From Bacillota bacterium (lineage in GTDB: Bacteria; Bacillota; Sulfobacillia; JAMCWA01): a stretch of 64,000 bases of DNA. The notes under the pieces are model-generated. The model was not told the DNA's origin. It made no database searches and saw only the letters and a program-made list of their open reading frames with translations. The stretch is from positions 130,298 to 194,297 of the forward strand of contig JAMCWA010000088.1 of the NCBI GenBank assembly GCA_023475165.1, given 5' to 3'. Position numbers and translations under genes: made by a program. This document shows positions 1-64,000 of the stretch, piece by piece (the stretch's first letter is position 1; each line of letters begins with the position of its first letter).

Positions 1-149
1 TTTCCGGCTTAAATCGCCCACTGCCTGGATGCGTCCGCCCTGCACGCCTACGTCAGCGGCCAACCGCTCTCGGCCCGTTCCGTCCAAAACCTGGCCACCG
101 CGCAGGATGATATCGAAATCCAAGTTCGCTCACTCCTTCCAAACCCCAA

Positions 150-1790
150 TTACTGCCCCCGCCGCAGGACACGCCCGGCTAGGGCGCCCGTATGTTCGCC
201 CTTGGCCACCGTCATTACCCCGTTGACCAGGACGTACTCTACCCCCTGAGCGTATTGGTGTGGTTCCTGATAGCTGGCCCGATCGCTGATCTTTTGCCGA
301 TCAAAGACGACCAGATCGGCCTGGTAGCCTCTCTGTAAGATTCCGCGGCCTTTGAGACCGTATTTCTCCGCGGTCTGCGAGGTCATCTTGCTGATGGCCT
401 CCTCCAGGGAAAGGAGACCCTCCTGGCGTACGTATTTCCCCAGGATCCGGGCGAAGGTACCGTAAGAGCGCGGATGAGGCTTGCCCTTTCCCAACGGTCC
501 GTAAGGGGCGGCAGCACTGGCATCAGAACCGATGACCGCCCCGGGAAAACGGATAACCTCCCGGACGTCTTCCTCCTGCATCAGGAAAAGGACCATACCG
601 ATGTTGTTTTCCTCCTCCAGCAGGAGGTCAAAGACCGTCTCCGCCGGCTCAGTCTGTCGGGCGCGGGCGATCTCGGCTATAGTCTGTCCGGGAAGGTCGC
701 TGTCCGGCCGGTTGGCCCGGGTGATCAGAATATTGTCATAACCGGCCGCCGCTATAAAGTTCTCCCAGCCGGGGATTCCCTCTTCTATCTCCCGTTTCAG
801 CCTTTCACGTACGGCGGGATCGCGAAGCCGCCCAAGGAAGGCTTCCTTGCCGCCAGCATGGGCCCAACTGGGAACCAGGCTTCCTAAGGAGGTACTGGCC
901 GCAGTATAGGGGTAAACGTCGCACCCGGCGGCGACACCCCGTTCCCTCGCCGCCTCCAGCAGAGCCAGGGTAGTCTTGACTTTACCCCAGTTCTTCCGAC
1001 CAGCCGCCTTGTGGTGGGAGATCTCGACCGAGATCCCGGCCTCCTTCCCGACGCGCAGGGCCTCGGCCACCGCTTCAATAACTGTATCACTTTCGCCGCG
1101 GATATGACTGCCGTAGATCCCGCCATAGGCGGCAGCCACGCGGGCCAATTCGATAATCTCCTCGGTCTGGGAATAGGTGCCCGGCGGATAAATCAGACCG
1201 GTGGACAAACCAAAGGAACCTTCCTCCATAGCTTGCCGGAGCAGCCTTTTCATCTCCTCCATCTCTGCCAGGGAGGGAGCCCGGTTTTCCCAGCCCATGG
1301 CCGCCGCCCGCAGGTTACCGTGCCCAACCATGGGGGCAACATTAACGGATACGCCCCGCCTTTCCACCTCGGCCAGGTATTCAGCCAAGGACTGCCATTT
1401 AATCTCCAAACCCGCCGTCCGTCCCAGGAATTCCGAACGCTCCCGGGCCGCCGCTCCTACCAGGGGGGCCCCGGAGGAGCCACACTGGCCAATGACCTCG
1501 GTGGTAACCCCTTGTCGGATCTTGCTCTCCCCTTGGGGGTTTAGCAAGACCGCCAAATCCGAATGAGAATGAGCATCAATGAAGCCCGGGGCGACGATGA
1601 GGCCGCGGGCATCCACAGGCTCATAACGCCCATCTTCCCGTCCCTCCGCCTCCTTTGCGGCGGTCTGGGGACGCGGCACGATCTCCTCTATCCTATCATC
1701 CTCAATGACCACGTCCGCCGGATAACCCGGTCGACCTGTCCCATCGATGACCATGCCCCCGGCAATAATCACCCGCGCCAAAAGAGACAC
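150..1790 (-). CDS. N-acyl-D-amino-acid deacylase (D-aminoacylase), amidohydrolase superfamily
   Basis: 546 aa. N-terminal 'VIIAGGMVIDGTG...ADVVIEDDRI' and metal-binding 'GFIDAHSHSD' are typical of the D-aminoacylase/amidohydrolase family. Confidence 0.8.
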   Translation of the reverse strand: MSLLARVIIAGGMVIDGTGRPGYPADVVIEDDRIEEIVPRPQTAAKEAEGREDGRYEPVDARGLIVAPGFIDAHSHSDLAVLLNPQGESKIRQGVTTEVIGQCGSSGAPLVGAAARERSEFLGRTAGLEIKWQSLAEYLAEVERRGVSVNVAPMVGHGNLRAAAMGWENRAPSLAEMEEMKRLLRQAMEEGSFGLSTGLIYPPGTYSQTEEIIELARVAAAYGGIYGSHIRGESDTVIEAVAEALRVGKEAGISVEISHHKAAGRKNWGKVKTTLALLEAARERGVAAGCDVYPYTAASTSLGSLVPSWAHAGGKEAFLGRLRDPAVRERLKREIEEGIPGWENFIAAAGYDNILITRANRPDSDLPGQTIAEIARARQTEPAETVFDLLLEEENNIGMVLFLMQEEDVREVIRFPGAVIGSDASAAAPYGPLGKGKPHPRSYGTFARILGKYVRQEGLLSLEEAISKMTSQTAEKYGLKGRGILQRGYQADLVVFDRQKISDRASYQEPHQYAQGVEYVLVNGVMTVAKGEHTGALAGRVLRRGQ

Positions 1791-2109
1791 CTTCTTTCTT
1801 CGCTAGACGAAATATAATAGATAGATTCAACAAGACGGGGAGAATTCCTGCTGATAACTGGGACTTTATTATAAACTAGGGCAAAAAAGAACCAGGAGCC
1901 CTCCACCCCACCTGAACCGCCGCCGCTGGCGAGGCGAAGGCACACCTGGGAAAACTGATCGCAAAGCATTCCTGGCCAAAGGAGAGTCTCTCGCAGTCTC
2001 GTATGAAACAAGTCCCATCTCTGCCAGCCTACCGGGCCTGGGTCGATCTCATCGAAGCTCCAGATCCCGCAGAAGCGACGTTTTCATCGTTTGTGGCGCC
2101 GCAGGCGGC

Positions 2110-2200
2110 ATGAGGAACTACCATGAAACAAACCAGCCACTTCCAGGGCGACGCTCGGGCGTTGCCGTCCTCGCTTTCCGTCACCTACGCCGACCGTATC
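2110..2200. repeat. fragment of A-module repeat (reverse orientation)
   Basis: 'aaacaaaccagccacttccagggcgacgct' matches 'aaacaaaccagctacttccaggacgccgctgctgtttc' at 33150. Confidence 0.4.
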
Positions 2201-2314
2201 CCGGATCAGCCCGGTCCACCGGCCGGCAGCGCGGCGATTCACCGTCCGTGGGAAGCGGCGTCCGGCGGCATGGGCATCTAGTACAAAAAAGTAGGCTGGA
2301 TAGTCTTCGCCTTC

Positions 2315-3883
2315 TTATCTCTTAGGCGGTGATTCGACCCTGACCGTCAACGTCTCCGCCTCCCAGGTTACCGTCGCCCCTGCCAGTTTCTCCGCCACAA
2401 AACGGACCGGAACCAATAGGCGCCCTCCCTGAAGTAATGGCGTAACATCCATGGAAAAGTACTGACTTCCCAGCCCGGCTGTGGTTAAGTGGGCCTTCCG
2501 ACGACCTGACCAGAGCTTGAGGGAGCGTCCATTGAGTTCCAGTACCGCCGCCTCTTCTTCCTCCAGCCAGGTTACCCTGGCCCCCATGGCCGTGGCCAGG
2601 AATCTGCCCGGGGCCAAGACCCGTCCCGTATCGAAAAAGGGTGCCACATCTGGAAAAACCACCGGCTGCCCATCCAGCTTGATGGTGAGTCCCTTCCAGG
2701 CGTCCAGACGGCCCACCTGGGACAGGTAAAGGCTCCCCTCCGCCACCAGCGGTGCGGCCACCGCCTTTTCCGCCAAAGGCCATTCCGCCTTCTTCCGGCC
2801 ACTGGTAGAATCCAGGAGGATGAGCCGGGACGGCTCTCCTTCGATCTCAAAGCTGGTGACAATGTAAACGCCTTCGGCCGTGAGCAATGGGGCTTCAATC
2901 ACGGGCCAGTACTTCCTCGTCCCTTTGCGTACCGGCTCGTGGCGAAAGACCCACTTCAACTGGTAATCCCCCGGATTAAAGCCATAGACCTCTCCCCATT
3001 CACTGGCGACCAGGAGGTCGGCCCGCAGGGCTAGGCCTTGCCACTTGTTGTCAGGGGAGCGGTATTCCCAGAGTTGCTTTCCCGTGGCCAAGTCCAAGGC
3101 ATAGAGACCTCCCCCATCTCCAGAAGCTGCCACAAAGACTCGGTCATCGGTGATGACAGGAAGGCTGTCCAGGGCCCCTTTCCCTGGTATCGTCTGCGAC
3201 CAGAGCAGCCGCCCCGAGTCGGAATCCAGGGCCAGGACCTGACCGTTGTGGGTGCCGACTACCAATCGTTTCCCGGCCAGGGCCGCACCGGCCCGGAACA
3301 GGTCATTGCCGGTATCGTACCGCCAACGCAGGGCACCGGTCACGGCGTCGAGGGCATAGAAGCTCCCGTCAGAGGACCCGAAGAGCACCAGATCCTGGGC
3401 CGCCAGCAAAGAACCGCTGATCCAGCCGGCCGTAGGAAACTCCCAAAGGCCCCGGCCGCTGGATGCCTCCACCGCCCGGACCAAACCCCCGTAGTCAGAC
3501 AGAAAGACACGGTCTTGGTCCACCGTCGGGCTACTCCTGATGCGCTGGGAAGAGGGCAGGCTCCAAAGGACGGCGCCCGTTTTTTCGTCCAGGGCATAGA
3601 ACCGACCGCTCTCACTGCCCAAAAAGACCCTCTCGCCGGCCAAGACCGGGCTGCTCCGGAACCGTTCTGGCAGACGGAAAGACCAGCGCGGATAAAGAAC
3701 ACTTCCAGGGCGCTCCTCGGAGGAACGCTGGCGTTGCTCATTGCCCCCTTCCAAAGGCCATTCCCCGGCCTGAACCCGGAGGCCGAACGACAGAAAGGTC
3801 ACCAGAGCCAGCACCGCAAAAAGCCGCCCGATAATACCACGCCGCAGGGTCCGTTCCCCCGGCCTTTCCGCAGTTGCAGCCAT
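2315..3883 (-). CDS. membrane-anchored PQQ-repeat beta-propeller protein with C-terminal copper-amine-oxidase-N-like domain
   Basis: Repeated 'G.LYALD..TG...W' beta-propeller motifs. N-terminal TM segment 'IIGRLFAVLALVTFLSF'. C-terminal 'LVPVRFVAEKLGATVTWEAETLTVRV' matches the Cu-amine-oxidase N-domain. Start is probably the internal Met at about 3883; the ORF itself runs to 4054. Confidence 0.6.
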   Translation of the reverse strand: MAATAERPGERTLRRGIIGRLFAVLALVTFLSFGLRVQAGEWPLEGGNEQRQRSSEERPGSVLYPRWSFRLPERFRSSPVLAGERVFLGSESGRFYALDEKTGAVLWSLPSSQRIRSSPTVDQDRVFLSDYGGLVRAVEASSGRGLWEFPTAGWISGSLLAAQDLVLFGSSDGSFYALDAVTGALRWRYDTGNDLFRAGAALAGKRLVVGTHNGQVLALDSDSGRLLWSQTIPGKGALDSLPVITDDRVFVAASGDGGGLYALDLATGKQLWEYRSPDNKWQGLALRADLLVASEWGEVYGFNPGDYQLKWVFRHEPVRKGTRKYWPVIEAPLLTAEGVYIVTSFEIEGEPSRLILLDSTSGRKKAEWPLAEKAVAAPLVAEGSLYLSQVGRLDAWKGLTIKLDGQPVVFPDVAPFFDTGRVLAPGRFLATAMGARVTWLEEEEAAVLELNGRSLKLWSGRRKAHLTTAGLGSQYFSMDVTPLLQGGRLLVPVRFVAEKLAGATVTWEAETLTVRVESPPKR

Positions 3884-3972
3884 TCGCCTCGACTGGTAGA
3901 CAAACTGATAGAAAAACCGGCTCACGCTCAGGTACCGCCGCGTTTTCAGTTGTTGTCCGCAGAAGAAACGGC

Positions 3973-4581
3973 TCATAGCTTTCCACGCCGGGCCTGATCC
4001 CTGACTTTCTCCAGTTCCCGAAAGATCAACCGTCGCCCCTCTTCCGTCTGCCACCAGTTGTTCCTGGTGACATCCTGCCGCCCATCGGGGACACAGAACG
4101 CCTCAACTCCAGGAAAATAGCGGAGAAAGGTCATTTTCGCCCGGCGCATGTGGAGTGGGGCTGAGATCAAAATCACCTTTTTCAAGTCCCGGTTCAGATT
4201 AGCCTGTTTGAGCACCTCTCGCCCGAAAACGACGTTTTCTTCGGTATTCGCAGACCTCGCCTCGGTGAGAAGGATGTCGGCCGGCAGTCCGCCGGCCCGG
4301 GCTGTTTCCTCCAGAACCACTGCCTCCGCCCTCCCGGTAGTCTTTGGGTCTCCCCCGGTGAAAAGGACGCGCGGCGCGTAACCGGCTTGAAAGAGTTCCA
4401 CCGCCTTCCAGGCCCTTTCCCGATGACGTCCCCCGAAAACAAAAATGAGGTCCGCCCGTTGTGGTTCGTCCTCAAGAAAAAGGAAATCGGTTACCTCGTT
4501 GATGGACATACCCTCATAGATTCGTTCCAAGGGAACCTCCCCCTTTGGCCTATGGATAAAAGAACCCTCATCCATCAACAC
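3973..4581 (-). CDS. DUF218/YdcF (ElyC/SanA) family protein
   Basis: 202 aa. 'LIFVFGG...[34 protein letters not shown]' matches the YdcF-like fold. Confidence 0.6.
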
Positions 4582-4730
4582 AATTCGACGAGATCAGATC
4601 TTTTTCCTGCTACCTCGGAAAGTTCGCCGTCGAAGCTCTTCCCTACAAAGCCCTGCAAGCGCCGCTGGCTGGGGGCGGCTCTTACGAGCTGCACCGCCGG
4701 CGTATCATCGCTTTTCACCAGGGGCTCGAC

Positions 4731-4757
4731 AAGAAAGGGGCCCCGCTCGGGGCCCCC
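4731..4757 (-). terminator. rho-independent terminator downstream of hppA
   Basis: Minus-strand GGGGCCCCG-agc-GGGGCCCC hairpin followed by TTTCTT. Confidence 0.6.
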
Positions 4758-4762
4758 GTCCT

Positions 4763-6808
4763 TCAGCGCACAAAGAGATGCGCCAGTACCAGGGTGATGG
4801 TACTAATGAGCTTGATCAGAACGTGCAAGGATGGCCCAGCGGTGTCCTTGAAAGGGTCCCCTACGGTATCGCCGACTACCCCGGCCTTGTGCGTATCAGA
4901 GCCCTTTCCCCCGTAGTTTCCTAGTTCGATGAATTTTTTGGCGTTGTCCCAGGCCCCACCGCCGTTATTGAGGAAGAGGGCCATCAAGACGCCGCCGATG
5001 GTACCGATCATCAGAAAGGCCGCCGCTGCTTCGGCTCCCAGAAGGAGTCCCACCAACACCGGGGTAAGCACGGCGATGGCGCCGGGCAGAACCATCTGTT
5101 TTAGGGCTCCTACCGTAACAATGTCCACGGCCTGCGCGTAATTCGGCTTGGCCTTCCCCTCCATGATCCCGGGGATCTCCTTAAACTGGCGGCGCACCTC
5201 CAGGATGACCACCTGGGCCGCTTTGCCCACCGCTCGGATGGCCGTGGAGGAGAAAAGGTAGACCATCATGGCCCCAATGAAGCCCCCCACAAAGACCTCC
5301 GGCTTACCGATGTCTACCGGGAAGTCACCCTTCCAATGGAGGGCCAGCTTCACCTCATCCAGGTAGGCAGAAAAGAGGAGGAAGGTGGCCAGGGCGGCGC
5401 TGCCGATGGCATAGCCTTTGGTCAAGGCCTTGGTGGTGTTGCCCGCCGCATCCAGGCGATCCGTTCGCAGCCGGATCTCCTTGGGGGCGCCAGACATCTC
5501 CACGATCCCGCCGGCGTTGTCCGTGATGGGGCCAAAGGTATCCATGGCCAGGATGTAGGCCGCCGTCGAGAGCATCCCCATGGTGGCTACAGCCGTACCG
5601 TACAGTCCGCCGCCCGCCAGTCCACTGTTCTGCCCCAACCAATGCGAAGCCAAGATGGCGGCAGAAATGATGATGGCGGGGATGGCGGTGCTCTCCATAC
5701 CAACGGCCACCCCGCTGATGATATTGGTGGCTGGTCCAGTCTGAGAAGCCGTGGCGATCTCTTTTACCGGGCGATAGCGATAGGAGGTGTAGTACTGGGT
5801 AACATAAACAAAGAGGAAGCTGGTAACAACCCCCACCATGGCCGCCAGGTAAAAATTCAGGAAGTTCACCCCAGGGGCGCTTAACATGTTTTGGGCCACA
5901 AAATAGAGGAAGATCGCGTTAAGTAGCGTGGTCACAAAATAGCCCATGTTCAGGGCCGTCATGGGGTCGCTTTCTTCCCGGGTACGAACGACAAAGATTC
6001 CCACCAGGGAAGCGATGATCCCAAAGGCCCGAGCCACCAGGGGGAAGAGAATACCCTTCACCCCAAAGACGGGCATCAAGGCGATTCCCAGGATCATCGC
6101 CCCGATGTTCTCTGCCGCCGTAGACTCAAAGAGGTCCGCCCCACGGCCAGCACAATCGCCGACGTTGTCCCCCACCAGGTCGGCCACCACGGCCGGGTTG
6201 CGAGGATCATCCTCCGGAATCCCGGCCTCCACTTTCCCCACCAGGTCGGCCCCAACATCGGCCGCCTTGGTGTAGATCCCGCCGCCTAACTGGGCGAAGA
6301 GGGCAACAAAGCTGGCCCCAAAGCCGAACCCAACGATCAAGAGAGGGGCCTTATCCGGCTGGGTGGCTCCCCCGAAGGCATAAAACAGGCCGGCTACTCC
6401 CAGAAGGCTCAAGGCCGTAACCGCCAGACCGGTGACGGCTCCCCCGCGAAAGGAGAGGGTCAGGGCGCGGTTCAGGGAGTGTCTGGCTCCAGCTGCCGCC
6501 CGTATATTGGAGTTGACCGACGTGTACATGCCTATGTATCCCGAAAGAGCCGACGCTAGGGCACCGGTCAGGAAGGCGATGGAGGTATGAAGGCCGTTGG
6601 CGGTAAAACCCAGGAGGGCGGCCACGATCACGGCCAAAAAGGCAATGGTTCGGTACTGGCGGAAGAGGAAAGCCATGGCCCCTTCCCTAATGGCATCAGC
6701 AATGACCTGCATTTCCTGAGAGCCCTTGTCATGACGAAAGACATCATAAATGAGAAAAACGGCGCCGAGTACGGCCAGGGCTCCCGCTATTGGGATAATG
6801 ATCTCCAA
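4763..6808 (-). CDS. hppA: membrane-bound proton/sodium-translocating pyrophosphatase
   Basis: 681 aa polytopic protein with conserved '[17 protein letters not shown]' and '[15 protein letters not shown]' motifs. Confidence 0.9.
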
Positions 6809-7034
6809 GAAAACTCAACCACCTTTCCCTTGTTCTTCAAGCTGAAGGGCGATTTCCTCACCGGTCGCCCTGTTCTGTCTGTTACTGGACTAACGTCCCC
6901 CCTCCTTCAATTGGTTATTCCCTAATTTTGTAGCTTTTACCACGAATAAAGTCTATACTGGACAGGCCGAAAAGTCAAGACCAGAGCCGGACCTCGTGCA
7001 CTCGTTCCCTCTTCACAACATAAACTGCCTTAGA

Positions 7035-7125
7035 GAAGACCTCTCCTAAGCTTTCTCGGGCGGGTTTACCACTCACAGCACAGTTCGTCAGCAGTCTGCT
7101 AAGTGTTCGCCGGAGACGCGAAGCG
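7035..7125. repeat. B-module fragment of dispersed repeat family
   Basis: 'ctttctcgggcgggtttaccactcacagcacagttcgtcagcagtc' matches 'gatttctcgggtgggttaaccactcagaacgcagtttgtcagcggtc'. Confidence 0.5.
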
Positions 7126-7227
7126 AACGGCCTACCCACCCTTGGACTCCCATTCGGAGGGATCTTTCGCTGGGAGAAATAAGGACGGACCACCTGTTCC
7201 ATTCTGTTTTTTGAGGAGGGAAACTTC

Positions 7228-7830
7228 GTGACCTTCCACCCCCGCTTCCTTAAGAGCCAGTTCAGTCCCTCGGCCGCCAGGATCGAAATCGACGTCGCCA
7301 CCCGTACCCTGATCCTCTACCTCGGTCCAACCCCTTCCGGTACCTATCCGGTGGGCGTTGGCAAGCTCAACACCCCTTCCCCCCTCGGGAACTGGGCCAT
7401 CCGGGAGAAGGTGCTCTTCCCCGATTGGGAGGTCCTGGGGACAAGGTGGATGGGCCTTACGGTCCCCTGGGGCAACTACGGTATCCATGGCACCAATGCC
7501 CCCTGGTCCATCGGCAACTACGTCTCCAACGGGTGCATCCGGATGTACAACGCCGACGTCGAGAAGGTGTTCGAGCAGGTGTATGTGGGTACCCCTGTCC
7601 ACATTTTCGGTGCTGCCTACCAATACCGGACCTTGCGGAACGGGAGCACCGGTTACGAGGTCCTCCTCGTCCAAGAAAAACTGGCCGTGCTGGCCTTTTA
7701 TCAGGATACCCCCGATGGGATCTTCGGCCCCAGCACTGAGGAGGCAGTGCGAGCCTTCCAACGGTTCCATGCTTTGGTCCCTGACGGGGTGGTAGGACCC
7801 GCGACCTGGGGCAAGCTTTTGTCCCGTTAG
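7228..7830 (+). CDS. L,D-transpeptidase (YkuD) with C-terminal peptidoglycan-binding domain
   Basis: GTG start with GAGGAGG RBS 7 nt upstream. Catalytic 'HGTN...GCIRM' motif. C-terminal 'LAFYQDTPDGIFGPSTEEAVRAFQ' is a PG_binding_1 domain. Confidence 0.85.
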   Translation: MTFHPRFLKSQFSPSAARIEIDVATRTLILYLGPTPSGTYPVGVGKLNTPSPLGNWAIREKVLFPDWEVLGTRWMGLTVPWGNYGIHGTNAPWSIGNYVSNGCIRMYNADVEKVFEQVYVGTPVHIFGAAYQYRTLRNGSTGYEVLLVQEKLAVLAFYQDTPDGIFGPSTEEAVRAFQRFHALVPDGVVGPATWGKLLSR

Positions 7831-10058
7831 CCCTCTTCCCCTCCGAAGAGCCGCTGGTATTCTCCCAGGGAAAGTCTTACCTCCCGCGGCTTGGAACCTT
7901 CGTAAGGGCCAACGAAGCCCCTTTCTTCCATAGCGTCCACCAGGCGGCCCGCCCGGGCGTAGCCTATCCTGAGGCGCCTTTGCAGAAGTGAGACGGAGGC
8001 CTGCCCTGACTCCACCACCACTCGCACCGCCTGCTGGAAAAGGTCATCATCCCCAGCGGTGTTCTCCCCCGTATCTTCTTCCTCCAGTTTCAAGACACTT
8101 TCCTCGAACTGAGGCTTCCCCTGGCGAGCCAGGTGCTCTACAATGGTCTCCACCTCGGCGTCAGAGATAAAGGCTCCCTGGGCCCGTACCGGTTTGGGGG
8201 AACCCATCAGGTGAATGAGCATGTCCCCCTTGCCCAGGAGTTTTTCCGCCCCGCCCATGTCCAGGATGGTCCGTGAATCGACCTGGGAGGAGACGGCAAA
8301 GGCTATCCGGGAGGGGATATTGGCCTTGATGGTGCCCGTAATGACGTCCACCGAAGGTCTTTGTGTGGCCACCACCAGGTGGATGCCGGCAGCCCGTCCC
8401 ATCTGGGCCAGGCGGGTGATTCCGTCCTCCACATCCACCGGGGCCACCATCATCAAGTCGGCCAGCTCGTCCATAACCACTACAATATAGGGCAGGAACC
8501 CGGCAGCCGCTCCATTTTGAATCTGCTGCTGGTTGTAGCGGGCAATGTCCCGCACCCCGCTGTCAGCAAAGAGCTCCCAGCGGCGGGCCATCTCCCCGAG
8601 CACCCAGCGCAGGGCTCCCGCCACTTTCTTGGGGTCAGTGACCACCGGAGCCAAGAGGTGGGGAATACGGTTGTACACGCTGAGTTCGACCACCTTGGGG
8701 TCGATGAGGAGGAATTTTACCTCCCGAGGTGAAGCCTTAAAGAGAATGCCGGCAATGAGGGAATTAACGCAAACGCTCTTGCCGGAGCCGGTGGCACCAG
8801 CAATGAGAAGGTGCAGGGTCTTCTCCAGGCTGGCCACAATGGGCCGCCCGGCGATATCCTTCCCCAGTGCTACCGTTAGAGGTGAGCTGGCGTTTTGGAA
8901 CTCGGGCGTTTCCAGGACCTCTCGTAGCCGGACCGTAGAAATTTCCTGATTGGGAACCTCAATACCTATGACCGACTTCCCGGGGATAGGGGCCTCGATT
9001 CGGACGCCTTGGGCAGCCAAACTTAACGCAATGTCGTCGGCCAGGCTCACCACTTTGCTGACCTTGATCCCGGGGGCAGGTTGAACCTCAAAACGAGTTA
9101 CGGTAGGTCCCCGGCTGACCTCTACCACCTTAGCGTTAACGCCGAAGGTCTCCATAGTGGCTTCCAAGAGCCGGGCCTTATCGGTGATCTCCCGGTCTCC
9201 CCGCGGGGCTTTCACCTTACCCCCGCGATCCAGCAAAGACAGCGGCGGCAGCTGAAAAAGGAAGCTGTCTCCCAGGGAAAGCTGCTGAAAGGGTGGTTTT
9301 TCCGGGACCCCCGCGCTGTCTCTTTTTTCTTCTCGGGGGGACTGAGGTTTACCGATCTCCGGCCGGATGACCTGAGTTCCTCCCGGAACAGGCTTGTCCT
9401 TGGTGAAAGACCGTAACCCCCTTCCCTGCTCCCCTCCCGGATCTCCTTCGGTAGTACCTGGGCGAGAAGGCAGTCTTTCTTCCTTCGCCGGGACGGCCCG
9501 TTTCCTGCGCATCTGACTCAGTTCCCGCACCTTCCGGAGCAAGGAACGCCCGAGCCCCCGCCCAAGGACCAATCCCTGCGAAGAGACGTGTTTCAGACTG
9601 AAGCCAGTCAACAGCAGAATCCCCACCAGGGCTAGAAACCCCATCACTACATAGTGCCCAGGGGAACCGAAACCGGCCCGCAAGGCCCAGGCCGTCACCG
9701 CCCCCAGGAGACCACCGCCAAAGCCACGCCAAGCGTTTTCAAACTCCAATCCCGGCGGCGTAGTCTGGTGAAGGTAGGCCGCGGCGGCGACAATCAGGAG
9801 GAGGGCCCCCACATACCGTGGTCCAAAGGTAAAACGTCGCCGGTAAAAAACCAAGGCCAAACCCAGCCATCCCAACCCCAGGGGGATTAGAGGGGCGATC
9901 TCCCCCAGAAGGATCCGTATCAGGCGGACAGTGAAATTTCCCAGAACCCCCGCCGTCCCGTTCAGGAGCCCCAAAAAGCCCAGGGTGGAAAGGGCTAGAA
10001 GGATGAGACCGAAAATCTCATATCTCAGGTCTTCTTTCAGCTGGCCAAAGAGCTTCAT
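7827..10058 (-). CDS. ftsK: DNA translocase FtsK/SpoIIIE
   Basis: N-terminal TM segments and a Pro-rich linker. Motor domain with Walker A 'GATGSGKS' and 'VVVMDELADLM'. C-terminal gamma winged helix. Likely start is Met 'MKLFGQ' at about 10058; the ORF extends to 10148. Confidence 0.9.
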   Translation of the reverse strand: MKLFGQLKEDLRYEIFGLILLALSTLGFLGLLNGTAGVLGNFTVRLIRILLGEIAPLIPLGLGWLGLALVFYRRRFTFGPRYVGALLLIVAAAAYLHQTTPPGLEFENAWRGFGGGLLGAVTAWALRAGFGSPGHYVVMGFLALVGILLLTGFSLKHVSSQGLVLGRGLGRSLLRKVRELSQMRRKRAVPAKEERLPSRPGTTEGDPGGEQGRGLRSFTKDKPVPGGTQVIRPEIGKPQSPREEKRDSAGVPEKPPFQQLSLGDSFLFQLPPLSLLDRGGKVKAPRGDREITDKARLLEATMETFGVNAKVVEVSRGPTVTRFEVQPAPGIKVSKVVSLADDIALSLAAQGVRIEAPIPGKSVIGIEVPNQEISTVRLREVLETPEFQNASSPLTVALGKDIAGRPIVASLEKTLHLLIAGATGSGKSVCVNSLIAGILFKASPREVKFLLIDPKVVELSVYNRIPHLLAPVVTDPKKVAGALRWVLGEMARRWELFADSGVRDIARYNQQQIQNGAAAGFLPYIVVVMDELADLMMVAPVDVEDGITRLAQMGRAAGIHLVVATQRPSVDVITGTIKANIPSRIAFAVSSQVDSRTILDMGGAEKLLGKGDMLIHLMGSPKPVRAQGAFISDAEVETIVEHLARQGKPQFEESVLKLEEEDTGENTAGDDDLFQQAVRVVVESGQASVSLLQRRLRIGYARAGRLVDAMEERGFVGPYEGSKPREVRLSLGEYQRLFGGEEG

Positions 10059-10200
10059 GTTTTTCCCTCGCCGCTCCAAGAATAGCATCCATCTCCTCTT
10101 TATGTCAACATGCCCGGTCCTTAAATACTCCGGCTGACCTTTGATCATACTACATGGCAGGTGAAGTACAGCGCAACAAAATCACCCGGAGGTCTAGGAA

Positions 10201-11037
10201 ATGCCAAAAGAGAAGGCCTTTGGCCCCGCGGAACCGGCGCCTGCTCCCGAACCCCAGGGCCCCGACTACTTACCGGGACCGGAGGTACCGGTGCCGCCGA
10301 CTCCGGTCGCCCCTCCCGACGAAAAACCTGTCCCGGAAAAGAAGACGTCTCGCCCCGGAAAGAAGCCGGAGGCGGCTGTCACCGGGAACATCAAGGAGAT
10401 GGGAACGCCCAGCGTGCCCCACCCCACCAGCAATATTCACATCCTGACCATCATCGGTCAAATTGAAGGGCACCTGGTCCTACCAGCTCAGAACAAGACG
10501 ACTCGTTATGAACACATTATACCGCAATTGGCGGCGATTGAGCAGAGTCCCGAGATCGAGGGAGTGCTGGTGGTCCTAAATACGGTGGGCGGCGATGTGG
10601 AGGCCGGTTTGGCCATCGCCGAGCTAGTTGCCAGCTTGACGAAGCCCTCCGTTTCCCTGGTCCTGGGGGGTGGTCACAGTATCGGGGTCCCTATCGCCGT
10701 CAGTACGGCCTATTCCTATATCGCCAATACGGCCACGATGACCATCCACCCCATCCGGCTCACGGGTATGGTCATCGGCGTCCCCCAAACCTATGAATAC
10801 CTGGACAAGATGCAGGACCGCGTGGTGAAGTTCGTCGTGAAAAATTCGGGGATTACCGAAGAAAAATACCGGGAGTTGATGTTTCGCACCGGGGAACTGG
10901 CCCGGGATATTGGAACGGTCTTGGTCGGCAAGGACGCCGTTCAGGTGGGGCTCATCGATGAAGTCGGGGGGCTAGGGTCGTCCCTGAAGAAGCTCAAGGA
11001 ACTGATTGCCGAGAGAAAAAGGCACAAGAGCAGCTGA
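10201..11037 (+). CDS. tepA: ClpP-like translocation-enhancing protein TepA (YmfB family)
   Basis: Clp-protease fold '[41 protein letters not shown]'. Pro-rich N-terminus; the true start may be the internal Met at about 10399. Confidence 0.7.
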
Positions 11038-11082
11038 GAACCACCGGACTAAAATCCAACAGTCTCCCGGGGGGTTGAGCGA

Positions 11083-11298
11083 GTGATCCTTTGGACCGTC
11101 ATGCCTATAGAACTGGTTCTGGAAAACGCCCAGACGGCTCCGGCTTTGCTGGAGGTCCAGCAAGAGGGTCGCCTGCTTCTGGTGGAACCTCAGCCAGGCG
11201 GCCAGGGCAAGCTGGTTCGCCTTATTAGTTCCGACCCAAGCGACTACCTGAATCCTTCCTGGCAACCAGGTACACTGGTGCAACTGGGAGTCCATTGA
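11083..11298 (+). CDS. YlzJ-like small protein
   Basis: 71 aa starting 'MILWTVMPIELV', immediately downstream of tepA as in Bacillus ymfB-ylzJ. Confidence 0.5.
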   Translation: MILWTVMPIELVLENAQTAPALLEVQQEGRLLLVEPQPGGQGKLVRLISSDPSDYLNPSWQPGTLVQLGVH

Positions 11299-11624
11299 AA
11301 ACGACCGTTACCCGCCTCTTAGTTGCCGCTTCTTGCCCCCGCGTATGTCAACTACGGCTACTACGTGGTGTAAGTCCCCACATTCTCGCGTCCAAACTCA
11401 TCCGCTCGGTCTTAGTTCCCTCCGGGAAAGCGCTGACAAACTGTGCCCACCTTTGAGGGTGGTCCTGCCTTTCTTGCTTCACCATCCGGCTGGCGACCGG
11501 CTGGCAAAAACCTTGCTCCGGCTGTCACCCGCCCTTTGCATCCAGCATAGATATATGTTAGAAGTTAAGGTGTTACGTAAACCTCCGCCTGGTCCCTACC
11601 TGAGGTAAAACGCCACGCAGACCT

Positions 11625-11638
11625 TTCCGGATTCCAGG
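11625..11638 (+). promoter_or_regulatory. perfect palindrome 'ttccaggcctggaa' in the gvpA leader/promoter region
   Basis: About 75 nt upstream of the gvpA ATG. A weak TTGCAT -35-like hexamer lies at 11536–11541. Confidence 0.3.
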
Positions 11639-11709
11639 CCTGGAAAGCACGGCCTACTCCAGGGGTTATCCCACTGGAATAGAGACTAGCAGGAAAGGGG
11701 TGAGTCTCA

Positions 11710-11910
11710 ATGAAGACAGCTCTCGGGACCACAAGTTTGGCTGATGTCCTGGATCGTATCCTCGACAAGGGCATCGTCATCGACGCCTGGGCCAAGGTGT
11801 CTCTGGTCGGGATAGAGATCCTGGCTGTGGAAGCCAGGGTGGTCGTCGCCTCGGTGGCCACGTGGATCGAGTACGCCGGGGCCGTAGGACTGCTGGAAAC
11901 CGTAACGTAA
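11710..11910 (+). CDS. gvpA: gas vesicle structural protein GvpA
   Basis: 66 aa. '[53 protein letters not shown]' is a near-canonical GvpA core. RBS GGAAAGGGG. Confidence 0.95.
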
Positions 11911-11955
11911 CTTCTCAATGGAACCGGTATTCTTTCGCCGGATTCCTGGCGCGTT

Positions 11956-12020
11956 CTGCTTGAAATCGCGGAGGCATATGCCTTTAGTTCTTCCCCATCG
12001 GGGCATGTGCCTCCGCAATC
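11956..12020 (+). terminator. hairpin/partial terminator (attenuator) between gvpA and gvpN
   Basis: 'gcggaggcatatgcc...gggcatgtgcctccgc' is a long imperfect stem followed by the pyrimidine/T-rich tract 'aatcttctcttcc'. Confidence 0.5.
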
Positions 12021-12078
12021 TTCTCTTCCCTATCCGGGAACTGAGGTCACCTCAAGAACCCATAATTGGAGTGGGACC

Positions 12079-12993
12079 ATGATCGTCAGTAATTCCGTCA
12101 GGATACTGGAACTTGAAGCATTAACGGACGTCGTCGTCACCCCGTCCGTTCGCGAGGTAGCCGAGAGGGCTCTGGCCTACCTGCGCTGCGGTTTTCCCGT
12201 GAACTTCAGCGGCCCCGCCGGCACCGGCAAGACCACCATGGCCCTTTTGGTCGCCCGCGAACTGGGACGTCCCGTCGTCCTGCTCAACGGAAATGAAAGG
12301 ATGTATAGCACCAGCCTTATCGGTGGCCCCTACGGTTACCGCCACAAAAAAGTGGTCGATAACTACATTCGAACCGTCAGTAAAGTTGAGGAAGAAGTTG
12401 TGGAGGAATGGGTCGATAGCTGGTTGTCGGTGGCCTGCCGAAATGGTTATACCCTGCTCTATGATGAGTTTACCAGGTCCCGCCCCGAGGCTAATAACGC
12501 CCTCCTTTCGGTTCTGGAAGAGAGAATCCTCATCCTACCTGTGCCGCGGGGTGAGGAGGGTTCGATAAACGTACATCCCAACTTTGCCGCTATCTTTACC
12601 AGCAACCCTGAGGAGTACGCCGGCGTCTTTCAAGCCCAAGACGCTTTGCTGGATAGAATGGCCACCATCAAGCTGGACTATTATGATCAGGATACTGAGG
12701 CCAGTATCGTCAGATCCAAGACCGGGCTGGAGTCCGACGACGCCGAAAAGATTGTTTGCCTCGTCCGCTTTCTCCGGCAGAAAAAGGAGATCAAGCCAAA
12801 GCCAAGCTTACGGGCCGCTCTGATGATAGGCCGGATGCTGAAAGTGGATGGCGGTCACGCGGAACCAGAGAATCGCTTTTTCCTGGAGACTTGCCTGGAC
12901 GTTCTCGCAGCCGCCGGCACTTCCCGGGAGAAAATGGCCACTCTAATCAGGCTTTGGTTCAAGGGGGTAACTGGCCGGCATCCAGACGAATAG
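12079..12993 (+). CDS. gvpN: gas vesicle AAA+ ATPase GvpN
   Basis: Walker A 'GPAGTGKTTMA' of the CbbQ/NirQ/GvpN family. Start chosen at ATG 12079 ('MIVSNS') with RBS GGAGTGGG. Confidence 0.9.
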   Translation: MIVSNSVRILELEALTDVVVTPSVREVAERALAYLRCGFPVNFSGPAGTGKTTMALLVARELGRPVVLLNGNERMYSTSLIGGPYGYRHKKVVDNYIRTVSKVEEEVVEEWVDSWLSVACRNGYTLLYDEFTRSRPEANNALLSVLEERILILPVPRGEEGSINVHPNFAAIFTSNPEEYAGVFQAQDALLDRMATIKLDYYDQDTEASIVRSKTGLESDDAEKIVCLVRFLRQKKEIKPKPSLRAALMIGRMLKVDGGHAEPENRFFLETCLDVLAAAGTSREKMATLIRLWFKGVTGRHPDE

Positions 12994-13059
12994 CATAGGG
13001 ATGAGAGATGTTCCATGACGCCCTGGGCGGCTGGCGCAAGGAATGAAAAAGCCGCGGTG

Positions 13060-13175
13060 TGGCGACGGGTGGGCGATTGCCGGCCAAGCGATTTCACCTA
13101 GCCGAGCCCGCCACGATGCGGTCGGCGTAGATGACCCAAAGCGAGGACGGCAATCGCCTGTGCGTCGCCCATTGG
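13060..13175. repeat. degenerate inverted-repeat element related to the C-module of the dispersed repeat
   Basis: 'gggcgattgccggc…gcgaggacggcaatcgcctgtgcgtcgccc'. A second copy lies at 62200–62255 in the same orientation relative to its downstream gene. Confidence 0.5.
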
Positions 13176-13183
13176 CAAAGAAG

Positions 13184-13945
13184 GTGTTTGAATTGTCGAC
13201 TTTCATCTACCTCTACGGAGTAATCGACTCCGGACTGCCCCAGTCCCTGGGTTCGGTGAAATTGGGCTCCCTTCCCCGCGAGGTCCGCACCCTGCCCCTG
13301 GAGGAAATAGCAGCTCTGGTCAGTGAGACGGATGAGCAGAACTTTCTCCCCACCCCGGACGATGTCTTGACCCACGAGAAGGTCCTGGAAACGGCCATGG
13401 CCGAGCACACAGTATTACCGATCCGGTTTGGAACTGTGGCCGGCAGTCTTGAGGACGTCCAGGTCTTCCTCAAGGAAAACTACCGGGAGCTTGCAGCCAA
13501 CCTAAGCCAGCTGCGGGGCAAGGTGGAGGTGGGGGTGAAGGCCTTCTGGCACAAGGAAGCGGTTCGTCAGGAGGTGGAACGGGAAGTCGGTCAATTGGCC
13601 CGGCTCAAACAGGAACTGCGGCAAGCTCCCGGTCGGCAGCAAGAGATAGGCCTCGCCGTGGGCCAGGCGACCGAGGCTGTCATCGAGCGCTGGAAGGAAA
13701 CCCATGTCCAGTCTTTTCTGGCTACCCTCCAGGAATATTCTCTGAAAACGAAGATTAATCCGCCCATTAGCATCCACATGCTCCTGAATGCCTCCTTCCT
13801 GGTGGAGCGAGATCAGGAGCCTGGTTTTCGCTGTCGCGTTTTGGAACTGAGCCAGGTCTATACAAAGAAGTTTGGCATAAAGTACGCCGGACCCCTTCCC
13901 CCTTACAACTTTGTTGACGTCAGGCCGGTCCTGCCACAGAGGTGA
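13184..13945 (+). CDS. gvpF: gas vesicle protein GvpF/GvpL family
   Basis: 'YLYGVIDS...VSETDEQNF...HEKVLETAMAEHTVLPIRFGT' is the GvpL_GvpF signature. GTG start at 13184 with AAGAAGG RBS; the upstream part of the listed ORF is repeat-derived. Confidence 0.85.
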   Translation: MFELSTFIYLYGVIDSGLPQSLGSVKLGSLPREVRTLPLEEIAALVSETDEQNFLPTPDDVLTHEKVLETAMAEHTVLPIRFGTVAGSLEDVQVFLKENYRELAANLSQLRGKVEVGVKAFWHKEAVRQEVEREVGQLARLKQELRQAPGRQQEIGLAVGQATEAVIERWKETHVQSFLATLQEYSLKTKINPPISIHMLLNASFLVERDQEPGFRCRVLELSQVYTKKFGIKYAGPLPPYNFVDVRPVLPQR

Positions 13946-14235
13946 CTGGGATGCCGGAAATGAAGCTCTCTTCCCTCGATCTACTCTTCCTTCCGTTAGC
14001 CCTGCCTGCCAAGGGTCTTTGGTTTATCTTGGAGCAGATCACCGACCTGGTCGATAAAGAACTCTACGACGAAGGTACCCTGCGACGAAAACTCCTCGAT
14101 CTGCAGGTTCTTTATGAGCTGGGGGAAATACAAGACGAAGAGTATCGCCAGTCCTGGAAGGACATTACAGCGCGACTGCAGTTCCTGCGCCAACAACAGC
14201 TGAGCGATGAAAACGAAGGAAGGCAGGGGGTCTGA
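13942..14235 (+). CDS. gvpG: gas vesicle protein GvpG
   Basis: 97 aa. 'LVDKELYDEGTLRRKLLDLQVLYELGEIQDEEYRQ' matches GvpG. Start overlaps the gvpF stop (ATGA). Confidence 0.8.
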   Translation: MTGMPEMKLSSLDLLFLPLALPAKGLWFILEQITDLVDKELYDEGTLRRKLLDLQVLYELGEIQDEEYRQSWKDITARLQFLRQQQLSDENEGRQGV

Positions 14236-14240
14236 TTGAC

Positions 14241-14669
14241 GTGGCCTTGCAGGCAACCAAGGGCAGCAGCGGAACCTTGGTCGATGTCATCGACCGGCTC
14301 CTGGATAAGGGTCTGGTGATCAATGCCGACATCCTGGTCTCATTGGCGGGGGTGGAGCTCTTGGGGATCAAGATCCGGGCAGCTCTGGCCTCCCTGGATA
14401 CCGCCGCCAGGTACGGTCTTGAGTTTCCCTCCGGCACCAATTATAACACCCAGGCCTGGCGAGCCCTTGATACGGGAAGAGAAAGCTGCCCTCAATGCGG
14501 AAAAACGGCGACAACCGCGGAACTCCTGGAAGAGGGCTGTCCGTGGTGCGGTTGGAAGAGTGCCAAAGCCCGCCTGAAAGAAGCCCAGATGGCCCTTCCT
14601 GAGGTTGAGAAGGTTAACGTAAACCCACCGGAGGAACTGTATAACCCGGACGGACCGGCGGTCGGCTAG
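14241..14669 (+). CDS. gvpJ: GvpA-family paralogue (GvpJ-like) with C-terminal CxxC…CxxC zinc ribbon
   Basis: 'LVDVIDRLLDKGLVINADILVSLAGVELLGIKIRAALASLDTAARYG' is a GvpA fold, followed by 'CPQCGK…CPWCGW'. Confidence 0.85.
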   Translation: MALQATKGSSGTLVDVIDRLLDKGLVINADILVSLAGVELLGIKIRAALASLDTAARYGLEFPSGTNYNTQAWRALDTGRESCPQCGKTATTAELLEEGCPWCGWKSAKARLKEAQMALPEVEKVNVNPPEELYNPDGPAVG

Positions 14670-14800
14670 AAGACCGCTGAAAAACACCCATCTGCGGTGT
14701 GGCGCAATCGCCAGGAGAAGTTCTCCGAAAATGTGGCGTAACTATAGGCGATTGTGTCGCTCCGGCGGCTTGGTGCTCAGCCCATTTCGGGAATTTGGAG
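14666..14800. mobile_element. truncated MITE-like repeat (TIR plus C-module) inserted between gvpJ and gvpK
   Basis: 'ctagaagaccgctgaaaaacacccatctgcggtgtggcgcaatc…gattgtgtcgctccggcggc' matches 30224–30330. Its CTAG contains the gvpJ TAG stop. Confidence 0.7.
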
Positions 14801-14816
14801 CCAGGATGCTCTACCC

Positions 14817-15119
14817 ATGACCATACAAATCAACGAGAACAACCTGAAGGATGGCCTTTTGGCCCTGGTTCTGGCCCTGGTAGAAATCATAGGCGACGTC
14901 CTTCAACATCAGGCCTTCCGCCGGATGGAGGGTGGCCGTTTGACGGAGGATGAGGTCGAGAGACTGGGTCAAGCCCTCCTGGACTTGGAGGAAGCCTTAG
15001 AGAAGATTAAGCGGGAACAGGGGATCTTTGAGGCGGTCCGGGCCGTACGCCATGGTTTGGATGACGTGGTGGACGACTTCCTCGATCGGGTCATGAATCC
15101 CGCGCGTTGGAGGGATTAA
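14817..15119 (+). CDS. gvpK: gas vesicle protein GvpK
   Basis: 'NLKDGLLALVLALVEIIGDVLQHQAFRRMEGGRLTEDEVERLGQAL' matches GvpK. Start is ATG 14817 after a GGAG RBS; the 21 N-terminal codons of the listed ORF lie inside the repeat. Confidence 0.85.
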   Translation: MTIQINENNLKDGLLALVLALVEIIGDVLQHQAFRRMEGGRLTEDEVERLGQALLDLEEALEKIKREQGIFEAVRAVRHGLDDVVDDFLDRVMNPARWRD

Positions 15120-15123
15120 GGCG

Positions 15124-16518
15124 ATGGGTGAATCCCCGGATTTCCGCCTGGCCTATCTATACACCATCCTGGCCCTTTCCGCCGCCGGCAAGGAAGTCAA
15201 CCGGGAAAACCTTTTGGAGCTTCTGCCTTTGCTGGGGCTTCCCGTTGAGGAAGCCTATTTGGAAGCCCTCCTCCGACTGACCCAGATGCTGGCGCCGGCT
15301 TCTAAGAAAACAGGGGAGCCATCCTCTCTCGGCAGTCCAGTCCTGGCCGAGGGACCTGACGCATCCTGCAGCCCAGCCTCCAGCTCAGAGGGATTCCGGT
15401 TGGGGCGTCCTGACAAGACCAGGACCGAGCCCCCTGCCGATAAGCCTCCCCCAGGAAGCTGGCCTCAAGTAAAGCCGGCCGGGCCGGGATGCTGGCCCAG
15501 GACAGAACCCGCCCCGAGAGGGCATCCTGGGGGAACCAGGCCGGAACCCACAACTGAGAACCCCTTTGCGGCGAGGCCAGAAGGTACTCCGGCTGAGCGC
15601 CCCACCGAGACCAGTCCGGAAGCGTCCGTGACCGGGCCTGCCAGCCAAGCCACCCCGGAACTCTCGGCTGACCATCACCTTCCGACCCGGCCGGGGCTCG
15701 AGCACGCCGAGTTTCCCGGTGAGGCTGAGGCTCAGGCCAAATCCGACTCCCAGCTTTCCGGTCGCTATCTCTATGGGATAGTCCTGACCGATGCTTCCAG
15801 GAGCCTGGGCTACATAGGTCTGGACAAGGGCCTGGTTTATGTCATCTGCGACGGTGGGGTGGGCGCCATTGTCCAGGCCTGTTCCCCAAGACCCTATGTT
15901 TCAGAAGACGAAGAGGTGGTCAAGAAGTGGATCAGTACCCACCACGAGATCCTGGAGTCGGTCATCCAGATATTCGGTACCGTCCTCCCAGTCGGCTTCA
16001 ACACCATCTTCCAGAGCGGCGCCGGCGACCCCGATCAGGTCGTGATCCAATGGCTCTCCGAGAACCGTTCTGACCTCCTGGGCAAGATCGAAAGGGTCCG
16101 GGGAAAATGGGAGTATGGAGTACAGGTGTTCCTCAGTCCCGGCGAAATCGGCGAGAGTCTCCTGGCCAACGACCCCGACCTCAGGAGAACAAAAGAAGAA
16201 GCGAGAACAAAGTCCCCCGGTCTGGCCTATATGTATACCCATAAGTTGGAGAGGACCCTCAAGGAGCGCATCGCGCAGATCTCTGAGCTATACTTTCAGG
16301 AGTTCTACCAGACCATCAAGGTCCATTGCGAAGAGGTACGCGTTGAGAAGACCCGGCCTTGGCCGGACGGTCGACAGATGATCCTGAACCTCTCCTGCCT
16401 AGTCCGAGAGAGCCAGGTCCAACAGTTGGGCGAGGACCTCGAATCCCTCCACCGGCGTACCGGGGTTTCTGTCCGATTCACCGGTCCCTGGCCACCCTAC
16501 AGCTTTGTAAGCCAATAG
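15124..16518 (+). CDS. gvpL: GvpL/GvpF-family protein with N-terminal aL12/P-stalk-like domain and long disordered linker
   Basis: C-terminal 'YLYGIVLTDA...VSEDEEVVKKWISTHHEILESV…LPVGFNT' is a GvpL_GvpF domain. Residues 1–60 read 'FRLAYLYTILALSAAGKEVNRENLLELL…VEEAYLEALLRL'. Residues about 60–200 are P/E/T/S/A-rich. Confidence 0.8.
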   Translation: MGESPDFRLAYLYTILALSAAGKEVNRENLLELLPLLGLPVEEAYLEALLRLTQMLAPASKKTGEPSSLGSPVLAEGPDASCSPASSSEGFRLGRPDKTRTEPPADKPPPGSWPQVKPAGPGCWPRTEPAPRGHPGGTRPEPTTENPFAARPEGTPAERPTETSPEASVTGPASQATPELSADHHLPTRPGLEHAEFPGEAEAQAKSDSQLSGRYLYGIVLTDASRSLGYIGLDKGLVYVICDGGVGAIVQACSPRPYVSEDEEVVKKWISTHHEILESVIQIFGTVLPVGFNTIFQSGAGDPDQVVIQWLSENRSDLLGKIERVRGKWEYGVQVFLSPGEIGESLLANDPDLRRTKEEARTKSPGLAYMYTHKLERTLKERIAQISELYFQEFYQTIKVHCEEVRVEKTRPWPDGRQMILNLSCLVRESQVQQLGEDLESLHRRTGVSVRFTGPWPPYSFVSQ

Positions 16519-16600
16519 GGTGCTGGAAAAGCACCCGCGGCAGTGCGACTACATTTCACGGGAGCCTTTTCCAAAAATCCTGGCAGATGAGGGCTGTCCC

Positions 16601-16912
16601 ATGAAGCCTACGGGTACTGCGCAAGCTACCTTAACCGACCTGCTGGACCGAGCCTTCGACAAGGGGCTGGTCTTAACCGCCGATGTCATCATCAGCGTCT
16701 CCGGGATTCCCTTACTCGGTCTCAACATACGGGCCATTTTGGCCGGTATGGAGACCTTGCTGGAGTACGGAATCATGGCCGACTGGGATAAAGCCCAGAG
16801 GAAGGCCTTTAGGAAAACACCGCAGAGGAACCCGCTGATCTTTTCTGAAAAAGGGCCGTGGCCGATTACTGGAGGGTCAAACCTATGCTCCACGAATCTC
16901 TGCCCCGATTAA
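16601..16912 (+). CDS. gvpS: GvpA-family paralogue (GvpS/GvpM-like)
   Basis: 'ATLTDLLDRAFDKGLVLTADVIISVSGIPLLGLNIRAILAGMETLLEYG'. ATG 16601 with a GAGGG RBS. Confidence 0.8.
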   Translation: MKPTGTAQATLTDLLDRAFDKGLVLTADVIISVSGIPLLGLNIRAILAGMETLLEYGIMADWDKAQRKAFRKTPQRNPLIFSEKGPWPITGGSNLCSTNLCPD

Positions 16913-17298
16913 GGGGGTTCCGCCAGTTGAAAAGTGGCCTGGATCTGACTCGCAGGCGAGAACCCAAAACCAGGCACTCCCTTACCCGCTTAGAGGAAAA
17001 CACCCCGGTGAGGGTAAACCGGCTCTCCCTGGCCAGGAGAATGCGAAGGGCAAGAGACTTTTTTGCCCGCCTACAGGCAAGCGTCACTGGCTTTCAAGAG
17101 AGAATGCTGCGGCAACGGGAAAAGCTCAAGGCGTTAAAAGAAGAAAACCGCCGGCTGGCACAATACCGACTGCGCGGCCAGCGGGAGGAGCAGAACGGGT
17201 CAAAAAACGCCCGGGAAAAGCCTGGACCGGCCCTTTCCGGCGCAGCGCTAAATCAACCCCAGGGAGGAGCAACAAGAAGATGGATTTGGATAAAGTGA
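16885..17298 (+). CDS. hypothetical basic, Arg-rich coiled-coil protein in gvp locus
   Basis: It fills the 370 nt gap between gvpS and gvpO. GGAGGG RBS before ATG 16885. 'RMLRQREKLKALKEENRRLAQYRLRGQREEQ' is a predicted coiled coil. No recognisable family. Confidence 0.4.
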   Translation: MLHESLPRLRGFRQLKSGLDLTRRREPKTRHSLTRLEENTPVRVNRLSLARRMRRARDFFARLQASVTGFQERMLRQREKLKALKEENRRLAQYRLRGQREEQNGSKNAREKPGPALSGAALNQPQGGATRRWIWIK

Positions 17299-17549
17299 TC
17301 CAGCGAGGCGTCTCCACCGTCAAGGAGCTCACCGGCTTGAAACCTTCCACGGTTACGGGAATCAGTCTGGAAGCAGGCAAATGGCTTCTCAGCTTGGAAA
17401 TGGTGGAGATGTCTTCCATTCCCAATGCCATGGACATCCTGGGTCTCTATGACGTCCAACTGGACGAAAACGGGTCACTGCTCTCTTTCCAACGTAGAGG
17501 CCTCCGCCGCCGTGGTGATACCCCAGAGGGTAAACTGGATACAGATTGA
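17280..17549 (+). CDS. gvpO: gas vesicle protein GvpO
   Basis: 'SIPNAMDILGLYDVQLDENGSLLSFQRRGLRRRGD' matches the GvpO C-terminal motif 'DIIGRYEITLD..G.V..YE...RYRRGD'. Confidence 0.75.
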   Translation: MDLDKVIQRGVSTVKELTGLKPSTVTGISLEAGKWLLSLEMVEMSSIPNAMDILGLYDVQLDENGSLLSFQRRGLRRRGDTPEGKLDTD

Positions 17550-17610
17550 GTGTAGACCGGCCGCGGTCGAGTAAAGGGCCGGGCCCGCCTTTCCCTACAA
17601 GGCGGCCGGG

Positions 17611-18606
17611 TCAGGACCGCCTGGGGGCCACGGGAGCTGAGGCCGGGAGCAATCCCTTGGCCGGAGAAAACCTGGTGCTGAGGTATACCCCTGCCAGCAC
17701 CAGGGTTACGCCCAACAGGTGATAAAGATGGATCGGCTCTGCAAACAACACCGCTGAGAGAAACATGGCCGATACGGGGACCAGGTTGACAAAGATGGCC
17801 GAAGTACTCGCTCCGACCCGATCAATCCCCCGGTACCAGAGGTAAAAGGCCAGCACGGTGACAAAGACCACCAGGAACAGCAGCGCCGCCCACCCATAAA
17901 CATCCAGATTCCCCAAGGCCAGCCGTTCGCCCTTTCCGACGAGGAAAAGGCCCAGGAAGGCGGCCCCACTGAGGCAGGCATAGGTGGTGGTGGCCAGAGG
18001 GGAGTAACGCCGCATGGCTACCTTTCCGCCCAGCGAGAAAGCGGCCCAGGAGAGCGGCGCTCCCAGCAGGATGAGATGGGTCGGGCTAAAACCGGACTGC
18101 CACAGACTACCAAAGGAACCGGCCGATGATATGGTCAGGACCCCCAGAAAGGCCAGTATCACCCCCAGGCCCTGCCAGAAAGAAATGGCCTCCTTCAGGA
18201 GAAGCGCTGAGAAAAGGGTGATGACGATGGGGTTAGAGGCAATGATAACGGCACTTTCTCCGGCCGGGTTGTATTTCAGGCCGTAAAAAAAGGAGAGGTT
18301 GTACAGGAACACACCTGTTAAGCCCAGGAACAGCAGGAGGGGCAGATCTTGCCAGCGCGGCAGTGTCCGTCTTCCTTCCTGGGACCAAAGGAGAGGGACC
18401 AGAAGCAATGAGCTGAAAAGAAACCTGGCCGTAGCCGCCGCTAGAGGGGAAAGCTCCTGAACCAAAAACTTGCCCGCCACAAAGGATCCCCCCCAGATAA
18501 GACCGACCAGGGTCAAGGAGATATAGGTCAAGGTAACATAAGGCCTTGTTGCCAAAAGTTCCCAACCCCCCAGAACATACCTGCCCAGGCTGCCATCAAA
18601 GCCCAT
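17611..18606 (-). CDS. DMT superfamily (EamA-type) transporter
   Basis: 331 aa with 10 predicted TM helices and duplicated EamA halves. Confidence 0.8.
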   Translation of the reverse strand: MGFDGSLGRYVLGGWELLATRPYVTLTYISLTLVGLIWGGSFVAGKFLVQELSPLAAATARFLFSSLLLVPLLWSQEGRRTLPRWQDLPLLLFLGLTGVFLYNLSFFYGLKYNPAGESAVIIASNPIVITLFSALLLKEAISFWQGLGVILAFLGVLTISSAGSFGSLWQSGFSPTHLILLGAPLSWAAFSLGGKVAMRRYSPLATTTYACLSGAAFLGLFLVGKGERLALGNLDVYGWAALLFLVVFVTVLAFYLWYRGIDRVGASTSAIFVNLVPVSAMFLSAVLFAEPIHLYHLLGVTLVLAGVYLSTRFSPAKGLLPASAPVAPRRS

Positions 18607-18739
18607 TTCCTGGCCGAGCCGGTGCCCGCCTCCGCCAGGCGCTCCGTCCCCTGCTGCTCCATCGGCAACGCCCGAGCACCCTCAAGGCCGGGGGGAGTTC
18701 ACGACCAGGCTCCCTGGCTGCCACTCCGCGCGTCATTTC

Positions 18740-19528
18740 CTAAAGGTCTTTCGCCGCCACAACCTCATCCCAGACCGATTGCGCCTCAGAAAAGAGAACC
18801 CTCCCCGCTGGCTCGTCCACCACCACTGTCAAATCTGGGTGTAGCTGCAAAACCGAAGCCGGTACCTGGCTACCCACCGGGCCTTGCAGGGCACGGGCCA
18901 GGATAGCCGCCTTATCGGCCCCACTGGCCAACAAGAGGATGCGCCGCGACAACATGATGGTCCTGATCCCCATGGAAATGGCATAACGCGGGACCTCGGT
19001 CTCCGAATCAAAGTCCGCCCGGCTGGCGGCAACGGACTCCGGATGAAGCTGAATCTTCTGGGTCAAAGAGCCCAGGGCGGTGCCTGGTTCATTGAAACCA
19101 ATGTGACCGTTCCGGCCAATCCCCAGTACCTGGAGGTCAATTCCTCCCGCGGCAAAAATGGCCCTCTCGTAGCGTTCCGCTTCCCTCGCCGGGTCCAGGG
19201 CCGCGCCGTTGGGAAGATGGGTCCTTTCTCGCCGGATATTTACCTGACTGAAAAGATGCTTATCCATGAAGGAACGGAAGCTTCGCGGGTGAGTCGGTGC
19301 AAGGGGATAATATTCATCCAGGTTGAAAGTGGTCACCCGGGAGAAATCCACCTCCCCTCGCTGGTAGGCCTCCACCAGCAGACGGTAAAGCCCCAGGGGC
19401 GTCTTTCCGGTGGCCAACCCCAGGACCAAATCCGCTTTATCTTTAATACCCTCAACAATGCTTTGAGCCGCCACCCGGCTCATCTCCTCATAGTCACGGC
19501 AACGAAGGATTTTCATAACACTGGACAC
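18740..19528 (-). CDS. nagB: glucosamine-6-phosphate deaminase
   Basis: 'GLATGKTPLGLYRLLVEAYQRGEVDFSRVTTFNLDEYYPL' is the NagB signature. Confidence 0.85.
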   Translation of the reverse strand: MSSVMKILRCRDYEEMSRVAAQSIVEGIKDKADLVLGLATGKTPLGLYRLLVEAYQRGEVDFSRVTTFNLDEYYPLAPTHPRSFRSFMDKHLFSQVNIRRERTHLPNGAALDPAREAERYERAIFAAGGIDLQVLGIGRNGHIGFNEPGTALGSLTQKIQLHPESVAASRADFDSETEVPRYAISMGIRTIMLSRRILLLASGADKAAILARALQGPVGSQVPASVLQLHPDLTVVVDEPAGRVLFSEAQSVWDEVVAAKDL

Positions 19529-19536
19529 CTACTCTT

Positions 19537-20649
19537 TCAACTGACATGGCCTGGGAGGACAACATCGTAGATCCCGGGGAAATATCTTTCATAAAGCTGC
19601 CGGTTGAAATCCTCTTCCCCTTTTTCTTCCCCTCGCAGCCGGCGCAGGGTCCCAAGATCCAGATTGGCCACCACGACCTCTTCCTGATCAGAATTGTTGG
19701 TTTGAGCCAGGATACCGTCGCCATTGCCCGTAAGTTGCAGAGGAGCAAAGATTCCGGCCCGACCGGTAAGTTTTATGCCCATAAGTTCCCCTACCAGGCA
19801 GGGATTGACGCCGTAGACCAGCGCTTCTTGCACCCGCGGCCAGATCCCCCGGAGGGCCTTCCAAAAGTTGTATTCCTCCGGATTGGCCGTCGGAATAATA
19901 ACAATCTCTGCCCCCAGGCGGCTGACGATACGGAAGGTCTCAAAGTAGGAGGCATCCATGCAGATGGGGATGGCGACCTTGGTCCAGGGGGTGGAGAAGA
20001 GTTGCAGGTTGTCACCCGTTTGCAGACCCCATTCCCACTCCATCGGGATAAAATGGCACTTCTCCTGGGTTCCCAGCAGCCCTCCGTCGGGTCCATAGAA
20101 GTGGGCCAGGTTGACCATCCGGCCCGTTGCGTCCGGCAAAATGGCGCTGCCCGCAGCCAGGTAAACCCCAAAACGACGCGCCAGACCGGAGAAGGTGGCC
20201 TCATAGATCCTCCTAGTGGCCGGAGCAAGGAAACGAAAAATGTCAGCCACCCGGAGGTTATCACCGGCCATCTCAGTGATGGCCCCCTCCAGGCTGCCCG
20301 CCCCGGCCACTTTCTTAATGCCGGGCAGAAGACCCAGGAGGCCGGTAGCGCTGTCCTCCGGAAAGGCCACCAACTGGGCCCCCTCTTCCACCGCCTGCCG
20401 GACAAGGCGATAGATCTGCTCGGCGTAGGCTTCCGCCGAGGGCATGAGTTCCAGATGCATCTGTACGGCCGCCACCCGCAGGTCGGACGACCCGCTCCCC
20501 TGCACTTCCTTCCTTCCGGAAAGACCCAGCGCAACGCAGTTCTTGGGGTAGCTTTTCTTGTTCAGTAACCTTTCTACCCGCCCCGGGTCGGAGAGCCAAT
20601 GCAGGTAATAACTCAAGGCCTTCTCTTTTAGTAGTTCCAGGAGCTTCAC
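19537..20649 (-). CDS. carbon-nitrogen hydrolase (nitrilase superfamily) protein, catalytic triad present
   Basis: 'RVAAVQMH…LVAFPE' (Glu), Lys, and 'VAIPICMDASYFE' (Cys). Confidence 0.7.
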   Translation of the reverse strand: MKLLELLKEKALSYYLHWLSDPGRVERLLNKKSYPKNCVALGLSGRKEVQGSGSSDLRVAAVQMHLELMPSAEAYAEQIYRLVRQAVEEGAQLVAFPEDSATGLLGLLPGIKKVAGAGSLEGAITEMAGDNLRVADIFRFLAPATRRIYEATFSGLARRFGVYLAAGSAILPDATGRMVNLAHFYGPDGGLLGTQEKCHFIPMEWEWGLQTGDNLQLFSTPWTKVAIPICMDASYFETFRIVSRLGAEIVIIPTANPEEYNFWKALRGIWPRVQEALVYGVNPCLVGELMGIKLTGRAGIFAPLQLTGNGDGILAQTNNSDQEEVVVANLDLGTLRRLRGEEKGEEDFNRQLYERYFPGIYDVVLPGHVS

Positions 20650-21689
20650 CGGCCTTCCCTCCTGACGTCGCCTTTCCCATAAATGCCAGGAAGATAACGA
20701 CGGTATAGGCTGGGGTTAAGTAGCTTCAGCAGGGGATAGGCCTGGACCACCGCCTCACGTCCCGGCAGATCCAAGTCGGCGGACACCACCTCCACCTCCG
20801 GATAGCCGGAGCCTTTCCCTCCTGAGGCCGACTCCCGCAAAGAAATGGGGAGGCCCTCCAGCGCCGCCGGATAGACTCGGGTCAATTCGCGCCAGGTCTC
20901 CTCCCACTGAGAAGCCGCCAGTCCCAGGAAGCCCGTTTCTCCCGCCGTCATCTCGCAGGGGGCAAAGACGGCGCTCCGGCCCACCAGTTCCTGGCCCAGG
21001 AGACGACCGGAAAGTCCACTTTCCAGGGCCAAGAACTGATTCTGCTGGACCTCCTGCCAAAGACCCGCCAACTGCTGCCAAAGACCATAGGGGGGCGGCA
21101 TGGTTACCGGGGCCAAAACCACTTCGGCTCCCAGGAGGGCCAGGATCCGGCTCACTTCCGGGTACCAGATATCGCTGCCTGCCAGCAGGGCCAGTCGCCC
21201 GATTTCTGTAGGCCAGACCTCCACCCCTTCCCCCCTCGCCAATCCCCAGGATCTTTCCCATGGGGTGGTGTGAGTCTGGTCCTGGGTCCCTACCAGTTTC
21301 CCCTCGGGAGAAAAGAGATAGGCCCGGTGGTACATCTTACCATCTCGGAAAACTGGCAGGGTGCCTGCCCCCAGGAAGAGGGAATTCTGCCGGGCCAGCG
21401 CGGCCATGGACTCCAAGAATGAAGCCTCCCCTGTCCGGCCTTTTTCCCCCAGCAAGATCTTCAGGGATGGGCCAAAGCTGACTCCCCGCCGGGTGGGATC
21501 AAAAGACAGCCGCTCTCCCTCAGACAGCAGAAAAAGCAGCCCGGTGAAGGCCGGAAGTAGAGCCAAGCCAGCCCCGCCGGCCCGTGCTGCCGCCAGGCCC
21601 CGGGACAGATTCCCCAGGACTTCCTCAGCCGAGCTATCCTCCCGCAGATTCAGCTGGAGGGAAACGGCCTTCAAAACCAAGGAACCCAC
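20646..21689 (-). CDS. carbon-nitrogen hydrolase-like paralogue, apparently lacking catalytic Glu and Cys
   Basis: It aligns with the upstream paralogue, but 'AFPE' becomes 'LLPA' and 'IPICMD' becomes 'LLAGSD'. Start overlaps the upstream gene stop. Confidence 0.6.
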   Translation of the reverse strand: MGSLVLKAVSLQLNLREDSSAEEVLGNLSRGLAAARAGGAGLALLPAFTGLLFLLSEGERLSFDPTRRGVSFGPSLKILLGEKGRTGEASFLESMAALARQNSLFLGAGTLPVFRDGKMYHRAYLFSPEGKLVGTQDQTHTTPWERSWGLARGEGVEVWPTEIGRLALLAGSDIWYPEVSRILALLGAEVVLAPVTMPPPYGLWQQLAGLWQEVQQNQFLALESGLSGRLLGQELVGRSAVFAPCEMTAGETGFLGLAASQWEETWRELTRVYPAALEGLPISLRESASGGKGSGYPEVEVVSADLDLPGREAVVQAYPLLKLLNPSLYRRYLPGIYGKGDVRREGR

Positions 21690-21863
21690 CTCGCGTGACT
21701 GATTCTCCTGGATCCCCGGGCCGCCTTTGGCAGTGCCGCAAAGACTGAAGACATCGCCTGAGCGGGGGACCGGGTCGATATCGTCGAGAGATCTTGGCCG
21801 AGCCCGGCATAGTAGTGGTCTAGACCTCTCTTAGGAATTCGACAAGAAAGGACAGTTTCCTGC

Positions 21864-23552
21864 CTAGATCTCCATGATCACCGGAAGGATCATCGGCCGC
21901 CGCCTGGTGCGCTCGTTCAAGAACTTGCCCAGACTATCCCGGACACTGGCCTTGATGGTGCTCCAGTCAGAGATGTTGCTCTCCAATTTCTCCTCCAGAG
22001 CCTCCCTAACTTTTCCTCTTGCTTCTTCCATCAAGGCCTCGGACTCCTTGACATAAACAAAACCCCGGCTGATGATGTCCGGTCCGGCGGCGATCTTGCC
22101 GTCCTGTTTGTCCAAAGCCACCACCACTACCAGGATCCCGTCCTGAGAAAGCTGCTTGCGGTCACGCAAAACAACGCTTCCCACATCCCCAACCCCCAGG
22201 CCGTCCACCAGGACGTTTCCGGCCGGAACCCGGCCACCGAGGCTTCCCTTCTCCTCAGTGAACTCGAAAACCGTCCCGTTCTCTCCCACCAGGATGTTTT
22301 CCCGGGGTAAGCCCATAAACTGAGCCAACTGGCTGTGATGAATCAGGTGACGGTACTCTCCGTGGACCGGCACGAAGTAACGCGGACGAATGAAGTTGAG
22401 CATGAGCTTGAGTTCTTCCTGGCTGGCGTGACCGGAGACGTGCACCCCACTTCCGGCCTCGTAGAAAACGTTGGCACCACGTCGGTAAAGGTTATCAACG
22501 GTCCGATGAACCATTTTCTCGTTTCCAGGAACCGGGGTGGCGGCAATGATGACCGTGTCCCCGGGCACGATCTCCACCTTGCGGTGATCAGCTAAAGAGA
22601 TCCGGGTTAAGGCCGACATCGGCTCGCCCTGACTGCCGGTGGCCAGTATGGCCACCCGGTTCAGAGGCAAGCGGTTGAGGTATTCCTGCTCCACCAACAA
22701 TCCGTCTGGTACCGAGAGATACCCTAGCTTCAGAGCCACCTCAACCACATTCTCCATGCTCCTGCCCACCACTGCCACCTGTCGATCGTGCTCGTAGGCA
22801 GCAGTGATAACTTGCTGAATCCGGTGAACGTTGGTGGCGAAACTGGCGACCAGGACCCTTTGTTTAGCCAGGCGAAAGATCTCCCCGAGGGTCTCTCCTA
22901 CCACCCGTTCCGAGGGGGTGAAACCCGGTCTCTCGGCGTTGGTGCTGTCCGAGAGTAGTACCAGGACCCCCTTTTGGCCCAGTTCGGCCAGCTTGTGAAA
23001 ATCTACTACTTCCCGATCTACCGGGGTCTGATCAAACTTGAAGTCACCGGTATGCACCACCATCCCCACCGGGGTACGAATGGCCAGACCCACCGAATCG
23101 GGAATACTATGGTTGACCCGAAAAAGCTCAATCCCAAAGACACCCAACTCTAAAGACTCTCCGGCCTCCAGGACCCTGGACCCCGGCGGCAGGGTCAAAC
23201 CGTGCTCGGCCAGTTTACCCTCCACCAAACCCAGGGTCAGCTTGGTGCCAAAGACGGGCGCCGGCAGAGATTTCAGGACGTAGGGTAAAGCCCCGATATG
23301 ATCCTCATGACCATGGGTCAAAACAATGCCCCGCAGGTGCTCCTTGTTCTCCAAGAGGTAGGTAAGATCGGGAATAACGAGGTCAATTCCTAGCATCTCA
23401 TCATCGGGAAAGGCCAGACCGGCATCCACCACGAAGATATCGTCGCCGTAGTGAAAAACCAGCATGTTCTTACCAATCTCCCCCAGTCCGCCCAGGGGGA
23501 CGATCAAGAGCTTACCGCTCCTGGTCTTCTTCCTTCTCCGTCCTCCAGCCAA
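21864..23552 (-). CDS. rnj: ribonuclease J
   Basis: Metallo-beta-lactamase 'LTHGHEDHIGALPY' plus beta-CASP and C-terminal domains. 562 aa. Confidence 0.9.
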   Translation of the reverse strand: MAGGRRRKKTRSGKLLIVPLGGLGEIGKNMLVFHYGDDIFVVDAGLAFPDDEMLGIDLVIPDLTYLLENKEHLRGIVLTHGHEDHIGALPYVLKSLPAPVFGTKLTLGLVEGKLAEHGLTLPPGSRVLEAGESLELGVFGIELFRVNHSIPDSVGLAIRTPVGMVVHTGDFKFDQTPVDREVVDFHKLAELGQKGVLVLLSDSTNAERPGFTPSERVVGETLGEIFRLAKQRVLVASFATNVHRIQQVITAAYEHDRQVAVVGRSMENVVEVALKLGYLSVPDGLLVEQEYLNRLPLNRVAILATGSQGEPMSALTRISLADHRKVEIVPGDTVIIAATPVPGNEKMVHRTVDNLYRRGANVFYEAGSGVHVSGHASQEELKLMLNFIRPRYFVPVHGEYRHLIHHSQLAQFMGLPRENILVGENGTVFEFTEEKGSLGGRVPAGNVLVDGLGVGDVGSVVLRDRKQLSQDGILVVVVALDKQDGKIAAGPDIISRGFVYVKESEALMEEARGKVREALEEKLESNISDWSTIKASVRDSLGKFLNERTRRRPMILPVIMEI

Positions 23553-24702
23553 CTACTTCACCCCTGATCAGTTCAAGATAAAGCTGCTCCAATTTCTCCG
23601 CCAACATCTTTTCGTCAAATCCGGCCGCCTTTCTCCTGGCCGCCGGGCCCATCCGAGAATGGACCGGCTCCTTCAGAGCCGAAAGGATACGACCGGCAAA
23701 GATTTCCTCCCGCTCTTCCGTCAAGAAACCGTCCTCCCCGTCGCTAACCAGTTCGGCGGTAGCCGGGGAACGAAGGGCCACCACTGGCACGCCAGCCGCC
23801 ATGGACTCCAGCAAGACCATCCCCTGGGTTTCCACCAGGGAGGCAAAGACAAATAAGTCGGCCTCCAGATACCACTGCATCACTTCTTCCTGGGGCAGGA
23901 CACCGGTGAAGGTCACCAATTGTTGCAGGCCCCTTTCGCGTATCAAGGTCTGCAAAGGCCTCTCTTCCGGACCTCCCCCTATCAGTACAAGATGCAGGGC
24001 CTGTCCCCCATCTCGCGCTGCCCGCGCAAAAGCCCGTATTAGAAAAGCCAGGTTCTTCTCCTTCGCCAGCCGCCCGGTGTAAAGAAGGAGCTTAGTGTCC
24101 GAGGCGATTCCCAAAGTCCGCCGCCTGGCCCCGGTCGCCTGAAAACGATAGCGATCAAGGTTTACCCCTGTCGGCAAGACCGCGATTCTGGTTCTAACCC
24201 CCCACCCTTCCAGGGTTTTCTTGACAAAGGAAGATGGAGCCAAGACCAGGGAAACGTTATTGCAAAACCTCACGGTATAGGCGCGGATTAACCACCGGGC
24301 TACGGGGGCAACGGCCGGGACGTAACGGGCGTACTCCTCATAAAGGCTATGACAGGTGAAAACCACCGGGATGTCCCTTTCCCTGACATGCCGAGCCAGC
24401 CGAAGGCCGGAAAGGCCCAGGGTAAAGGGGGAATGGGCATGGATAATGTCGACATCGCGCACCCAGGAGGCCAAAGCGGCCTGCCCGAGGGGGAAGGCCA
24501 AACGGAGGCCGGGATACTGAGGGACAGCAAGGGAGGGAACCACGTACACACCCTCCGCCCGTCCACTTGCCCCAGGGGAAGAGGGAACTACAAACCTGAC
24601 CTGATGACCCCTTTCCTTCAGTCGCCGAGAAAAGGACAACAACGACATAACCGCCCCGCTGGTGTAAGGGAGGTAGGTGTCGCTAAAGAAGGCTATCTTC
24701 AA
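23512..24702 (-). CDS. GT4-family glycosyltransferase
   Basis: 'MKIAFFSDTYLPYTSGAVMS' N-terminus, and the EX7E-type C-terminal half 'GGGPEE...LVTFTG...ADLFVFAS'. Confidence 0.75.
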   Translation of the reverse strand: MKIAFFSDTYLPYTSGAVMSLLSFSRRLKERGHQVRFVVPSSPGASGRAEGVYVVPSLAVPQYPGLRLAFPLGQAALASWVRDVDIIHAHSPFTLGLSGLRLARHVRERDIPVVFTCHSLYEEYARYVPAVAPVARWLIRAYTVRFCNNVSLVLAPSSFVKKTLEGWGVRTRIAVLPTGVNLDRYRFQATGARRRTLGIASDTKLLLYTGRLAKEKNLAFLIRAFARAARDGGQALHLVLIGGGPEERPLQTLIRERGLQQLVTFTGVLPQEEVMQWYLEADLFVFASLVETQGMVLLESMAAGVPVVALRSPATAELVSDGEDGFLTEEREEIFAGRILSALKEPVHSRMGPAARRKAAGFDEKMLAEKLEQLYLELIRGEVVGWRTEKEEDQER

Positions 24703-25229
24703 AGGCTCCCCCCCAACGAGTATGATGAAGCAGCCGTCAGGACATATTCCGTCAGTTCAATGACCCCATTTTTCAAGAGCCAAGTCCTTCCCCCGGTCTG
24801 GGTAAAGCCGAAGCTTTCATAAAAGCGTCTGGCCCTCCAGTTCTCCTTCTCCACCGTCAAAGAGACTGGGTAAGCCCCCTCTCCTAAGTCCGTCAAACCC
24901 ATCCGGAGAAGACTCCGGCCCAAGCCTTGACCTTGCCAGGAGGGCAGGAGGTAGAGTCTGGATAACTCCGTCCCCCGAACTGCCCCCGGCAGCACTCTCC
25001 AGCAAAAATGACAGAATCCTGCCACCGATCCCGCCTCAGCCACCAAAAAGGCGGCAGCGGCGTTAATGTCCCCCTCCAGCCGCGGACGGGAATAGTTGCG
25101 TTCCAGGATCTCGTCTATCAATTCCGGCGACAGGCGGCCGCGAAATGTATCTTCCCAGGTTTCCCGGGCCACCTGCTGAATATGAGGAATATCATCGAGC
25201 CTCGCGGGCCTTATCAGGAACTTCGTCAT
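24699..25229 (-). CDS. GNAT family N-acetyltransferase
   Basis: 176 aa. 'LYLLPSWQGQGLGRSLL' is the acetyl-CoA binding motif A. Confidence 0.75.
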   Translation of the reverse strand: MTKFLIRPARLDDIPHIQQVARETWEDTFRGRLSPELIDEILERNYSRPRLEGDINAAAAFLVAEAGSVAGFCHFCWRVLPGAVRGTELSRLYLLPSWQGQGLGRSLLRMGLTDLGEGAYPVSLTVEKENWRARRFYESFGFTQTGGRTWLLKNGVIELTEYVLTAASSYSLGGSL

Positions 25230-25484
25230 TATCGTAACGACCTTCTAACATTGACCGTGCCAGTTGGTATGAAGAGGGCCTTTCCCAGAACAGGAAAAGC
25301 GCCCGGACTCGCACCGAAAATACCTTCGTTTCAACGCCGCTCGGTGCACCCTGCGCCCCGCGGCGTACGAACTTGCCCTAACTATGATATCATAAATGAA
25401 CCAACTAGGCAAAGACACTCTGCAACCTCGGCGCGGTCGACAAACATTGTTTGCAAGTACCTTCTGACCGAAGTACAGAAAACC

Positions 25485-25570
25485 CCGGCCTCCTGGGCCA
25501 GGGTGACCGATCATTTGCAAACTTCCCTGCCGCCTTCGGCGGCACCGCAAAGGATGAAAACAGCGCTTCA
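25485..25570. repeat. degenerate A-module copy
   Basis: 'cctgccgccttcggcggcaccgcaaaggatgaaaacagcgc'. Confidence 0.5.
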
Positions 25571-25769
25571 GCAGGGGTCTGGGCCAGAAACCTCATTGGC
25601 TGGCCAGATGGGTCAATCGCATGAAACCGCTGACCCCGGCAAACACTCAACGCTGTCTATACCAGTCAAATCGTAACGAAGCGGACCCCCGATACTGGCC
25701 AGGTCATTGAGGAGCTTCGTTCACATCGACCCAGACCCGCCAAGCTGGCAGGAGCTCGACTTTTTCATA

Positions 25770-25995
25770 CTAGGAGATCCCCATGCCGCCTTTTGGCGGC
25801 GCCAAAGAGTAATGAAACAGCAGCGGCGCCCCGGAAGCAGCTGGTTTGTTTCAGGATAGACCCCCATGCCGCCAGCGGCACCAGCAGATGATGAAAACGG
25901 CCGCGGCATGGTGATTGTGGCAGGCGAACGACTGGCGGAGCGCCGGAGTGAGCCGGGACAACGCTCGGCCAAGAAACCTTATTTTCAGGATAGAC
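25770..25995. repeat. two tandem A-module copies
   Basis: 'ccccatgccgccttttggcggcgccaaagagtaatgaaacagcagcggcg…ctggtttgtttcaggatagacc' is followed by a variant 'ccatgccgccagcggcacc…gcggcatgg'. Confidence 0.7.
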
Positions 25996-26021
25996 CACTA
26001 AGGAAATGCGATGGGAAGGTC

Positions 26022-26898
26022 TCACGGGCCGGTCGCTCTGTTTTCTACCACCAGTCCGAGAGACTCCATGGCCTTCCTCAAGACGGACCTCTCCGGTGGT
26101 TCCATCTCCCACAGGGGTGGCCGCACCGGACCCACCGGGAAACCGGCTTCACGCAGAGCTGTCTTAACGGGGATGGGGTTGGCGGTGACAAAGAGCGCCC
26201 GGAAAAGTGGCAGCAACTGGCGATGGATCTCAGCGGCGGTGGTTACATCCCCGGCGAGATGGCTGTAGATCAAACGCGAAATCTCTTTCCCGAGCAGGTG
26301 GGAGGCAACGCTGACCACACCGTAACCGCCCAGGGAGAGAATGGGGAGTAAGAGGTTATCGTCCCCGCTGTAGACCGAAAACCCCGTGGGGGCCTGACGT
26401 AAAATCTCCCCCACCTGATTGAGATCACCGCTGGCCTCCTTGATGGCCACAATGTTCGGTATCCGGGCTAAGCGAAGGGTGGTCGGAGGCTGCAGGTTGA
26501 CCCCGGTGCGACTCGGAACGTTATACAGAAGGACAGGTAGTCGCGTTGCTTCCGCGATGGCTTTAAAGTGCTGGTAAAGTCCCTCCTGCGGGGGTTTGTT
26601 GTAATAAGGGGTTACCAGCATGATGCCCTTGATCCCGGTGACTTCCGCCTTCCTGGTCAGAGCCACGCTTTCCGCCGTGGAATAGGTTCCAGTACCGCCC
26701 AGAACCGCTGCCTTTTCTCCCACAGCCTCTACCACCGTCTCCATCAACTGCAGTTTCTCCGACATAGATAAGGTGGGCGATTCACCAGTTGTTCCGGCGA
26801 CAACGATGCCTTCGGACCCCTCCTCTACCAACCGAAGAGCCAGTTCCCTGGTCCGGATCAGATCCAGGGAAAAATCCCGATTAAAGGGTGTGACCATG
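26022..26898 (-). CDS. dapA: 4-hydroxy-tetrahydrodipicolinate synthase
   Basis: 'MVTPFNRDFSLD…VVAGTTGESPTLS…YNVPSRTG'. Start at Met 26898; the longer ORF upstream is a GC artefact. Confidence 0.9.
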
Positions 26899-26950
26899 GC
26901 GGTGATTAACCTACCAAAGGGCAATTTTCTCACTCCTTCCTGGAGCGGAT

Positions 26951-28162
26951 CTATAGACCGAACTTCTGGTGGAGGGCGCGAACGGCCTTCTCCATATCCC
27001 GGATATCGACAAGACAGGAGATGGTCAGGTGAGAATCGCTGGTCTGCAGGATTGGTACTCCCGCCGCCTGCAAGGCTTCCGCCAGCCTGGCCATCACCCC
27101 CGGGACCCCTCTCATGCCGCTCCCCACCACCGAGACCTTGGCGCACTCGTCCCTGATCTGAAGCTCAAGATTCATATCTTTCAAGATGTGGAGGGCTTTC
27201 TCGGCTTTTTCCCCCGCTACCACGAAGACTAGGAGATCAGGAGTCACATTGATCATGTCCAGACTAACGCCGGCATTGCCCAGCCAACGGAAGACTTTGG
27301 CCGGCCATACCCCCTCCGGTTCGGAGGGAACCCGCACCCGGAATTGCGTCAGACCGGGGAGGTTGGTTATTCCAGTTATGACCTTGCCATTTTCCAGAGA
27401 GGGCCAGTTCCCCTCGAGGGCATAGGACAGGAGGGTGCCGGGATGATCACTGAAGGTGGACTTAATGCGGAGGGGAACATTCCACCGCCGGGCGATCTCT
27501 ACCGCCCGGGGATGAATGACCCTAGCCCCTTCATAAGCCAGCTGAGTGATCTCGTCGTAGGTGGCACCCTCCAGGGTTCTGGCCTCCGGAACAATCCTGG
27601 GATCGGCGGTCTTGACACCTTCCACATCAGTATAAACCTCCACCAATTCCGCCCTCAGGGCGGCCCCCAAGGCCACGGCCGTCGTATCGCTGCCGCCCCG
27701 TCCCAGGGTGGTGATATCGCCGTTCTCCGTTACCCCCTGAAATCCGGCCACCACCACCACCTTCCCTTCGTTGAGATGGCGGAGGACATGATCGGGCTGT
27801 ACCCGCAAGATGTGGGCGTCGCCAAAGTTATCGTCGGTAATGATCCCCGCCTGACCGCCGGAAAGAGCCAAAGCCTCGATCTGAAAACCCTTAAGGGTGT
27901 TCGTAAAGATGACGGCCGAGATGAGTTCGCCGCAAGAAGCCAGGAGATCCATCTCCCGCAGCGCCGTGTCGGGATAGACACTCCTGGCCAGACTGATCAG
28001 GGTGTCGGTGGCATAGGGGTCACCGCCCCGCCCCATGGCGGAGACCACCACCACCAGCAGGGCATCTTGCTGCAGGGCCTTCCGGCAGTGCTCCACGGCC
28101 TTAGTCCTGGCCGGCGGCGTCACCAGAGAAGTTCCCCCAAACTTCTGTACGATAATGCGCAT
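26951..28162 (-). CDS. lysC: aspartate kinase
   Basis: 'MRIIVQKFGGTSL' N-terminus and C-terminal ACT domains. Confidence 0.9.
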   Translation of the reverse strand: MRIIVQKFGGTSLVTPPARTKAVEHCRKALQQDALLVVVVSAMGRGGDPYATDTLISLARSVYPDTALREMDLLASCGELISAVIFTNTLKGFQIEALALSGGQAGIITDDNFGDAHILRVQPDHVLRHLNEGKVVVVAGFQGVTENGDITTLGRGGSDTTAVALGAALRAELVEVYTDVEGVKTADPRIVPEARTLEGATYDEITQLAYEGARVIHPRAVEIARRWNVPLRIKSTFSDHPGTLLSYALEGNWPSLENGKVITGITNLPGLTQFRVRVPSEPEGVWPAKVFRWLGNAGVSLDMINVTPDLLVFVVAGEKAEKALHILKDMNLELQIRDECAKVSVVGSGMRGVPGVMARLAEALQAAGVPILQTSDSHLTISCLVDIRDMEKAVRALHQKFGL

Positions 28163-28188
28163 GACTGTACCTCTCCTCCCTCAGTCTT

Positions 28189-28782
28189 TCATTGCCCACT
28201 CCGACTGATGAGAACAGGTTGCAGCTGTCTTCCCTCCAGGGCGGCCATGACCGTCTCCACCAAGAGAGTAAAGTCGGCTTCCAGCGAGGCGGGTTTTTCT
28301 CTGGGATTGTCCTGACCAAAGGGGATGAAGTATATGTTCCTGCAATTCAAGAGGAAACCGATGTTTTTGGCGTTCAGTCCCAGACCGTCGTTGGTGGCCA
28401 CCCCGATGACCACCGGTCGACCATTGCGCAAGGTCGCCTTGGCCGTCATGGTCACCGGTCCGTCGGTGATGGCATTGGCCAGCCTGGATAGGGTATTCCC
28501 GGTACAGGGCGCGATAACCAGGGCATCGAAAAGCCGCCCGGGACCCACTGGCTCCGCCTCCACAATGCTGGTAATGGGGGTGTGTCCGCTAAGCTCCTCG
28601 ACCTTCCTTATCCAGCCTTCCCAGGTTCCAAAACGGGTGGAGGTACTGCTGACCGAGCTTGAAAGAACAGGGAAGACCTCCGCCCCCAGGGTGACCAGTC
28701 GCTCCATCTGGGGTAAGACCTTGGAAAGGGTGCAATGGGATCCCGTTAGAGCCAACCCGATTCTCTTGCCTGACAGATCCAC
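28189..28782 (-). CDS. dpaB: dipicolinate synthase subunit B
   Basis: Flavoprotein-like 'KRIGLALTGSHCT…VIAPCTGNTLSRLANAITDGPV'. GTG start with GGAGGTG RBS. Confidence 0.9.
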   Translation of the reverse strand: MDLSGKRIGLALTGSHCTLSKVLPQMERLVTLGAEVFPVLSSSVSSTSTRFGTWEGWIRKVEELSGHTPITSIVEAEPVGPGRLFDALVIAPCTGNTLSRLANAITDGPVTMTAKATLRNGRPVVIGVATNDGLGLNAKNIGFLLNCRNIYFIPFGQDNPREKPASLEADFTLLVETVMAALEGRQLQPVLISRSGQ

Positions 28783-28802
28783 TTCTTCTCACCTCCTCAG
28801 TC

Positions 28803-29187
28803 CTAGATTTCCATGCCGCCTGCGGCGGCACAAAGAATGAAACAGCAGCTAACTCTTTGCTGGGAGATCCCCATGCCGCCTTTTGGCGGCGCCAAAGAGT
28901 ATTGAAACAGCAGCGGCGGCCTGGCAGTAGCTGGTTTGTTTTAGGGTAGAGTGCTGACAAACTGCGTTTTGAGTGGTTAACCCACCCGAGAAACCGTTAG
29001 GGCGAGAGCTCAAATCAGCCCAGATGCTAGGAGCAACAAGGCTCCGAGGCGAGGCGTACTGGGCGGTACGTTGAGCGAGGAGCCGACGGAGCGACAATCG
29101 GCAATAGTAACGCCCCTTGAACAAGGTGGATCTTTCTTGCAGATTGCGCCACACCGCAAGATGGGGGTTTTTCAGAAGTCTCCTAGG
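28803..29187. mobile_element. full composite repeat copy (A-A-B-C plus TIR) inserted between dpaB and dpaA
   Basis: It ends '…ttttcagaagtctcctagg'. The CTAG supplies the dpaA TAG stop. A 17-bp tandem duplication 'gacgtcggcaaactctt' follows, at 29187–29220. Confidence 0.8.
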
Positions 29188-30081
29188 ACGTCGGCAAACT
29201 CTTGACGTCGGCAAACTCTTCAGGAAACTCCCTGGCCAAAAAGGAGGCAACAACTTGGAAAATGGCTCGTCCTGCCGTCCTGGGAGCGACCTTGCCGGGC
29301 AACCCCAGAGCCCAGATCGTCTTTAGGCCTAGCTCCCCGGCTCCTGCAAAATCGGTTCCACCGGGGGCGGAAGCCAGATCAATGATCAAGAGTTCAGGTT
29401 GGGCTTTCCCCAAGACCTCCCGGTTCAGCACCAGCGCCGGGATGGTATTAAAGACTACTGTACCCTCCCGGATGACCGCGCCCAGGTTGCGAAGGGGCAC
29501 CGGGCAGCAGCCCATCTCGGCGGCCCGGGCCAATTGCGCCGGGTTTCTGGCCACGACCACTGTGCGCGCCCCCAATCCGCAAAGCATTCTGGCCAGGGTC
29601 AGCCCCGTCCGCCCCAGTCCTAGAACCAGGGCGGTACTGCCGTGCAGGGTCACTGGCAGGTTCTCCATGGCTACTTGCAGGGCCCCTTCCGCGGAAGGAA
29701 TGGAGTTGAGAATGGCAAAGTCGTCACGCTCCCGGTAAGGTATGACCCTAACCCCAGCGGCCGCCGCAGCTACTTCCAAAGCCGGATTACTGCTGCCAAA
29801 AAAGAGGAGGCCCCCCTTCTGCATGGACGCCAGGGCGGTTTCCTCCAGCTTCATTTCGCAACCGTAAGCGTTCTTAATACCTCCAGAGGAGTCCAAGCCC
29901 AAAACCGGGCCTACGACCAGACGGGCACCGGCCAGGGCTTCCGGCAGACCGCGGGTGTAGCCGATGCCCTCCGGCACAAGATTAACCGGGCAACCAGCAA
30001 TAACCACTTCCTCCACCCAACCGCGAAAATAGCCGGCCGCCTCTACCTCCCTTCTATCACCTACCAAGATGGCCAGTTTCA
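29183..30081 (-). CDS. dpaA: dipicolinate synthase subunit A
   Basis: Rossmann 'GLGRTGLTLARML'. Start at 'MKLAILVGD' (30081). The last 11 codons are encoded by the 17-bp duplication and the element CTAG. Confidence 0.85.
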
Positions 30082-30223
30082 TGTTGTCCCTCCGCCCCTC
30101 CGAATCAACCTCCGTCCTCGGCCCCACCCGGGTTCTTCGCGCCAACCTCCAGCCTCCAACCTCTAACCTCCGCCCTTTTGGCCTATCCCAGTATATGTGA
30201 CCCGAAGTCTGTGGGTGCCTGCC

Positions 30224-30465
30224 CCTAGGAGACCGCTGAAAAACACCCATCTGCGGTGTGGCGCAATCTGCAAGAAAGAACCTTTTCATTAAAGGGCGTT
30301 GCTATTGCAGATTGTCGCGCCTGCGGCTGGTGCTAACGTATTTCTCTATGCGCCTCCGCGCCAAGCCTTGTCGCTCCTAGTATCTGGGCTGAATTGAGGT
30401 CTCGCCTTAACGATTTCTCGGGTGGGTTAACCACTCAGAACGCAGTTTGTCAGCGGTCTCCTAGG
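30224..30465. mobile_element. MITE-like element (C+B modules) with perfect 15-bp terminal inverted repeats
   Basis: 'cctaggagaccgctg…cagcggtctcctagg'. No ORF. The C and B modules match seven or more other loci. Confidence 0.85.
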
Positions 30466-30593
30466 TTCCTCTGGCATTAGGGACGGCAAAGCCCCGCCGC
30501 CCTTGGGAGATCATTGCCAAGGCCGGTCTGCTGCCCTGTCGCTGAAGCTTTCGAAGGGTCGCCAAGAGCTTTGAAGTCTAGAAATCTCATGAC

Positions 30594-30628
30594 TGAAAAA
30601 AAGAGCCCCTGTCTCGGACAGGGACTCC
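30594..30628 (-). terminator. rho-independent terminator downstream of the YflT-like gene
   Basis: Minus strand: CCCTGTC-cga-GACAGGG, then GCTC TTTTTTT. Confidence 0.7.
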
Positions 30629-30654
30629 CCGGTCAGACCGATGTTTCCAAGTTT

Positions 30655-30705
30655 CTCGAGCGAGTTAACCATTCAAGACGCAGTTCATCTGCTGTCTCCT
30701 AGTGG
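30655..30705. repeat. B-module fragment
   Basis: 'gagttaaccattcaagacgcagttcatctgctgtctcctag'. Confidence 0.5.
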
Positions 30706-31196
30706 GTCTCAACATCAGTGGCACCGTTTTGCCGGAGGATGGAGGCTGCCTCACTCACCTTCTTCTCATCGGATTTAATGACGGTCAGGATGCTGCCCCG
30801 CTTAACTTCTTCCTCATAAAAGCGACCCCTGGCCTCGGGGATCCCCAGGTCCAGCAGTCCACCAGCGATGCCCCCGGTTACAGCTCCGGTCAAACCGGCG
30901 GCAATGGGTCCAGCCGCCAGGATGGGACCGACCCCGGGTATAGCCAGGGCTCCCGCCCCGGCCAGCAGGCCGGCCAAACCGCCAATGGTTCCACCGGTTA
31001 GAGTACCGTTAGAAAGGTTGTCATTGGCGAAACCACCGCCCTGCCCGCCTCTTGTACCAGTCTGACCGCCCCGAGCGGTAGCTTCCTTGGCCACTATGGA
31101 GATCTCGTTGTTGGTAAAGCCTTTTCTGCGCAAATCGTCAACAGCCGTCTCAGCTTGTTGTCGTGACTTAAAGACACCGATCACCGTCTTGGACAT
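30699..31196 (-). CDS. YflT-like general stress protein with glycine-zipper segment
   Basis: 'VIGVFKSRQQAETAVDDLRRKGF…ISIV' N-terminus. 'GGLAGLLAGAGALAIPGVGPILAAG' is a glycine zipper. C-terminus 'ILTV…ASILRQNGATDV'. Confidence 0.55.
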   Translation of the reverse strand: MSKTVIGVFKSRQQAETAVDDLRRKGFTNNEISIVAKEATARGGQTGTRGGQGGGFANDNLSNGTLTGGTIGGLAGLLAGAGALAIPGVGPILAAGPIAAGLTGAVTGGIAGGLLDLGIPEARGRFYEEEVKRGSILTVIKSDEKKVSEAASILRQNGATDVETH

Positions 31197-31294
31197 TTAA
31201 AAACCTCCTTCTTGTTGACCTACCATTAGTATGAGAAGGAGGCGCCTGGCTTTATTCAATTTCTGAAGATCTTAACAACCCAAAGAGCGAAAAC

Positions 31295-31615
31295 CTAACG
31301 CCTTTGCCCGCGCAGGGTTAAGCCAAAATAGGGCTGGAGGATGGCCAGGAGCATGGCCAGGGCTGCCAGTGGGTCAAAGGCCATTCCCCACAGCCCGATC
31401 CGATCGGGCGGGTTAAGTTTGAGAAATTGGATGATCCCGGCCAGGGCCAAATAGATTCCGGCGGCCATGGCCAGAAAGTCTTTGAGGGCATCCGCCAGAG
31501 GAGAGGCGACGGCTGGAGTCTCCTCCCTGGTCGTCACCCGTAAGGACACCCGCCGTACTATCGAACTTACCACCAGAAGAAAGAGGATGGCCACCGCCAC
31601 TGGGGTCATCGCCAT
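31295..31615 (-). CDS. hypothetical small membrane protein
   Basis: 106 aa with 3 predicted TM helices. No family recognised. Confidence 0.35.
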   Translation of the reverse strand: MAMTPVAVAILFLLVVSSIVRRVSLRVTTREETPAVASPLADALKDFLAMAAGIYLALAGIIQFLKLNPPDRIGLWGMAFDPLAALAMLLAILQPYFGLTLRGQRR

Positions 31616-31619
31616 GTCC

Positions 31620-31710
31620 CTGCTCCCCCCTGGGAGACCGCTGGAGAACTCCCATCTGCGTGCCAGGCGGGCTCCCGCCCGTCTGAAACCGCAGTTCGTC
31701 AGCAGTCACG
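31620..31710. repeat. repeat fragment (TIR plus B-module end)
   Basis: 'gggagaccgctggagaactcccatctgcg…aaaccgcagttcgtcagcagtc'. Confidence 0.5.
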
Positions 31711-31905
31711 ACAATAGTTGCTTAATATCTTGTATGCCCGCAGGTCGCAAAAAAGACCGGGCTGGGCCGCTTTGCCTTCCCACGCCGGGCAAAAAAAATC
31801 CGAGTCCTCCTCGGTGTTTGGTTTTCAGGGTCAGCACCTCGGCCAACCCCTTGCCCAGCTGTGATGACGACAGGTTGGCACCTACTGGTGGCGAAAAAGC
31901 ACGCT

Positions 31906-32112
31906 CTATCTACCGCTTTGCAACCTCAAAGCCCGGACGATCAGGAAATCCAGTTGCCGTGAGAGGGTCCACACCGCCTGAATCCTCCCGCTATCGTATT
32001 CAGGCCCGCTGTCCTCTTGCAGCTGCCTTCGGAGTCGCTCGATCTCCAAGAGCAGCTCTGCTTCGCTCAAAAACGACCTCGTCCTCCTTTTTTTCTCTTT
32101 TGAGGTGAACAA
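31906..32112 (-). CDS. Spo0E-like sporulation regulatory phosphatase
   Basis: 68 aa. 'LLLEIERLRRQLQE…LSRQLDFLIVRAL' resembles the Spo0E helix-hairpin motif (SQELD.LI). Confidence 0.5.
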   Translation of the reverse strand: MFTSKEKKRRTRSFLSEAELLLEIERLRRQLQEDSGPEYDSGRIQAVWTLSRQLDFLIVRALRLQSGR

Positions 32113-32251
32113 ATCGCCAAATAGTCGCCTAATCCTTCAGCCAGGCTCAACCATATGCGATTATACTACACTCCCCCGGTCACGTCCAATTAAATCGATC
32201 GCAATTTCCGACAAGATCATACCCTTCAGATCGACTTTTTTCGATAAAAAA

Positions 32252-32715
32252 CTATTTCCGTAGCCCAGTATGGCCAAAACCTCCCGCCCCACGCTGCGTC
32301 GCCTCCAGTTCCTCAACCTCGACCAGTTCCGCCCGAAGCACCGGTTGGAGGACCAATTGGGCGATCCGGTCGCCGCGCCGGATGACAAAGGGCTCTTTCC
32401 CGAGGTTAATGAGAATAACCTGGACCTCTCCCCGGTAATCACTGTCAATGGTACCGGGGCTGTTCAAGAGGGTTACCGAATGTTTGAGGGACAGACCGCT
32501 CCTGGGACGCACCTGACCCTCGTACCCGGGTGGAACGGCCAAAGATAACCCCGTCGGGACCAGGGTCACCCCTCCAGCCGGTAGCGTTATTTCCGCCTCG
32601 ACGGCGGCGTAGAGATCCATCCCGGCCGCTCCCTCCGTCATGTAGCGAGGAAGAGGTAGATCCTCAGTCCCCTTGCGGCGTCGCACCCGGACGATGATGT
32701 TCTGGCCCTGTCTCA
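32252..32715 (-). CDS. dut: dUTP diphosphatase
   Basis: 'AAGMDLYA', 'RSGLSLKH', '[11 protein letters not shown]', and 'GDRIAQLV'. Start is Met 32715. Confidence 0.85.
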
Positions 32716-32735
32716 TCCGAAAAACCCCCTTTGTC

Positions 32736-33040
32736 TTGGAGACCGCTGGAAAACACCCATCTGCGTTGCCGCAATCCGCCGGAGGACTCTTCCTAAAAAT
32801 GGGACGCGCCTGTGGCGGATTGCCGGGCAATCGGCCCGCAACAACTTGCCATCAAGTCAGGCGTCGGCTAAGGCCGATTGTGGCGCAATTCGCCAGGGGA
32901 GCTTTCCTGGTCAGATGGTGCATGACTACGACGAATTGTGTCGTTCCGGCGGCTCCTCACTCAACGTACCGCCCAGTACGCCTCGCTTCGGAGCCTTGTC
33001 GCTCCTAGCATCTGGGCATTCTTGAGCGGTCTTGGCCCAA
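32736..33040. mobile_element. composite repeat copy with internal duplication
   Basis: 'cttggagaccgctggaaaacacccatctgcg…ggcgattgtggcgcaat…cttgtcgctcctagcatctgggc…gagcggtcttggcc'. Confidence 0.7.
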
Positions 33041-33089
33041 CAGTGTGGCTAAAGCCGTCAGAAGGACTTTCGTTATCAAGCCTTTTATA

Positions 33090-33243
33090 GACTATGGCGT
33101 CTTTCCTCGGGCAGGTAACCACTCAAACCGCAGTTCGTCAGCATTCTACACGGAAACAAACCAGCTACTTCCAGGACGCCGCTGCTGTTTCACTACCCTT
33201 TGGCGCCGCCAAAAGGCGGCATGGGGGTCTCCTAGGAGACCTT
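33090..33243. mobile_element. B(partial)+A modules in reverse orientation ending in an abutted TIR–TIR palindrome
   Basis: '…ggcggcatgggggtctcctaggagacc'. The CTAG supplies the TAG stop of the M16 peptidase. Confidence 0.7.
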
Positions 33244-34494
33244 CTCCCGCCCGCCAGGAAGGAGACGGCTCAGCCGCTTTTCACTGATTGGTCCAACCGC
33301 CGCCGCCGACAGGTCATCAATCTGCAATACCAACTCGGCGATGGCCGCAAGATCCTCCAGAGTAACGGCCTCAATCTTGGCCAGGAGCTCATCCAAACTC
33401 AAAACCCGGCCAAGCAAGATTTCCGAGCGGCCCAAATGACTCATCCGACTCCCAGTGCCCTCCAGACCCAGCATGAGCCCGCCCTTTAACTGTTCCTTGG
33501 CCCTCACCATTTCCTCCCGGCTTACTTCCCCCTGGCGAAGGGCTTGCATCTCCCTTTGGATCAGGCTAACAACCCGCTCCAGATATCGCGAGCTCATCCC
33601 GGCATAGACGGTGAAAAGACCGGCATCGTCAAAGGAAGACGGATAGGAATAGATGGAGTAAACCAGACCCATCTCCTCCCTCACCTTTTGGAAGAGCCTG
33701 GAGCTGGAGCCTCCCCCCAGGATGGTGTTTAGGACATTGAGCGAATAGTTGCGTTCGTCACCGGTGGGTAGTCCTCTGGTGCCCAGACAGAGATGGACCT
33801 GTTCCGTCCGGCGTTTTTTTAAGAGGACGCCGGGCAAGTCCAGCGGCTTCTCCCCCGTTGGAAGGTCGGACCTGCTTCCCTCCCAGGCGTCAAAAGCCCC
33901 TCCCACCAGGTCAAAAACCTCCTTGGCCTGGACATGTCCGGCTACGGACAGGACGGTCTGGCCCGGAACATAATTCTCTCGAAAATAACCCAAGATGTCT
34001 GCCGCCCGCATTCCTGCGATGACCTCCTTGCTTCCCAGGACGGGTCGACCCAGGGGGTGACCGTCCCAGCGGCTGCGGGCAAAAAGGTCATGTACTTCTT
34101 CATCCGGGGTATCCTCATACATCTTGATCTCTTCCAGGATTACACCGCGCTCGCGTTCCATATCCCCCGGATCAAAGCGAGGTGACAGGATCATGTCGGC
34201 GAGGACCTCGGTGGCTATCCCCAGATGCTCGTCCATGACTTTGGCATAATAGCAGGTATACTCCTTGGTGGTATAGGCGTTGATCTGACCCCCCAGACCT
34301 TCAATGGCTTCCGCCAGCTGGCGGGCTGTCCGCTTCTCCGTCCCTTTGAAAAGGAGGTGTTCGATGAAATGGGAAATCCCAGCCTGATCATCCCTTTCCC
34401 GGCGTGAACCTACTCCTACCCAAACCCCTATGGAGACGGAGCGGACGTGGGGTATTTCCTCCACCAGTATTCTCAGCCCATTGGGCAATACCAT
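33232..34494 (-). CDS. M16 family zinc peptidase (pitrilysin-like)
   Basis: Inverted zincin 'HFIEHLLFKGT' motif. Probable start is 'MVLPNGLRILVEE' (34494); 34530 is an alternative. Confidence 0.8.
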   Translation of the reverse strand: MVLPNGLRILVEEIPHVRSVSIGVWVGVGSRRERDDQAGISHFIEHLLFKGTEKRTARQLAEAIEGLGGQINAYTTKEYTCYYAKVMDEHLGIATEVLADMILSPRFDPGDMERERGVILEEIKMYEDTPDEEVHDLFARSRWDGHPLGRPVLGSKEVIAGMRAADILGYFRENYVPGQTVLSVAGHVQAKEVFDLVGGAFDAWEGSRSDLPTGEKPLDLPGVLLKKRRTEQVHLCLGTRGLPTGDERNYSLNVLNTILGGGSSSRLFQKVREEMGLVYSIYSYPSSFDDAGLFTVYAGMSSRYLERVVSLIQREMQALRQGEVSREEMVRAKEQLKGGLMLGLEGTGSRMSHLGRSEILLGRVLSLDELLAKIEAVTLEDLAAIAELVLQIDDLSAAAVGPISEKRLSRLLPGGREKVS

Positions 34495-34535
34495 CCGCTG
34501 AAACAGATTCTCTCCTCCCTTACTCCCCATCAAGG

Positions 34536-34556
34536 ATAAAAACCCCTCGCGGGGTT
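34536..34556 (-). terminator. rho-independent terminator after pnp
   Basis: Minus strand: AACCCCGCGAGGGGTTTTT. Confidence 0.7.
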
Positions 34557-34606
34557 TATCGATCGGCAGCTCTTTTCGGCCGTATCCGAGAGCCAAAGCA
34601 GGAACC

Positions 34607-36745
34607 TTAACGACGCTTCGGACCTGGCAGCGGTGGTCGTTCAGCATTATCCTTTTTTGCTTTCTCTTGGCGCAGCGCCTCTTTGTGTGAGAGATTGATG
34701 CGGCCGCGATCGTCGATCTCTACCACCTTGACCAGAATCTCATCGCCGACATTGACCACGTCCTCGACCTTCCCCACTCGCTCTTCCGCCAACTGCGAGA
34801 TGTGGACCAGTCCTTCCTTCCCCGGCAAGAACTCCACAAAGGCACCGAAATTCATGAGCCGGACGACCTTACCCAGGTAGACTGAGCCCACTTCAGGATC
34901 GCGGGTTAACGATTCGATGATGGACAGCGCCTTTTGACCCGACTCCATATCCGCAGCGGCGATAAAGACCCTTCCGTCCTGCTCCACATCGATCTTGGTC
35001 TTCGTTTCCGAGATGATCCGGTTAATGATCTTCCCACCCGGTCCGATGATATCGCGGATCTTCTCCGGATCGATCTGAGTAACCAGGATCCTGGGGGCAT
35101 AGGGCGAAAGCTCTTTCCTGGGCTCCGGCAGGACCGCTGTCATCTTGTCCAGGATAAAGAGACGTCCTTCTCGGGCCTGTTTCAAGGCCGTACTCAGGAT
35201 TTCCCGGTTGACACCGCCAATCTTAATATCCATCTGTAGGGCCGTTACCCCCTCCCTGGTCCCGGCCACCTTAAAGTCCATATCCCCCAGGGCATCTTCT
35301 AAGCCCTGGATGTCCGTCAAGACAGCAAACCGACCTCCCTCCTCGATGAGGCCCATGGCCACGCCACCTACGGGGGCCTTAACGGGAACCCCGGCGTCCA
35401 TGAGGGCCAGGGTACTGCCGCAAACGCTGGCCATAGAGGTGGAGCCGTTGGATTCCAGGACCTCTGAAACTACCCGGACGGTATAGGGAAAATCCGTCTC
35501 CGGGGGAAGCACCGGCTCCAAAGCCCGTTCGGCCAAAGCCCCATGCCCGATCTCGCGCCGGCCGGCTCCCCGGAGGGGTCGCGCCTCGCCCACGCTAAAG
35601 GGGGGGGAAGTTGTAATGGTGCATGTAGCTTTGGCCTCTTCATATCCTACATCATCCAGGGGTTGGACGTCCCCTACCGCCCCCAGGGTGGCCACAGAGA
35701 GGACCTGGGTTTGCCCCCGGGTGAAAAGCCCGCTGCCGTGGGTCCGAGGCAGAATGCCCACTTCCACCGAGATGGGCCTGATTTCGTCGGTTCTTCGTCC
35801 ATCTGGCCGGATACCTTCCTCCAGGATCATCCGCCGAACTTCTTTCTTCAAAATATCCTTGAGGACCGCCGCGATATCCTTTTCCCTGTCTGGCCATTCC
35901 TGGAGCAGGGCTGCCTGAACCTCTTTCTCAATCTCGTCGATGGTTTCCTCACGGCGGAGCTTATCTTTAATGGTCAGGGCTTCCCGCAGGCCCGCCCCGC
36001 CCCTCTCCTCGACCCGCTCGCGCAGGGCCTCTTCGATCTCATAAAGAGGGATCCGCCGCTTGGGTTTGCCCACCTCGGCCACGATCTTCTCCTGGAAATC
36101 GGTCAGGGTCTTGATAAACTCGTGACCATAAAGAATGGCCTCCAACATCGACTCCTCCGGGATCTCCCTGGCCCCGGCTTCCACCATCAAGATGGCTTGC
36201 CTGGTTCCGGCCACCACCAGGTGCAGGTCGCTCTTTTCCGCTTCTTCCCGCTTGGGGTTAATAATGAAACGACCATCGACCCGGCCAACTATCACCGCCC
36301 CTATTGGCCCCTCAAAGGGGATATCAGAGAGAGAAAGAGCGGCCGAGGCACCGATGAGAGAGCACACCTCCGGGGCATGGTCATGATCCACGGACAGGAT
36401 GGTGCTGATGATCTGGACATCGTTGCGGAAACCTTTTGGGAACAAAGGCCGAATGGGGCGGTCGGTGAGGCGGGCAGCCAAAATGGCCTTGGTCGGAGGT
36501 CGTCCTTCCCGCCGGTGCCAGTTCCCTGGTATCCTGCCTACAGCGTAGAGCCGCTCCTCCACATCGACGGTTAGAGGGAAAAAATCAATCCCTTCCCGCG
36601 GTTCGGCCGAGCTGGTGGCGGTAACCAGGACGACGGTATCGCCGTAGCGTACCAGAACAGCTCCGTTGGCTTGCTTGGCCAACTTACCGGTTTCAATGGT
36701 CAAAGGTCTACCGGCTAATTCTAAGGTAAAGGTTCTGTATTCCAC
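34607..36745 (-). CDS. pnp: polynucleotide phosphorylase
   Basis: 712 aa with two RNase PH domains, KH and S1. N-terminus '[37 protein letters not shown]'. Confidence 0.95.
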
Positions 36746-36903
36746 TATCTCTATACTCTCCTCCCTGTCGGTACAGACATCGGCAATGCGTAGTTAGGGA
36801 ACTGCAACGTCTCCAGGAACCTCCCACGGATGCCTTCCAGCTGGTTGGGTGTACTCGGCACCGCAAACCGCAGGGTGATAGGGGAGATTCCTCCAGTTCC
36901 CGA

Positions 36904-36931
36904 CAGAATAAAGAGCGGGCTTACCCGCTCT
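36904..36931 (-). terminator. rpsO terminator / pnp leader hairpin
   Basis: Minus strand: AGAGCGGG-taag-CCCGCTCT, then TTATTCTG. Confidence 0.65.
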
Positions 36932-36944
36932 GAAGACCACCGGC

Positions 36945-37214
36945 TTACTTACGTAAGCCCAAACGGTCGATGATCTCGCGATAACGTCCGACGTCGTTAT
37001 CCTTGAGATAGTTCAAAAGGCCACGTCGGGAACCGACCATCTTCAAGAGCCCACGGCGCGAATGAAAGTCCTTGCGGTGCTCCTTCAGGTGCTCCGTCAG
37101 ATAGTTGATCCTTTCTGTCAGGATAGCGATCTGGACCTCGGGCGAACCGGTATCCTTTTCGTGGCGCTTGAACCTCTCGATGATTTCCTTTTTCTTGCTA
37201 GTATCCAGCGACAC
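36945..37214 (-). CDS. rpsO: 30S ribosomal protein S15
   Basis: '[49 protein letters not shown]'. GTG start preceded by GGAGGTG. Confidence 0.9.
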
Positions 37215-37321
37215 CTTTTTCACCTCCAGGATTATTATCCCCAATCAGCCAAGTAAACCGCCGGTGAATTCGGCAAACCTAGCCGTGGTTAGTGGACAAA
37301 TGAGATTTTATCATACCGCTT

Positions 37322-38278
37322 TCAGGTTGTAAACGGAAAACCACCCCTCCTTTCCCGGCTCAAGACGGTCCGGGCTCGCAGGATATCCTTTCCCACCTGT
37401 TCCAGGAGGGCCTTGACCCCAGGAAACCTCTGTTCCTCACGCAGCCATTCCACAAATTGCACCGTCAACTCTCTCCCGTATAGATCACCGCTAAAGTCCA
37501 GGAGGTGCACCTCCAGAGTATCTTCCGGACCGTCGGGCCCGAAGGTGGGTTGACGTCCCAGGTTGGCCACACCCAGGTAAGAGAACCCCTCGTATTCAAC
37601 CCGCACGACATAAACACCCCTCGCCGGAACCACTTTCCCGGCAGGCCAGACCAGATTAGCGGTCGGTAATCCCAGGCCCCGGCCACGGCCATGACCGCTA
37701 ATCACCAGGCCGGTTACCGCGTAGGAACGTCCGAGCAACTCGGCCGCACGCCCGACCTTACCGGTCGATAACATCTCCCGGATGAGGGTACTGGAGACGG
37801 TCTCGCCACCTATCACTACGGGCGGCAAGACATCCACCTCAAACCCCAGGCTCCTCCCCAAAAACCCCAGGGTCTGCGGCGTCCCCACCCCTCGATAGCC
37901 AAAACTGAAATTGAACCCCACCAGCACTCGCCTGGCGCCAATACCGTCCCGTAAGATCTCCCGTGCAAAAGACTGGCAATCCTTCTGAGCCATCTCCCGG
38001 GTGAAAGGCAACACCAGGAGATACTCTGCCCCCAGGGCCTCGATAGCTGCCCTCTTCTCCTCAGAAGTGGTCAGAAGAAGGGGAGCCCTGGCCGGATTGA
38101 TCACCTCCAGGGGATGGGGATCAAAGGTTAAGACAATGACCCTCCCCCTGGCCGTCCTGGCCTTTTCCACCGCCATCCGGATCAGGGCCTGATGACCACG
38201 GTGGACTCCGTCAAAACTGCCGATAGCCACTACGTTGGACTGATCCCGGATCAATCCCACATCCCTGACTACCTGCAT
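37322..38278 (-). CDS. ribF: bifunctional riboflavin kinase / FMN adenylyltransferase
   Basis: 'VVAIGSFDGVHRGHQALI' FAD-synthetase N-terminus and riboflavin-kinase C-terminal domain. Confidence 0.9.
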   Translation of the reverse strand: MQVVRDVGLIRDQSNVVAIGSFDGVHRGHQALIRMAVEKARTARGRVIVLTFDPHPLEVINPARAPLLLTTSEEKRAAIEALGAEYLLVLPFTREMAQKDCQSFAREILRDGIGARRVLVGFNFSFGYRGVGTPQTLGFLGRSLGFEVDVLPPVVIGGETVSSTLIREMLSTGKVGRAAELLGRSYAVTGLVISGHGRGRGLGLPTANLVWPAGKVVPARGVYVVRVEYEGFSYLGVANLGRQPTFGPDGPEDTLEVHLLDFSGDLYGRELTVQFVEWLREEQRFPGVKALLEQVGKDILRARTVLSRERRGGFPFTT

Positions 38279-38282
38279 TAAC

Positions 38283-39308
38283 TCACCTCTCGATCTCTCC
38301 CCGCAGGACCTTCCTCATTCGGAAAAGATACCCTCCCGGCCTCTCCTCCACGCCCGCCAGGGCCAGAAGGTGGCCGGTGTTTGAACAGATCTTGATTAAC
38401 TCCGATCCTTTCGTTCTGCCAATGGCCCAGGCTTCACTTACCGTTGACCAATAGCTTCCTTCACCTTTGGCCTCTCGCCAGAGACTGCCTCCCTTTAGGA
38501 CCTTTTCCTCCTCCTCCCGAGAAACCGCCAAGGTAGGCCATTGCGCCAGGGCCTGGGCCATGGGAACGAGCCGACCAGTCAGTTCGGCGGCATGACCCAA
38601 AGAGACCATCTCTTCTAAGGTGATGGCCTGGCTCAAGTCAAAGGAACCCGAGGCTAAGCGAAGCAAAAAGGAGAGGTGTCCTCCCACCCCCAACCTTTCC
38701 CCGATATCGGCGCACAGGGTTCGCAGGTAGGTCCCCCGGGAACAATGGACGTCGAAAAGGATACGGGGAAATGGCCCCGGACTGATTTCCAGCAACTGAA
38801 TTTGATAAATCGAAACGGTGCGTGGCGCGACGGAGGTCATCTCGCCAGCCCGGGCCAACTCATAAAGACGGCGACCCCCTTTTTTGACGGCAGAAAAGGC
38901 CGGAGGGGTCTGCTGGATGTCACCGATGAAGCCCGTCAGGGTGTCTTGCAGGAGCTGCCTATCCAGAGGGGGAACCTCTCTCCTGAACAGAACCCGCCCA
39001 AAACCATCCTGGGTATCTGTGCTCATTCCCAGGGTCATTTCGGCCCGATAAATCTTAGAGTAGGCCATGAGGTATTCCGACAATCGTACAGCTTGTCCCA
39101 GGAGCAAGACCAAAACGCCGGCGGCGCCAGGATCTAGGGTCCCGGCATGGCCGACCCGCCTTTGTCCCGTCACCGTCCGCACCAGGTCGACAACATCATG
39201 GGAGGTCAGCCCCGGTGGTTTCAAGAGCACCAGTATGCCATCCACAGCTAATCTTCCCCCACCGGAGATATCCACGCTGCTTTCCGTTGAACCATGACTG
39301 TGCACCAT
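38283..39308 (-). CDS. truB: tRNA pseudouridine(55) synthase
   Basis: 'GILVLLKPPGLTSHDVVDLVR…VGHAGTLDPGAAGVLVLLLG'. The N-terminal start is uncertain. Confidence 0.85.
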   Translation of the reverse strand: MVHSHGSTESSVDISGGGRLAVDGILVLLKPPGLTSHDVVDLVRTVTGQRRVGHAGTLDPGAAGVLVLLLGQAVRLSEYLMAYSKIYRAEMTLGMSTDTQDGFGRVLFRREVPPLDRQLLQDTLTGFIGDIQQTPPAFSAVKKGGRRLYELARAGEMTSVAPRTVSIYQIQLLEISPGPFPRILFDVHCSRGTYLRTLCADIGERLGVGGHLSFLLRLASGSFDLSQAITLEEMVSLGHAAELTGRLVPMAQALAQWPTLAVSREEEEKVLKGGSLWREAKGEGSYWSTVSEAWAIGRTKGSELIKICSNTGHLLALAGVEERPGGYLFRMRKVLRGEIER

Positions 39309-39324
39309 GACTGCCTGAAAAGGC

Positions 39325-39375
39325 CTCGGCGTGGCGACGGGCAGGTTAACCCGTCAGAACGCAGTTTGTCAGCTA
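39325..39375. repeat. B-module fragment
   Basis: 'gttaacccgtcagaacgcagtttgtcagc'. Confidence 0.5.
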
Positions 39376-40337
39376 TCGGCTAAAGCCCCCCGCACCGCGG
39401 TGATAACCTTCTCTCTGGCCTCATTTAAGGGAAGAGATAGGGTGCACCCAGCGGCACGGGGATGCCCACCCCCGTCAAAATGGCTGGCCACACGGCTCAC
39501 GTCCACTTGGTGGCGGGAACGTAAGGAGACGCGCACCTTCCCGTCACCCGTCTCCCGAAAAAGGAGGCCGACCTCAACCCCGCGGATGGCCCGGGCATAG
39601 TTAATGATACCCTCGGTTTCCTCATCGCTGGCTCCCGTCTCCTCCAAAGCGGCTCGGCTGATCACCAACCAGGCCACCTTTCCATCCGGGGTCAACTCCA
39701 GAGTCTCCAAGGCCCGCCCAAGAAGGCGCGCGCTGGAAAGAGACCTGGTCTCAAAGGCGTTTTCGGCCACCTGAGCCGGCTTGGCCCCCAGTCTCACCAG
39801 TTCCGCCGCCACGCGGAAGGTGCTCTCCCTGGTACTCTCATACCGAAAGGAGCCGGTATCCGTAACAATGGCCGTATAAAGGCAGGTAGCGATCGCCGGG
39901 CTGATGTCTACCTCCATGCTCCTCAATAGCTCATAGATCTGCTCACCTACCGCTGCCGCCTGTACGTCGACATAGTTATACTGCCCAAAGCCGGCGTTAG
40001 TGCCGTGGTGATCGATGTTGACTACTAAAGCTACCCTCGCCAAAAGCTTTGCCGCCTCCCCGACTCGCGTCGGGTCACCGCAATCTACCAGTACTCCCAC
40101 CCGGAAATCCCCCTCAACCTGGCGCCAATCCGCGATTTCTCCGGACCCAGGCAGGAACTGGTAGATCTCCGGAAGGGGGTCAGACCGCACCACCACTGCT
40201 TTTTTGCCCAGGAGCCGGAGGGAGAGGCCCAGGGCCAGGGCGGAACCGAGGGTATCCCCGTCGGGCTGGACATGGGTGAAAATGAGAAAACCATTTTCCC
40301 GTTGAAAGAGTTCGGCCAGGTCTTTAGGAGACTCCAT
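39369..40337 (-). CDS. nrnA: DHH-family bifunctional oligoribonuclease / pAp phosphatase NrnA
   Basis: 'FTHVQPDGDTLGS', 'DHHGTN', and the DHHA1 C-terminus. Start at 'MESPKD'. Confidence 0.8.
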   Translation of the reverse strand: MESPKDLAELFQRENGFLIFTHVQPDGDTLGSALALGLSLRLLGKKAVVVRSDPLPEIYQFLPGSGEIADWRQVEGDFRVGVLVDCGDPTRVGEAAKLLARVALVVNIDHHGTNAGFGQYNYVDVQAAAVGEQIYELLRSMEVDISPAIATCLYTAIVTDTGSFRYESTRESTFRVAAELVRLGAKPAQVAENAFETRSLSSARLLGRALETLELTPDGKVAWLVISRAALEETGASDEETEGIINYARAIRGVEVGLLFRETGDGKVRVSLRSRHQVDVSRVASHFDGGGHPRAAGCTLSLPLNEAREKVITAVRGALADS

Positions 40338-40716
40338 CTGACTTTTCCCCTTCTGGCCCCGGCCCCTCCTGCCGGACTTCCTCCAGGAGCCGGGCAATTC
40401 TGGCACCGTGTTCGATGGATTCGTCCAACAGGAAAACCAATTCCGGGGTGTGGTAGAGCCGTACCCTTTGACCCAGCTCGCTCCGAATAAAGCCAGTGGC
40501 CTTCTGGATGGCTTTCACCGTCTCTTCCTTTTGGGCCGGTTCACCAAGGACACTGATGTAAACCTTAGCATGACGCAAGTCGTTGGAGACGTCCACCTGG
40601 ATTACGCTAACAAAACCGATGCGCGGGTCCTTCAGTTGGTGCTGAAGGATGTCACTGACCTCTTCTTTGATGGCCTCCCCCACCCGTTGGGCCCTCTGTC
40701 TAGCCAACCAGGACAC
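40324..40716 (-). CDS. rbfA: ribosome-binding factor A
   Basis: 'RAQRVGEAIKEEVSDIL…DPRIGFVSVIQVDVSNDLRHAKVYISVLG'. Confidence 0.85.
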   Translation of the reverse strand: MSWLARQRAQRVGEAIKEEVSDILQHQLKDPRIGFVSVIQVDVSNDLRHAKVYISVLGEPAQKEETVKAIQKATGFIRSELGQRVRLYHTPELVFLLDESIEHGARIARLLEEVRQEGPGPEGEKSDGVS

Positions 40717-40888
40717 CTCCTGGTCGCTGCATGGCGCCGCCAGCCTCTTTGCACCTGCCTACCACGCCGATCGACCATCCGGTTCAAGCGGTGGCCGATC
40801 ACACCTTGCCTGGCAGGGTATGGTATCGCAACCGGCATAATGAGGCTCGCCGCCGTCCATGTCCGCGACATATTGGAACATCATGGCG

Positions 40889-41170
40889 TTAGTCGATTTC
40901 TATCAGGTAGTCTTCCAATTCCACCGTCCCCACGCCTTCCACCCAGTGGACCAGTCGGGAGAGGATTTCATTGGCGTGACGGCCGTCGTTGGAGACACAG
41001 GCGACCCCCAGGGTACTACGGGCCCAAAGGTCGAGGTCGTCCACCTCCGCCGCCGCCACCTGGAAACGGGCACGAAGATCCTGCAGGAGGGGACGCAAGA
41101 CGCGCCTCTTGGCTTTCAAGGAATCAGCACCGGGAATAATCAGCTCCAGAACCGCGCGCCCCACCACCAC
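40889..41170 (-). CDS. DUF503 (YlxP-like) protein
   Basis: 93 aa between infB and rbfA, as ylxP is in Bacillus. 'LELIIPGADSLKAKRRVLRPL'. Confidence 0.7.
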   Translation of the reverse strand: MVVGRAVLELIIPGADSLKAKRRVLRPLLQDLRARFQVAAAEVDDLDLWARSTLGVACVSNDGRHANEILSRLVHWVEGVGTVELEDYLIEID

Positions 41171-41175
41171 GGTTT

Positions 41176-44100
41176 TCAGGCCTCTTCCTTAATCTGTTCC
41201 ATGATGAAGGCCTCGATGATGTCGCCTTCCTTAACATCCTGGAACCGTTCCAGGCCGATGCCGCATTCCTTGCCAGCAGTGACTTCGCGAACATCATCCT
41301 TAAAATGCTTTAAGGATTCGATCTTACCTTCGTGGACAACCACACCATCACGGATAAGCCTGACTTGTGCGTTCCGGAGGATCTTACCTTCTTGAACGTA
41401 AGAACCGGCCACCGTCCCTACCTTGGGGACCTTGAAAGTGGCCCTGACTTCGGCTCGGCCCAGGGTAGTCTCTTTGAACTTGGGAGACAGCATCCCTTTT
41501 AGGGCTGCCTTGACATCGTCGATGGCATCGTAAATCACGCGGTAGGAGCGAACGTCGACCTTTTCCGTTTCCGCCGCTTCTCTGGCCTTGGGCTCTGGAC
41601 GCACATCAAAACCGATGATGATGGCTCCAGAAGCAGAAGCCAGCATGACATCCGTCTCCGTAATGGCCCCGACTCCGGCATGAATGACCCGGACCTTGGT
41701 CTCCTCATTCCCTAGCTTTTCCAGGCTCTGGCGGACGGCTTCCACCGTCCCCTGAACGTCACCCTTGATGATGAGGTTCAGTTCCTTCAGTTCGCCTTCC
41801 TTCATCCGGCGATAGAGGTCATCCAAGGTCAGGCGGCTCGCCACCCGCAGTTCCTCTTCTCGTCGCTTGGTCTGCCGCCGGGCCGAAATCTCCTTGGCTT
41901 TTCGCTCATCTTCAACCACGATGAAGATGTCGCTGGCCGACGGAACGTCGGTAAAGCCAAGGATTTCCACCGGGGTGGCCGGACCGGCCTTCTTGATGCG
42001 ACGCCCCCGGTCATCAGTCATGGCGCGGACCTTTCCATAGGTGCGACCGCTGACGAAGACATCGCCAACGGACAGCGTTCCATTCTGAATGAGGACAGTC
42101 CCGACCGGGCCGCGACCCTTATCCAACTGAGCCTCAATGACAATACCCCTGGCTGCCCGCTTGGGATTGGCCTTCAATTCCTCCATGTCGGCAACCAACA
42201 AAAGCATCTCCAGAAGGTGATCAATGCCGGTCTTGTCCCGGGCCGATACCGGGACCATGATGTTTGTGCCACCCCACTCCTCGCCAACCAGTCCGTACTC
42301 CGTTAGCTGTTGCTTAACCCGTTCCGGCTGCGCATTGGGCTTATCAATCTTGTTAATAGCCACCACAATGGGAACGCCGGCGGCTCGGGCATGGTTAATG
42401 GCCTCCACGGTCTGTGGCATTACCCCGTCGTCCGCCGCCACTACCAGTACGGCAATGTCGGTCGCCTTAGCCCCTCTGGCTCGCATGGCCGTGAAAGCCT
42501 CATGGCCCGGCGTATCCAGAAAGACTACTTTACGATCTCCCGCCTCCACCGTGGAAGCCCCGATGTGCTGGGTAATACCCCCCGCCTCCTGGGCCGTAAC
42601 ATTGGTTTTCCGGATGGCATCCAGCAGGGAGGTCTTCCCATGGTCGACATGACCCATTACAGTGACTACCGGGGCTCGGGGAACCAAATCCGCCGGATCG
42701 TCCACGATGACCTCTTCCTCCGGCTCTTCAATGACCGCGGCCTTCTCCTCGATCTCGACGCCGTAGGCTTCCGCCACCACGGCGGCCGTTTCCAGGTCGA
42801 TCTCTTGATTTATGGTCGCCATCACACCCATGGAGATCAACTTCTTCAGCAAATCGGTCCCCTTGACGGCCATTTTCTCGGCCAGATCCTTTACCGATAC
42901 AGGTCCTTCCAGGGCTATGACCCGCGGTGTAGCAGGTCTCTCGTCCACCCGGGCCCCCAACCTCGGTTTGGCTTTCCCTCTACCCCCCGGTCTGACCTTG
43001 GCCAGAAGACGTTCCTCATCTTGCGTCAGCCATTGCTTAGATCTCTCTCGTTCGGGTACTCGCTTCGCGCCCTTTTTGCCCTGAGCCACCTTTTCGGTAC
43101 CCTTTTCACCAGCCGGGCCCGCTTTCTCTCCAGGGCGGGGCGGGGTCACGGGCCCGCGTACCGGTCCGGACACCGGTCGATCCACCCCCGGTATCCGGCG
43201 AGTATCGGTTCGCCGAATGGGAAGGCCGACGTTTCCCCCCGGTTTTCTGGGGATGGGTCCTTCCAGAGGTCTCCTGGGCTGTTCTTCCGGGCGAAGGACC
43301 GTCAGCCGATCACGGCCCGTCCTGACCTCACCAGCTCCGTTCCGGTCCGGCCCAACGGCCCGCGCGGTCCCCTCCCGCGACAAACCGCGCTTTTCTTCGC
43401 GATCACTCCAGGCCGGGCCGAATGTGGATGAAGGGGAGACCGTCGCCCTGGGCAGACCATTGGTCTTGCCAACTCGCGCTGGACCGTTGAGGCGACCAAT
43501 GGAACTTGGACCCTCCGCCCGGTCCTCCTCTGTCCCCTCCCAGGTTTTCGCCACGGTGGACGGCTCCACTTCAGAAGAGAAAGTGACGTCAGGAGTCTCT
43601 TCCTTTGCCCCCGCCCGCACTCCGGCACCGTCACCTCGGTTTATTCCCGCTTCCTGGGGGGCGTCCTCCCTCTCGTCACCCTTTTCAGCCGTAATTCCTT
43701 TCTCTTCCACCTCAGCCAACCGGGCTCGGGCGGCAGACCAGCCCTTGTCCGGAGCCACCGGAAAGGAGTGCTCTTCTCCCCTCAAGTCAGCCGGTGGCTT
43801 CTCCGTTTCCCAATCTCTGGCCTCCTGGCCCGTTTCCCAACGGGGCGTCTCAAAACGCGAAAGGTCCGGCTCACTACCACTTATGACCCTGACCGTTCCG
43901 GTGCTTCCCCGGCGAGAGGGCGGGATCTGCCGGCTCTGATCCATCTCCGGTGTCCAGAGACCGGTCTTCACCACCGGTCTGGGATCCCTGGTCTCTTTTC
44001 TCGTACCAGGACCATGACCGGTCCTCTCTTCCGGCCCTGTGGTCATCCCTTTCTTGGCTAGCCCTCCAGCCGCTGCCCCTTGGCCGCCCTTCTGATCCGA

Positions 44101-44544
44101 ACGGCTCTTTTGAACGACGCCGCTTTTCCCGGCGACAGCCCGCGCGTCCATTGAGCCTTGCCGCGTGGCTAGCCGGTCGCGATTGGTGGTGGTCTGCCGC
44201 AAGGTCTCCGGGACGGGACGATTGGCCGGACCGCCCACCCTAACGGCCAGGCGGTCATTGGCCATACGGGTCCCTGGCCGCTCCGGCGATACCTTCAGAG
44301 CAGCACCCGCGCTACCTTCAGAACGTATCTCTATCTCTTTGGTCAGCTCCCCTTCTCCCCTTTCCCCCACTTCCTGAACCTTAATCTTCCCCGAAAAAAT
44401 ATCCATAAGGGTCTGGACGGTCAATGGCTCCAGGGTGCTCATGTGATTCTTGACGTCAACCTTCAGTTGACCCAGAACCTTCATGACTACCTTGGAGTCG
44501 ACGCCAGCCTTTTTGGCCAGTTCATAAACCCTCAGTTTCTCCAA
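41176..44544 (-). CDS. infB: translation initiation factor IF-2 (long form)
   Basis: 1122 aa. G-domain '[16 protein letters not shown]', 'DTPGHEAF', 'NKIDK'. About 500 aa of low-complexity N-terminal region. Confidence 0.95.
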
Positions 44545-44559
44545 ACAAAGCCACCTCCG

Positions 44560-44886
44560 TCAGGACGAACCCATCGGTTTCGCCCCTTCCGCCAATATTC
44601 TCTGTATCTCTCTAACCATATTGTCGTCGGTGATCCCCGCTAAAGCTATCGTAGCCTGCCCGAAAATCAAGCCCAGCTCAACCTTGTTCGAAAGATAGAC
44701 ATAAGGAATAGAATTGCGATCAGCCAAAACCCCTGCCTCCCAGCGCGAATGCACGCCGGCGTCATTGGCGATTATCAGGAGTTTCACCGTCTTGTCTTCC
44801 AGAGCCCGTTTAACCCGCTCCGTCCCCAGAACCAACCGCCCGGCCTTTTTGGCCAGACCAAGGAGATTCCTCACTTTATCCTCCAT
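44560..44886 (-). CDS. L7Ae-family RNA-binding protein YlxQ
   Basis: 'LLGLAKKAGRLVLGTERVKRALEDKTVKLLIIANDAG'. Confidence 0.8.
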   Translation of the reverse strand: MEDKVRNLLGLAKKAGRLVLGTERVKRALEDKTVKLLIIANDAGVHSRWEAGVLADRNSIPYVYLSNKVELGLIFGQATIALAGITDDNMVREIQRILAEGAKPMGSS

Positions 44887-44891
44887 AGCCT

Positions 44892-45197
44892 TTACCCTCC
44901 ACGGGATCGCCCGGGGACCGGCAGGTTCCTGACGGCCTCCCGGAGGGTTTCCGCCAGCTCCGGCGGGATGGGGGCCTTAAGAGCTCTTTCCAGGTGCTTG
45001 CCCTTCCAGGCCTTCTCCAGACAATCCAGCGAGGGACAAACATAGGCCCCACGGCCCGATTTCTTTCCGGTGGGATCCAGCACCACTTCACCCTCCGGCG
45101 TGCGGACTATTCTAATTAACTCTTTCTTGGGCCGGGCCTCCTGGCAGCCGACACAGATCCGCACAGGTATCTTACGGACTTTTTGACCTCTGGGCAT
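44892..45197 (-). CDS. YlxR (DUF448) RNA-binding protein
   Basis: 'RICVGCQEARPKKELIRIVRTPEGEVVLDPTGKKSGRGAYVC'. Confidence 0.75.
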   Translation of the reverse strand: MPRGQKVRKIPVRICVGCQEARPKKELIRIVRTPEGEVVLDPTGKKSGRGAYVCPSLDCLEKAWKGKHLERALKAPIPPELAETLREAVRNLPVPGRSRGG

Positions 45198-45245
45198 CCA
45201 TCCCACCCCCCGGAACTCAGGTCTCCCAAAACTGTGGTCTGGCAC

Positions 45246-45292
45246 CGCTAGGAGACCGCTTAAAAAGGGTTTTCCAGCGGTCTCCTAGGTTT
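45246..45292. repeat. solo-TIR palindrome of the MITE family between nusA and ylxR
   Basis: 'gctaggagaccgcttaaaaagggttttccagcggtctcctagg': a 10–11 bp stem with a 14 nt loop. The CTAG supplies the nusA TAG stop. Confidence 0.8.
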
Positions 45293-46316
45293 GACCCTCA
45301 CTCTTGATATCCACCTTCCAGCCCGTCAGCCTGGCCGCCAAGCGGGCATTCTGTCCTTCCTTACCAATAGCCAAAGACAGTTGGTAGTCTGGGACCACAA
45401 CCCTGGCCATCCTGATCTCCTCATCAACAGCGACTGAAATTACCTTGGCCGGGCTTAGGGCGTTGGCCACAAAACTGGCCGGGTCGGAATCCCACCTTAT
45501 GATATCCAACTTTTCCCCTCGAAGTTCATCAACGATGGCTCCAACCCGAGCCCCTCGCGGCCCGACACACGCCCCCACGGGATCGATGTCCTCATCTCGG
45601 GAGTAGACGGCCACCTTGGAACGAAAACCCGCCTCACGGGAGATCCCCTTGATCTCCACCAGGCCGTCATGAATCTCCGGTACCTCCTGTTCGAAAAGTC
45701 TCTTGATTAAACCGGGATGAGTCCGGGAAACGTAGATCTGGGGCCCGCGGTTGGTCTTGCGAACCTCAATGATGTAGCTTTTCAAGGTTTCGCCCTGCCG
45801 ATAAACCTCCGTCACCACCTGTTCCGCCTGGGTCAAAACGGCCTCAACTCGGCCCAGATCCAGAATAACGTTCTTCTGCTCAATGCGATGGACTTTGCCG
45901 CTGACAATGTCACCCTCGCGGTTGGAGAATTCCTCGAAAATAATACCCCTCTCGGCCTCTCTAATGCGTTGTACCACCACCTGCTTGGCCGTCTGAGCGG
46001 CTATGCGGCCAAAATCTTTGGGGGTGACCTCCTTCTCCACCACATCCCCTACCTCATAGGAACGGTTTAGTCTGCGGGCCTCCTCCAACGAGATCTCCAA
46101 ACGGGGATCAACGGCCTGCTCCACCACCGTTCTTTGGGTGAGAACCTTTATCTCACCGGTTTGCCGGTCGATGTGAACCCGCACATTCTGAAGGGAACCA
46201 AAGTTGCGCCGGTAGGCGGACACCAAAGCCGCCTCAATGGCTTCAAGAAGGACCTCCTGCGAAATTCCCTTCTCTTCCTCCAGTTCGCGGATGGCCTCCA
46301 ACAATTCCGTGTTCAT
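45285..46316 (-). CDS. nusA: transcription termination/antitermination factor NusA
   Basis: 343 aa with S1 and tandem KH domains. '[19 protein letters not shown]'. Confidence 0.95.
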
Positions 46317-46442
46317 GCTCTAATCCTCCCGAAACTGCTTTAACTGCAAAATCCGAGACCGCTGAGAACGGCCTCCTGCGATCTCGCCTGGTGGCGCGGG
46401 CTACGGTAACAGGCAGCCCCCAGGCTGTTCTTCCCGGTACGC

Positions 46443-46973
46443 CTAAAGCTCAGGTCGTAGTCGAGCCGAAGCCACCTTCTCTTTGGGAATGGCTACTTCC
46501 TTTCCTTCTTCCAGCATCAGGATTACCCGCTCCTCTACCAGGCCCTGCAAGTCCCCGACGAAAACCTTCCTTCCCTCCACAGGAGCAAAGGTCTTAACCT
46601 CAACCCGGCGCCCCCGAAAACGTTCAAAATCATTGTCTTTTCTCAGCGGGCGCTCCAGGCCAGGTGAAGCCACCTCCAGGAAGTAGTTGCCAGGGATCAG
46701 GTCGAGTTCATCCAACTTCCCGCTCAACTCACGATTCACAACCTCGCATTCCTCGAGACTAATCCCGCCAGGGCGATCGATGAAAACCCGCAGGAACCAG
46801 TTCCCAGCCTCTTGCACCATCTCCACCGCCACCAGTTCAAAATGCCTGAACTGGGTTATCGCCTCAGCCAGGCCGTGGACCCTTTCTTCGATTTCTCTTC
46901 GGTTAAAGCGACCTTTCAAGCCTTCACCTCCCGAAAGGAATCCTTGGAATGGCAGCAAGTCTTCACTCTTCAT
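46443..46973 (-). CDS. rimP: ribosome maturation factor RimP
   Basis: 'FELVAVEMVQEAGNWFLRVFIDRPGGISLEECEVVNRELS…LEVASPGLERPL'. The N-terminal start is uncertain. Confidence 0.8.
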   Translation of the reverse strand: MKSEDLLPFQGFLSGGEGLKGRFNRREIEERVHGLAEAITQFRHFELVAVEMVQEAGNWFLRVFIDRPGGISLEECEVVNRELSGKLDELDLIPGNYFLEVASPGLERPLRKDNDFERFRGRRVEVKTFAPVEGRKVFVGDLQGLVEERVILMLEEGKEVAIPKEKVASARLRPEL

Positions 46974-47134
46974 GTTAAAAAGAGTGGGTAGTCACCCACT
47001 CCTCCGACGACAGCGACAAAACTTCGGTTATCGTCTCTGGCCCTTGAAGACCAAAAGTTCGACACCTTTTTGAGTATATCATATGATTTGAAGCAAAACA
47101 AGGATATCTTTTTGATTCCAGTTGGCTGCTGGGG

Positions 47135-47405
47135 GGCCGCCGAAAAACCTCCCCCTCTGTGGCGCAACCATTTCCTGGTCGGGCAGGCCACTGAAACCCA
47201 GCCGGTCAGTGGTCGCCCAGGAGACTGCTGACGAACTACGTCTTGAGTGGTTAACCCGCCCGAGATACCGTTCGGGCGAGACCGCTCAAAAATGCCCAGA
47301 TGCTAGGAGCGACAAGGCTCCGAAGCGAGGCGTACTAAGTGGTACGTTGAGCGAGGAGCCGCCGGAGCGACACCGCAGATGGGTGTTTTTCAGCGGTCTC
47401 CTAGC
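47135..47405. mobile_element. MITE-like repeat copy (C and B modules, TIRs)
   Basis: 'ggccgccgaaaaacc…gttaacccgcccgagataccgtt…cagcggtctcctagc'. The TIR encodes the last 5 codons and the TGA stop of murC. Confidence 0.8.
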
Positions 47406-48775
47406 TCTGATAACCGGTCGGCAATTTCCACAGCCACCCGGTCAATATCCCCGGCTCCCAGGGTAATGACCAGATCTCCAGGCCGGGCCAGGGAAAGCAC
47501 CAGGGCGGGAATCTCTTCCTTCACCGCTCGGTAATAAGTGGCAGGGTGTCGGCGGCCTACGGCCTTGGCCAGGTCGGCCCCGGAAATCTCACCAGTGTCC
47601 TTTTCCCGAGCGGCGTAAATGGAGGTCAAGATGACGATATCGGCCTCAGCCAGGGAATCGGCAAAACCGGCCAGGAGGTCTTTGGTCCGGCTGTAAAGAT
47701 GAGGTTGAAAAATGGCGATGAGCCTACCCTCGGCCAACTTCCTGGCCGCCGCCAGCGTAGCCCTGATCTCCGTGGGATGGTGAGCGTAATCATCGACCAC
47801 GGTAATCCCGGCCTGGCTGGCTTTCTTCTCAAAACGGCGGTGGGTCCCGGCAAAGCTCTCTAAACCTTCCCTTGTCTCCTCCGGCCCCAGACCCAACCCA
47901 ACGACTAGAGCTGCCGCCGCCAGGGCGTTGGCAACATTGTGAGCACCAGGAACCTTCAGGGAGACCCGGCCCAGATTCCGTCCCTGTCCCACCAGTTCAA
48001 AGGAGGGATAGCCTTTGTCAAAAGCTACATTCTGGGCACGCCAGTCGGCCTCCCCTTTCAGGGCAAAGGTGACCACCCGGCTCCTGGCTCTTGCTGCCAC
48101 CAGCCGCCAATTGGGATCTTCCCCATTTAATACCAAGAACCCTTCTCGATTGACCCGGCTGGCAAAGCGGCCGAAGGCCTCCAGGACCCTCTCAAAGGTT
48201 CCATAGTAGTCCAGGTGATCGGGCTCCATATTAAGTACGGCGGCCGCATAAGGGTTAAACCGGAGAAAGGATTCACTATATTCGCAGGCCTCGGTTATGA
48301 AGTACTGGGATTGGCCCACCCGAACGTTTCCCCCGATTTCATCCAGTTCTCCCCCCACCAAAACCATCGGATCCTTACCGGCATGAATCAGGATAGTGGA
48401 AACCATGGAGGTGGTGGTGGTTTTCCCGTGGGTACCGGCGATAGCAATGCCATATTGGGCGCGTTCCATGAGTCGTCCTAAAACCTCGGCCCGGCTGTAT
48501 ACCGGTAAGCCCTTTTCCCTGGCTCGAAGCAGTTCCGGGTTATCTGGTTTGACGGCCGCCGTGTAGATGACGGCCTCCGCCCCATCGACATTCTCCGAAC
48601 GATGACCGAGAAATATCGTGGCCCCGTGCTGGGCCAGCCGGTCCAACAGATTCGAAGTCTTGAGGTCCGAACCAGTTATGCGGTGCCCTTCCCGCAGCAG
48701 AACCTCGGCGATCCCGCTCATGCTGATCCCACCGATGCCGATCATATGGATCCGGTGGGCCGAAAGGATATCCAT
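47390..48775 (-). CDS. murC: UDP-N-acetylmuramate–L-alanine ligase
   Basis: 'HMIGIGGISMSGIAEVL' and Mur ligase 'GTHGKTTTTSM'. Start at 'MDILSAHRIH'. Confidence 0.9.
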   Translation of the reverse strand: MDILSAHRIHMIGIGGISMSGIAEVLLREGHRITGSDLKTSNLLDRLAQHGATIFLGHRSENVDGAEAVIYTAAVKPDNPELLRAREKGLPVYSRAEVLGRLMERAQYGIAIAGTHGKTTTTSMVSTILIHAGKDPMVLVGGELDEIGGNVRVGQSQYFITEACEYSESFLRFNPYAAAVLNMEPDHLDYYGTFERVLEAFGRFASRVNREGFLVLNGEDPNWRLVAARARSRVVTFALKGEADWRAQNVAFDKGYPSFELVGQGRNLGRVSLKVPGAHNVANALAAAALVVGLGLGPEETREGLESFAGTHRRFEKKASQAGITVVDDYAHHPTEIRATLAAARKLAEGRLIAIFQPHLYSRTKDLLAGFADSLAEADIVILTSIYAAREKDTGEISGADLAKAVGRRHPATYYRAVKEEIPALVLSLARPGDLVITLGAGDIDRVAVEIADRLSELGDR

Positions 48776-48849
48776 CTCTTCTCCCTTCCTCACTGGTCCG
48801 GCCTTTCCCAAGCCACCAGTACTCATATTATCACAATCATGTGCCCCTC

Positions 48850-49803
48850 TCAAGGGCGCTCGGAACCGCGAAAAAGCCTCCTTTGGGCCTCTTCCAGACT
48901 CTGCCCTCGGGAAAGGAACCCGGCGTAGAGGTCACCCACCTGCCTCAGACGTTCTCCCAGGCTTTTCATGTTGAACCCGGCCGGTTGCAGGCCGGGTAAT
49001 TCCCGCCACGTGAAGGGGGTAGAGACGGGGGCGCCAGGTAACGGCCGCGGGACGTAAGCTCCGACAATGGTTTTTCCGCGGATGTTCTGCAGGTAGTCAA
49101 TATAGACCTTACCCCCTCTCCTTTTAACCGCCCGCTCCAGGGTGATGCGTTCCGGGAAGGCTTGACAAAGTAGGCTGGCCACTCTTTGGACAAAGCCCGC
49201 CACCTCTTTATAGGGATATCTGTTTTCCAAAGGAACATAGATATGTATCCCCGTGGCTCCCGAGGTCTTCGGCCAACCCTCCAAACCAGCCTCATCCAGG
49301 ACCGTTTTCACCAGTTGGGCTACGGCCCTGGCTTCTTCAAAACCGGCTGGTTCAGCCGGGTCTAGGTCAAAGACGGCAAAATCGGGGTAGTCCAAACTCC
49401 CCACCCGGGAAAACCAGGGGTGAATCTCGATACAGGCCTGGTTGGCCAGCCAGGCCAGGGCAGCCACCTCATCGACCAGGATGAATTCGACGACCCGTTC
49501 ACCGGACGGCGCTGAGTAAGGGAACTTTCTTATCCAGGGTGGGGTGTAGACCGGGGCATTCTTTTGATAAAAGGATTTCCCGTGGATTCCTTCCGGATAC
49601 CGGGTGAAGACCAGAGGGCGATCCCGCAAGAAGGGCAGGAGGTAAGGTGACATGTCCACGTAGTGTCTTACCAGATCAGCCTTGGTTAAGCCATCCTCCG
49701 GCCAAAGCACGCGTTCCGGGTTAGTCAGTTCCAACCGTCGTCCTTCTATGGAGACCGGGTAACGCTTTACCTTCACGTCGTACCACCACATCGCAACAGT
49801 CAA
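48850..49803 (-). CDS. ligD: LigD polymerase/primase (PolDom) domain protein
   Basis: 'RPLVFTRYPEGIHGKSFYQKNAP…DLDP' is the NHEJ primase-polymerase domain. Stand-alone ORF. Confidence 0.85.
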   Translation of the reverse strand: MTVAMWWYDVKVKRYPVSIEGRRLELTNPERVLWPEDGLTKADLVRHYVDMSPYLLPFLRDRPLVFTRYPEGIHGKSFYQKNAPVYTPPWIRKFPYSAPSGERVVEFILVDEVAALAWLANQACIEIHPWFSRVGSLDYPDFAVFDLDPAEPAGFEEARAVAQLVKTVLDEAGLEGWPKTSGATGIHIYVPLENRYPYKEVAGFVQRVASLLCQAFPERITLERAVKRRGGKVYIDYLQNIRGKTIVGAYVPRPLPGAPVSTPFTWRELPGLQPAGFNMKSLGERLRQVGDLYAGFLSRGQSLEEAQRRLFRGSERP

Positions 49804-49902
49804 CCCTATTTCAAGGAGGTCTCACCTGGGACAAGCCAGCTGCCTACAAGGCGCCGCCCGGGCGTCGCCACTCTGCGGCTGTAACACCATGCCACCTAAC
49901 AT

Positions 49903-50844
49903 TTAAGAATTGGGTGATAACCTCCCACCGGTGTCCCAAGTAAAGAGACATTCCCTAGGGTCCTTATCCAGGCGCAGGGTGATGAAGCTGGGTTGCCGTA
50001 ACAGTCCCTCGCCGGTTACCTCCAGGTATTCCACCTCGCAAACCAATTCCGGTTCCGACCACCCTTCCACTTCCCGCCGCAGGCCGGGAGGAAATTGGCT
50101 TTGGAAGGGGGGCGTCGGGCGTGGGGTAAGTCTGGCCAGGATTTGCGCCGCCTCGGCCTCGGAAAACCCCGTCCCAGCCCGCCCTCTGTACAAGAACTTC
50201 TCGCCCAAGTAAGCGCCCAGGAGAAGACCGCCGATGCGCTTGCCTCTTCCCCTGGTATACCCACCGATGACACAATCCGCCCGTCGCCGGTGCTTGACCT
50301 TCAGCCAATCCGTTGTTCGCCGTCCAGGACGGTAGGGACTGGCGAGAGCCTTGGCCACTATCCCCTCCAGCCCAAGCTCCCGGGTGGCAGCATAAAGACC
50401 AGTACCATTCCCCGCCACGCTTTCTGACAGGAGCAACCTCCCACCGGGCCTGATGCCTTCGGCCAAGAGGCGTCGCCTTTCCCCCAGGGTAAGTTCCAGT
50501 AAGGCCCGGTCGCCCAGGTACAGTAGGTCAAAGGCCAAATAGAGAATCTCCCCCCGGCCAGCCTGGAGTTGAGCAAAAGACGGCCGTCCCTGAAAGAAGG
50601 CCACGATCTCACCGTCCAAAACGGCGGGCTCCCGGAAGCTTCGGTACAGATCGGACAGGACTGGGAACTTCCCCGAAATGTTACGCCCGCTCCGACTCTG
50701 CAGGACAGTCTTCCCTTCCAGATAGGCGATGGCCCGATAGCCGTCCCATTTCACCTCAAAGAGGTGGTTAGGAGAGTTGAAGGGGACCTCAACCTCCCAG
50801 GCCAACATGGGTCTTATTACTAAGTCCCGACCGCGATAGAGCAC
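49903..50844 (-). CDS. ligD: ATP-dependent DNA ligase (LigD ligase domain)
   Basis: 'FEVKWDGYRAIAY' contains the catalytic Lys motif KxDG. 313 aa. Confidence 0.85.
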   Translation of the reverse strand: MLYRGRDLVIRPMLAWEVEVPFNSPNHLFEVKWDGYRAIAYLEGKTVLQSRSGRNISGKFPVLSDLYRSFREPAVLDGEIVAFFQGRPSFAQLQAGRGEILYLAFDLLYLGDRALLELTLGERRRLLAEGIRPGGRLLLSESVAGNGTGLYAATRELGLEGIVAKALASPYRPGRRTTDWLKVKHRRRADCVIGGYTRGRGKRIGGLLLGAYLGEKFLYRGRAGTGFSEAEAAQILARLTPRPTPPFQSQFPPGLRREVEGWSEPELVCEVEYLEVTGEGLLRQPSFITLRLDKDPRECLFTWDTGGRLSPNS

Positions 50845-51663
50845 TTAAGGAGGCCCCTGGTAGGAAGGGCCGGGTGGTTGAAGAGGGGATTGGCCCTGCT
50901 CCAGCAAAGCCAGACTGCTTCGCAACGCCTCCATCAGATCCCTGGTCGGAGGAATTTCCGTCGGTGCCACCACCAGTTCTTCTCCCTCTATTTTCTTTCG
51001 AACCGCCCCGAGCAGCGCCTCGCGATAGCGGTCATGATAGCGCTCCGGATCAAAGTCACCGGCCAGAGCCCCAATGAGCGTCCTGGCCATTGACACCTCC
51101 CGTTCCGTAGGGACCTCCCGTTCCGCGTCGATCTTTAACTCACCATAGGAACGGATTTCGTCGGGGAAATGTATGGTTACCATGGTCAAAACCCGGTTCT
51201 TGTAAACCCGCAGGGCGGCCAAAGACTCCCGATTTCTGAGGGCGACCCGGACCAGGGCAATACGCCCTGTTTCCAGCATGGCCTGCCGGAGAAGGTGGTA
51301 GGCCTTCTGCCCCCCTTCCGCCGGCTCCAGGAAATAGGACTTCTCAAAATAAATGGGGTCAATCTGCTCCAGGCTGACAAAATCCAGGATTTCGACGGTC
51401 CTGGCGGAGGCCACCGGTATGGCTTCCAGATCTTCTTCGCTAAAGATTACATAGCGGCCCTTTTCATACTCGTAACCACGGACAATCTCGTGACTAGCCA
51501 CCTCACGTCCGCAAGTCGGGCACCATTTCTTATATTGGATTGGTGTCTGACACTCTCTATGCAGATAGTGGAAGTGGACATCCTTCTCTTCCACCGCCCG
51601 GTAGAGGCGAACGGGGATGTGAACCAGCCCGAAGCTGATGGCACCCTTCCAAAGAGATCGCAA
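50845..51663 (-). CDS. ku: Ku end-binding protein
   Basis: 'MRSLWKGAISFGLVHIPVRLY'. Confidence 0.9.
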   Translation of the reverse strand: MRSLWKGAISFGLVHIPVRLYRAVEEKDVHFHYLHRECQTPIQYKKWCPTCGREVASHEIVRGYEYEKGRYVIFSEEDLEAIPVASARTVEILDFVSLEQIDPIYFEKSYFLEPAEGGQKAYHLLRQAMLETGRIALVRVALRNRESLAALRVYKNRVLTMVTIHFPDEIRSYGELKIDAEREVPTEREVSMARTLIGALAGDFDPERYHDRYREALLGAVRKKIEGEELVVAPTEIPPTRDLMEALRSSLALLEQGQSPLQPPGPSYQGPP

Positions 51664-51818
51664 TTCTCACCCGGTCTGCCCAACCCAACTGTTCCTGTCA
51701 AACAGCCGGCGGCCTCCCCCTGACCAGGTGTTCACTCCCTTCATCTGAACGATCGTCTGGGCCAAAGGTAGTGCTGGGGAGACCTGCCTCCGGAAACCCC
51801 AATAAGGCCCCGCTGCGC

Positions 51819-52970
51819 TCATCTTGTCAAGTACCTCGGCAAGAAGCGCCAGGCGGCCCTGACACTCTCCAACAGTCTCTTCAGGAAAAGACCCCAAAGC
51901 GGGGCGCGCTCGACGTCCTTTCCGGCCGCCAGGGTTACCTCACCGACTTTCTCCTGTCCTAACCAGAAAGATACCGTCCCGAGGGGAGCCCCCTTTTTTA
52001 CGGGAGCCCTGACCCCGGTTGGGAGATCTTCTTCCCTCCGCAGTTGCCCTTCCTCCCCTTCCTGTAAAGGCAGAAAAAGGCTCTTTTGATAAACTAGAGG
52101 CAGCCGATCTTCCCTGCCGCCCGAAAGGGGCAGCGTCCTGACCATGATCCCCCGACTGGCCACAGGCACCTTTTCCCAATAGGAAAAGCCGTACTCGAGG
52201 AGTTGAGCCGCTTCCCCAAAGGCCTGTTGACTGTTGAGCAGGACAGCACACAATTCCATCTCACGATTTGAGGCCGCAGCCACCAGGCAGGGACCCGAAG
52301 TTAGGCTGAACCCCGTCTTGACCCCCCGGGCGGCCGGATATTCCCACAGCAACCTGTTCCGGTTGTAAAACAGCCGGTTCACTTGACGGCCCGGACAGGG
52401 CACCTCCCAGGTCCTGGTCCCGACGATTTGACGGAAGTTCGGGTCCTTCCATGCCTCCCGGGTAATCAAGGCCAGGTCCCGGGCCGTGGAGTAATGGTCC
52501 TCTTGTGGCAGACCGTGGGGATTGGCAAAATGGCTGTTTTTGGCGCCCAGTTGCAAAGCCTTCTCATTCATGAGCCTGACAAATTCCTCCACCGAGCCGC
52601 CCACCTTCTCCGCCAAAGCCACGGCGGCATCATTGGCCGAGGGCAGAAGCAGGGCATAAAGAAGGTCGCGAACGGTGAGTTCCTCGCCTTCTTGCAACCA
52701 AGCCGACGATCCCGCGGTGGTGGCAGCTCGCCGGCTTACCTTCACCTTCTCCTCCATTCCCTCGTTCTCCAGGACCAGCAGGGCCGTCAGGATTTTGGTG
52801 GTACTCGCAGGTGGCCAGCGCAGGCTCCCTTCCTTTTCCCAAAGGAGCCGCCCACTGTCTAGTTCCATAAGAACAGCGGAACTTGAGCCGAGAGACGGTT
52901 GCGAGAAAACCGGAGTTGGCAAAAGGAAGGCGGCCAACAAAAGGAGGATGGGAGTCAGGCACCTGGTCAT
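51819..52970 (-). CDS. D-alanyl-D-alanine carboxypeptidase (S11 family)
   Basis: Signal peptide; 'PASTTKILTALLVLE' (SxxK), 'SANDAAVALA' (SxN), 'KTGFS' (KTG). Confidence 0.8.
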   Translation of the reverse strand: MTRCLTPILLLLAAFLLPTPVFSQPSLGSSSAVLMELDSGRLLWEKEGSLRWPPASTTKILTALLVLENEGMEEKVKVSRRAATTAGSSAWLQEGEELTVRDLLYALLLPSANDAAVALAEKVGGSVEEFVRLMNEKALQLGAKNSHFANPHGLPQEDHYSTARDLALITREAWKDPNFRQIVGTRTWEVPCPGRQVNRLFYNRNRLLWEYPAARGVKTGFSLTSGPCLVAAASNREMELCAVLLNSQQAFGEAAQLLEYGFSYWEKVPVASRGIMVRTLPLSGGREDRLPLVYQKSLFLPLQEGEEGQLRREEDLPTGVRAPVKKGAPLGTVSFWLGQEKVGEVTLAAGKDVERAPLWGLFLKRLLESVRAAWRFLPRYLTR

Positions 52971-53005
52971 TGGAAAACCCCCGGGCGCAACCTAAAGGAC
53001 TACTC

Positions 53006-53488
53006 CTATCCGCGTATGATATTCTCGTCGGCAACGGCAGGAGTGGCCTTGTTCGTCATTTGAGTTTTAGACCCTGCATTGTTCTTGATCAGTCCTTGGA
53101 TTTGATTTAACACTTGAGGAGCCAGATCGATGAGCCGATCCACCACGGCTCCCCCGTCAACCGGGAGCAGCCGTACCGTTCCATTACCAACCACCAGGAA
53201 ACCCACCGGTTGCACGGTCACCCCGGCGCCACTACCTCCCCCAAAGGGGAGGGTCGTCTCACGCCCTCCGGGACTTGGAGCACCGCCCCTGGGCTCGTTG
53301 GTCGCTGTCGTTCCGGTTTCGTACTCGCCGCCTCCGGCGGCAAAACCAAATGTCACCCGGGAGACGGGAAGAATGACACTACCATCGGGCGTTTCCACCG
53401 CCTCGCCCACTACGGTATTAACGTCCACCATTTCCTTGATGCTCTCCATGGCCGTCTTCATTAAGCCTTGGATGGGATGCTCGTTCAC
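53006..53488 (-). CDS. ytfJ: sporulation protein YtfJ/GerW
   Basis: 'GEAVETPDGSVILPVSRVTFGFAAGGGEY' is the YtfJ_HI0045 family motif. Confidence 0.8.
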   Translation of the reverse strand: MNEHPIQGLMKTAMESIKEMVDVNTVVGEAVETPDGSVILPVSRVTFGFAAGGGEYETGTTATNEPRGGAPSPGGRETTLPFGGGSGAGVTVQPVGFLVVGNGTVRLLPVDGGAVVDRLIDLAPQVLNQIQGLIKNNAGSKTQMTNKATPAVADENIIRG

Positions 53489-54155
53489 CAGTCAGAACCC
53501 CCTTTAGGAGCAATCGCCAAAAAAATACGCTTCCGGCGGTCATAATATAGCCCAGCCGGGTAACAAATATACAGGCGAAATCTGTGTCCAGGCGCGGTTG
53601 CAGGAAATCGGCGGAAAGGGTGATCCGGGGTGGCCTCCCCTTTATCCGAGCATGCTGGGTCATGAGGGCATAGGCCGAACCCTTCAAGGCCCACAGGAAA
53701 CCATAAAGTAATCCAGTGGCGGCGGCGTCTTCAGTGCCCACCGCCGACTGCCAGGTTAAGTTTCGGCACCAGGTTCTCCTGGCCAGGTAGCGGATGAGTC
53801 GGGCGTATTCGTGGCCAATCTTCTTCCCCAGCCGGAGGCCCCGGATTAGCTTACCCCAGTTTACCTTTTCCACGGTTACCGTCTTCAGCTCCTGGTCTTT
53901 ACCGACTCCGTCCTCCCGGAGGACCTCCTCCACCCGCCAGGTAGCACCCCAACCCTCGGCCCGCCAGATAGCCGGGACCTGGTACCGGTAGTCCACCAGC
54001 CCCTTGAGGGTCTCAATTTCCACTGAGAATTGCTCATCTTGCTCCTTCCTTTTAATCCTGATGGCGACGTTGAAAGGGACCAAGAAGCTGAGGAGCAAAA
54101 CGCCTACTAGTAGACCGCAAAACAGGCCTAGCGACAGAGAGATGGTCGTCATCAA
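53418..54155 (-). CDS. DUF2953 (YtfI-like) membrane protein
   Basis: N-terminal TM segment. Adjacent to ytfJ as in Bacillus. Confidence 0.55.
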   Translation of the reverse strand: MMTTISLSLGLFCGLLVGVLLLSFLVPFNVAIRIKRKEQDEQFSVEIETLKGLVDYRYQVPAIWRAEGWGATWRVEEVLREDGVGKDQELKTVTVEKVNWGKLIRGLRLGKKIGHEYARLIRYLARRTWCRNLTWQSAVGTEDAAATGLLYGFLWALKGSAYALMTQHARIKGRPPRITLSADFLQPRLDTDFACIFVTRLGYIMTAGSVFFWRLLLKGVLTGERASHPRLNEDGHGEHQGNGGR

Positions 54156-54311
54156 CGGGTCCCCCCACCGTAAGCTCCACCCCAGTTTGTCATTCCCTTA
54201 TCCTTCCCGCCTAACCCGGTGGCCATACCCGGTGACAACAAAATAACCCACAAAAAAGGGACTTCGCAGGACGAAGCCCCTCGGGGTTCCCTAACCCTTC
54301 TGTTGTCCTTT

Positions 54312-54557
54312 CCTAGGAGACCGCCGAAAAACCCCCCTCTGCGGTGTGGCGCAATCTGCAAGAAAGAACCTTTTTATGAAAGGGGCCTTACCATTGCAGA
54401 TTGTCGCTCCGGCGGCTCCTCGCTCAACGTACCACCTGGTACGCCTCGCCTCGGAGCCTTGTCGCTCCTAGCATCTGGGCTGATTTGAGGTCTCGGCCTG
54501 GCGGTATCTCGGGTCGGTTTTACCATTCAAAACGCAATTCGACGGCCGTCTCCTAGG
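54312..54557. mobile_element. MITE-like repeat copy (C+B modules, TIRs)
   Basis: 'cctaggagaccgccgaaaaacc…gcggtgtggcgcaatctgcaagaaagaacc…gccgtctcctagg'. The CTAG supplies the scpB TAG stop. Confidence 0.8.
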
Positions 54558-55071
54558 GGACCTTTTCCGGCAAGGGAGGCAAGTCATCCCGCGAGCGCAA
54601 GCCGAAGTATCGCAGAAAATCCTCAGTGGTAGCATACAGAATGGGTCTCCCCGGCCCCTCTCGTCGACCGGCCTCCCGGACCAACTTCCTCTCCAGTAAC
54701 GTCGCCAGGGCCCGCTCGCTTCGGACCCCCCGGATGGCCTCGACTTCGGCCCGGGTAATGGGACCCCGGTAGGCAACAACAGCCAGCGTTTCCAGGGCGG
54801 CGTGAGAAAGCCCCGAGACTCCAGGCGGACCCAAAAGCTTTTCCACGTAAAGGGCCCAGCGCGGATCAGTCACCAATTGAAAACCGGAGGCCACGGCCTG
54901 AATCTCCAACCCGCCCTCCTTTGCTCGGTACTCTCTCTGCAGGGACTGCAGGAGTTCCCTGGCCTGGCCCTCGGTTATCTCCAGAATCTCGGCCGCCCTC
55001 TGCGGCGACAGGGGCGTCGGCGAGGCCAAAAGGAGGGCTTCCACTATCGCTTTCGCTTCATCAAAGGTCAT
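54553..55071 (-). CDS. scpB: segregation and condensation protein B
   Basis: 'MTFDEAKAIVEALLLASPTPLS…LEIQAVASGFQLVT'. Confidence 0.85.
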   Translation of the reverse strand: MTFDEAKAIVEALLLASPTPLSPQRAAEILEITEGQARELLQSLQREYRAKEGGLEIQAVASGFQLVTDPRWALYVEKLLGPPGVSGLSHAALETLAVVAYRGPITRAEVEAIRGVRSERALATLLERKLVREAGRREGPGRPILYATTEDFLRYFGLRSRDDLPPLPEKVP

Positions 55072-55075
55072 CCTG

Positions 55076-55819
55076 TCACCTCGTGCCAGAGGGGTCGTGC
55101 CAGGTTTTTCCGCCATCTCCTAAGGAGAGATAAATCTCTCCGAAAGGCCGCTCCTGGCGTAGCAAGAGCTTTCTCTGCCGCAGGAGTTCCAGCACCGCCA
55201 GGAAGGTCAGGATGAGGTCAGGGCGGGAAGGGCGTGGGCCCAGTAACCGCCGGAAACTGATCCCTTCCGAATGGCGGGTGACGAACCAGAGAACCTCCCG
55301 CAGACGTTCTTGCAGAGATTTCTCCTCCAGTTCAATCTCCCGTACCGGCTCCTCGACCAGTGCTAAGAAGGCTCGGAAAAGATCGTCCACGGAGAGCCCC
55401 TCCGTCGGAAGGATGGGAATCGTGGGTGCCGTCTCGGGAAAACTACCTCGGGGATAGCGCAGGGCTTGCTGCCGTTCCAACTCCTGCAGGGAGGTCAAAA
55501 CCTCCTTGTACCTACGATATTCTAAAAGGCGTTCCACCAACTCCGCCCGCGGGTCCGCTTCCTCCTCCCCCTCGGGAGTCACAGCGACCCGGCGGGGGAA
55601 AAGGGCCCGCGTCTTGATCTCCATGAGGGTTGCGGCCATAACCAAGAACTCGCTGGCCAGGTCAATGTTAAACTCCCGCCAGGTAGTCAGGTAGTCCAGG
55701 TATTGTTGGCTGATCTCGGCGATGGGAATATCATAGATGTTGATGCGGTTCTTCTCGATCAAGTGAAGCAAGAGATCCAGCGGTCCCTCAAAGACCTCCA
55801 CCTTCACCGTGTAGCTCAC
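55076..55819 (-). CDS. scpA: segregation and condensation protein A
   Basis: 'FEGPLDLLLHLIEKNRINIYDIPIAEI'. Confidence 0.85.
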   Translation of the reverse strand: MSYTVKVEVFEGPLDLLLHLIEKNRINIYDIPIAEISQQYLDYLTTWREFNIDLASEFLVMAATLMEIKTRALFPRRVAVTPEGEEEADPRAELVERLLEYRRYKEVLTSLQELERQQALRYPRGSFPETAPTIPILPTEGLSVDDLFRAFLALVEEPVREIELEEKSLQERLREVLWFVTRHSEGISFRRLLGPRPSRPDLILTFLAVLELLRQRKLLLRQERPFGEIYLSLGDGGKTWHDPSGTR

Positions 55820-55849
55820 CCGCCAATACCTCCCAGAGCAGCCGGGTTT

Positions 55850-55885
55850 CTTGAAAGATGAAGCTTTTTCAGCGGTCTCCTATCT
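55850..55885. repeat. TIR fragment
   Basis: 'gctttttcagcggtctcctatc'. Confidence 0.4.
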
Positions 55886-56855
55886 GCATGGCTGCCCGTA
55901 CCTCTTCCATAGTTCTGGCAGCCACCTCCCGGGCCTGGCTGTCTCCTTCCCGGATGATATCTTCCACCAGGTCGGGACGTTTCTCCAGTTCCTCCCGTTT
56001 GGCCCGGATCGGTTTCAAGAATTCATTCACATACCTGTTTAAATCCCTCTTGCACTGGACACAACCGATCATACCGGCCTGGCAATCAACTTCCAGTTGC
56101 TGCCAACCTGAGGGGTTAAGGAGCCGGTGGAAGGCAAAAACGTTACAAACGTCGGGATGTCCCGGATCATTTTTACGAATACGGGCTGGATCAGTAACCA
56201 TCAGTCCCACCTTCTCCTCGACCTCTGCCGGACTGGCGGCCAGCATGATGTGATTGCCATAACTCTTACTCATCTTGCGCCCGTCGATTCCCGGCAAGAC
56301 GGCCGCTTTGCCCAGGCGCCCCTGGGGCTCTGGGAGAACGTCCCCGTAGAAATGGTTGAAGCGCCGGGCTATCTCCCGGGTCAACTCTATGTGCGGCATC
56401 TGATCCTCACCCACCGGTACCACATCGGCCTTGTAAATGAGGATGTCGGCAGCCTGCAGAACGGGATAACCCAAAAAGCCATAGGTACTGATCTCGCGCC
56501 CCTCCAATTCCCGCAACTGCTCCTTGTAGGTGGGGACCCTCTCCAGCCAGGAGAGAGGGGTGACCATGGACAAAAGGAGGTGCAGTTCTGCATGCTCCTT
56601 GACGTGCGACTGGACAAAGATCACACTCTTTTCCGGATCCAACCCCGCACTGACCCAATCAATGACCATCTCACGAGTATTGGCCTTAAGTTCCCCAGTA
56701 TCCTCATAGCCGGTGGTCAAAGCATGCCAGTCCACCACCGCGAAATAGCACTCAAACTCGTCCTGGAGACGGACCCAGTTCTCCAGGGCCCCGAAGTAAT
56801 TACCCAGATGCAACCGTCCCGTCGGGCGCATACCGCTCAGAATACGTTTCCTCAT
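55869..56855 (-). CDS. trpS: tryptophan–tRNA ligase
   Basis: 'ILSGMRPTGRLHLGNYFGAL' (HIGH) and 'KMSKS'. Start at 'MRKRIL'. Confidence 0.9.
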   Translation of the reverse strand: MRKRILSGMRPTGRLHLGNYFGALENWVRLQDEFECYFAVVDWHALTTGYEDTGELKANTREMVIDWVSAGLDPEKSVIFVQSHVKEHAELHLLLSMVTPLSWLERVPTYKEQLRELEGREISTYGFLGYPVLQAADILIYKADVVPVGEDQMPHIELTREIARRFNHFYGDVLPEPQGRLGKAAVLPGIDGRKMSKSYGNHIMLAASPAEVEEKVGLMVTDPARIRKNDPGHPDVCNVFAFHRLLNPSGWQQLEVDCQAGMIGCVQCKRDLNRYVNEFLKPIRAKREELEKRPDLVEDIIREGDSQAREVAARTMEEVRAAMQIGDR

Positions 56856-56980
56856 TGAGATGACTCCTTTCGCCACAAAGGCACTTCGGCGTACTGCCTC
56901 CCGGGCCAACCGCCTTTACCGGGCAATATCGGCAGGAAGGGCTGACACTAGTTTTAACTCTCCCGTATCTCCTGGCTCCG

Positions 56981-57631
56981 CTAGTGGACCCCGGTAATCA
57001 GACTGGCAGTGGTGATCAAGAACTCCACAATACCGTTAGTCATCGGTCCAATGATCCTCCCAATGATGTTTGTGACCAGCAAGAACATGAGAATAATCGG
57101 TCCATAAGCTTCCAGTTGTTCAAAAATGACCTGTTGTCCCTCCGGAAGAATGGCCGACAGGACCTTGGAGCCGTCCAGGGGGGGCAGGGGCAAGAGATTG
57201 AAAACCGCTAGAGCCACGTTAATGAAAAAGGCCGATTGCAGCAACCGGTAAAGGATGGAACCCGTCCCCGGGCCAAACCAGCCCCAGCCCAGAACCAACG
57301 GGAAGGCCAGTAACAAGCCCAGGACCAGGTTCATCAACGGGCCGGCCAGGGAGACCAAAAGCAAACCCCAGCGCGGATTTTCGTAGTTATAGGGATCAAT
57401 GGGGACCGGTTTTGCCCAGCCAAACCCAAAGAAGATGAGCATCAAGGTCCCAATGAGATCCAGGTGAGCCCAGGGCTCCAGGGTTAACCGGCCGGCCAGT
57501 CGCGGCGTCCGGTCACCCAGCCAGTCCGAAACCGTGGCATGAGCAAACTCATGGAAACTCAGAGCCAGGATGATTCCAGGGAGAGAAGTGATGATATCGT
57601 AAATCCCCGTCAAACCGACCATCCTTTCCAA
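56981..57631 (-). CDS. M50 (site-2 protease) family membrane metalloprotease
   Basis: 'HEFAHA' HExxH in a TM helix; LDG motif 'LPLPPLDGSKV'. Confidence 0.7.
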   Translation of the reverse strand: MERMVGLTGIYDIITSLPGIILALSFHEFAHATVSDWLGDRTPRLAGRLTLEPWAHLDLIGTLMLIFFGFGWAKPVPIDPYNYENPRWGLLLVSLAGPLMNLVLGLLLAFPLVLGWGWFGPGTGSILYRLLQSAFFINVALAVFNLLPLPPLDGSKVLSAILPEGQQVIFEQLEAYGPIILMFLLVTNIIGRIIGPMTNGIVEFLITTASLITGVH

Positions 57632-57741
57632 GGCGTTCTTTCCCCGTCATTATAGCATAACCCTTTCGGGGGAAAAAGGAAAACCACCACAAAAGGCGGT
57701 TTTCGCAGAATGCAGCCCGTACACGATCCAGCGATTCTCAT

Positions 57742-59088
57742 TTACGAACCAGTGGCCACCAGATAACCCTCTCCCCTGGCCCGCAGCCTTTCCGGCATGA
57801 TATCATGAGCCACCAAATCGGCATAGGTTTCCCGGCGCACAATAAGGTCGGCCTGACCACTGTGCACCAAGACCACCGCCGGACGACCAAAACGGTTGTA
57901 GTTGCTGGCCATGGAATAGTGATAGGCGCCCGTGGAAAAGACAGCCAGAAGATCGCCCGGGGTGACCCTGGGTAAGGGGGCGTCCCAAAGGAGCATATCC
58001 CCCGACTCACAAAACCGCCCAGCAATGGAGACCACGTGCTCCAAGGGGGCGTCGGCCCGGTTGGCCACTATCGCTTCATATTTCGCGCCATAGAGGGCGA
58101 CCCGGGGATTATCAGCCATACCGCCGTCCACGGCCACGTAGGTTCGCACCCCGGGGATCTCCTTGATGGAACCGATGCGGTAAAGGGTGAGGCCGGCATC
58201 CCCGATGATGGAACGGCCCGGCTCCAGGATTAGCCTCGGCGCCTCCAGACCCAGCTCACGGACCTTCCGCACGACGGTTTCGACCACGTCCTTCAGAAAG
58301 ACAGCTACCAGAGGTGGATCATCCTGGGAAAGATAGCGGATCCCCAAGCCACCACCCAGATCCAGTTCCTTCACCGCCAGCCCCAGCTCTCGCTTCACCC
58401 GGGCCACAAAATTCAGTAATACTTCCGCCGCCAACTGGTAGGGGGCCGCTTCAAAGACTTGGGAACCGATATGGCTATGGAACCCCAACAGTCTTATGTT
58501 TCTTAGACTCATGGCCAGGCGGACCGCCGAAAAAGCTTGGTCCCCGACCAAACCAATGCCGAACTTGGAATCAACCTGACCGGTTTGAATGTACTCGTGG
58601 GTATGGGCTTCGACCCCGGGGGTCAGCCGCAAGAGGATGCTGGCCTTCTTCCCCTGGCGAGCAGCCAGAGCATTTAGAAGCTCCAGTTCATAGAGGTTGT
58701 CGACCACGATGCGCCCGACCCCGGATTCCAGGGCCAGGTTGAGCTCCTCTTCCGACTTATTGTTGCCGTGAAAGAAGATTTTCTCCGGCGGAAAATCGGC
58801 CCTCAGGGCGGTGTAAAGTTCCCCGCCCGAGACCACATCCAGCCCCAAACCCTCTTCATCCATCAATCGACACATTGCTGTAGTCAAGAAGGCCTTTCCA
58901 GCGTAAAGGACGAGGCTGTTGGGATAGGCTCGGACCAAGGTCTCCTGATAAGCCCGCGCCTTGCGGCGGATAGTGGCCTCATCCATGACATAAAGCGGTG
59001 TCCCGAAGATCTGGGCCAAATCGACGGCATCACAACCCCCGATCTCCAGGTGGCCGGCATTGATCTTAATGGTCTCGTTGTAAGGCAA
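57742..59088 (-). CDS. lysA: diaminopimelate decarboxylase
   Basis: PLP-dependent fold-III 'YAGKAF' and 'GGGLGI'. TTG start ('PYNETIKINAGHLEIGG') after a GGAGGAG RBS; the longer ORF is an artefact. Confidence 0.85.
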   Translation of the reverse strand: MPYNETIKINAGHLEIGGCDAVDLAQIFGTPLYVMDEATIRRKARAYQETLVRAYPNSLVLYAGKAFLTTAMCRLMDEEGLGLDVVSGGELYTALRADFPPEKIFFHGNNKSEEELNLALESGVGRIVVDNLYELELLNALAARQGKKASILLRLTPGVEAHTHEYIQTGQVDSKFGIGLVGDQAFSAVRLAMSLRNIRLLGFHSHIGSQVFEAAPYQLAAEVLLNFVARVKRELGLAVKELDLGGGLGIRYLSQDDPPLVAVFLKDVVETVVRKVRELGLEAPRLILEPGRSIIGDAGLTLYRIGSIKEIPGVRTYVAVDGGMADNPRVALYGAKYEAIVANRADAPLEHVVSIAGRFCESGDMLLWDAPLPRVTPGDLLAVFSTGAYHYSMASNYNRFGRPAVVLVHSGQADLIVRRETYADLVAHDIMPERLRARGEGYLVATGS

Positions 59089-59590
59089 AGGTACTTCACT
59101 CCTCCATAAATTGATGGAAAGATAGGCTGCTCCGGGTCGGGAGGCGGCCCGGTGGGAGGCCCGGCAAAGTCTGCCGGCGTCTTGGCTACCATAGCTTTTC
59201 AGCCATCTCCTCCTCACTCCGAACATGACTCGCAACAAATACAAAAACGTCCGAGCGTATCCACCCGGACGCACCTATCCTGGGATACCCCCTCTCTCCC
59301 TCATTGTGAGATAGCGCTCCACTGGTAACCAAGGGAAGAGCCACCAGTGACAGTCCGGCAACTCTTCGTTGCCGGCCCAGCCTGATCACCTGGGCGGTTA
59401 TCAGACTTCGGCGGAGATCCCTTTCCTCGCCCTTCCTGGCTGCCTTGCTCCAGGCGGTACTCTTGATCCTCCGCGCCTCTACCTCACCTCTTGGAGAGAT
59501 GAGGTAATCAGTATTAAATTGACACCGTGCAAGTCAAACCTTGGAACTACTCTAATTTTAACATGTCCACTCTCGGGGCGCAATCATTTT

Positions 59591-61057
59591 TTATTTTAGT
59601 CCGGCCTTGCGCAGCCGATATTGCAGAGTCTGACGCGGTAACCCGAGCCGACGCGCCGCCTCCGAAAGATTCCCCCCGCTTTCGGCCAGGGCCTCACGAA
59701 GAAACTCCCCCTCTAACTTCCTGATGGCCTCGCGAATGGGTTCCCTGGTCCCGCCAGGGGTGATCGGGGAGGGGTGGCCAACCAAGGAGGTACTCCCGCT
59801 TTCCCTATACTCATCGACGCCCGGCGCGTAATTCCTGATCCTCTCCGGAAGGTGCCCAACCTCAAGAAGGTCACCATCCATCAGACTCAAGGCCCCTTCC
59901 AGGGTGTGCTTCAGTTCTCTGACGTTCCCTGGCCAGGGATAGAGAGAAAACTTGTGGAAAACCTCCGGGGAGATAGTCGGCAGGCGGTGTCCCCCTTTCC
60001 TTTCGAACTCCCGGGCAAAATGCTCGACCAACAGCGTAATATCCTCCCGCCTCTCTCTTAAAGGGGGCAATCGGATTGACAGGACGTTTAAACGATAAAA
60101 GAGGTCTTCCCGCAGGAGTGCCCGTCCCAGGGCCTCTTCCGGGGTGAGATTGGTGGCGGCGATGACCCTGACATGCACCGAACGTTCCCGAGTCGCCCCC
60201 AAACGACGAATGCGCCCCTCCTCCAACCCACGAAGGAGTTTGGCCTGCAGATCCAGTTGCATGGAGGTGATTTCATCCAAGAAAAGAGTCCCACCGTCCG
60301 CCAGCTCAAAGAGTCCTGGTCTGGCTTCCGAACCGGTAAAGCTACCCTTCACCGTACCAAAGAGAATGGAATCCAGGAGGGTGGCGGGCAGGGCGGCACA
60401 GTTTTGGGCAATGAAAGGGCCCTCTCGCCGCTGGCTGGCCTGGTGGATAGACTGCGCCACGATCTCCTTGCCCGTCCCGGTTTCACCACTGACGAAGACG
60501 GGGGCCTCGTGCTCGGCGGCCCGCAGGATGAACCTCCTCACCTCGGCGATGGCTCGGCTCTCTCCCTTCAGATCGCTGAGCTGATACCTGGTGGGGGGGA
60601 CCCTGCTCCGTCCCCCGGCCGCATCCCGGAGCCTGGCCTCCAAGTCATTAACTCGCTCGGCCAGGCGCTTGATGTGGGTGATGTCTTTGGAGACCTCTAC
60701 GGCGCCGATGAGACGACCGCCAGAATGAATGGGCAGGGTGGTATTGATGGTGGTAATCTGTTTGCCGCGAAAATTGGTATAGGTCTGCTGCTGGTCCACA
60801 ATCGGTTGGCCAGTGTCCAGAACCCGCAGAAGGGTGCTGGTTTCCCGAGAAAGAGAAGGGAAAACCTGGAGCAGGTCTTGCCCCAAGATCTCGTCTTGCT
60901 CTACGCCTTCCAGTCGTGCGGCGGCTTGATTATAAAAGACGGTGATTCCCCGGAGATCGACGGCGTGAATTCCTTCCTCGACCGACTCCAGGATAGCCTT
61001 CAGGAAGGGCTCTGCCTCCTGACCTCCCCAACGGTTCTCTCCCCCAAGAGCAACCAT
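59591..61057 (-). CDS. sigma-54-dependent transcriptional activator with N-terminal PAS sensor domains
   Basis: PAS ('ILESVEEGIHAVD'). AAA+ region with 'GETGTGKE' and the GAFTGA-like 'GSFTGS' loop. C-terminal Fis-type HTH. Confidence 0.85.
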   Translation of the reverse strand: MVALGGENRWGGQEAEPFLKAILESVEEGIHAVDLRGITVFYNQAAARLEGVEQDEILGQDLLQVFPSLSRETSTLLRVLDTGQPIVDQQQTYTNFRGKQITTINTTLPIHSGGRLIGAVEVSKDITHIKRLAERVNDLEARLRDAAGGRSRVPPTRYQLSDLKGESRAIAEVRRFILRAAEHEAPVFVSGETGTGKEIVAQSIHQASQRREGPFIAQNCAALPATLLDSILFGTVKGSFTGSEARPGLFELADGGTLFLDEITSMQLDLQAKLLRGLEEGRIRRLGATRERSVHVRVIAATNLTPEEALGRALLREDLFYRLNVLSIRLPPLRERREDITLLVEHFAREFERKGGHRLPTISPEVFHKFSLYPWPGNVRELKHTLEGALSLMDGDLLEVGHLPERIRNYAPGVDEYRESGSTSLVGHPSPITPGGTREPIREAIRKLEGEFLREALAESGGNLSEAARRLGLPRQTLQYRLRKAGLK

Positions 61058-61172
61058 AACGGGCACCCCCCGGGTAAGATTATAGCACAGCCGGAACTTC
61101 TCTCCATCCCCCCGACCGTCCTGCACCCGGGCTCGATTTAGCCGAAAGATTCTTGCCGCGCTGCGGCCCTTC

Positions 61173-62159
61173 TCAATCCCCCCCGGCGGCCCGATCTTCC
61201 CTGGGTTCCACGTAGTCCCACTTGCCGCAACGGCTTCCCCACCGCGCCACCAAAGTCTTTTCCATTGAGATCTCCACGATTTCACAGTTATTGGCGCAGT
61301 CGTGACACTCAAAGGTCCGGGTGGAGAAATCGAGGTCGGCCACCCCGAAGCCCCGGAAATTGGTGGTCTTTGTCTTCAGCGCCGCTTCCATAGCCAGGAG
61401 AGCCGCCCCCACCGCCCCCATGACCCGGTGCTGCTCCGGGATCGTGACCTCAAATCCCAAGGCCTCCTCAAAGGCGCGCTTCATCCCGACATTGGAAGCC
61501 ACACCCCCCTGAAAAAGTACAGGGGGCCGGATGTCTTTCCCCTTGGCCACGTTATTTAAGAAGTTGCGCACCAGGGCCTGGCAAAGGCCCCGGACGATAT
61601 CTTTGGTCTCATGTCCCATTTGCTGTTTATGGATCATGTCTGACTCAGCAAAGACGGCACAACGGCCAGCGATGCGGACCGGATTCCTGGATTCCAAGGC
61701 CAAGGCACCAAAAGACTCGATGGGGATGTTGAGCCGGGCGGCCTGTCGATCCAAAAAGGAACCAGTCCCAGCGGCGCAGACGGTGTTCATGGCGAAGTCC
61801 ACCACAACCCCGTCGTTCAAGAGGATGATCTTGGAGTCCTGGCCACCGATTTCTAGAATGGTCTGTACTGCAGGGACCAGTTCCAGAGCGGCGACGGCGT
61901 GGGCGGTGATTTCATTTTTCACACTGTCGGCCCCCACCAGGACACCGGCCAGTTGACGACCACTCCCCGTAGTCCCGACCCCGGAGACCCTAACCCCTTC
62001 GGGCAGTTCCGCCCGAATCCGGCGGAGCCCCTCCCGGATCATCTTAACCGGTTGACCCATGGTCATCATGTAGGTGGAGGTGACGACCCGCTTTTGGCGG
62101 TCGATGGCGGTCATCTTGGTGCTGACGGAGCCGACATCAATTCCCAGAAAGACTTCCAA
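61173..62159 (-). CDS. acyl-CoA dehydratase activase (BadF/BadG/BcrA/BcrD ATPase family)
   Basis: 'FLGIDVGSVSTK' ASKHA phosphate-1 motif and 'CAAGTGSFLD'. C-terminal Cys cluster 'CHDCANNC…C'. TTG start with GGGGGTG RBS. Confidence 0.8.
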   Translation of the reverse strand: MEVFLGIDVGSVSTKMTAIDRQKRVVTSTYMMTMGQPVKMIREGLRRIRAELPEGVRVSGVGTTGSGRQLAGVLVGADSVKNEITAHAVAALELVPAVQTILEIGGQDSKIILLNDGVVVDFAMNTVCAAGTGSFLDRQAARLNIPIESFGALALESRNPVRIAGRCAVFAESDMIHKQQMGHETKDIVRGLCQALVRNFLNNVAKGKDIRPPVLFQGGVASNVGMKRAFEEALGFEVTIPEQHRVMGAVGAALLAMEAALKTKTTNFRGFGVADLDFSTRTFECHDCANNCEIVEISMEKTLVARWGSRCGKWDYVEPREDRAAGGD

Positions 62160-62199
62160 ATCTACTTTCACCCCCTCTTACTTTCAGGGCGACGCCCGG

Positions 62200-62255
62200 G
62201 CGATTGGTCGTCCTCGCTTGCGGTGCCCGCCGGCAATCGCCCGACCGTCACCAGG
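62200..62255. repeat. degenerate IR element (second copy) immediately 5' of the activase gene
   Basis: Minus-strand sense: 'gggcgattgccggcgggcaccgcaagcgaggacgaccaatcgcccgggcgtcgccc'. It can form a GGGCGATTG/CAATCGCCC stem. Confidence 0.5.
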
Positions 62256-62303
62256 CTACGGCTTTTTCATCCACTGGCGGCGTTAACTCAGGCAGTATGA
62301 AGA

Positions 62304-63500
62304 TCATTCTTCTTGGGCCAGGGCGGTTCTCCGCCGTTCCAGAAGGTCGACAAAAGCTTCCAGGCGGGTACGGATACCGGCCTCGCCGGATTGCTCGTCC
62401 AGGATCAGGGTCAAGACCGGGATGTTCTTCTCCTGACTTACGCGGGGGAGAATGCTCTGAGCCACAATTTCCGGCATACAGGTGAATGGCATCAATTGAA
62501 TGACTCCGTCGAAGCCTTGCTGTGCATAAAGGACGGTATTCCCAACGCTATCCAGGCCGTCGCCACCAACAAAGTGCCGCAGGTAAGGTGCGGCTGCCTC
62601 GGCGACGCGGCTTTCCTTCTTCTTCTTCCAACGCAGGGCATCGAGAAAGAGGTGGGTCTTGATCCAGTCGCTGAGATAAAGGGAACGTTCCACCTCGGCT
62701 CCCAGTTCCCCCAGAGCCTCTTCCAGATGCAGATTGGCAAATGGCTCCAGGAGCATGAAGATCTCCCCCACCAGACCGATGCGCACGGGGCTAACGCCCG
62801 ACTTTCGGGGTATATTGTTGAGGATTTCCTCTCCCCTGGCCAGGGCCGACCTGGTCTCCTGGATATCCCCGGCCTGGTCGATGAGAGCCAAGGCCTGACG
62901 GTAGGCGGCCGTGGTGGAACCACGCCGTCCTTCCCGCGGCCGTACCCGATGACTCAGGCGTTCGACCTCATCGACCGCCAAAAACTTCTCCCAACCCAGC
63001 TGTAAGGCTGCCCAGACCTGCCGCAAGGATCTCTTACCGGTCAAACGGCGGATTTTCTCCAGGAGCTCACCCAAGTGCCCGCGCGGCGGCTCCAGGACCA
63101 CCATCTCCAGTTCATAGCCCAGATCACGCAGGATCTCCCGCTGGACCTCGGCATAATAGCCAAAGCGGCAGGGGCCGATCCCCCCCGCCATGATCACGGT
63201 ATCGGCCCCCCGGTGGTGGGCCTCGATGAAGTCGCCCAAGTTGACCTTCAGGGGGAAGCAGGCAAACTCCGGGGAGTGTTTGACCCCGAAATTCAGGCTG
63301 TTCTTGCTGGGCAGAGGCGGTACTACCACCTCCAACCCCAATTCCTGCAAGATGGCCCGCACCGGGATATAGAGGTTACCCATATGGGGAAAGGTTACCT
63401 TCAAGCTAATCCAACCCCTACTATGAAGAACTCCGGTTTCCGCCAGCTTACTGGGTCTGGGTCGACATAATCGAATCTCCTCAATGACCTGCCCCGCCAT
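62304..63500 (-). CDS. 2-hydroxyacyl-CoA dehydratase D-component-like (HgdB/DUF2229) subunit
   Basis: 'FPHMGN', 'SPEFACFPLK', 'GPCRFGYY', and C-terminal 'LDEQSGEAGIRTRLEAFVDL'. Confidence 0.6.
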   Translation of the reverse strand: MAGQVIEEIRLCRPRPSKLAETGVLHSRGWISLKVTFPHMGNLYIPVRAILQELGLEVVVPPLPSKNSLNFGVKHSPEFACFPLKVNLGDFIEAHHRGADTVIMAGGIGPCRFGYYAEVQREILRDLGYELEMVVLEPPRGHLGELLEKIRRLTGKRSLRQVWAALQLGWEKFLAVDEVERLSHRVRPREGRRGSTTAAYRQALALIDQAGDIQETRSALARGEEILNNIPRKSGVSPVRIGLVGEIFMLLEPFANLHLEEALGELGAEVERSLYLSDWIKTHLFLDALRWKKKKESRVAEAAAPYLRHFVGGDGLDSVGNTVLYAQQGFDGVIQLMPFTCMPEIVAQSILPRVSQEKNIPVLTLILDEQSGEAGIRTRLEAFVDLLERRRTALAQEE

Positions 63501-64000
63501 ATCCGGCCCGGGCCTTCCGACGAGCGATCATATCGATGAAGGCCTCCAGACGGGTAGCCAGTCCGGCTTCGCCGGTGTGCTCGTCTACTGTCAACAGCAT
63601 AAAGGGCCGCCGTCCCTTCCTGACCTTCCTTTCGACAATTTCTCCGACCATGGAATCTGGGCCACAGCCAAAGGAGGCCACATTGATAATACCATCGACG
63701 CCCCCCTTGTCCAAAAGATGGAGGGCCGCCCCCAGGATCCGCTTCTCATAAGTCCAAAAGAGGGGTTTTTGCAGATGAGCCAGGCCTCCTTTTATGTCCT
63801 GAGCTGGGATCTGCTCTGGGGTGATGACTCTGGCCCCCAGCGATCTGAGCTTCCTCAGAAGATTCAGGCTGATTTGTGCGTCGTAAAGGATATAGGGATG
63901 CCCCAAAACGGCCACCGTTAGATCGAGGGATGGCCCGCCAGTGGATTTACCCCTGCCCTCCAGGATTTCAATGGCCTCGTATAAGGTGGCCCCCCGGGCT
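63481..64000 (-). CDS. second HgdB-like dehydratase subunit, 3' portion (gene continues beyond window)
   Basis: 'GHPYILYD…SFGCGPDS…VDEHTGEAGLATRLEAFIDM' aligns with the C-terminal half of the neighbouring 398-aa protein. Confidence 0.5.
   Translation of the reverse strand, partial: ARGATLYEAIEILEGRGKSTGGPSLDLTVAVLGHPYILYDAQISLNLLRKLRSLGARVITPEQIPAQDIKGGLAHLQKPLFWTYEKRILGAALHLLDKGGVDGIINVASFGCGPDSMVGEIVERKVRKGRRPFMLLTVDEHTGEAGLATRLEAFIDMIARRKARAGYGGAGH

Follow-up and report, generated by a model that had tools for sequence, protein, structure and literature searches.

In the window, as we call the whole 64-kb stretch of DNA analysed here, the two genes for dipicolinate synthase are separated by a mosaic of repeats. 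From comparison of this mosaic with other loci we consider it probable that non-autonomous elements of the IS1182 family have inserted in a single CTAG between dpaA and dpaB, and that a 17-bp tandem duplication at the end of dpaA is a separate, one-off event. The insertion between the two genes is real, but a fairly ordinary event.

Both subunits of the dpaAB (spoVF) operon are found and each is intact: DpaA scores 287.8 bits with the DpsA equivalog profile NF006162 (cutoff 261, residues 1-286 matched) and DpaB 303.4 bits with NF006161 (cutoff 156, residues 1-194 matched). The start region of dpaB aligns with the ribosome-binding site and ATG of a 63%-identical relative (L004), and downstream of dpaB follow aspartokinase and dapA. 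The gap between dpaA and dpaB is 400 nt (28783-29182), so that the adjacency or overlap usual for this operon is not found here. It had been claimed that dpaA and dpaB are normally adjacent or overlapping, and five relatives bear this out. The distance from the dpaA stop to the dpaB start in these is -11 nt (L001), -8 nt (L038, Ammonifex), +4 nt (L037), 18 nt (L004, protein P0002, with a 63% identical DpaA and the order TAA, ribosome-binding site, ATG) and +28 nt (L036), and none of the five has an insert between the genes. A DpaA scan of a genome collection outside this organism and its close relatives gave two distant loci only (41-45% identity), with no empty site, and the DpaA protein search returned no sequence with an identity between 63% and 100%.

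The repeat mosaic is 384 bp long from CTAG (28803-28806) to CTAG (29183-29186), and its dpaB-side end lies 6 nt short of the dpaB Shine-Dalgarno sequence (28790-28796). This is in good agreement with the earlier note, which described a composite element of 385 bp beside the dpaB ribosome-binding site. The insert is indeed composite, being built of dispersed repeat modules that we name E, A and, for a truncated A, A'. Seen from the dpaA side their order is CTAG, E (29186..28948), A (28950..28860), A' (28859..28807) and CTAG (28806..28803). This copy of E is full length, 83-87% identical to the two other full copies (30224-30465 and 54311-54555) and 6% from the family consensus in a five-copy alignment; its inner terminal repeat (about 28943-28962) is degenerate and fused to A. 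The A module is a direct repeat of 25770-25860 with 91% identity. The A' fragment matches positions 6-55 of the A model (nhmmer E-value 1.4e-4) and is also recognised when the A copies are compared. The junction between E and A recurs elsewhere in the window, where 28860-28979 and 33116-33235 form an inverted repeat of 120 nt with 90% identity. This suggests that E and A moved as one unit and were not put together on site.

Across the window we find three full-length copies, two variants and at least seven fragments of E, which makes at least 12 loci, and the A module at a minimum of six loci (Table 1). E is 239-245 bp and A 91 bp in length, and both are non-coding, with only spurious overlapping ORFs. 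The full E copies are bounded by the inverted repeats CTAGGAGACCGCTGAAAAAC and CTAGGAGACCGCTGACAAAC, and a search for the 20-nt terminus CTAGGAGACCGCTGAAAAAC with up to three mismatches gives 11 matches in the window, while 0.01 are expected. E is therefore short and non-coding, has terminal inverted repeats, exists in dispersed copies and has termini in common with autonomous IS elements, all of which are characteristic of a MITE. One half of the A module is a GC-rich hairpin and the other a 'tail', and these two sub-modules alternate at 25521-25915, 28803-28950 and 2082-2155. A and A' are without a full terminal inverted repeat and could be a REP-like family of their own, found alongside E without being part of it. 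Among 38 fetched loci the E core or the A module was seen only in contig L003 of the same organism.

Table 1. Genes, repeat copies and gene ends of interest, in window positions
Feature	Position	Strand	Remarks
dpaA (dipicolinate synthase subunit A)	29183..30082	minus	299 aa; from the ORF list and the NF006162 profile match
dpaB (dipicolinate synthase subunit B)	28189..28782	minus	197 aa, intact; GTG start
dpaB translation start	28780..28796	minus	Shine-Dalgarno GGAGGTG (28796..28790), 7-nt spacer, GTG (28782..28780); read from the sequence
Sigma-K-like motif AC-N17-CATAnnnT	30190..30216	minus	some 108 nt ahead of the dpaA ATG; weak consensus match, candidate operon promoter
CTAG, dpaA-side junction	29183..29186		putative insertion target or short flanking repeat; holds the dpaA stop codon
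Perfect 17-bp tandem duplication	29187..29220		29187-29203 and 29204-29220; unit GACGTCGGCAAACTCTT
E element, putative MITE of 239 bp	28948..29186	minus	outer terminal inverted repeat CTAGGAGACTTCTGAAAAAC (29186..29167)
A module, 91 nt	28860..28950	plus	starts CTGGGAGATCCCC; hairpin GCCGCC-TTTT-GGCGGC; nhmmer E-value 1.6e-30
A' fragment, 57 bp	28803..28859	plus	truncated A (hairpin half); opens with the dpaB-side CTAG
Second full-length E copy	30224..30465	plus	upstream of dpaA; inverted relative to the dpaA-dpaB copy
Third full-length E copy	54311-54555		the three full copies are mutually 83-87% identical
E variant, internal deletion	47216-47405
E variant, expanded	32735-33151
E fragments and solo ends	7042-7100, 14666-14786, 30651-30701, 31629-31708, 39321-39378, 55856-55883
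41-bp mini-element, terminus to terminus	45248-45288
A module copies	25770-25860, 28860-28950, 33145-33235		partial copies at further sites
TAG-in-CTAG stop, gas-vesicle protein gene	14669
TAG-in-CTAG stop, dpaA	29183
TAG-in-CTAG stop, YflT-like gene	30699
TAG-in-CTAG stop, M16 peptidase gene	33232
TAG-in-CTAG stop, nusA	45285
TAG-in-CTAG stop, scpB	54553
TGA-in-terminus stop, Mur ligase gene	47390
TGA-in-terminus stop, class-I tRNA synthetase gene	55869
TGA-in-terminus stop, DHH-family gene	39369

The termini of E lead to a known transposon family. We scanned a metagenome collection for the exact 20-mer terminus, with either purine allowed at position 15, and obtained matches in 31 contigs. 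Eight of these contigs have the terminus in inverted pairs with a distance of 1.7-1.9 kb, and each pair encloses a single ORF of 517-541 aa with DUF772 and DDE domains; on the NCBIfam model NF033551 (IS1182 family transposase, cutoff 270) the scores for enclosed ORFs are 292 and 303.6 bits. IS1182-type transposases are found in at least 14 of the 31 contigs, and some of them are only 35% identical yet occur with the same terminus. Three other contigs have short terminus pairs of 138-169 bp. The 64-kb window contains no transposase detectable by tblastn. Because the copies in the window encode nothing, they appear to be derivatives and not IS1182 members themselves, and with termini common to IS1182-family elements E would be a MITE that uses the termini of this family. 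There is an earlier description of IS1182-derived MITEs whose direct repeats are 4 bp long (PMC3852290). Judged by its termini, E is a further example of this already known kind of element.

All eight full-length IS copies and the complete MITE ends have CTAG on both sides, and abutting copies have one CTAG in common, as for example GGTCTC-CTAG-GAGACC in L011 and L033. From these flanks we infer that CTAG is the insertion target, with either all four bases or only the TA duplicated. When the flanks of the dpaA-dpaB insert are joined they form GTC-CTAG-GAC, a perfect 10-bp palindrome (GTCCTAGGAC), and the empty site would have been GCCGACGTC-CTAG-GACTGAGGAGG, in which GACTGAGGAGG is the dpaB-side flank of the insert. 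Palindromic targets have been reported for some members of the IS1182 family (PMC5678879), and the metagenomic IS in L026 sits in the middle of a perfect 30-nt palindrome. Since CTAG as the target is found on both sides of every copy, the TAG of dpaA is likely to be older than the insertion. The claim that the CTAG of the element supplied the stop codon of dpaA does not hold up against this: the TAG would belong to the target, and when the insert is removed in silico the DpaA protein is unchanged.

Besides dpaA, five genes in the window have as their stop codon the TAG of a terminal CTAG, and three further genes run four codons into a terminus and stop at its TGA (CTA GGA GAC CGC TGA). This brings the number of genes that end within a terminus to nine in 64 kb. 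An element is missing from just two of the window's C-TAG stops (21864 and 56981). Base composition would predict 234 CTAG tetramers in the window; the observed number is 64, so that the tetramer is depleted, and repeats hold 18 of these. The occupation of CTAG stop codons by this MITE family, which has colonised most of the CTAG-type stops in the window, is a striking observation in its own right.

The 17-bp duplication lies at the dpaA end of the insert. On the sense strand it is AAGAGTTTGCCGACGTC twice, and it encodes (E)EFADV and KSLPTS. The 3' end of dpaA reads GAA GAG TTT GCC GAC GTC AAG AGT TTG CCG ACG TCC TAG, so that the protein ends with EEFADVKSLPTS and the stop codon TAG (reverse complement of 29183-29185) lies inside the CTAG at 29183-29186. 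The tail of DpaA is KSLPTS in the current state and is predicted to be the same with the duplication and without the insert. With the insert and without the duplication the protein would end in LGDF, and with neither of them in LGLRR, at a TGA within the dpaB Shine-Dalgarno sequence, which is the typical coupled arrangement. An effect on the function of DpaA is unlikely, since the altered residues 294-299 lie past the end of the profile match at residue 286 of 299, and since the C-terminal tails differ freely in both length and sequence when DpaA is aligned with 18 homologs (19 sequences in all). The earlier note had proposed a remodelled C-terminus for DpaA. This is true in that the duplication sets the last six codons, but only unconserved residues past the conserved domain change. 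When DpaA C-termini are aligned no ortholog has the same tail; it is found only in the MAG protein P0001 from the same organism, which also has the same repeats.

The duplication itself is unusual in the window. TRF reports a period of 17, exactly 2.0 copies, 100% identity and a score of 68, which is the maximum in the window, and this is the sole perfect duplication of at least 15 bp in the 64 kb. The 17-mer is not found elsewhere in the window, even with three mismatches. The boundary of the duplication abuts the C of the terminal CTAG to the base. With about 30 termini in 64 kb, we estimate the chance that the sole duplication abuts one of them at roughly 1 in 1000. Alongside the occupation of CTAG stops, a duplication that abuts a terminus exactly is among the more interesting side results of this study. 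That the 17-mer was carried in with the element from another locus is ruled out, because it is unique in the window. Replication slippage is not favoured: the unit is preceded by G and ends with C, and it starts with A and is followed by C, and this lack of microhomology at the flanks of the unit argues against simple slippage.

The order of the two events raises the question whether dpaA was already altered when the element arrived. One possibility, which we regard as tentative, is that the duplication came first and is unrelated to the element. In that case dpaA would already have ended with KSLPTS and TAG 20 nt before dpaB, and the later MITE would have left DpaA unchanged. The gene ends in the window point in this direction, as six of the nine gene-end insertions are of the type with a pre-existing TAG and only two C-TAG stops are unoccupied. 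The spacing fits too: with the insert removed and the duplication kept, the same DpaA protein is obtained and dpaA and dpaB are separated by a normal 20 nt, compared to 18 nt in L004 and 28 nt in L036. It would, however, make the exact abutment to CTAG a coincidence, unless a transposase had acted earlier at the same target. The two 17-mers are also identical while the E copy has drifted by 6% from its consensus, which argues weakly for a later duplication; the chance of zero difference between the 17-mers is about 0.13 if the E copy and the duplication are of the same age and neutral. We slightly prefer the order in which the insertion came first and the duplication later, and give it about an even chance.

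A further suggestion, to which we assign a rather low probability, is that the duplication is a 'solo' footprint of an IS1182-type transposase. Staggered cleavage at the junction of CTAG and terminus would have been filled in and rejoined with no element between the two copies. Such a footprint could result from an abortive integration, or from an integration with a long direct repeat that was followed by precise excision. According to ISfinder, direct repeats in the IS1182 family can be as short as 2 bp and as long as 60 bp (PMC7335449). If the suggestion is true, the footprint would be natural evidence for a variable long stagger behind these reported lengths.

It is improbable that the duplication is the target-site duplication of the element or a direct by-product of its insertion, with the CTAG of the element giving a new stop and a new C-terminus of DpaA, as had been proposed. 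The exact abutment to the terminus and its low estimated chance would fit such an origin, as would the direct repeats of up to 60 bp that ISfinder gives for the family (PMC7335449). But both copies of the 17-mer are found on the dpaA side, and the dpaB-side flank has none. The IS and MITE copies examined have nothing but CTAG at their flanks, and when about 55 other true termini from the window and the metagenome loci are compared, none shows a duplicated flank of at least 6 bp. As a classical target-site duplication the 17-bp repeat can be rejected, as there is not one copy per side and other insertions do not have a repeat of the same length. The TAG, as part of the CTAG target, would moreover be older than the element.

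For the expression of dpaB, the content of the insert is of interest. The insert had been described as highly structured, and this is not what we observe. Folding z-scores against dinucleotide shuffles are -1.36 for the whole insert, -1.00 for E and -1.02 for A with A', so that with a z of about -1 the folding is no better than that of shuffled sequence. At the gathering threshold Rfam gave only a lysine riboswitch elsewhere in the whole window and no match to a repeat, and between 28700 and 30750 there was no match at an E-value of 1 or below. The insert contains no sense-strand terminator (a hairpin with a U-run), and a scan of 28000-31400 gave no sigma-70-like promoter. With the strict sigma-K consensus we obtained no match in the whole window. 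A loose sigma-K motif has two minus-strand matches in 64 kb, of which one is the candidate upstream of dpaA (Table 1), and none inside the insert. Because a sense terminator and promoter-like sites are absent from the insert and a sigma-K-like motif lies upstream of dpaA, dpaB is most likely co-transcribed from the dpaA promoter by read-through and translated from its own intact ribosome-binding site. The dependence of dpaB on read-through, which the earlier note had proposed, is plausible. We find it very hard to believe that the insert is instead a selected regulatory device, such as a structured RNA, an attenuator or an internal promoter, which uncouples dpaA and dpaB and is not selfish DNA. 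The insert is kept in two assemblies, the operon requires balanced subunits and there are local GC-rich hairpins in the insert, all of which could be expected of such a device. But the same modules are found at a dozen or more unrelated loci, and the results for Rfam, folding, terminators and promoter-like motifs described above all speak against it.

An assembly or sequencing artefact in this repeat-rich region can be discarded for the duplication and the insert: repeats commonly break or mis-join assemblies and MAG contig L003 has chimeric ends, but the 34-bp feature is well inside a single read, and MAG contig JAMCQG010000127.1 (GCA_023379645.1), from a second assembly of the same organism, matches the window base for base from dpaA through the insert to dpaB, while it differs from the window elsewhere by one 3-bp indel and two SNPs.

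The observations can be combined in the following way for the reading that we prefer, IS1182-family non-autonomous elements in one CTAG with a separate duplication. A composite MITE of 327 bp (E with A, 28860-29186) would have been mobilised as a unit, as the same E/A junction exists at 32735-33235, and the 57-bp truncated A' would be a second piece of the insert. Both pieces would have entered one CTAG at the centre of GTCCTAGGAC, past the end of dpaA and ahead of the ribosome-binding site of dpaB. Insertion at CTAG would leave a CTAG on each side, and the reading of the upstream gene would be preserved up to the CTAG. As every insertion recreates the CTAG target, this would also explain the mosaics. 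A staggered break has probably occurred at the junction of flank and terminus, and its repair by fill-in and rejoining would have produced the 17-bp duplication. A transposase that acted on the terminus or the target could have made this break, or else a nuclease that cut where the hairpin element has its base. Irregular events at IS1182-family ends have precedents in the direct repeats of variable length given by ISfinder (PMC7335449) and in the tandem duplication of IS1272L (PMC5678879). The duplication would have shifted the frame, so that DpaA ends with KSLPTS at the pre-existing TAG. The DpaA domain would be untouched, and the translational coupling with dpaB would be lost.

These results provide a worked example of a CTAG-targeting MITE family that is found inside operons and at the ends of essential genes without damage. 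A reason why such a MITE may be harmless at gene ends is that insertion regenerates its target, which overlaps the stop codon or lies just ahead of it. The information can also facilitate annotation in this lineage. For instance, protein tails such as LGDR before a stop codon, and TAG stops followed by GAGACC, can serve as markers of repeat termini, and assemblies of the lineage are likely to break at these termini. The effect on sporulation is probably small, as neither subunit of dipicolinate synthase is damaged. With dpaA and dpaB no longer closely coupled, the stoichiometry of the subunits could still change.

Other bacteria also have modular repeats between genes that are transcribed together with their operon, as for example REP and BIME in enterobacteria, BOX and RUP in pneumococci and Correia elements in Neisseria. 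The dpaA-dpaB insert has in common with these that short hairpin modules form mosaics between operon genes, often just past stop codons. Repeats of this type are tolerated in transcripts, which is also how we read the insert. There is no sequence relationship between the insert and any of these repeats, and the E part of the insert can be linked to an enzyme for its mobilisation, a DDE transposase of the IS1182 type. The 17-bp duplication can be compared with IS1272 and IS1272L of Staphylococcus (PMC5678879). These belong to the same IS1182 family and show a preference for palindromic targets, for which GTCCTAGGAC is the counterpart here, and in IS1272L a short tandem duplication, of 25 bp, has arisen at one terminus. 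However, IS1272 replaces the inverted repeat of its target and makes no target-site duplication, whereas CTAG is kept on both sides here, and IS1272L duplicates its own left end, whereas here the flanking host DNA is duplicated. For E itself the comparison is with the MITEs derived from ISMac2 in Methanosarcina acetivorans, which are 160-169 bp long with inverted repeats of 25-26 bp and direct repeats of 4 or 0 bp (PMC3852290). Like these, E is small, non-coding and present in many copies, with terminal repeats of the IS1182 family and a 4-bp flanking repeat (CTAG). Unlike these, E is found in an uncultured Bacillota host, where it forms mosaics with a second type of module (A), and its internal sequence is confined to this organism among the loci examined. 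A further difference is that candidate autonomous partners of E come from contigs of unrelated metagenomes, the part of the host genome covered here being 64 kb.

Nine intact genes of the window have their 3' end inside a terminus of the CTAG-bounded MITE family, and these include nusA, scpB and the genes of a Mur ligase, a class-I tRNA synthetase and an M16 peptidase. The TAG of the terminal CTAG is the stop codon in six of the nine, and a TGA four codons inside the terminus is the stop in the other three (tail LGDR*). Only two C-TAG stops without the element are found across the window. CTAG itself is strongly under-represented: the whole window has 64 sites, where base composition predicts 234 and a Markov model predicts 88, and 18 of the 64 belong to the repeat family. 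Immediately 3' of the nusA stop codon we find a mini-element.

Repeat-associated and neighbouring features (window coordinates unless a contig is named)
Feature	Position	Strand	Details
Terminal CTAG used as gene stop	14666-14669, 29183-29186, 30699-30702, 33232-33235, 45285-45288, 54553-54556
TGA-type gene ends in terminus	47390, 55869, 39369
41-bp mini-element	45248-45288		a back-to-back pair of termini, CTAGGAGACCGCTTAAAAAG / GGTTTTCCAGCGGTCTCCTAG
Full-length IS1182-family element	L026 284-2250		inserted at CTAG
Sigma-K-like motif AC-N17-CATATACT	30190-30216	-	loose motif match
Heptamer repeat	30142-30171		4.3 copies, dpaA leader
Lysine riboswitch	59304-59489	-	Rfam RF00168, 115.9 bits
Alternating A-type hairpin/tail sub-modules, without E	25521-25915 and 2082-2155

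In L026, a metagenome contig with an IS1182-family element that shares the terminus of E, a perfect 30-nt palindrome is centred on the CTAG at which the element sits, and each flank of the element is the exact reverse complement of the other.

Two full-length copies of E lie in opposite orientation on either side of dpaA (28948-29186 and 30224-30465) and are 83% complementary over 125 nt. Recombination between them would flip the orientation of dpaA relative to dpaB. The sigma-K-like motif, one of just two minus-strand matches in the 64 kb, precedes dpaA by about 108 nt, and the terminus of the upstream E copy is about 8 nt away from it. The heptamer repeat reads on the dpaA sense strand as a series of GGAGGTT-like, Shine-Dalgarno-like motifs.

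Three relatives (L036, L037, L038) share the order dapB-dpaA-dpaB-asd-ask-dapA. When the region 26000-34700 is compared with them, the flanking genes for the M16 peptidase, dUTPase, YflT, ask and dapA are retained; dapB and asd are absent from their expected positions and from the entire 64-kb window. Upstream of dpaA, dapB is likewise not found in L004, the relative with a 63% identical DpaA. The lysine riboswitch is located upstream of a 510-aa gene (57742-59274).

Arrays of A-type sub-modules without E occur downstream of dapA and elsewhere in the window. These hairpin and tail sub-modules may represent a separate REP/BIME-like family.

Follow-up and report, generated by a model that had tools for sequence, protein, structure and literature searches.

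What are the short, CTAG-bounded repeats that crowd the intergenic DNA of this genome, and what kind of transposase could have moved them? The stretch analysed, called the window here, is 64 kb long and carries genes for dipicolinate synthase A and B, NusA, RnpM, ScpB and MurC, together with a gas-vesicle cluster. The nearest relatives of its DpaB protein share 99% identity, the next 78% and the rest at most 66%; the host, known from a MAG, is therefore a sparsely sampled, uncultured and spore-forming lineage of Bacillota. A Geobacter host, considered from base composition because 'multicopy nucleotide sequences' have been published for that genus, was rejected in view of dpaA/dpaB, rnpM and the names of the MAGs. 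The gas-vesicle cluster (about nt 11700–17550) includes gvpA-like genes, a gvpN-like AAA gene, gvpF/L, gvpG, gvpK and gvpO, and half of one of the repeats lies after one gvpA-like gene. Such a cluster is unusual, although some anaerobic Bacillota are known to have one. A lysine riboswitch (Rfam RF00168, 115.9 bits) is located at nt 59304–59489 on the minus strand, upstream of ORF 57742–59274. Comparison of the window with the corresponding NCBI MAG contig showed differences at nt 11493 and 18699–18707, comprising a 9-bp, non-coding indel and a cluster of 1–2-bp changes.

The reference element (nt 30224–30465) is non-coding, starts with CCTAGGAGACCGCTG (nt 30224–30238) and ends with CAGCGGTCTCCTAGG (nt 30451–30465). 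These termini form a perfect inverted repeat (15/15 bp), and 20 of 21 positions pair when the comparison is extended. The perfect 15-bp TIRs and lack of coding capacity described in the initial annotation are borne out. Searches of the window by BLASTN, repeat finding and an nhmmer profile returned three further near-full copies, about 76–83% identical to the reference, as well as the main-family fragments given in Table 1; something was recovered, whether fragment or copy, at every position previously listed for the main family. The other full copies have these TIRs as well. The TIR pattern CTAGGAGACCGCTGA, allowing up to three mismatches, occurs at 21 sites, compared to 1.78 ± 1.30 in shuffled sequences, none of which reached 21. 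Overall, about 15 main-family pieces (whole, truncated or minimal) are spread across about 12 intergenic regions of the 64-kb window. Copies range from 41 to 246 bp in length, have no capacity to encode a transposase and occur in both orientations relative to the adjacent genes, and many pieces are half-elements with a single end. Repeats make up about 2.6 kb, or 4% of the window and about one-quarter of its intergenic DNA. Every piece is intergenic after gene starts are corrected to the public annotation of the same organism. Only one long ORF overlaps a copy, and this is dpaA extended upstream: its family match begins at residue 69, and the MAG annotation places the dpaA start outside the element. 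The copies found by BLASTN and nhmmer, along with the 21 TIR sites, support the earlier description of a MITE-like family that is non-coding, TIR-bounded, multicopy and almost wholly intergenic. A viral-contig scan gave no sign of phage carriage, returning one match only, and a metagenome scan using the PNPase that adjoins the repeat cluster returned relatives of no more than 64% identity, none of them with the TIR.

Table 1. Repeats of the main family and A-type units in the window (positions in nt)
Feature	Position	Strand	Remarks
Reference full-length MITE, 242 bp	30224–30465	+	Upstream of dpaA; layout is CTAG and TIR, left hairpin module C, internal CTAG at 30377, right module B, TIR and CTAG
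Near-full copy	28948–29187	-	CTAG at 29183–29186 contains the dpaA TAG stop; second TIR 3 nt short, abutting an A-unit; part of composite 28803–29187 that fills the dpaA-dpaB gap
Full-length copy, 246 bp	54312–54557	+	Right-hand CTAG contains the scpB TAG stop
Copy of 189 bp without C hairpin	47216–47404	-	murC stop is TGA inside the TIR; missing from a ~99% identical strain
Minimal 41-bp element (TIR, 12-nt loop, TIR)	45248–45288	.	Between nusA and rnpM; right-hand CTAG is the nusA stop
Left half, TIR and variant C hairpin	14666–14784	+	CTAG contains the TAG stop of a gas-vesicle protein gene
Cluster of pieces	32735–33149	+	Left end with C hairpin (32735–32839); second C hairpin and central module (32879–33073); right end (33103–33149)
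Solo right end	7040–7101	+	Degenerate flank CTAA
Solo right end	30651–30702	+	CTAG contains the TAG stop of yflT-like gene 30699–31196
Left-end fragment (CTGG and TIR), then short right-end fragment	31630–31708	+	
Solo right end	39321–39382	+	Stop of DHH-family gene 39369–40337 is TGA in the TIR
Weak left-end fragment	47130–47168	+	nhmmer E = 0.095; adjoins the 47216 copy
Solo end, ATAG flank	55856–55885	-	Stop of gene 55869–56909 is TGA in the TIR
A-family units	25526–25995	+	All between 25229 and the dapA-like gene; long unit 25526–25640; tandem units 25770–25862 (start CTAGGAGAT) and 25863–25995
Two tandem A-units	28803–28950	+	28803–28859 and 28860–28950
A-unit joined to a right end	33146–33235	-	Joined in the same manner as at 28950; CTAG at 33232–33235 contains the M16 peptidase TAG stop
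Long A-type units, tandem	1998–2200	-	
Long A-type motif	13115–13170	.	Upstream of gvpF
Long A-type motif	62209–62239	.	

Comparison of close strains provided an empty site. A Logan contig of sequencing run SRR28285718 (L150), 99.0–99.4% identical to the window, lacks exactly the 47216–47404 copy, while the reference copy at 30224–30465 is present in the strain of that run. The empty allele reads CAGAG-CTGG-GCGACC, and the occupied allele of the window CAGAG-CTAG-(GAGACCGCTG...CAGCAGTCTC)-CTGG-GCGACC. A single CTGG in one strain and CTAG...CTGG around the element in the other fits a 4-bp target duplication, which is how the initial annotation had interpreted the CTAG flank, with the qualification that the two tetranucleotides differ by one base (CTAG and CTGG), the empty allele carrying the latter. 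The difference between the strains could equally be the result of a precise deletion. Duplication of 2 bp inside CTAG could produce the identical sequence at canonical sites, and the non-canonical flanks seen in other genomes are merely degenerate and do not tell 2-bp and 4-bp duplication apart; the empty site CTGG contains no TA, which argues against a TA duplication of the IS630 type. Directly adjoining this polymorphic copy is a degenerate hairpin (nt 47170–47215, CTGG-GCGACCACTGA-loop-TCAGTGGCC) that resembles an old minimal element and, in the empty allele, supplies the C-terminal residues and stop codon of murC (LGDH*). The newer insertion at 47216 may have used this hairpin as its target.

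Other sites differ as well. About 17 bp lie between dpaA and dpaB in a related species with 78% DpaB identity, compared to 400 bp in the window, where the gap is filled by a 385-bp composite with CTAG flanks. At the 14666 site, another metagenome shows one more right end, set against the CTAG, and one more C hairpin in tandem. In all, strains of 99–99.5% identity differ at no fewer than three sites. The 3' end of dpaA itself carries a 17-bp tandem duplication (AAGAGTTTGCCGACGTC, two copies; nt 29187–29220, minus strand) directly against the CTAG of the MITE; the duplication shifts the reading frame, so that dpaA ends at the TAG of the MITE. The relative in L148 differs at the C-terminus and stops with TAA.

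The family was traced outside the host by its ends. A scan of 185,579 species genomes for CTAGGAGACCGCTGAMAAA returned at least 65 loci. The matches listed include multicopy elements in Anaerolineae, Thermoflexales, Desulforudis sp. Tu-874, another Bacillota MAG, Thermoleophilaceae and Aerophobetes, and many of them are located at contig ends. Among them are complete short elements of about 120–290 bp with CTAG on either side, and CTAG flanks both sides of every complete element examined. The listed elements have the terminal 19–25 nt in common and unrelated interiors. For ends that were not selected by the search pattern, again among the listed loci, the flank is CTAG in 14 of 19, the remainder being one-base variants. 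Short elements of Anaerolineae (L006, L026, L038, L039, L046, L064 and L066) have unequal ends, GAGACCGCTGAAAAA and GAGCGTGCTGAAAAA, so variation is allowed at the three central TIR bases, with GAG and GCTGAAAAA fixed. Matches in three Ralstonia species (L042, L051 and L057) are probably due to chance. They are single-copy and lie at one conserved cheD-cheB locus, where the 19-nt TIR pattern overlaps the cheD stop codon and an AGGAG resembling a ribosome-binding site, an arrangement conserved in all three species.

Full-length insertion sequences with the same TIRs were also found, all in phyla other than that of the host. The terminus CTAG-GAGACYGCTGAA bounds a 1,715-bp element in a Thermoleophilaceae MAG (L036, nt 1849–3563) with a single ORF that contains the Pfam domains DUF772 and DDE_Tnp_1_6. 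This ORF scores 319.4 bits on the NCBIfam model NF033551 ('IS1182 family transposase', cut-off 270) but is below the cut-off in all four IS5 models (NF033581, 84 bits, cut-off 140; NF033578, 71 bits, cut-off 275; NF033580, 26 bits, cut-off 110; NF033579, 22 bits, cut-off 140). The same terminus also adjoins a second copy of the element (L021) and, in an Anaerolineae MAG (L029), a transposase of 35% identity. From the annotated plasmid records, ISMgi3 of Mycolicibacterium gilvum (pMSPYR101), recorded as 'IS1182-like element ISMgi3 family transposase', has CTAG-GAGACTGCTGAATTA at either end. No Tc1/IS630-type domain was matched in the insertion sequences carrying these ends. IS1182 is a family that was formerly grouped with IS5. 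The TIR type is not general to it, as annotated elements of Deinococcus and Microvirga have other ends, and an annotated Streptomyces IS1182-family element shows only a short, unclear match to the TIR; the other ends in Deinococcus and Microvirga indicate that the CTAG-GAGAC type of end marks a subgroup of IS1182 and not the whole family. Because the insertion sequences with these TIRs encode IS1182-family transposases, the partner of the MITEs appears to be of the IS1182 type and not of the IS5 group proper. Of the original proposal of an IS5-group transposase, the transposon partner with a CTAG target can be retained, while the assignment to IS5 does not hold. A cognate transposase is absent from the window, as had been stated: a tBLASTN search of the 64 kb with the L036 transposase found none. 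Published members of the IS1182 family include ISPse1, which was trapped experimentally and has 16-bp IRs and a 4-bp DR (PMC3281130), and IS1182-derived MITEs with 4-bp DRs are known from Methanosarcina acetivorans (PMC3852290).

As DNA, the 242-bp element is predicted to fold with an energy of -53.1 kcal/mol (z = -6.1 compared to shuffled sequences), the TIRs forming a stem that is accompanied by several internal hairpins. Left module C forms a long hairpin whose flanks are conserved (GGCGCAAT ... ATTGTGTCGC) and whose inner stem varies on both sides between copies, and these two-sided changes hint at structural selection beyond the needs of transposition. The hairpin is cleanly missing from the 47216 copy and is doubled elsewhere. 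The left and right parts of the reference element are divided by the internal CTAG at nt 30377, before which stands an end-like CTCCTAG. Head-to-tail elements that share a single CTAG occur in other genomes and in one variant of the 14666 site. What the initial annotation called 'modules' are hairpin units that are linked through internal CTAGs and vary in number from strain to strain. At the junctions of A- and B-type sequence at 28950 and 33146 the TIR is short by the same 3 nt, which would fit the copying of a composite. The central ~95 nt can be aligned with a Desulforudis element (score 23 versus 11.2 ± 2.0 in shuffles); the family is therefore shared among Bacillota lineages. In Rfam 15 no family matches any of the repeats at gathering thresholds, the lysine riboswitch being the only match in the window, and nothing was found in nt 25000–33500 at E ≤ 1. 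The element stems are not followed by a terminator-like T-run.

The A-type repeats are best regarded as a second, related and partly explained family, and not as a module of the main element. A-units begin with the outer half of the TIR (CTAGGAGAY, or TAGA when 3 nt shorter), followed by a conserved hairpin (CATGCCGCC-N3-4-GGCGGC), a second, variable hairpin and the end GTTTGTTTCAGG-RTAG. This end resembles the inner TIR half only, and there is no proper TIR pair. The A-module copies of the initial annotation are real and were located at about 2110, 25526, 25770, 28803/28860 and 33146–33235. Tandem arrangements occur at 25770–25995, 28803–28950 and about 2000–2200. The motif GGCGACGCnCGGGCGaTTGcCGTCCTCGCTT is found in the long A-type repeat (nt 2150–2196) and stands alone in two other intergenic regions (nt 13115–13170 and 62209–62239). 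The supposed degenerate relatives of the main element at 13060 and 62200 show no match to it and carry this long A-type motif instead, and so belong with the second family. The A-unit at 28860–28950 is missing from a 99.5% identical strain, and the junction shows a microhomology (AGA) with loss of 3 nt from the neighbouring TIR, unlike a simple CTAG duplication. A gene-free gap of about 790 bp (nt 25229–26022), unusually long and located downstream of the dapA-like gene, consists mostly of A-type units.

Many of the elements coincide with the ends of genes. CTAG is under-represented in the window, with 64 occurrences versus 234 expected, and 18 of the 64 are in or at repeats. Nine of the approximately 59 window genes end inside an element end. 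In six of these the stop codon is the TAG of the flanking CTAG (dpaA, the yflT-like gene, the M16 peptidase gene, nusA, scpB and a gas-vesicle gene), and in the others (murC, the DHH-family gene and gene 55869–56909) it is the TGA of the TIR in the frame CTA GGA GAC CGC TGA. The same pattern is seen at the listed loci of other genomes, where an ORF of at least 100 codons stops at the TAG of the CTAG at 21 of 80 ends and at the TGA of the TIR at 10 of 80, the third frame being represented at none of the 80. The full-length L036 element is positioned between two convergent ORFs, both of which stop within the flanking CTAGs. Overlap with stop codons is an expected consequence of a CTAG target: many insertions fall on them because CTAG is rare in the genome and C followed by TAG often marks the end of a gene. 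The placement fits target choice combined with selection against insertions that extend proteins. A statement of this overlap for such ends was not found in the literature searched.

Taken together, these results are best explained if the repeats are MITEs mobilised in trans by an IS1182-type (ISMgi3-like) transposase with a CTAG target and 4-bp duplication, a reading given a probability of slightly above 80%. Each element consists of a TIR pair of about 16–20 bp (GAGACCGCTGAAAAAC) that encloses non-coding DNA rich in hairpins. A DDE transposase of the ISMgi3-like subgroup of IS1182, encoded elsewhere in the genome or since lost, would bind the ends and move the element into a CTAG, duplicating those 4 bp. 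Each insertion would recreate CTAG at both ends and so turn existing elements into new targets, which would explain the head-to-tail clusters sharing a single CTAG as well as the composites with internal CTAGs, later moved or duplicated as one unit. Read inward, the TIR would offer TAG in one frame and the TGA described above in a second, leaving the neighbouring protein intact or changed by only a few residues. In the third frame, translation would continue deep into the element, and selection appears to act against such insertions. A further role is speculative, for instance an effect of hairpins in the 3' UTR on the stability of the mRNA. A much wider claim can be made only tentatively and is probably too strong: that the CTAG-GAGACYGCTGAA terminus defines a MITE/IS superfamily extending across Bacillota, Chloroflexota, Actinomycetota and Aerophobota, with ends adapted to C-TAG stops, to replacement stops in two frames and to near-neutral insertion, and with C hairpins and A-units spread by a separate, undescribed mechanism.

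Several other explanations deserve consideration. IS5 and IS630 both prefer CTAG, and MITEs of an IS5-group or IS630/Tc1-type partner could look much the same: in the IS630 version the ends would be GGAGAC...GTCTCC with only the TA inside CTAG duplicated, and canonical sites (C-TA-GGAGAC...GTCTCC-TA-G) are identical under the IS1182 and IS630 models. A 4-bp duplication of the CTAG/YTAR type is seen here too, but it is common to IS1182 and IS5 and so does not discriminate between them. The transposases that accompany these ends do: they are IS1182-type, fall below the IS5 cut-offs and gave no match to a Tc1/IS630-type domain. Added to the TA-less empty allele and the 4-bp DRs reported for IS1182 members (PMC3281130, PMC3852290), this makes a partner of either kind unlikely. 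The repeats might otherwise serve chiefly as functional structures in RNA or DNA, for instance as attenuators, as stabilisers in the 3' UTR or as sites for protein binding, much like REP/BIME or BOX. Selection would then keep them, recombination would be their main means of spread, and the transposon-like ends would be incidental or ancestral. The strong fold, the hairpins kept through two-sided stem changes, the frequent placement right after stop codons and the central module still recognisable in the Desulforudis element would all suit such a role, whereas the occurrence of copies in both orientations, the lack of Rfam matches at E ≤ 1 and the missing T-run would not. Across phyla only the ends are conserved and the interiors are unrelated, as expected if it is the transposase site that matters. 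As the chief explanation, function is thus unlikely, although it is not exclusive of, and indeed compatible with, the MITE reading.

The minimal 41-bp copy is a simple hairpin that opens with a conserved tetranucleotide, and in this respect superficially resembles REP sequences (5' GTAG), which raises the question of REP/REPIN-type palindromes moved by a RAYT (an IS200/IS605-like tyrosine transposase). Single-strand HUH transposition gives no target duplication, whereas the flanks here behave as one; moreover, the tetranucleotide is CTAG and not GTAG, the ends are common to insertion sequences with DDE transposases, and an unsystematic look beside the copies noticed no RAYT gene, so that this origin is very improbable. 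That the copies are assembly artefacts or collapsed repeats, a concern raised in the initial annotation, can be dismissed almost entirely. Short-read contigs of this organism do often stop inside repeats, but the same copies are found in the same places, at 99.9–100% identity, in the NCBI MAG (GCA_023379645.1) and in Logan unitigs of several sequencing runs, and with about 20% difference from one another the copies of the window are not collapsed duplicates.

Among known systems, the IS1182 elements of the ISMgi3 type and MITEs such as those derived from ISMac2 in Methanosarcina acetivorans are similar in that the latter are likewise short, non-coding and multicopy. The window family shares the CTAG-GAGACYGCTGAA end with ISMgi3, and its IR of about 16 bp and 4-bp duplication fit the published members (PMC3281130, PMC3852290). 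It differs in being previously undescribed, in residing in an unclassified Bacillota MAG while the partner is known from other phyla, and in its very high density (about one-quarter of intergenic DNA) and its hairpin-module composites joined at internal CTAGs. The IS5 group prefers CTAG/YTAR targets with a 4-bp duplication, and IS5 itself thus has the same target tetranucleotide and duplication length as the window elements. Its own ends (GGAAGGTGCGAA...), however, are unrelated to the window TIRs, and transposases linked to TIRs of the window type pass only the IS1182 model, with scores of 22–84 bits on IS5 models that have cut-offs of 110–275. BOX, RUP and SPRITE of Streptococcus pneumoniae, Correia elements of Neisseria and ERIC of enterobacteria are also small, structured, intergenic and without a transposase, and BOX, like the window elements, is built of modules, with internal units in variable number. 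The pneumococcal elements also cluster and insert into each other (PMC10969869). All of these have other termini, targets and presumed partner families, and effects on expression have been documented for them. REP/BIME and REPINs are again hairpin-forming extragenic repeats that lie just after genes and begin with a conserved tetranucleotide, but the REP/REPIN-RAYT system involves GTAG and an HUH enzyme, in contrast to the CTAG, DDE partner and target duplication of the window elements.

The repeats do not represent a new kind of mobile element; their interest lies in their density, in a terminus that is near-invariant across phyla, in the supply of stop codons and in module variation at the level of strains. 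Contigs break at them, which explains the poor assembly of this Bacillota lineage, and with at least three variable sites among strains of 99–99.5% identity they offer a ready marker for strain typing. For annotation, it is of consequence that several gene ends (murC, dpaA, nusA, scpB and others) are set by transposon sequence. More generally, the family links a very conserved transposon end to insertion close to stop codons across several phyla.
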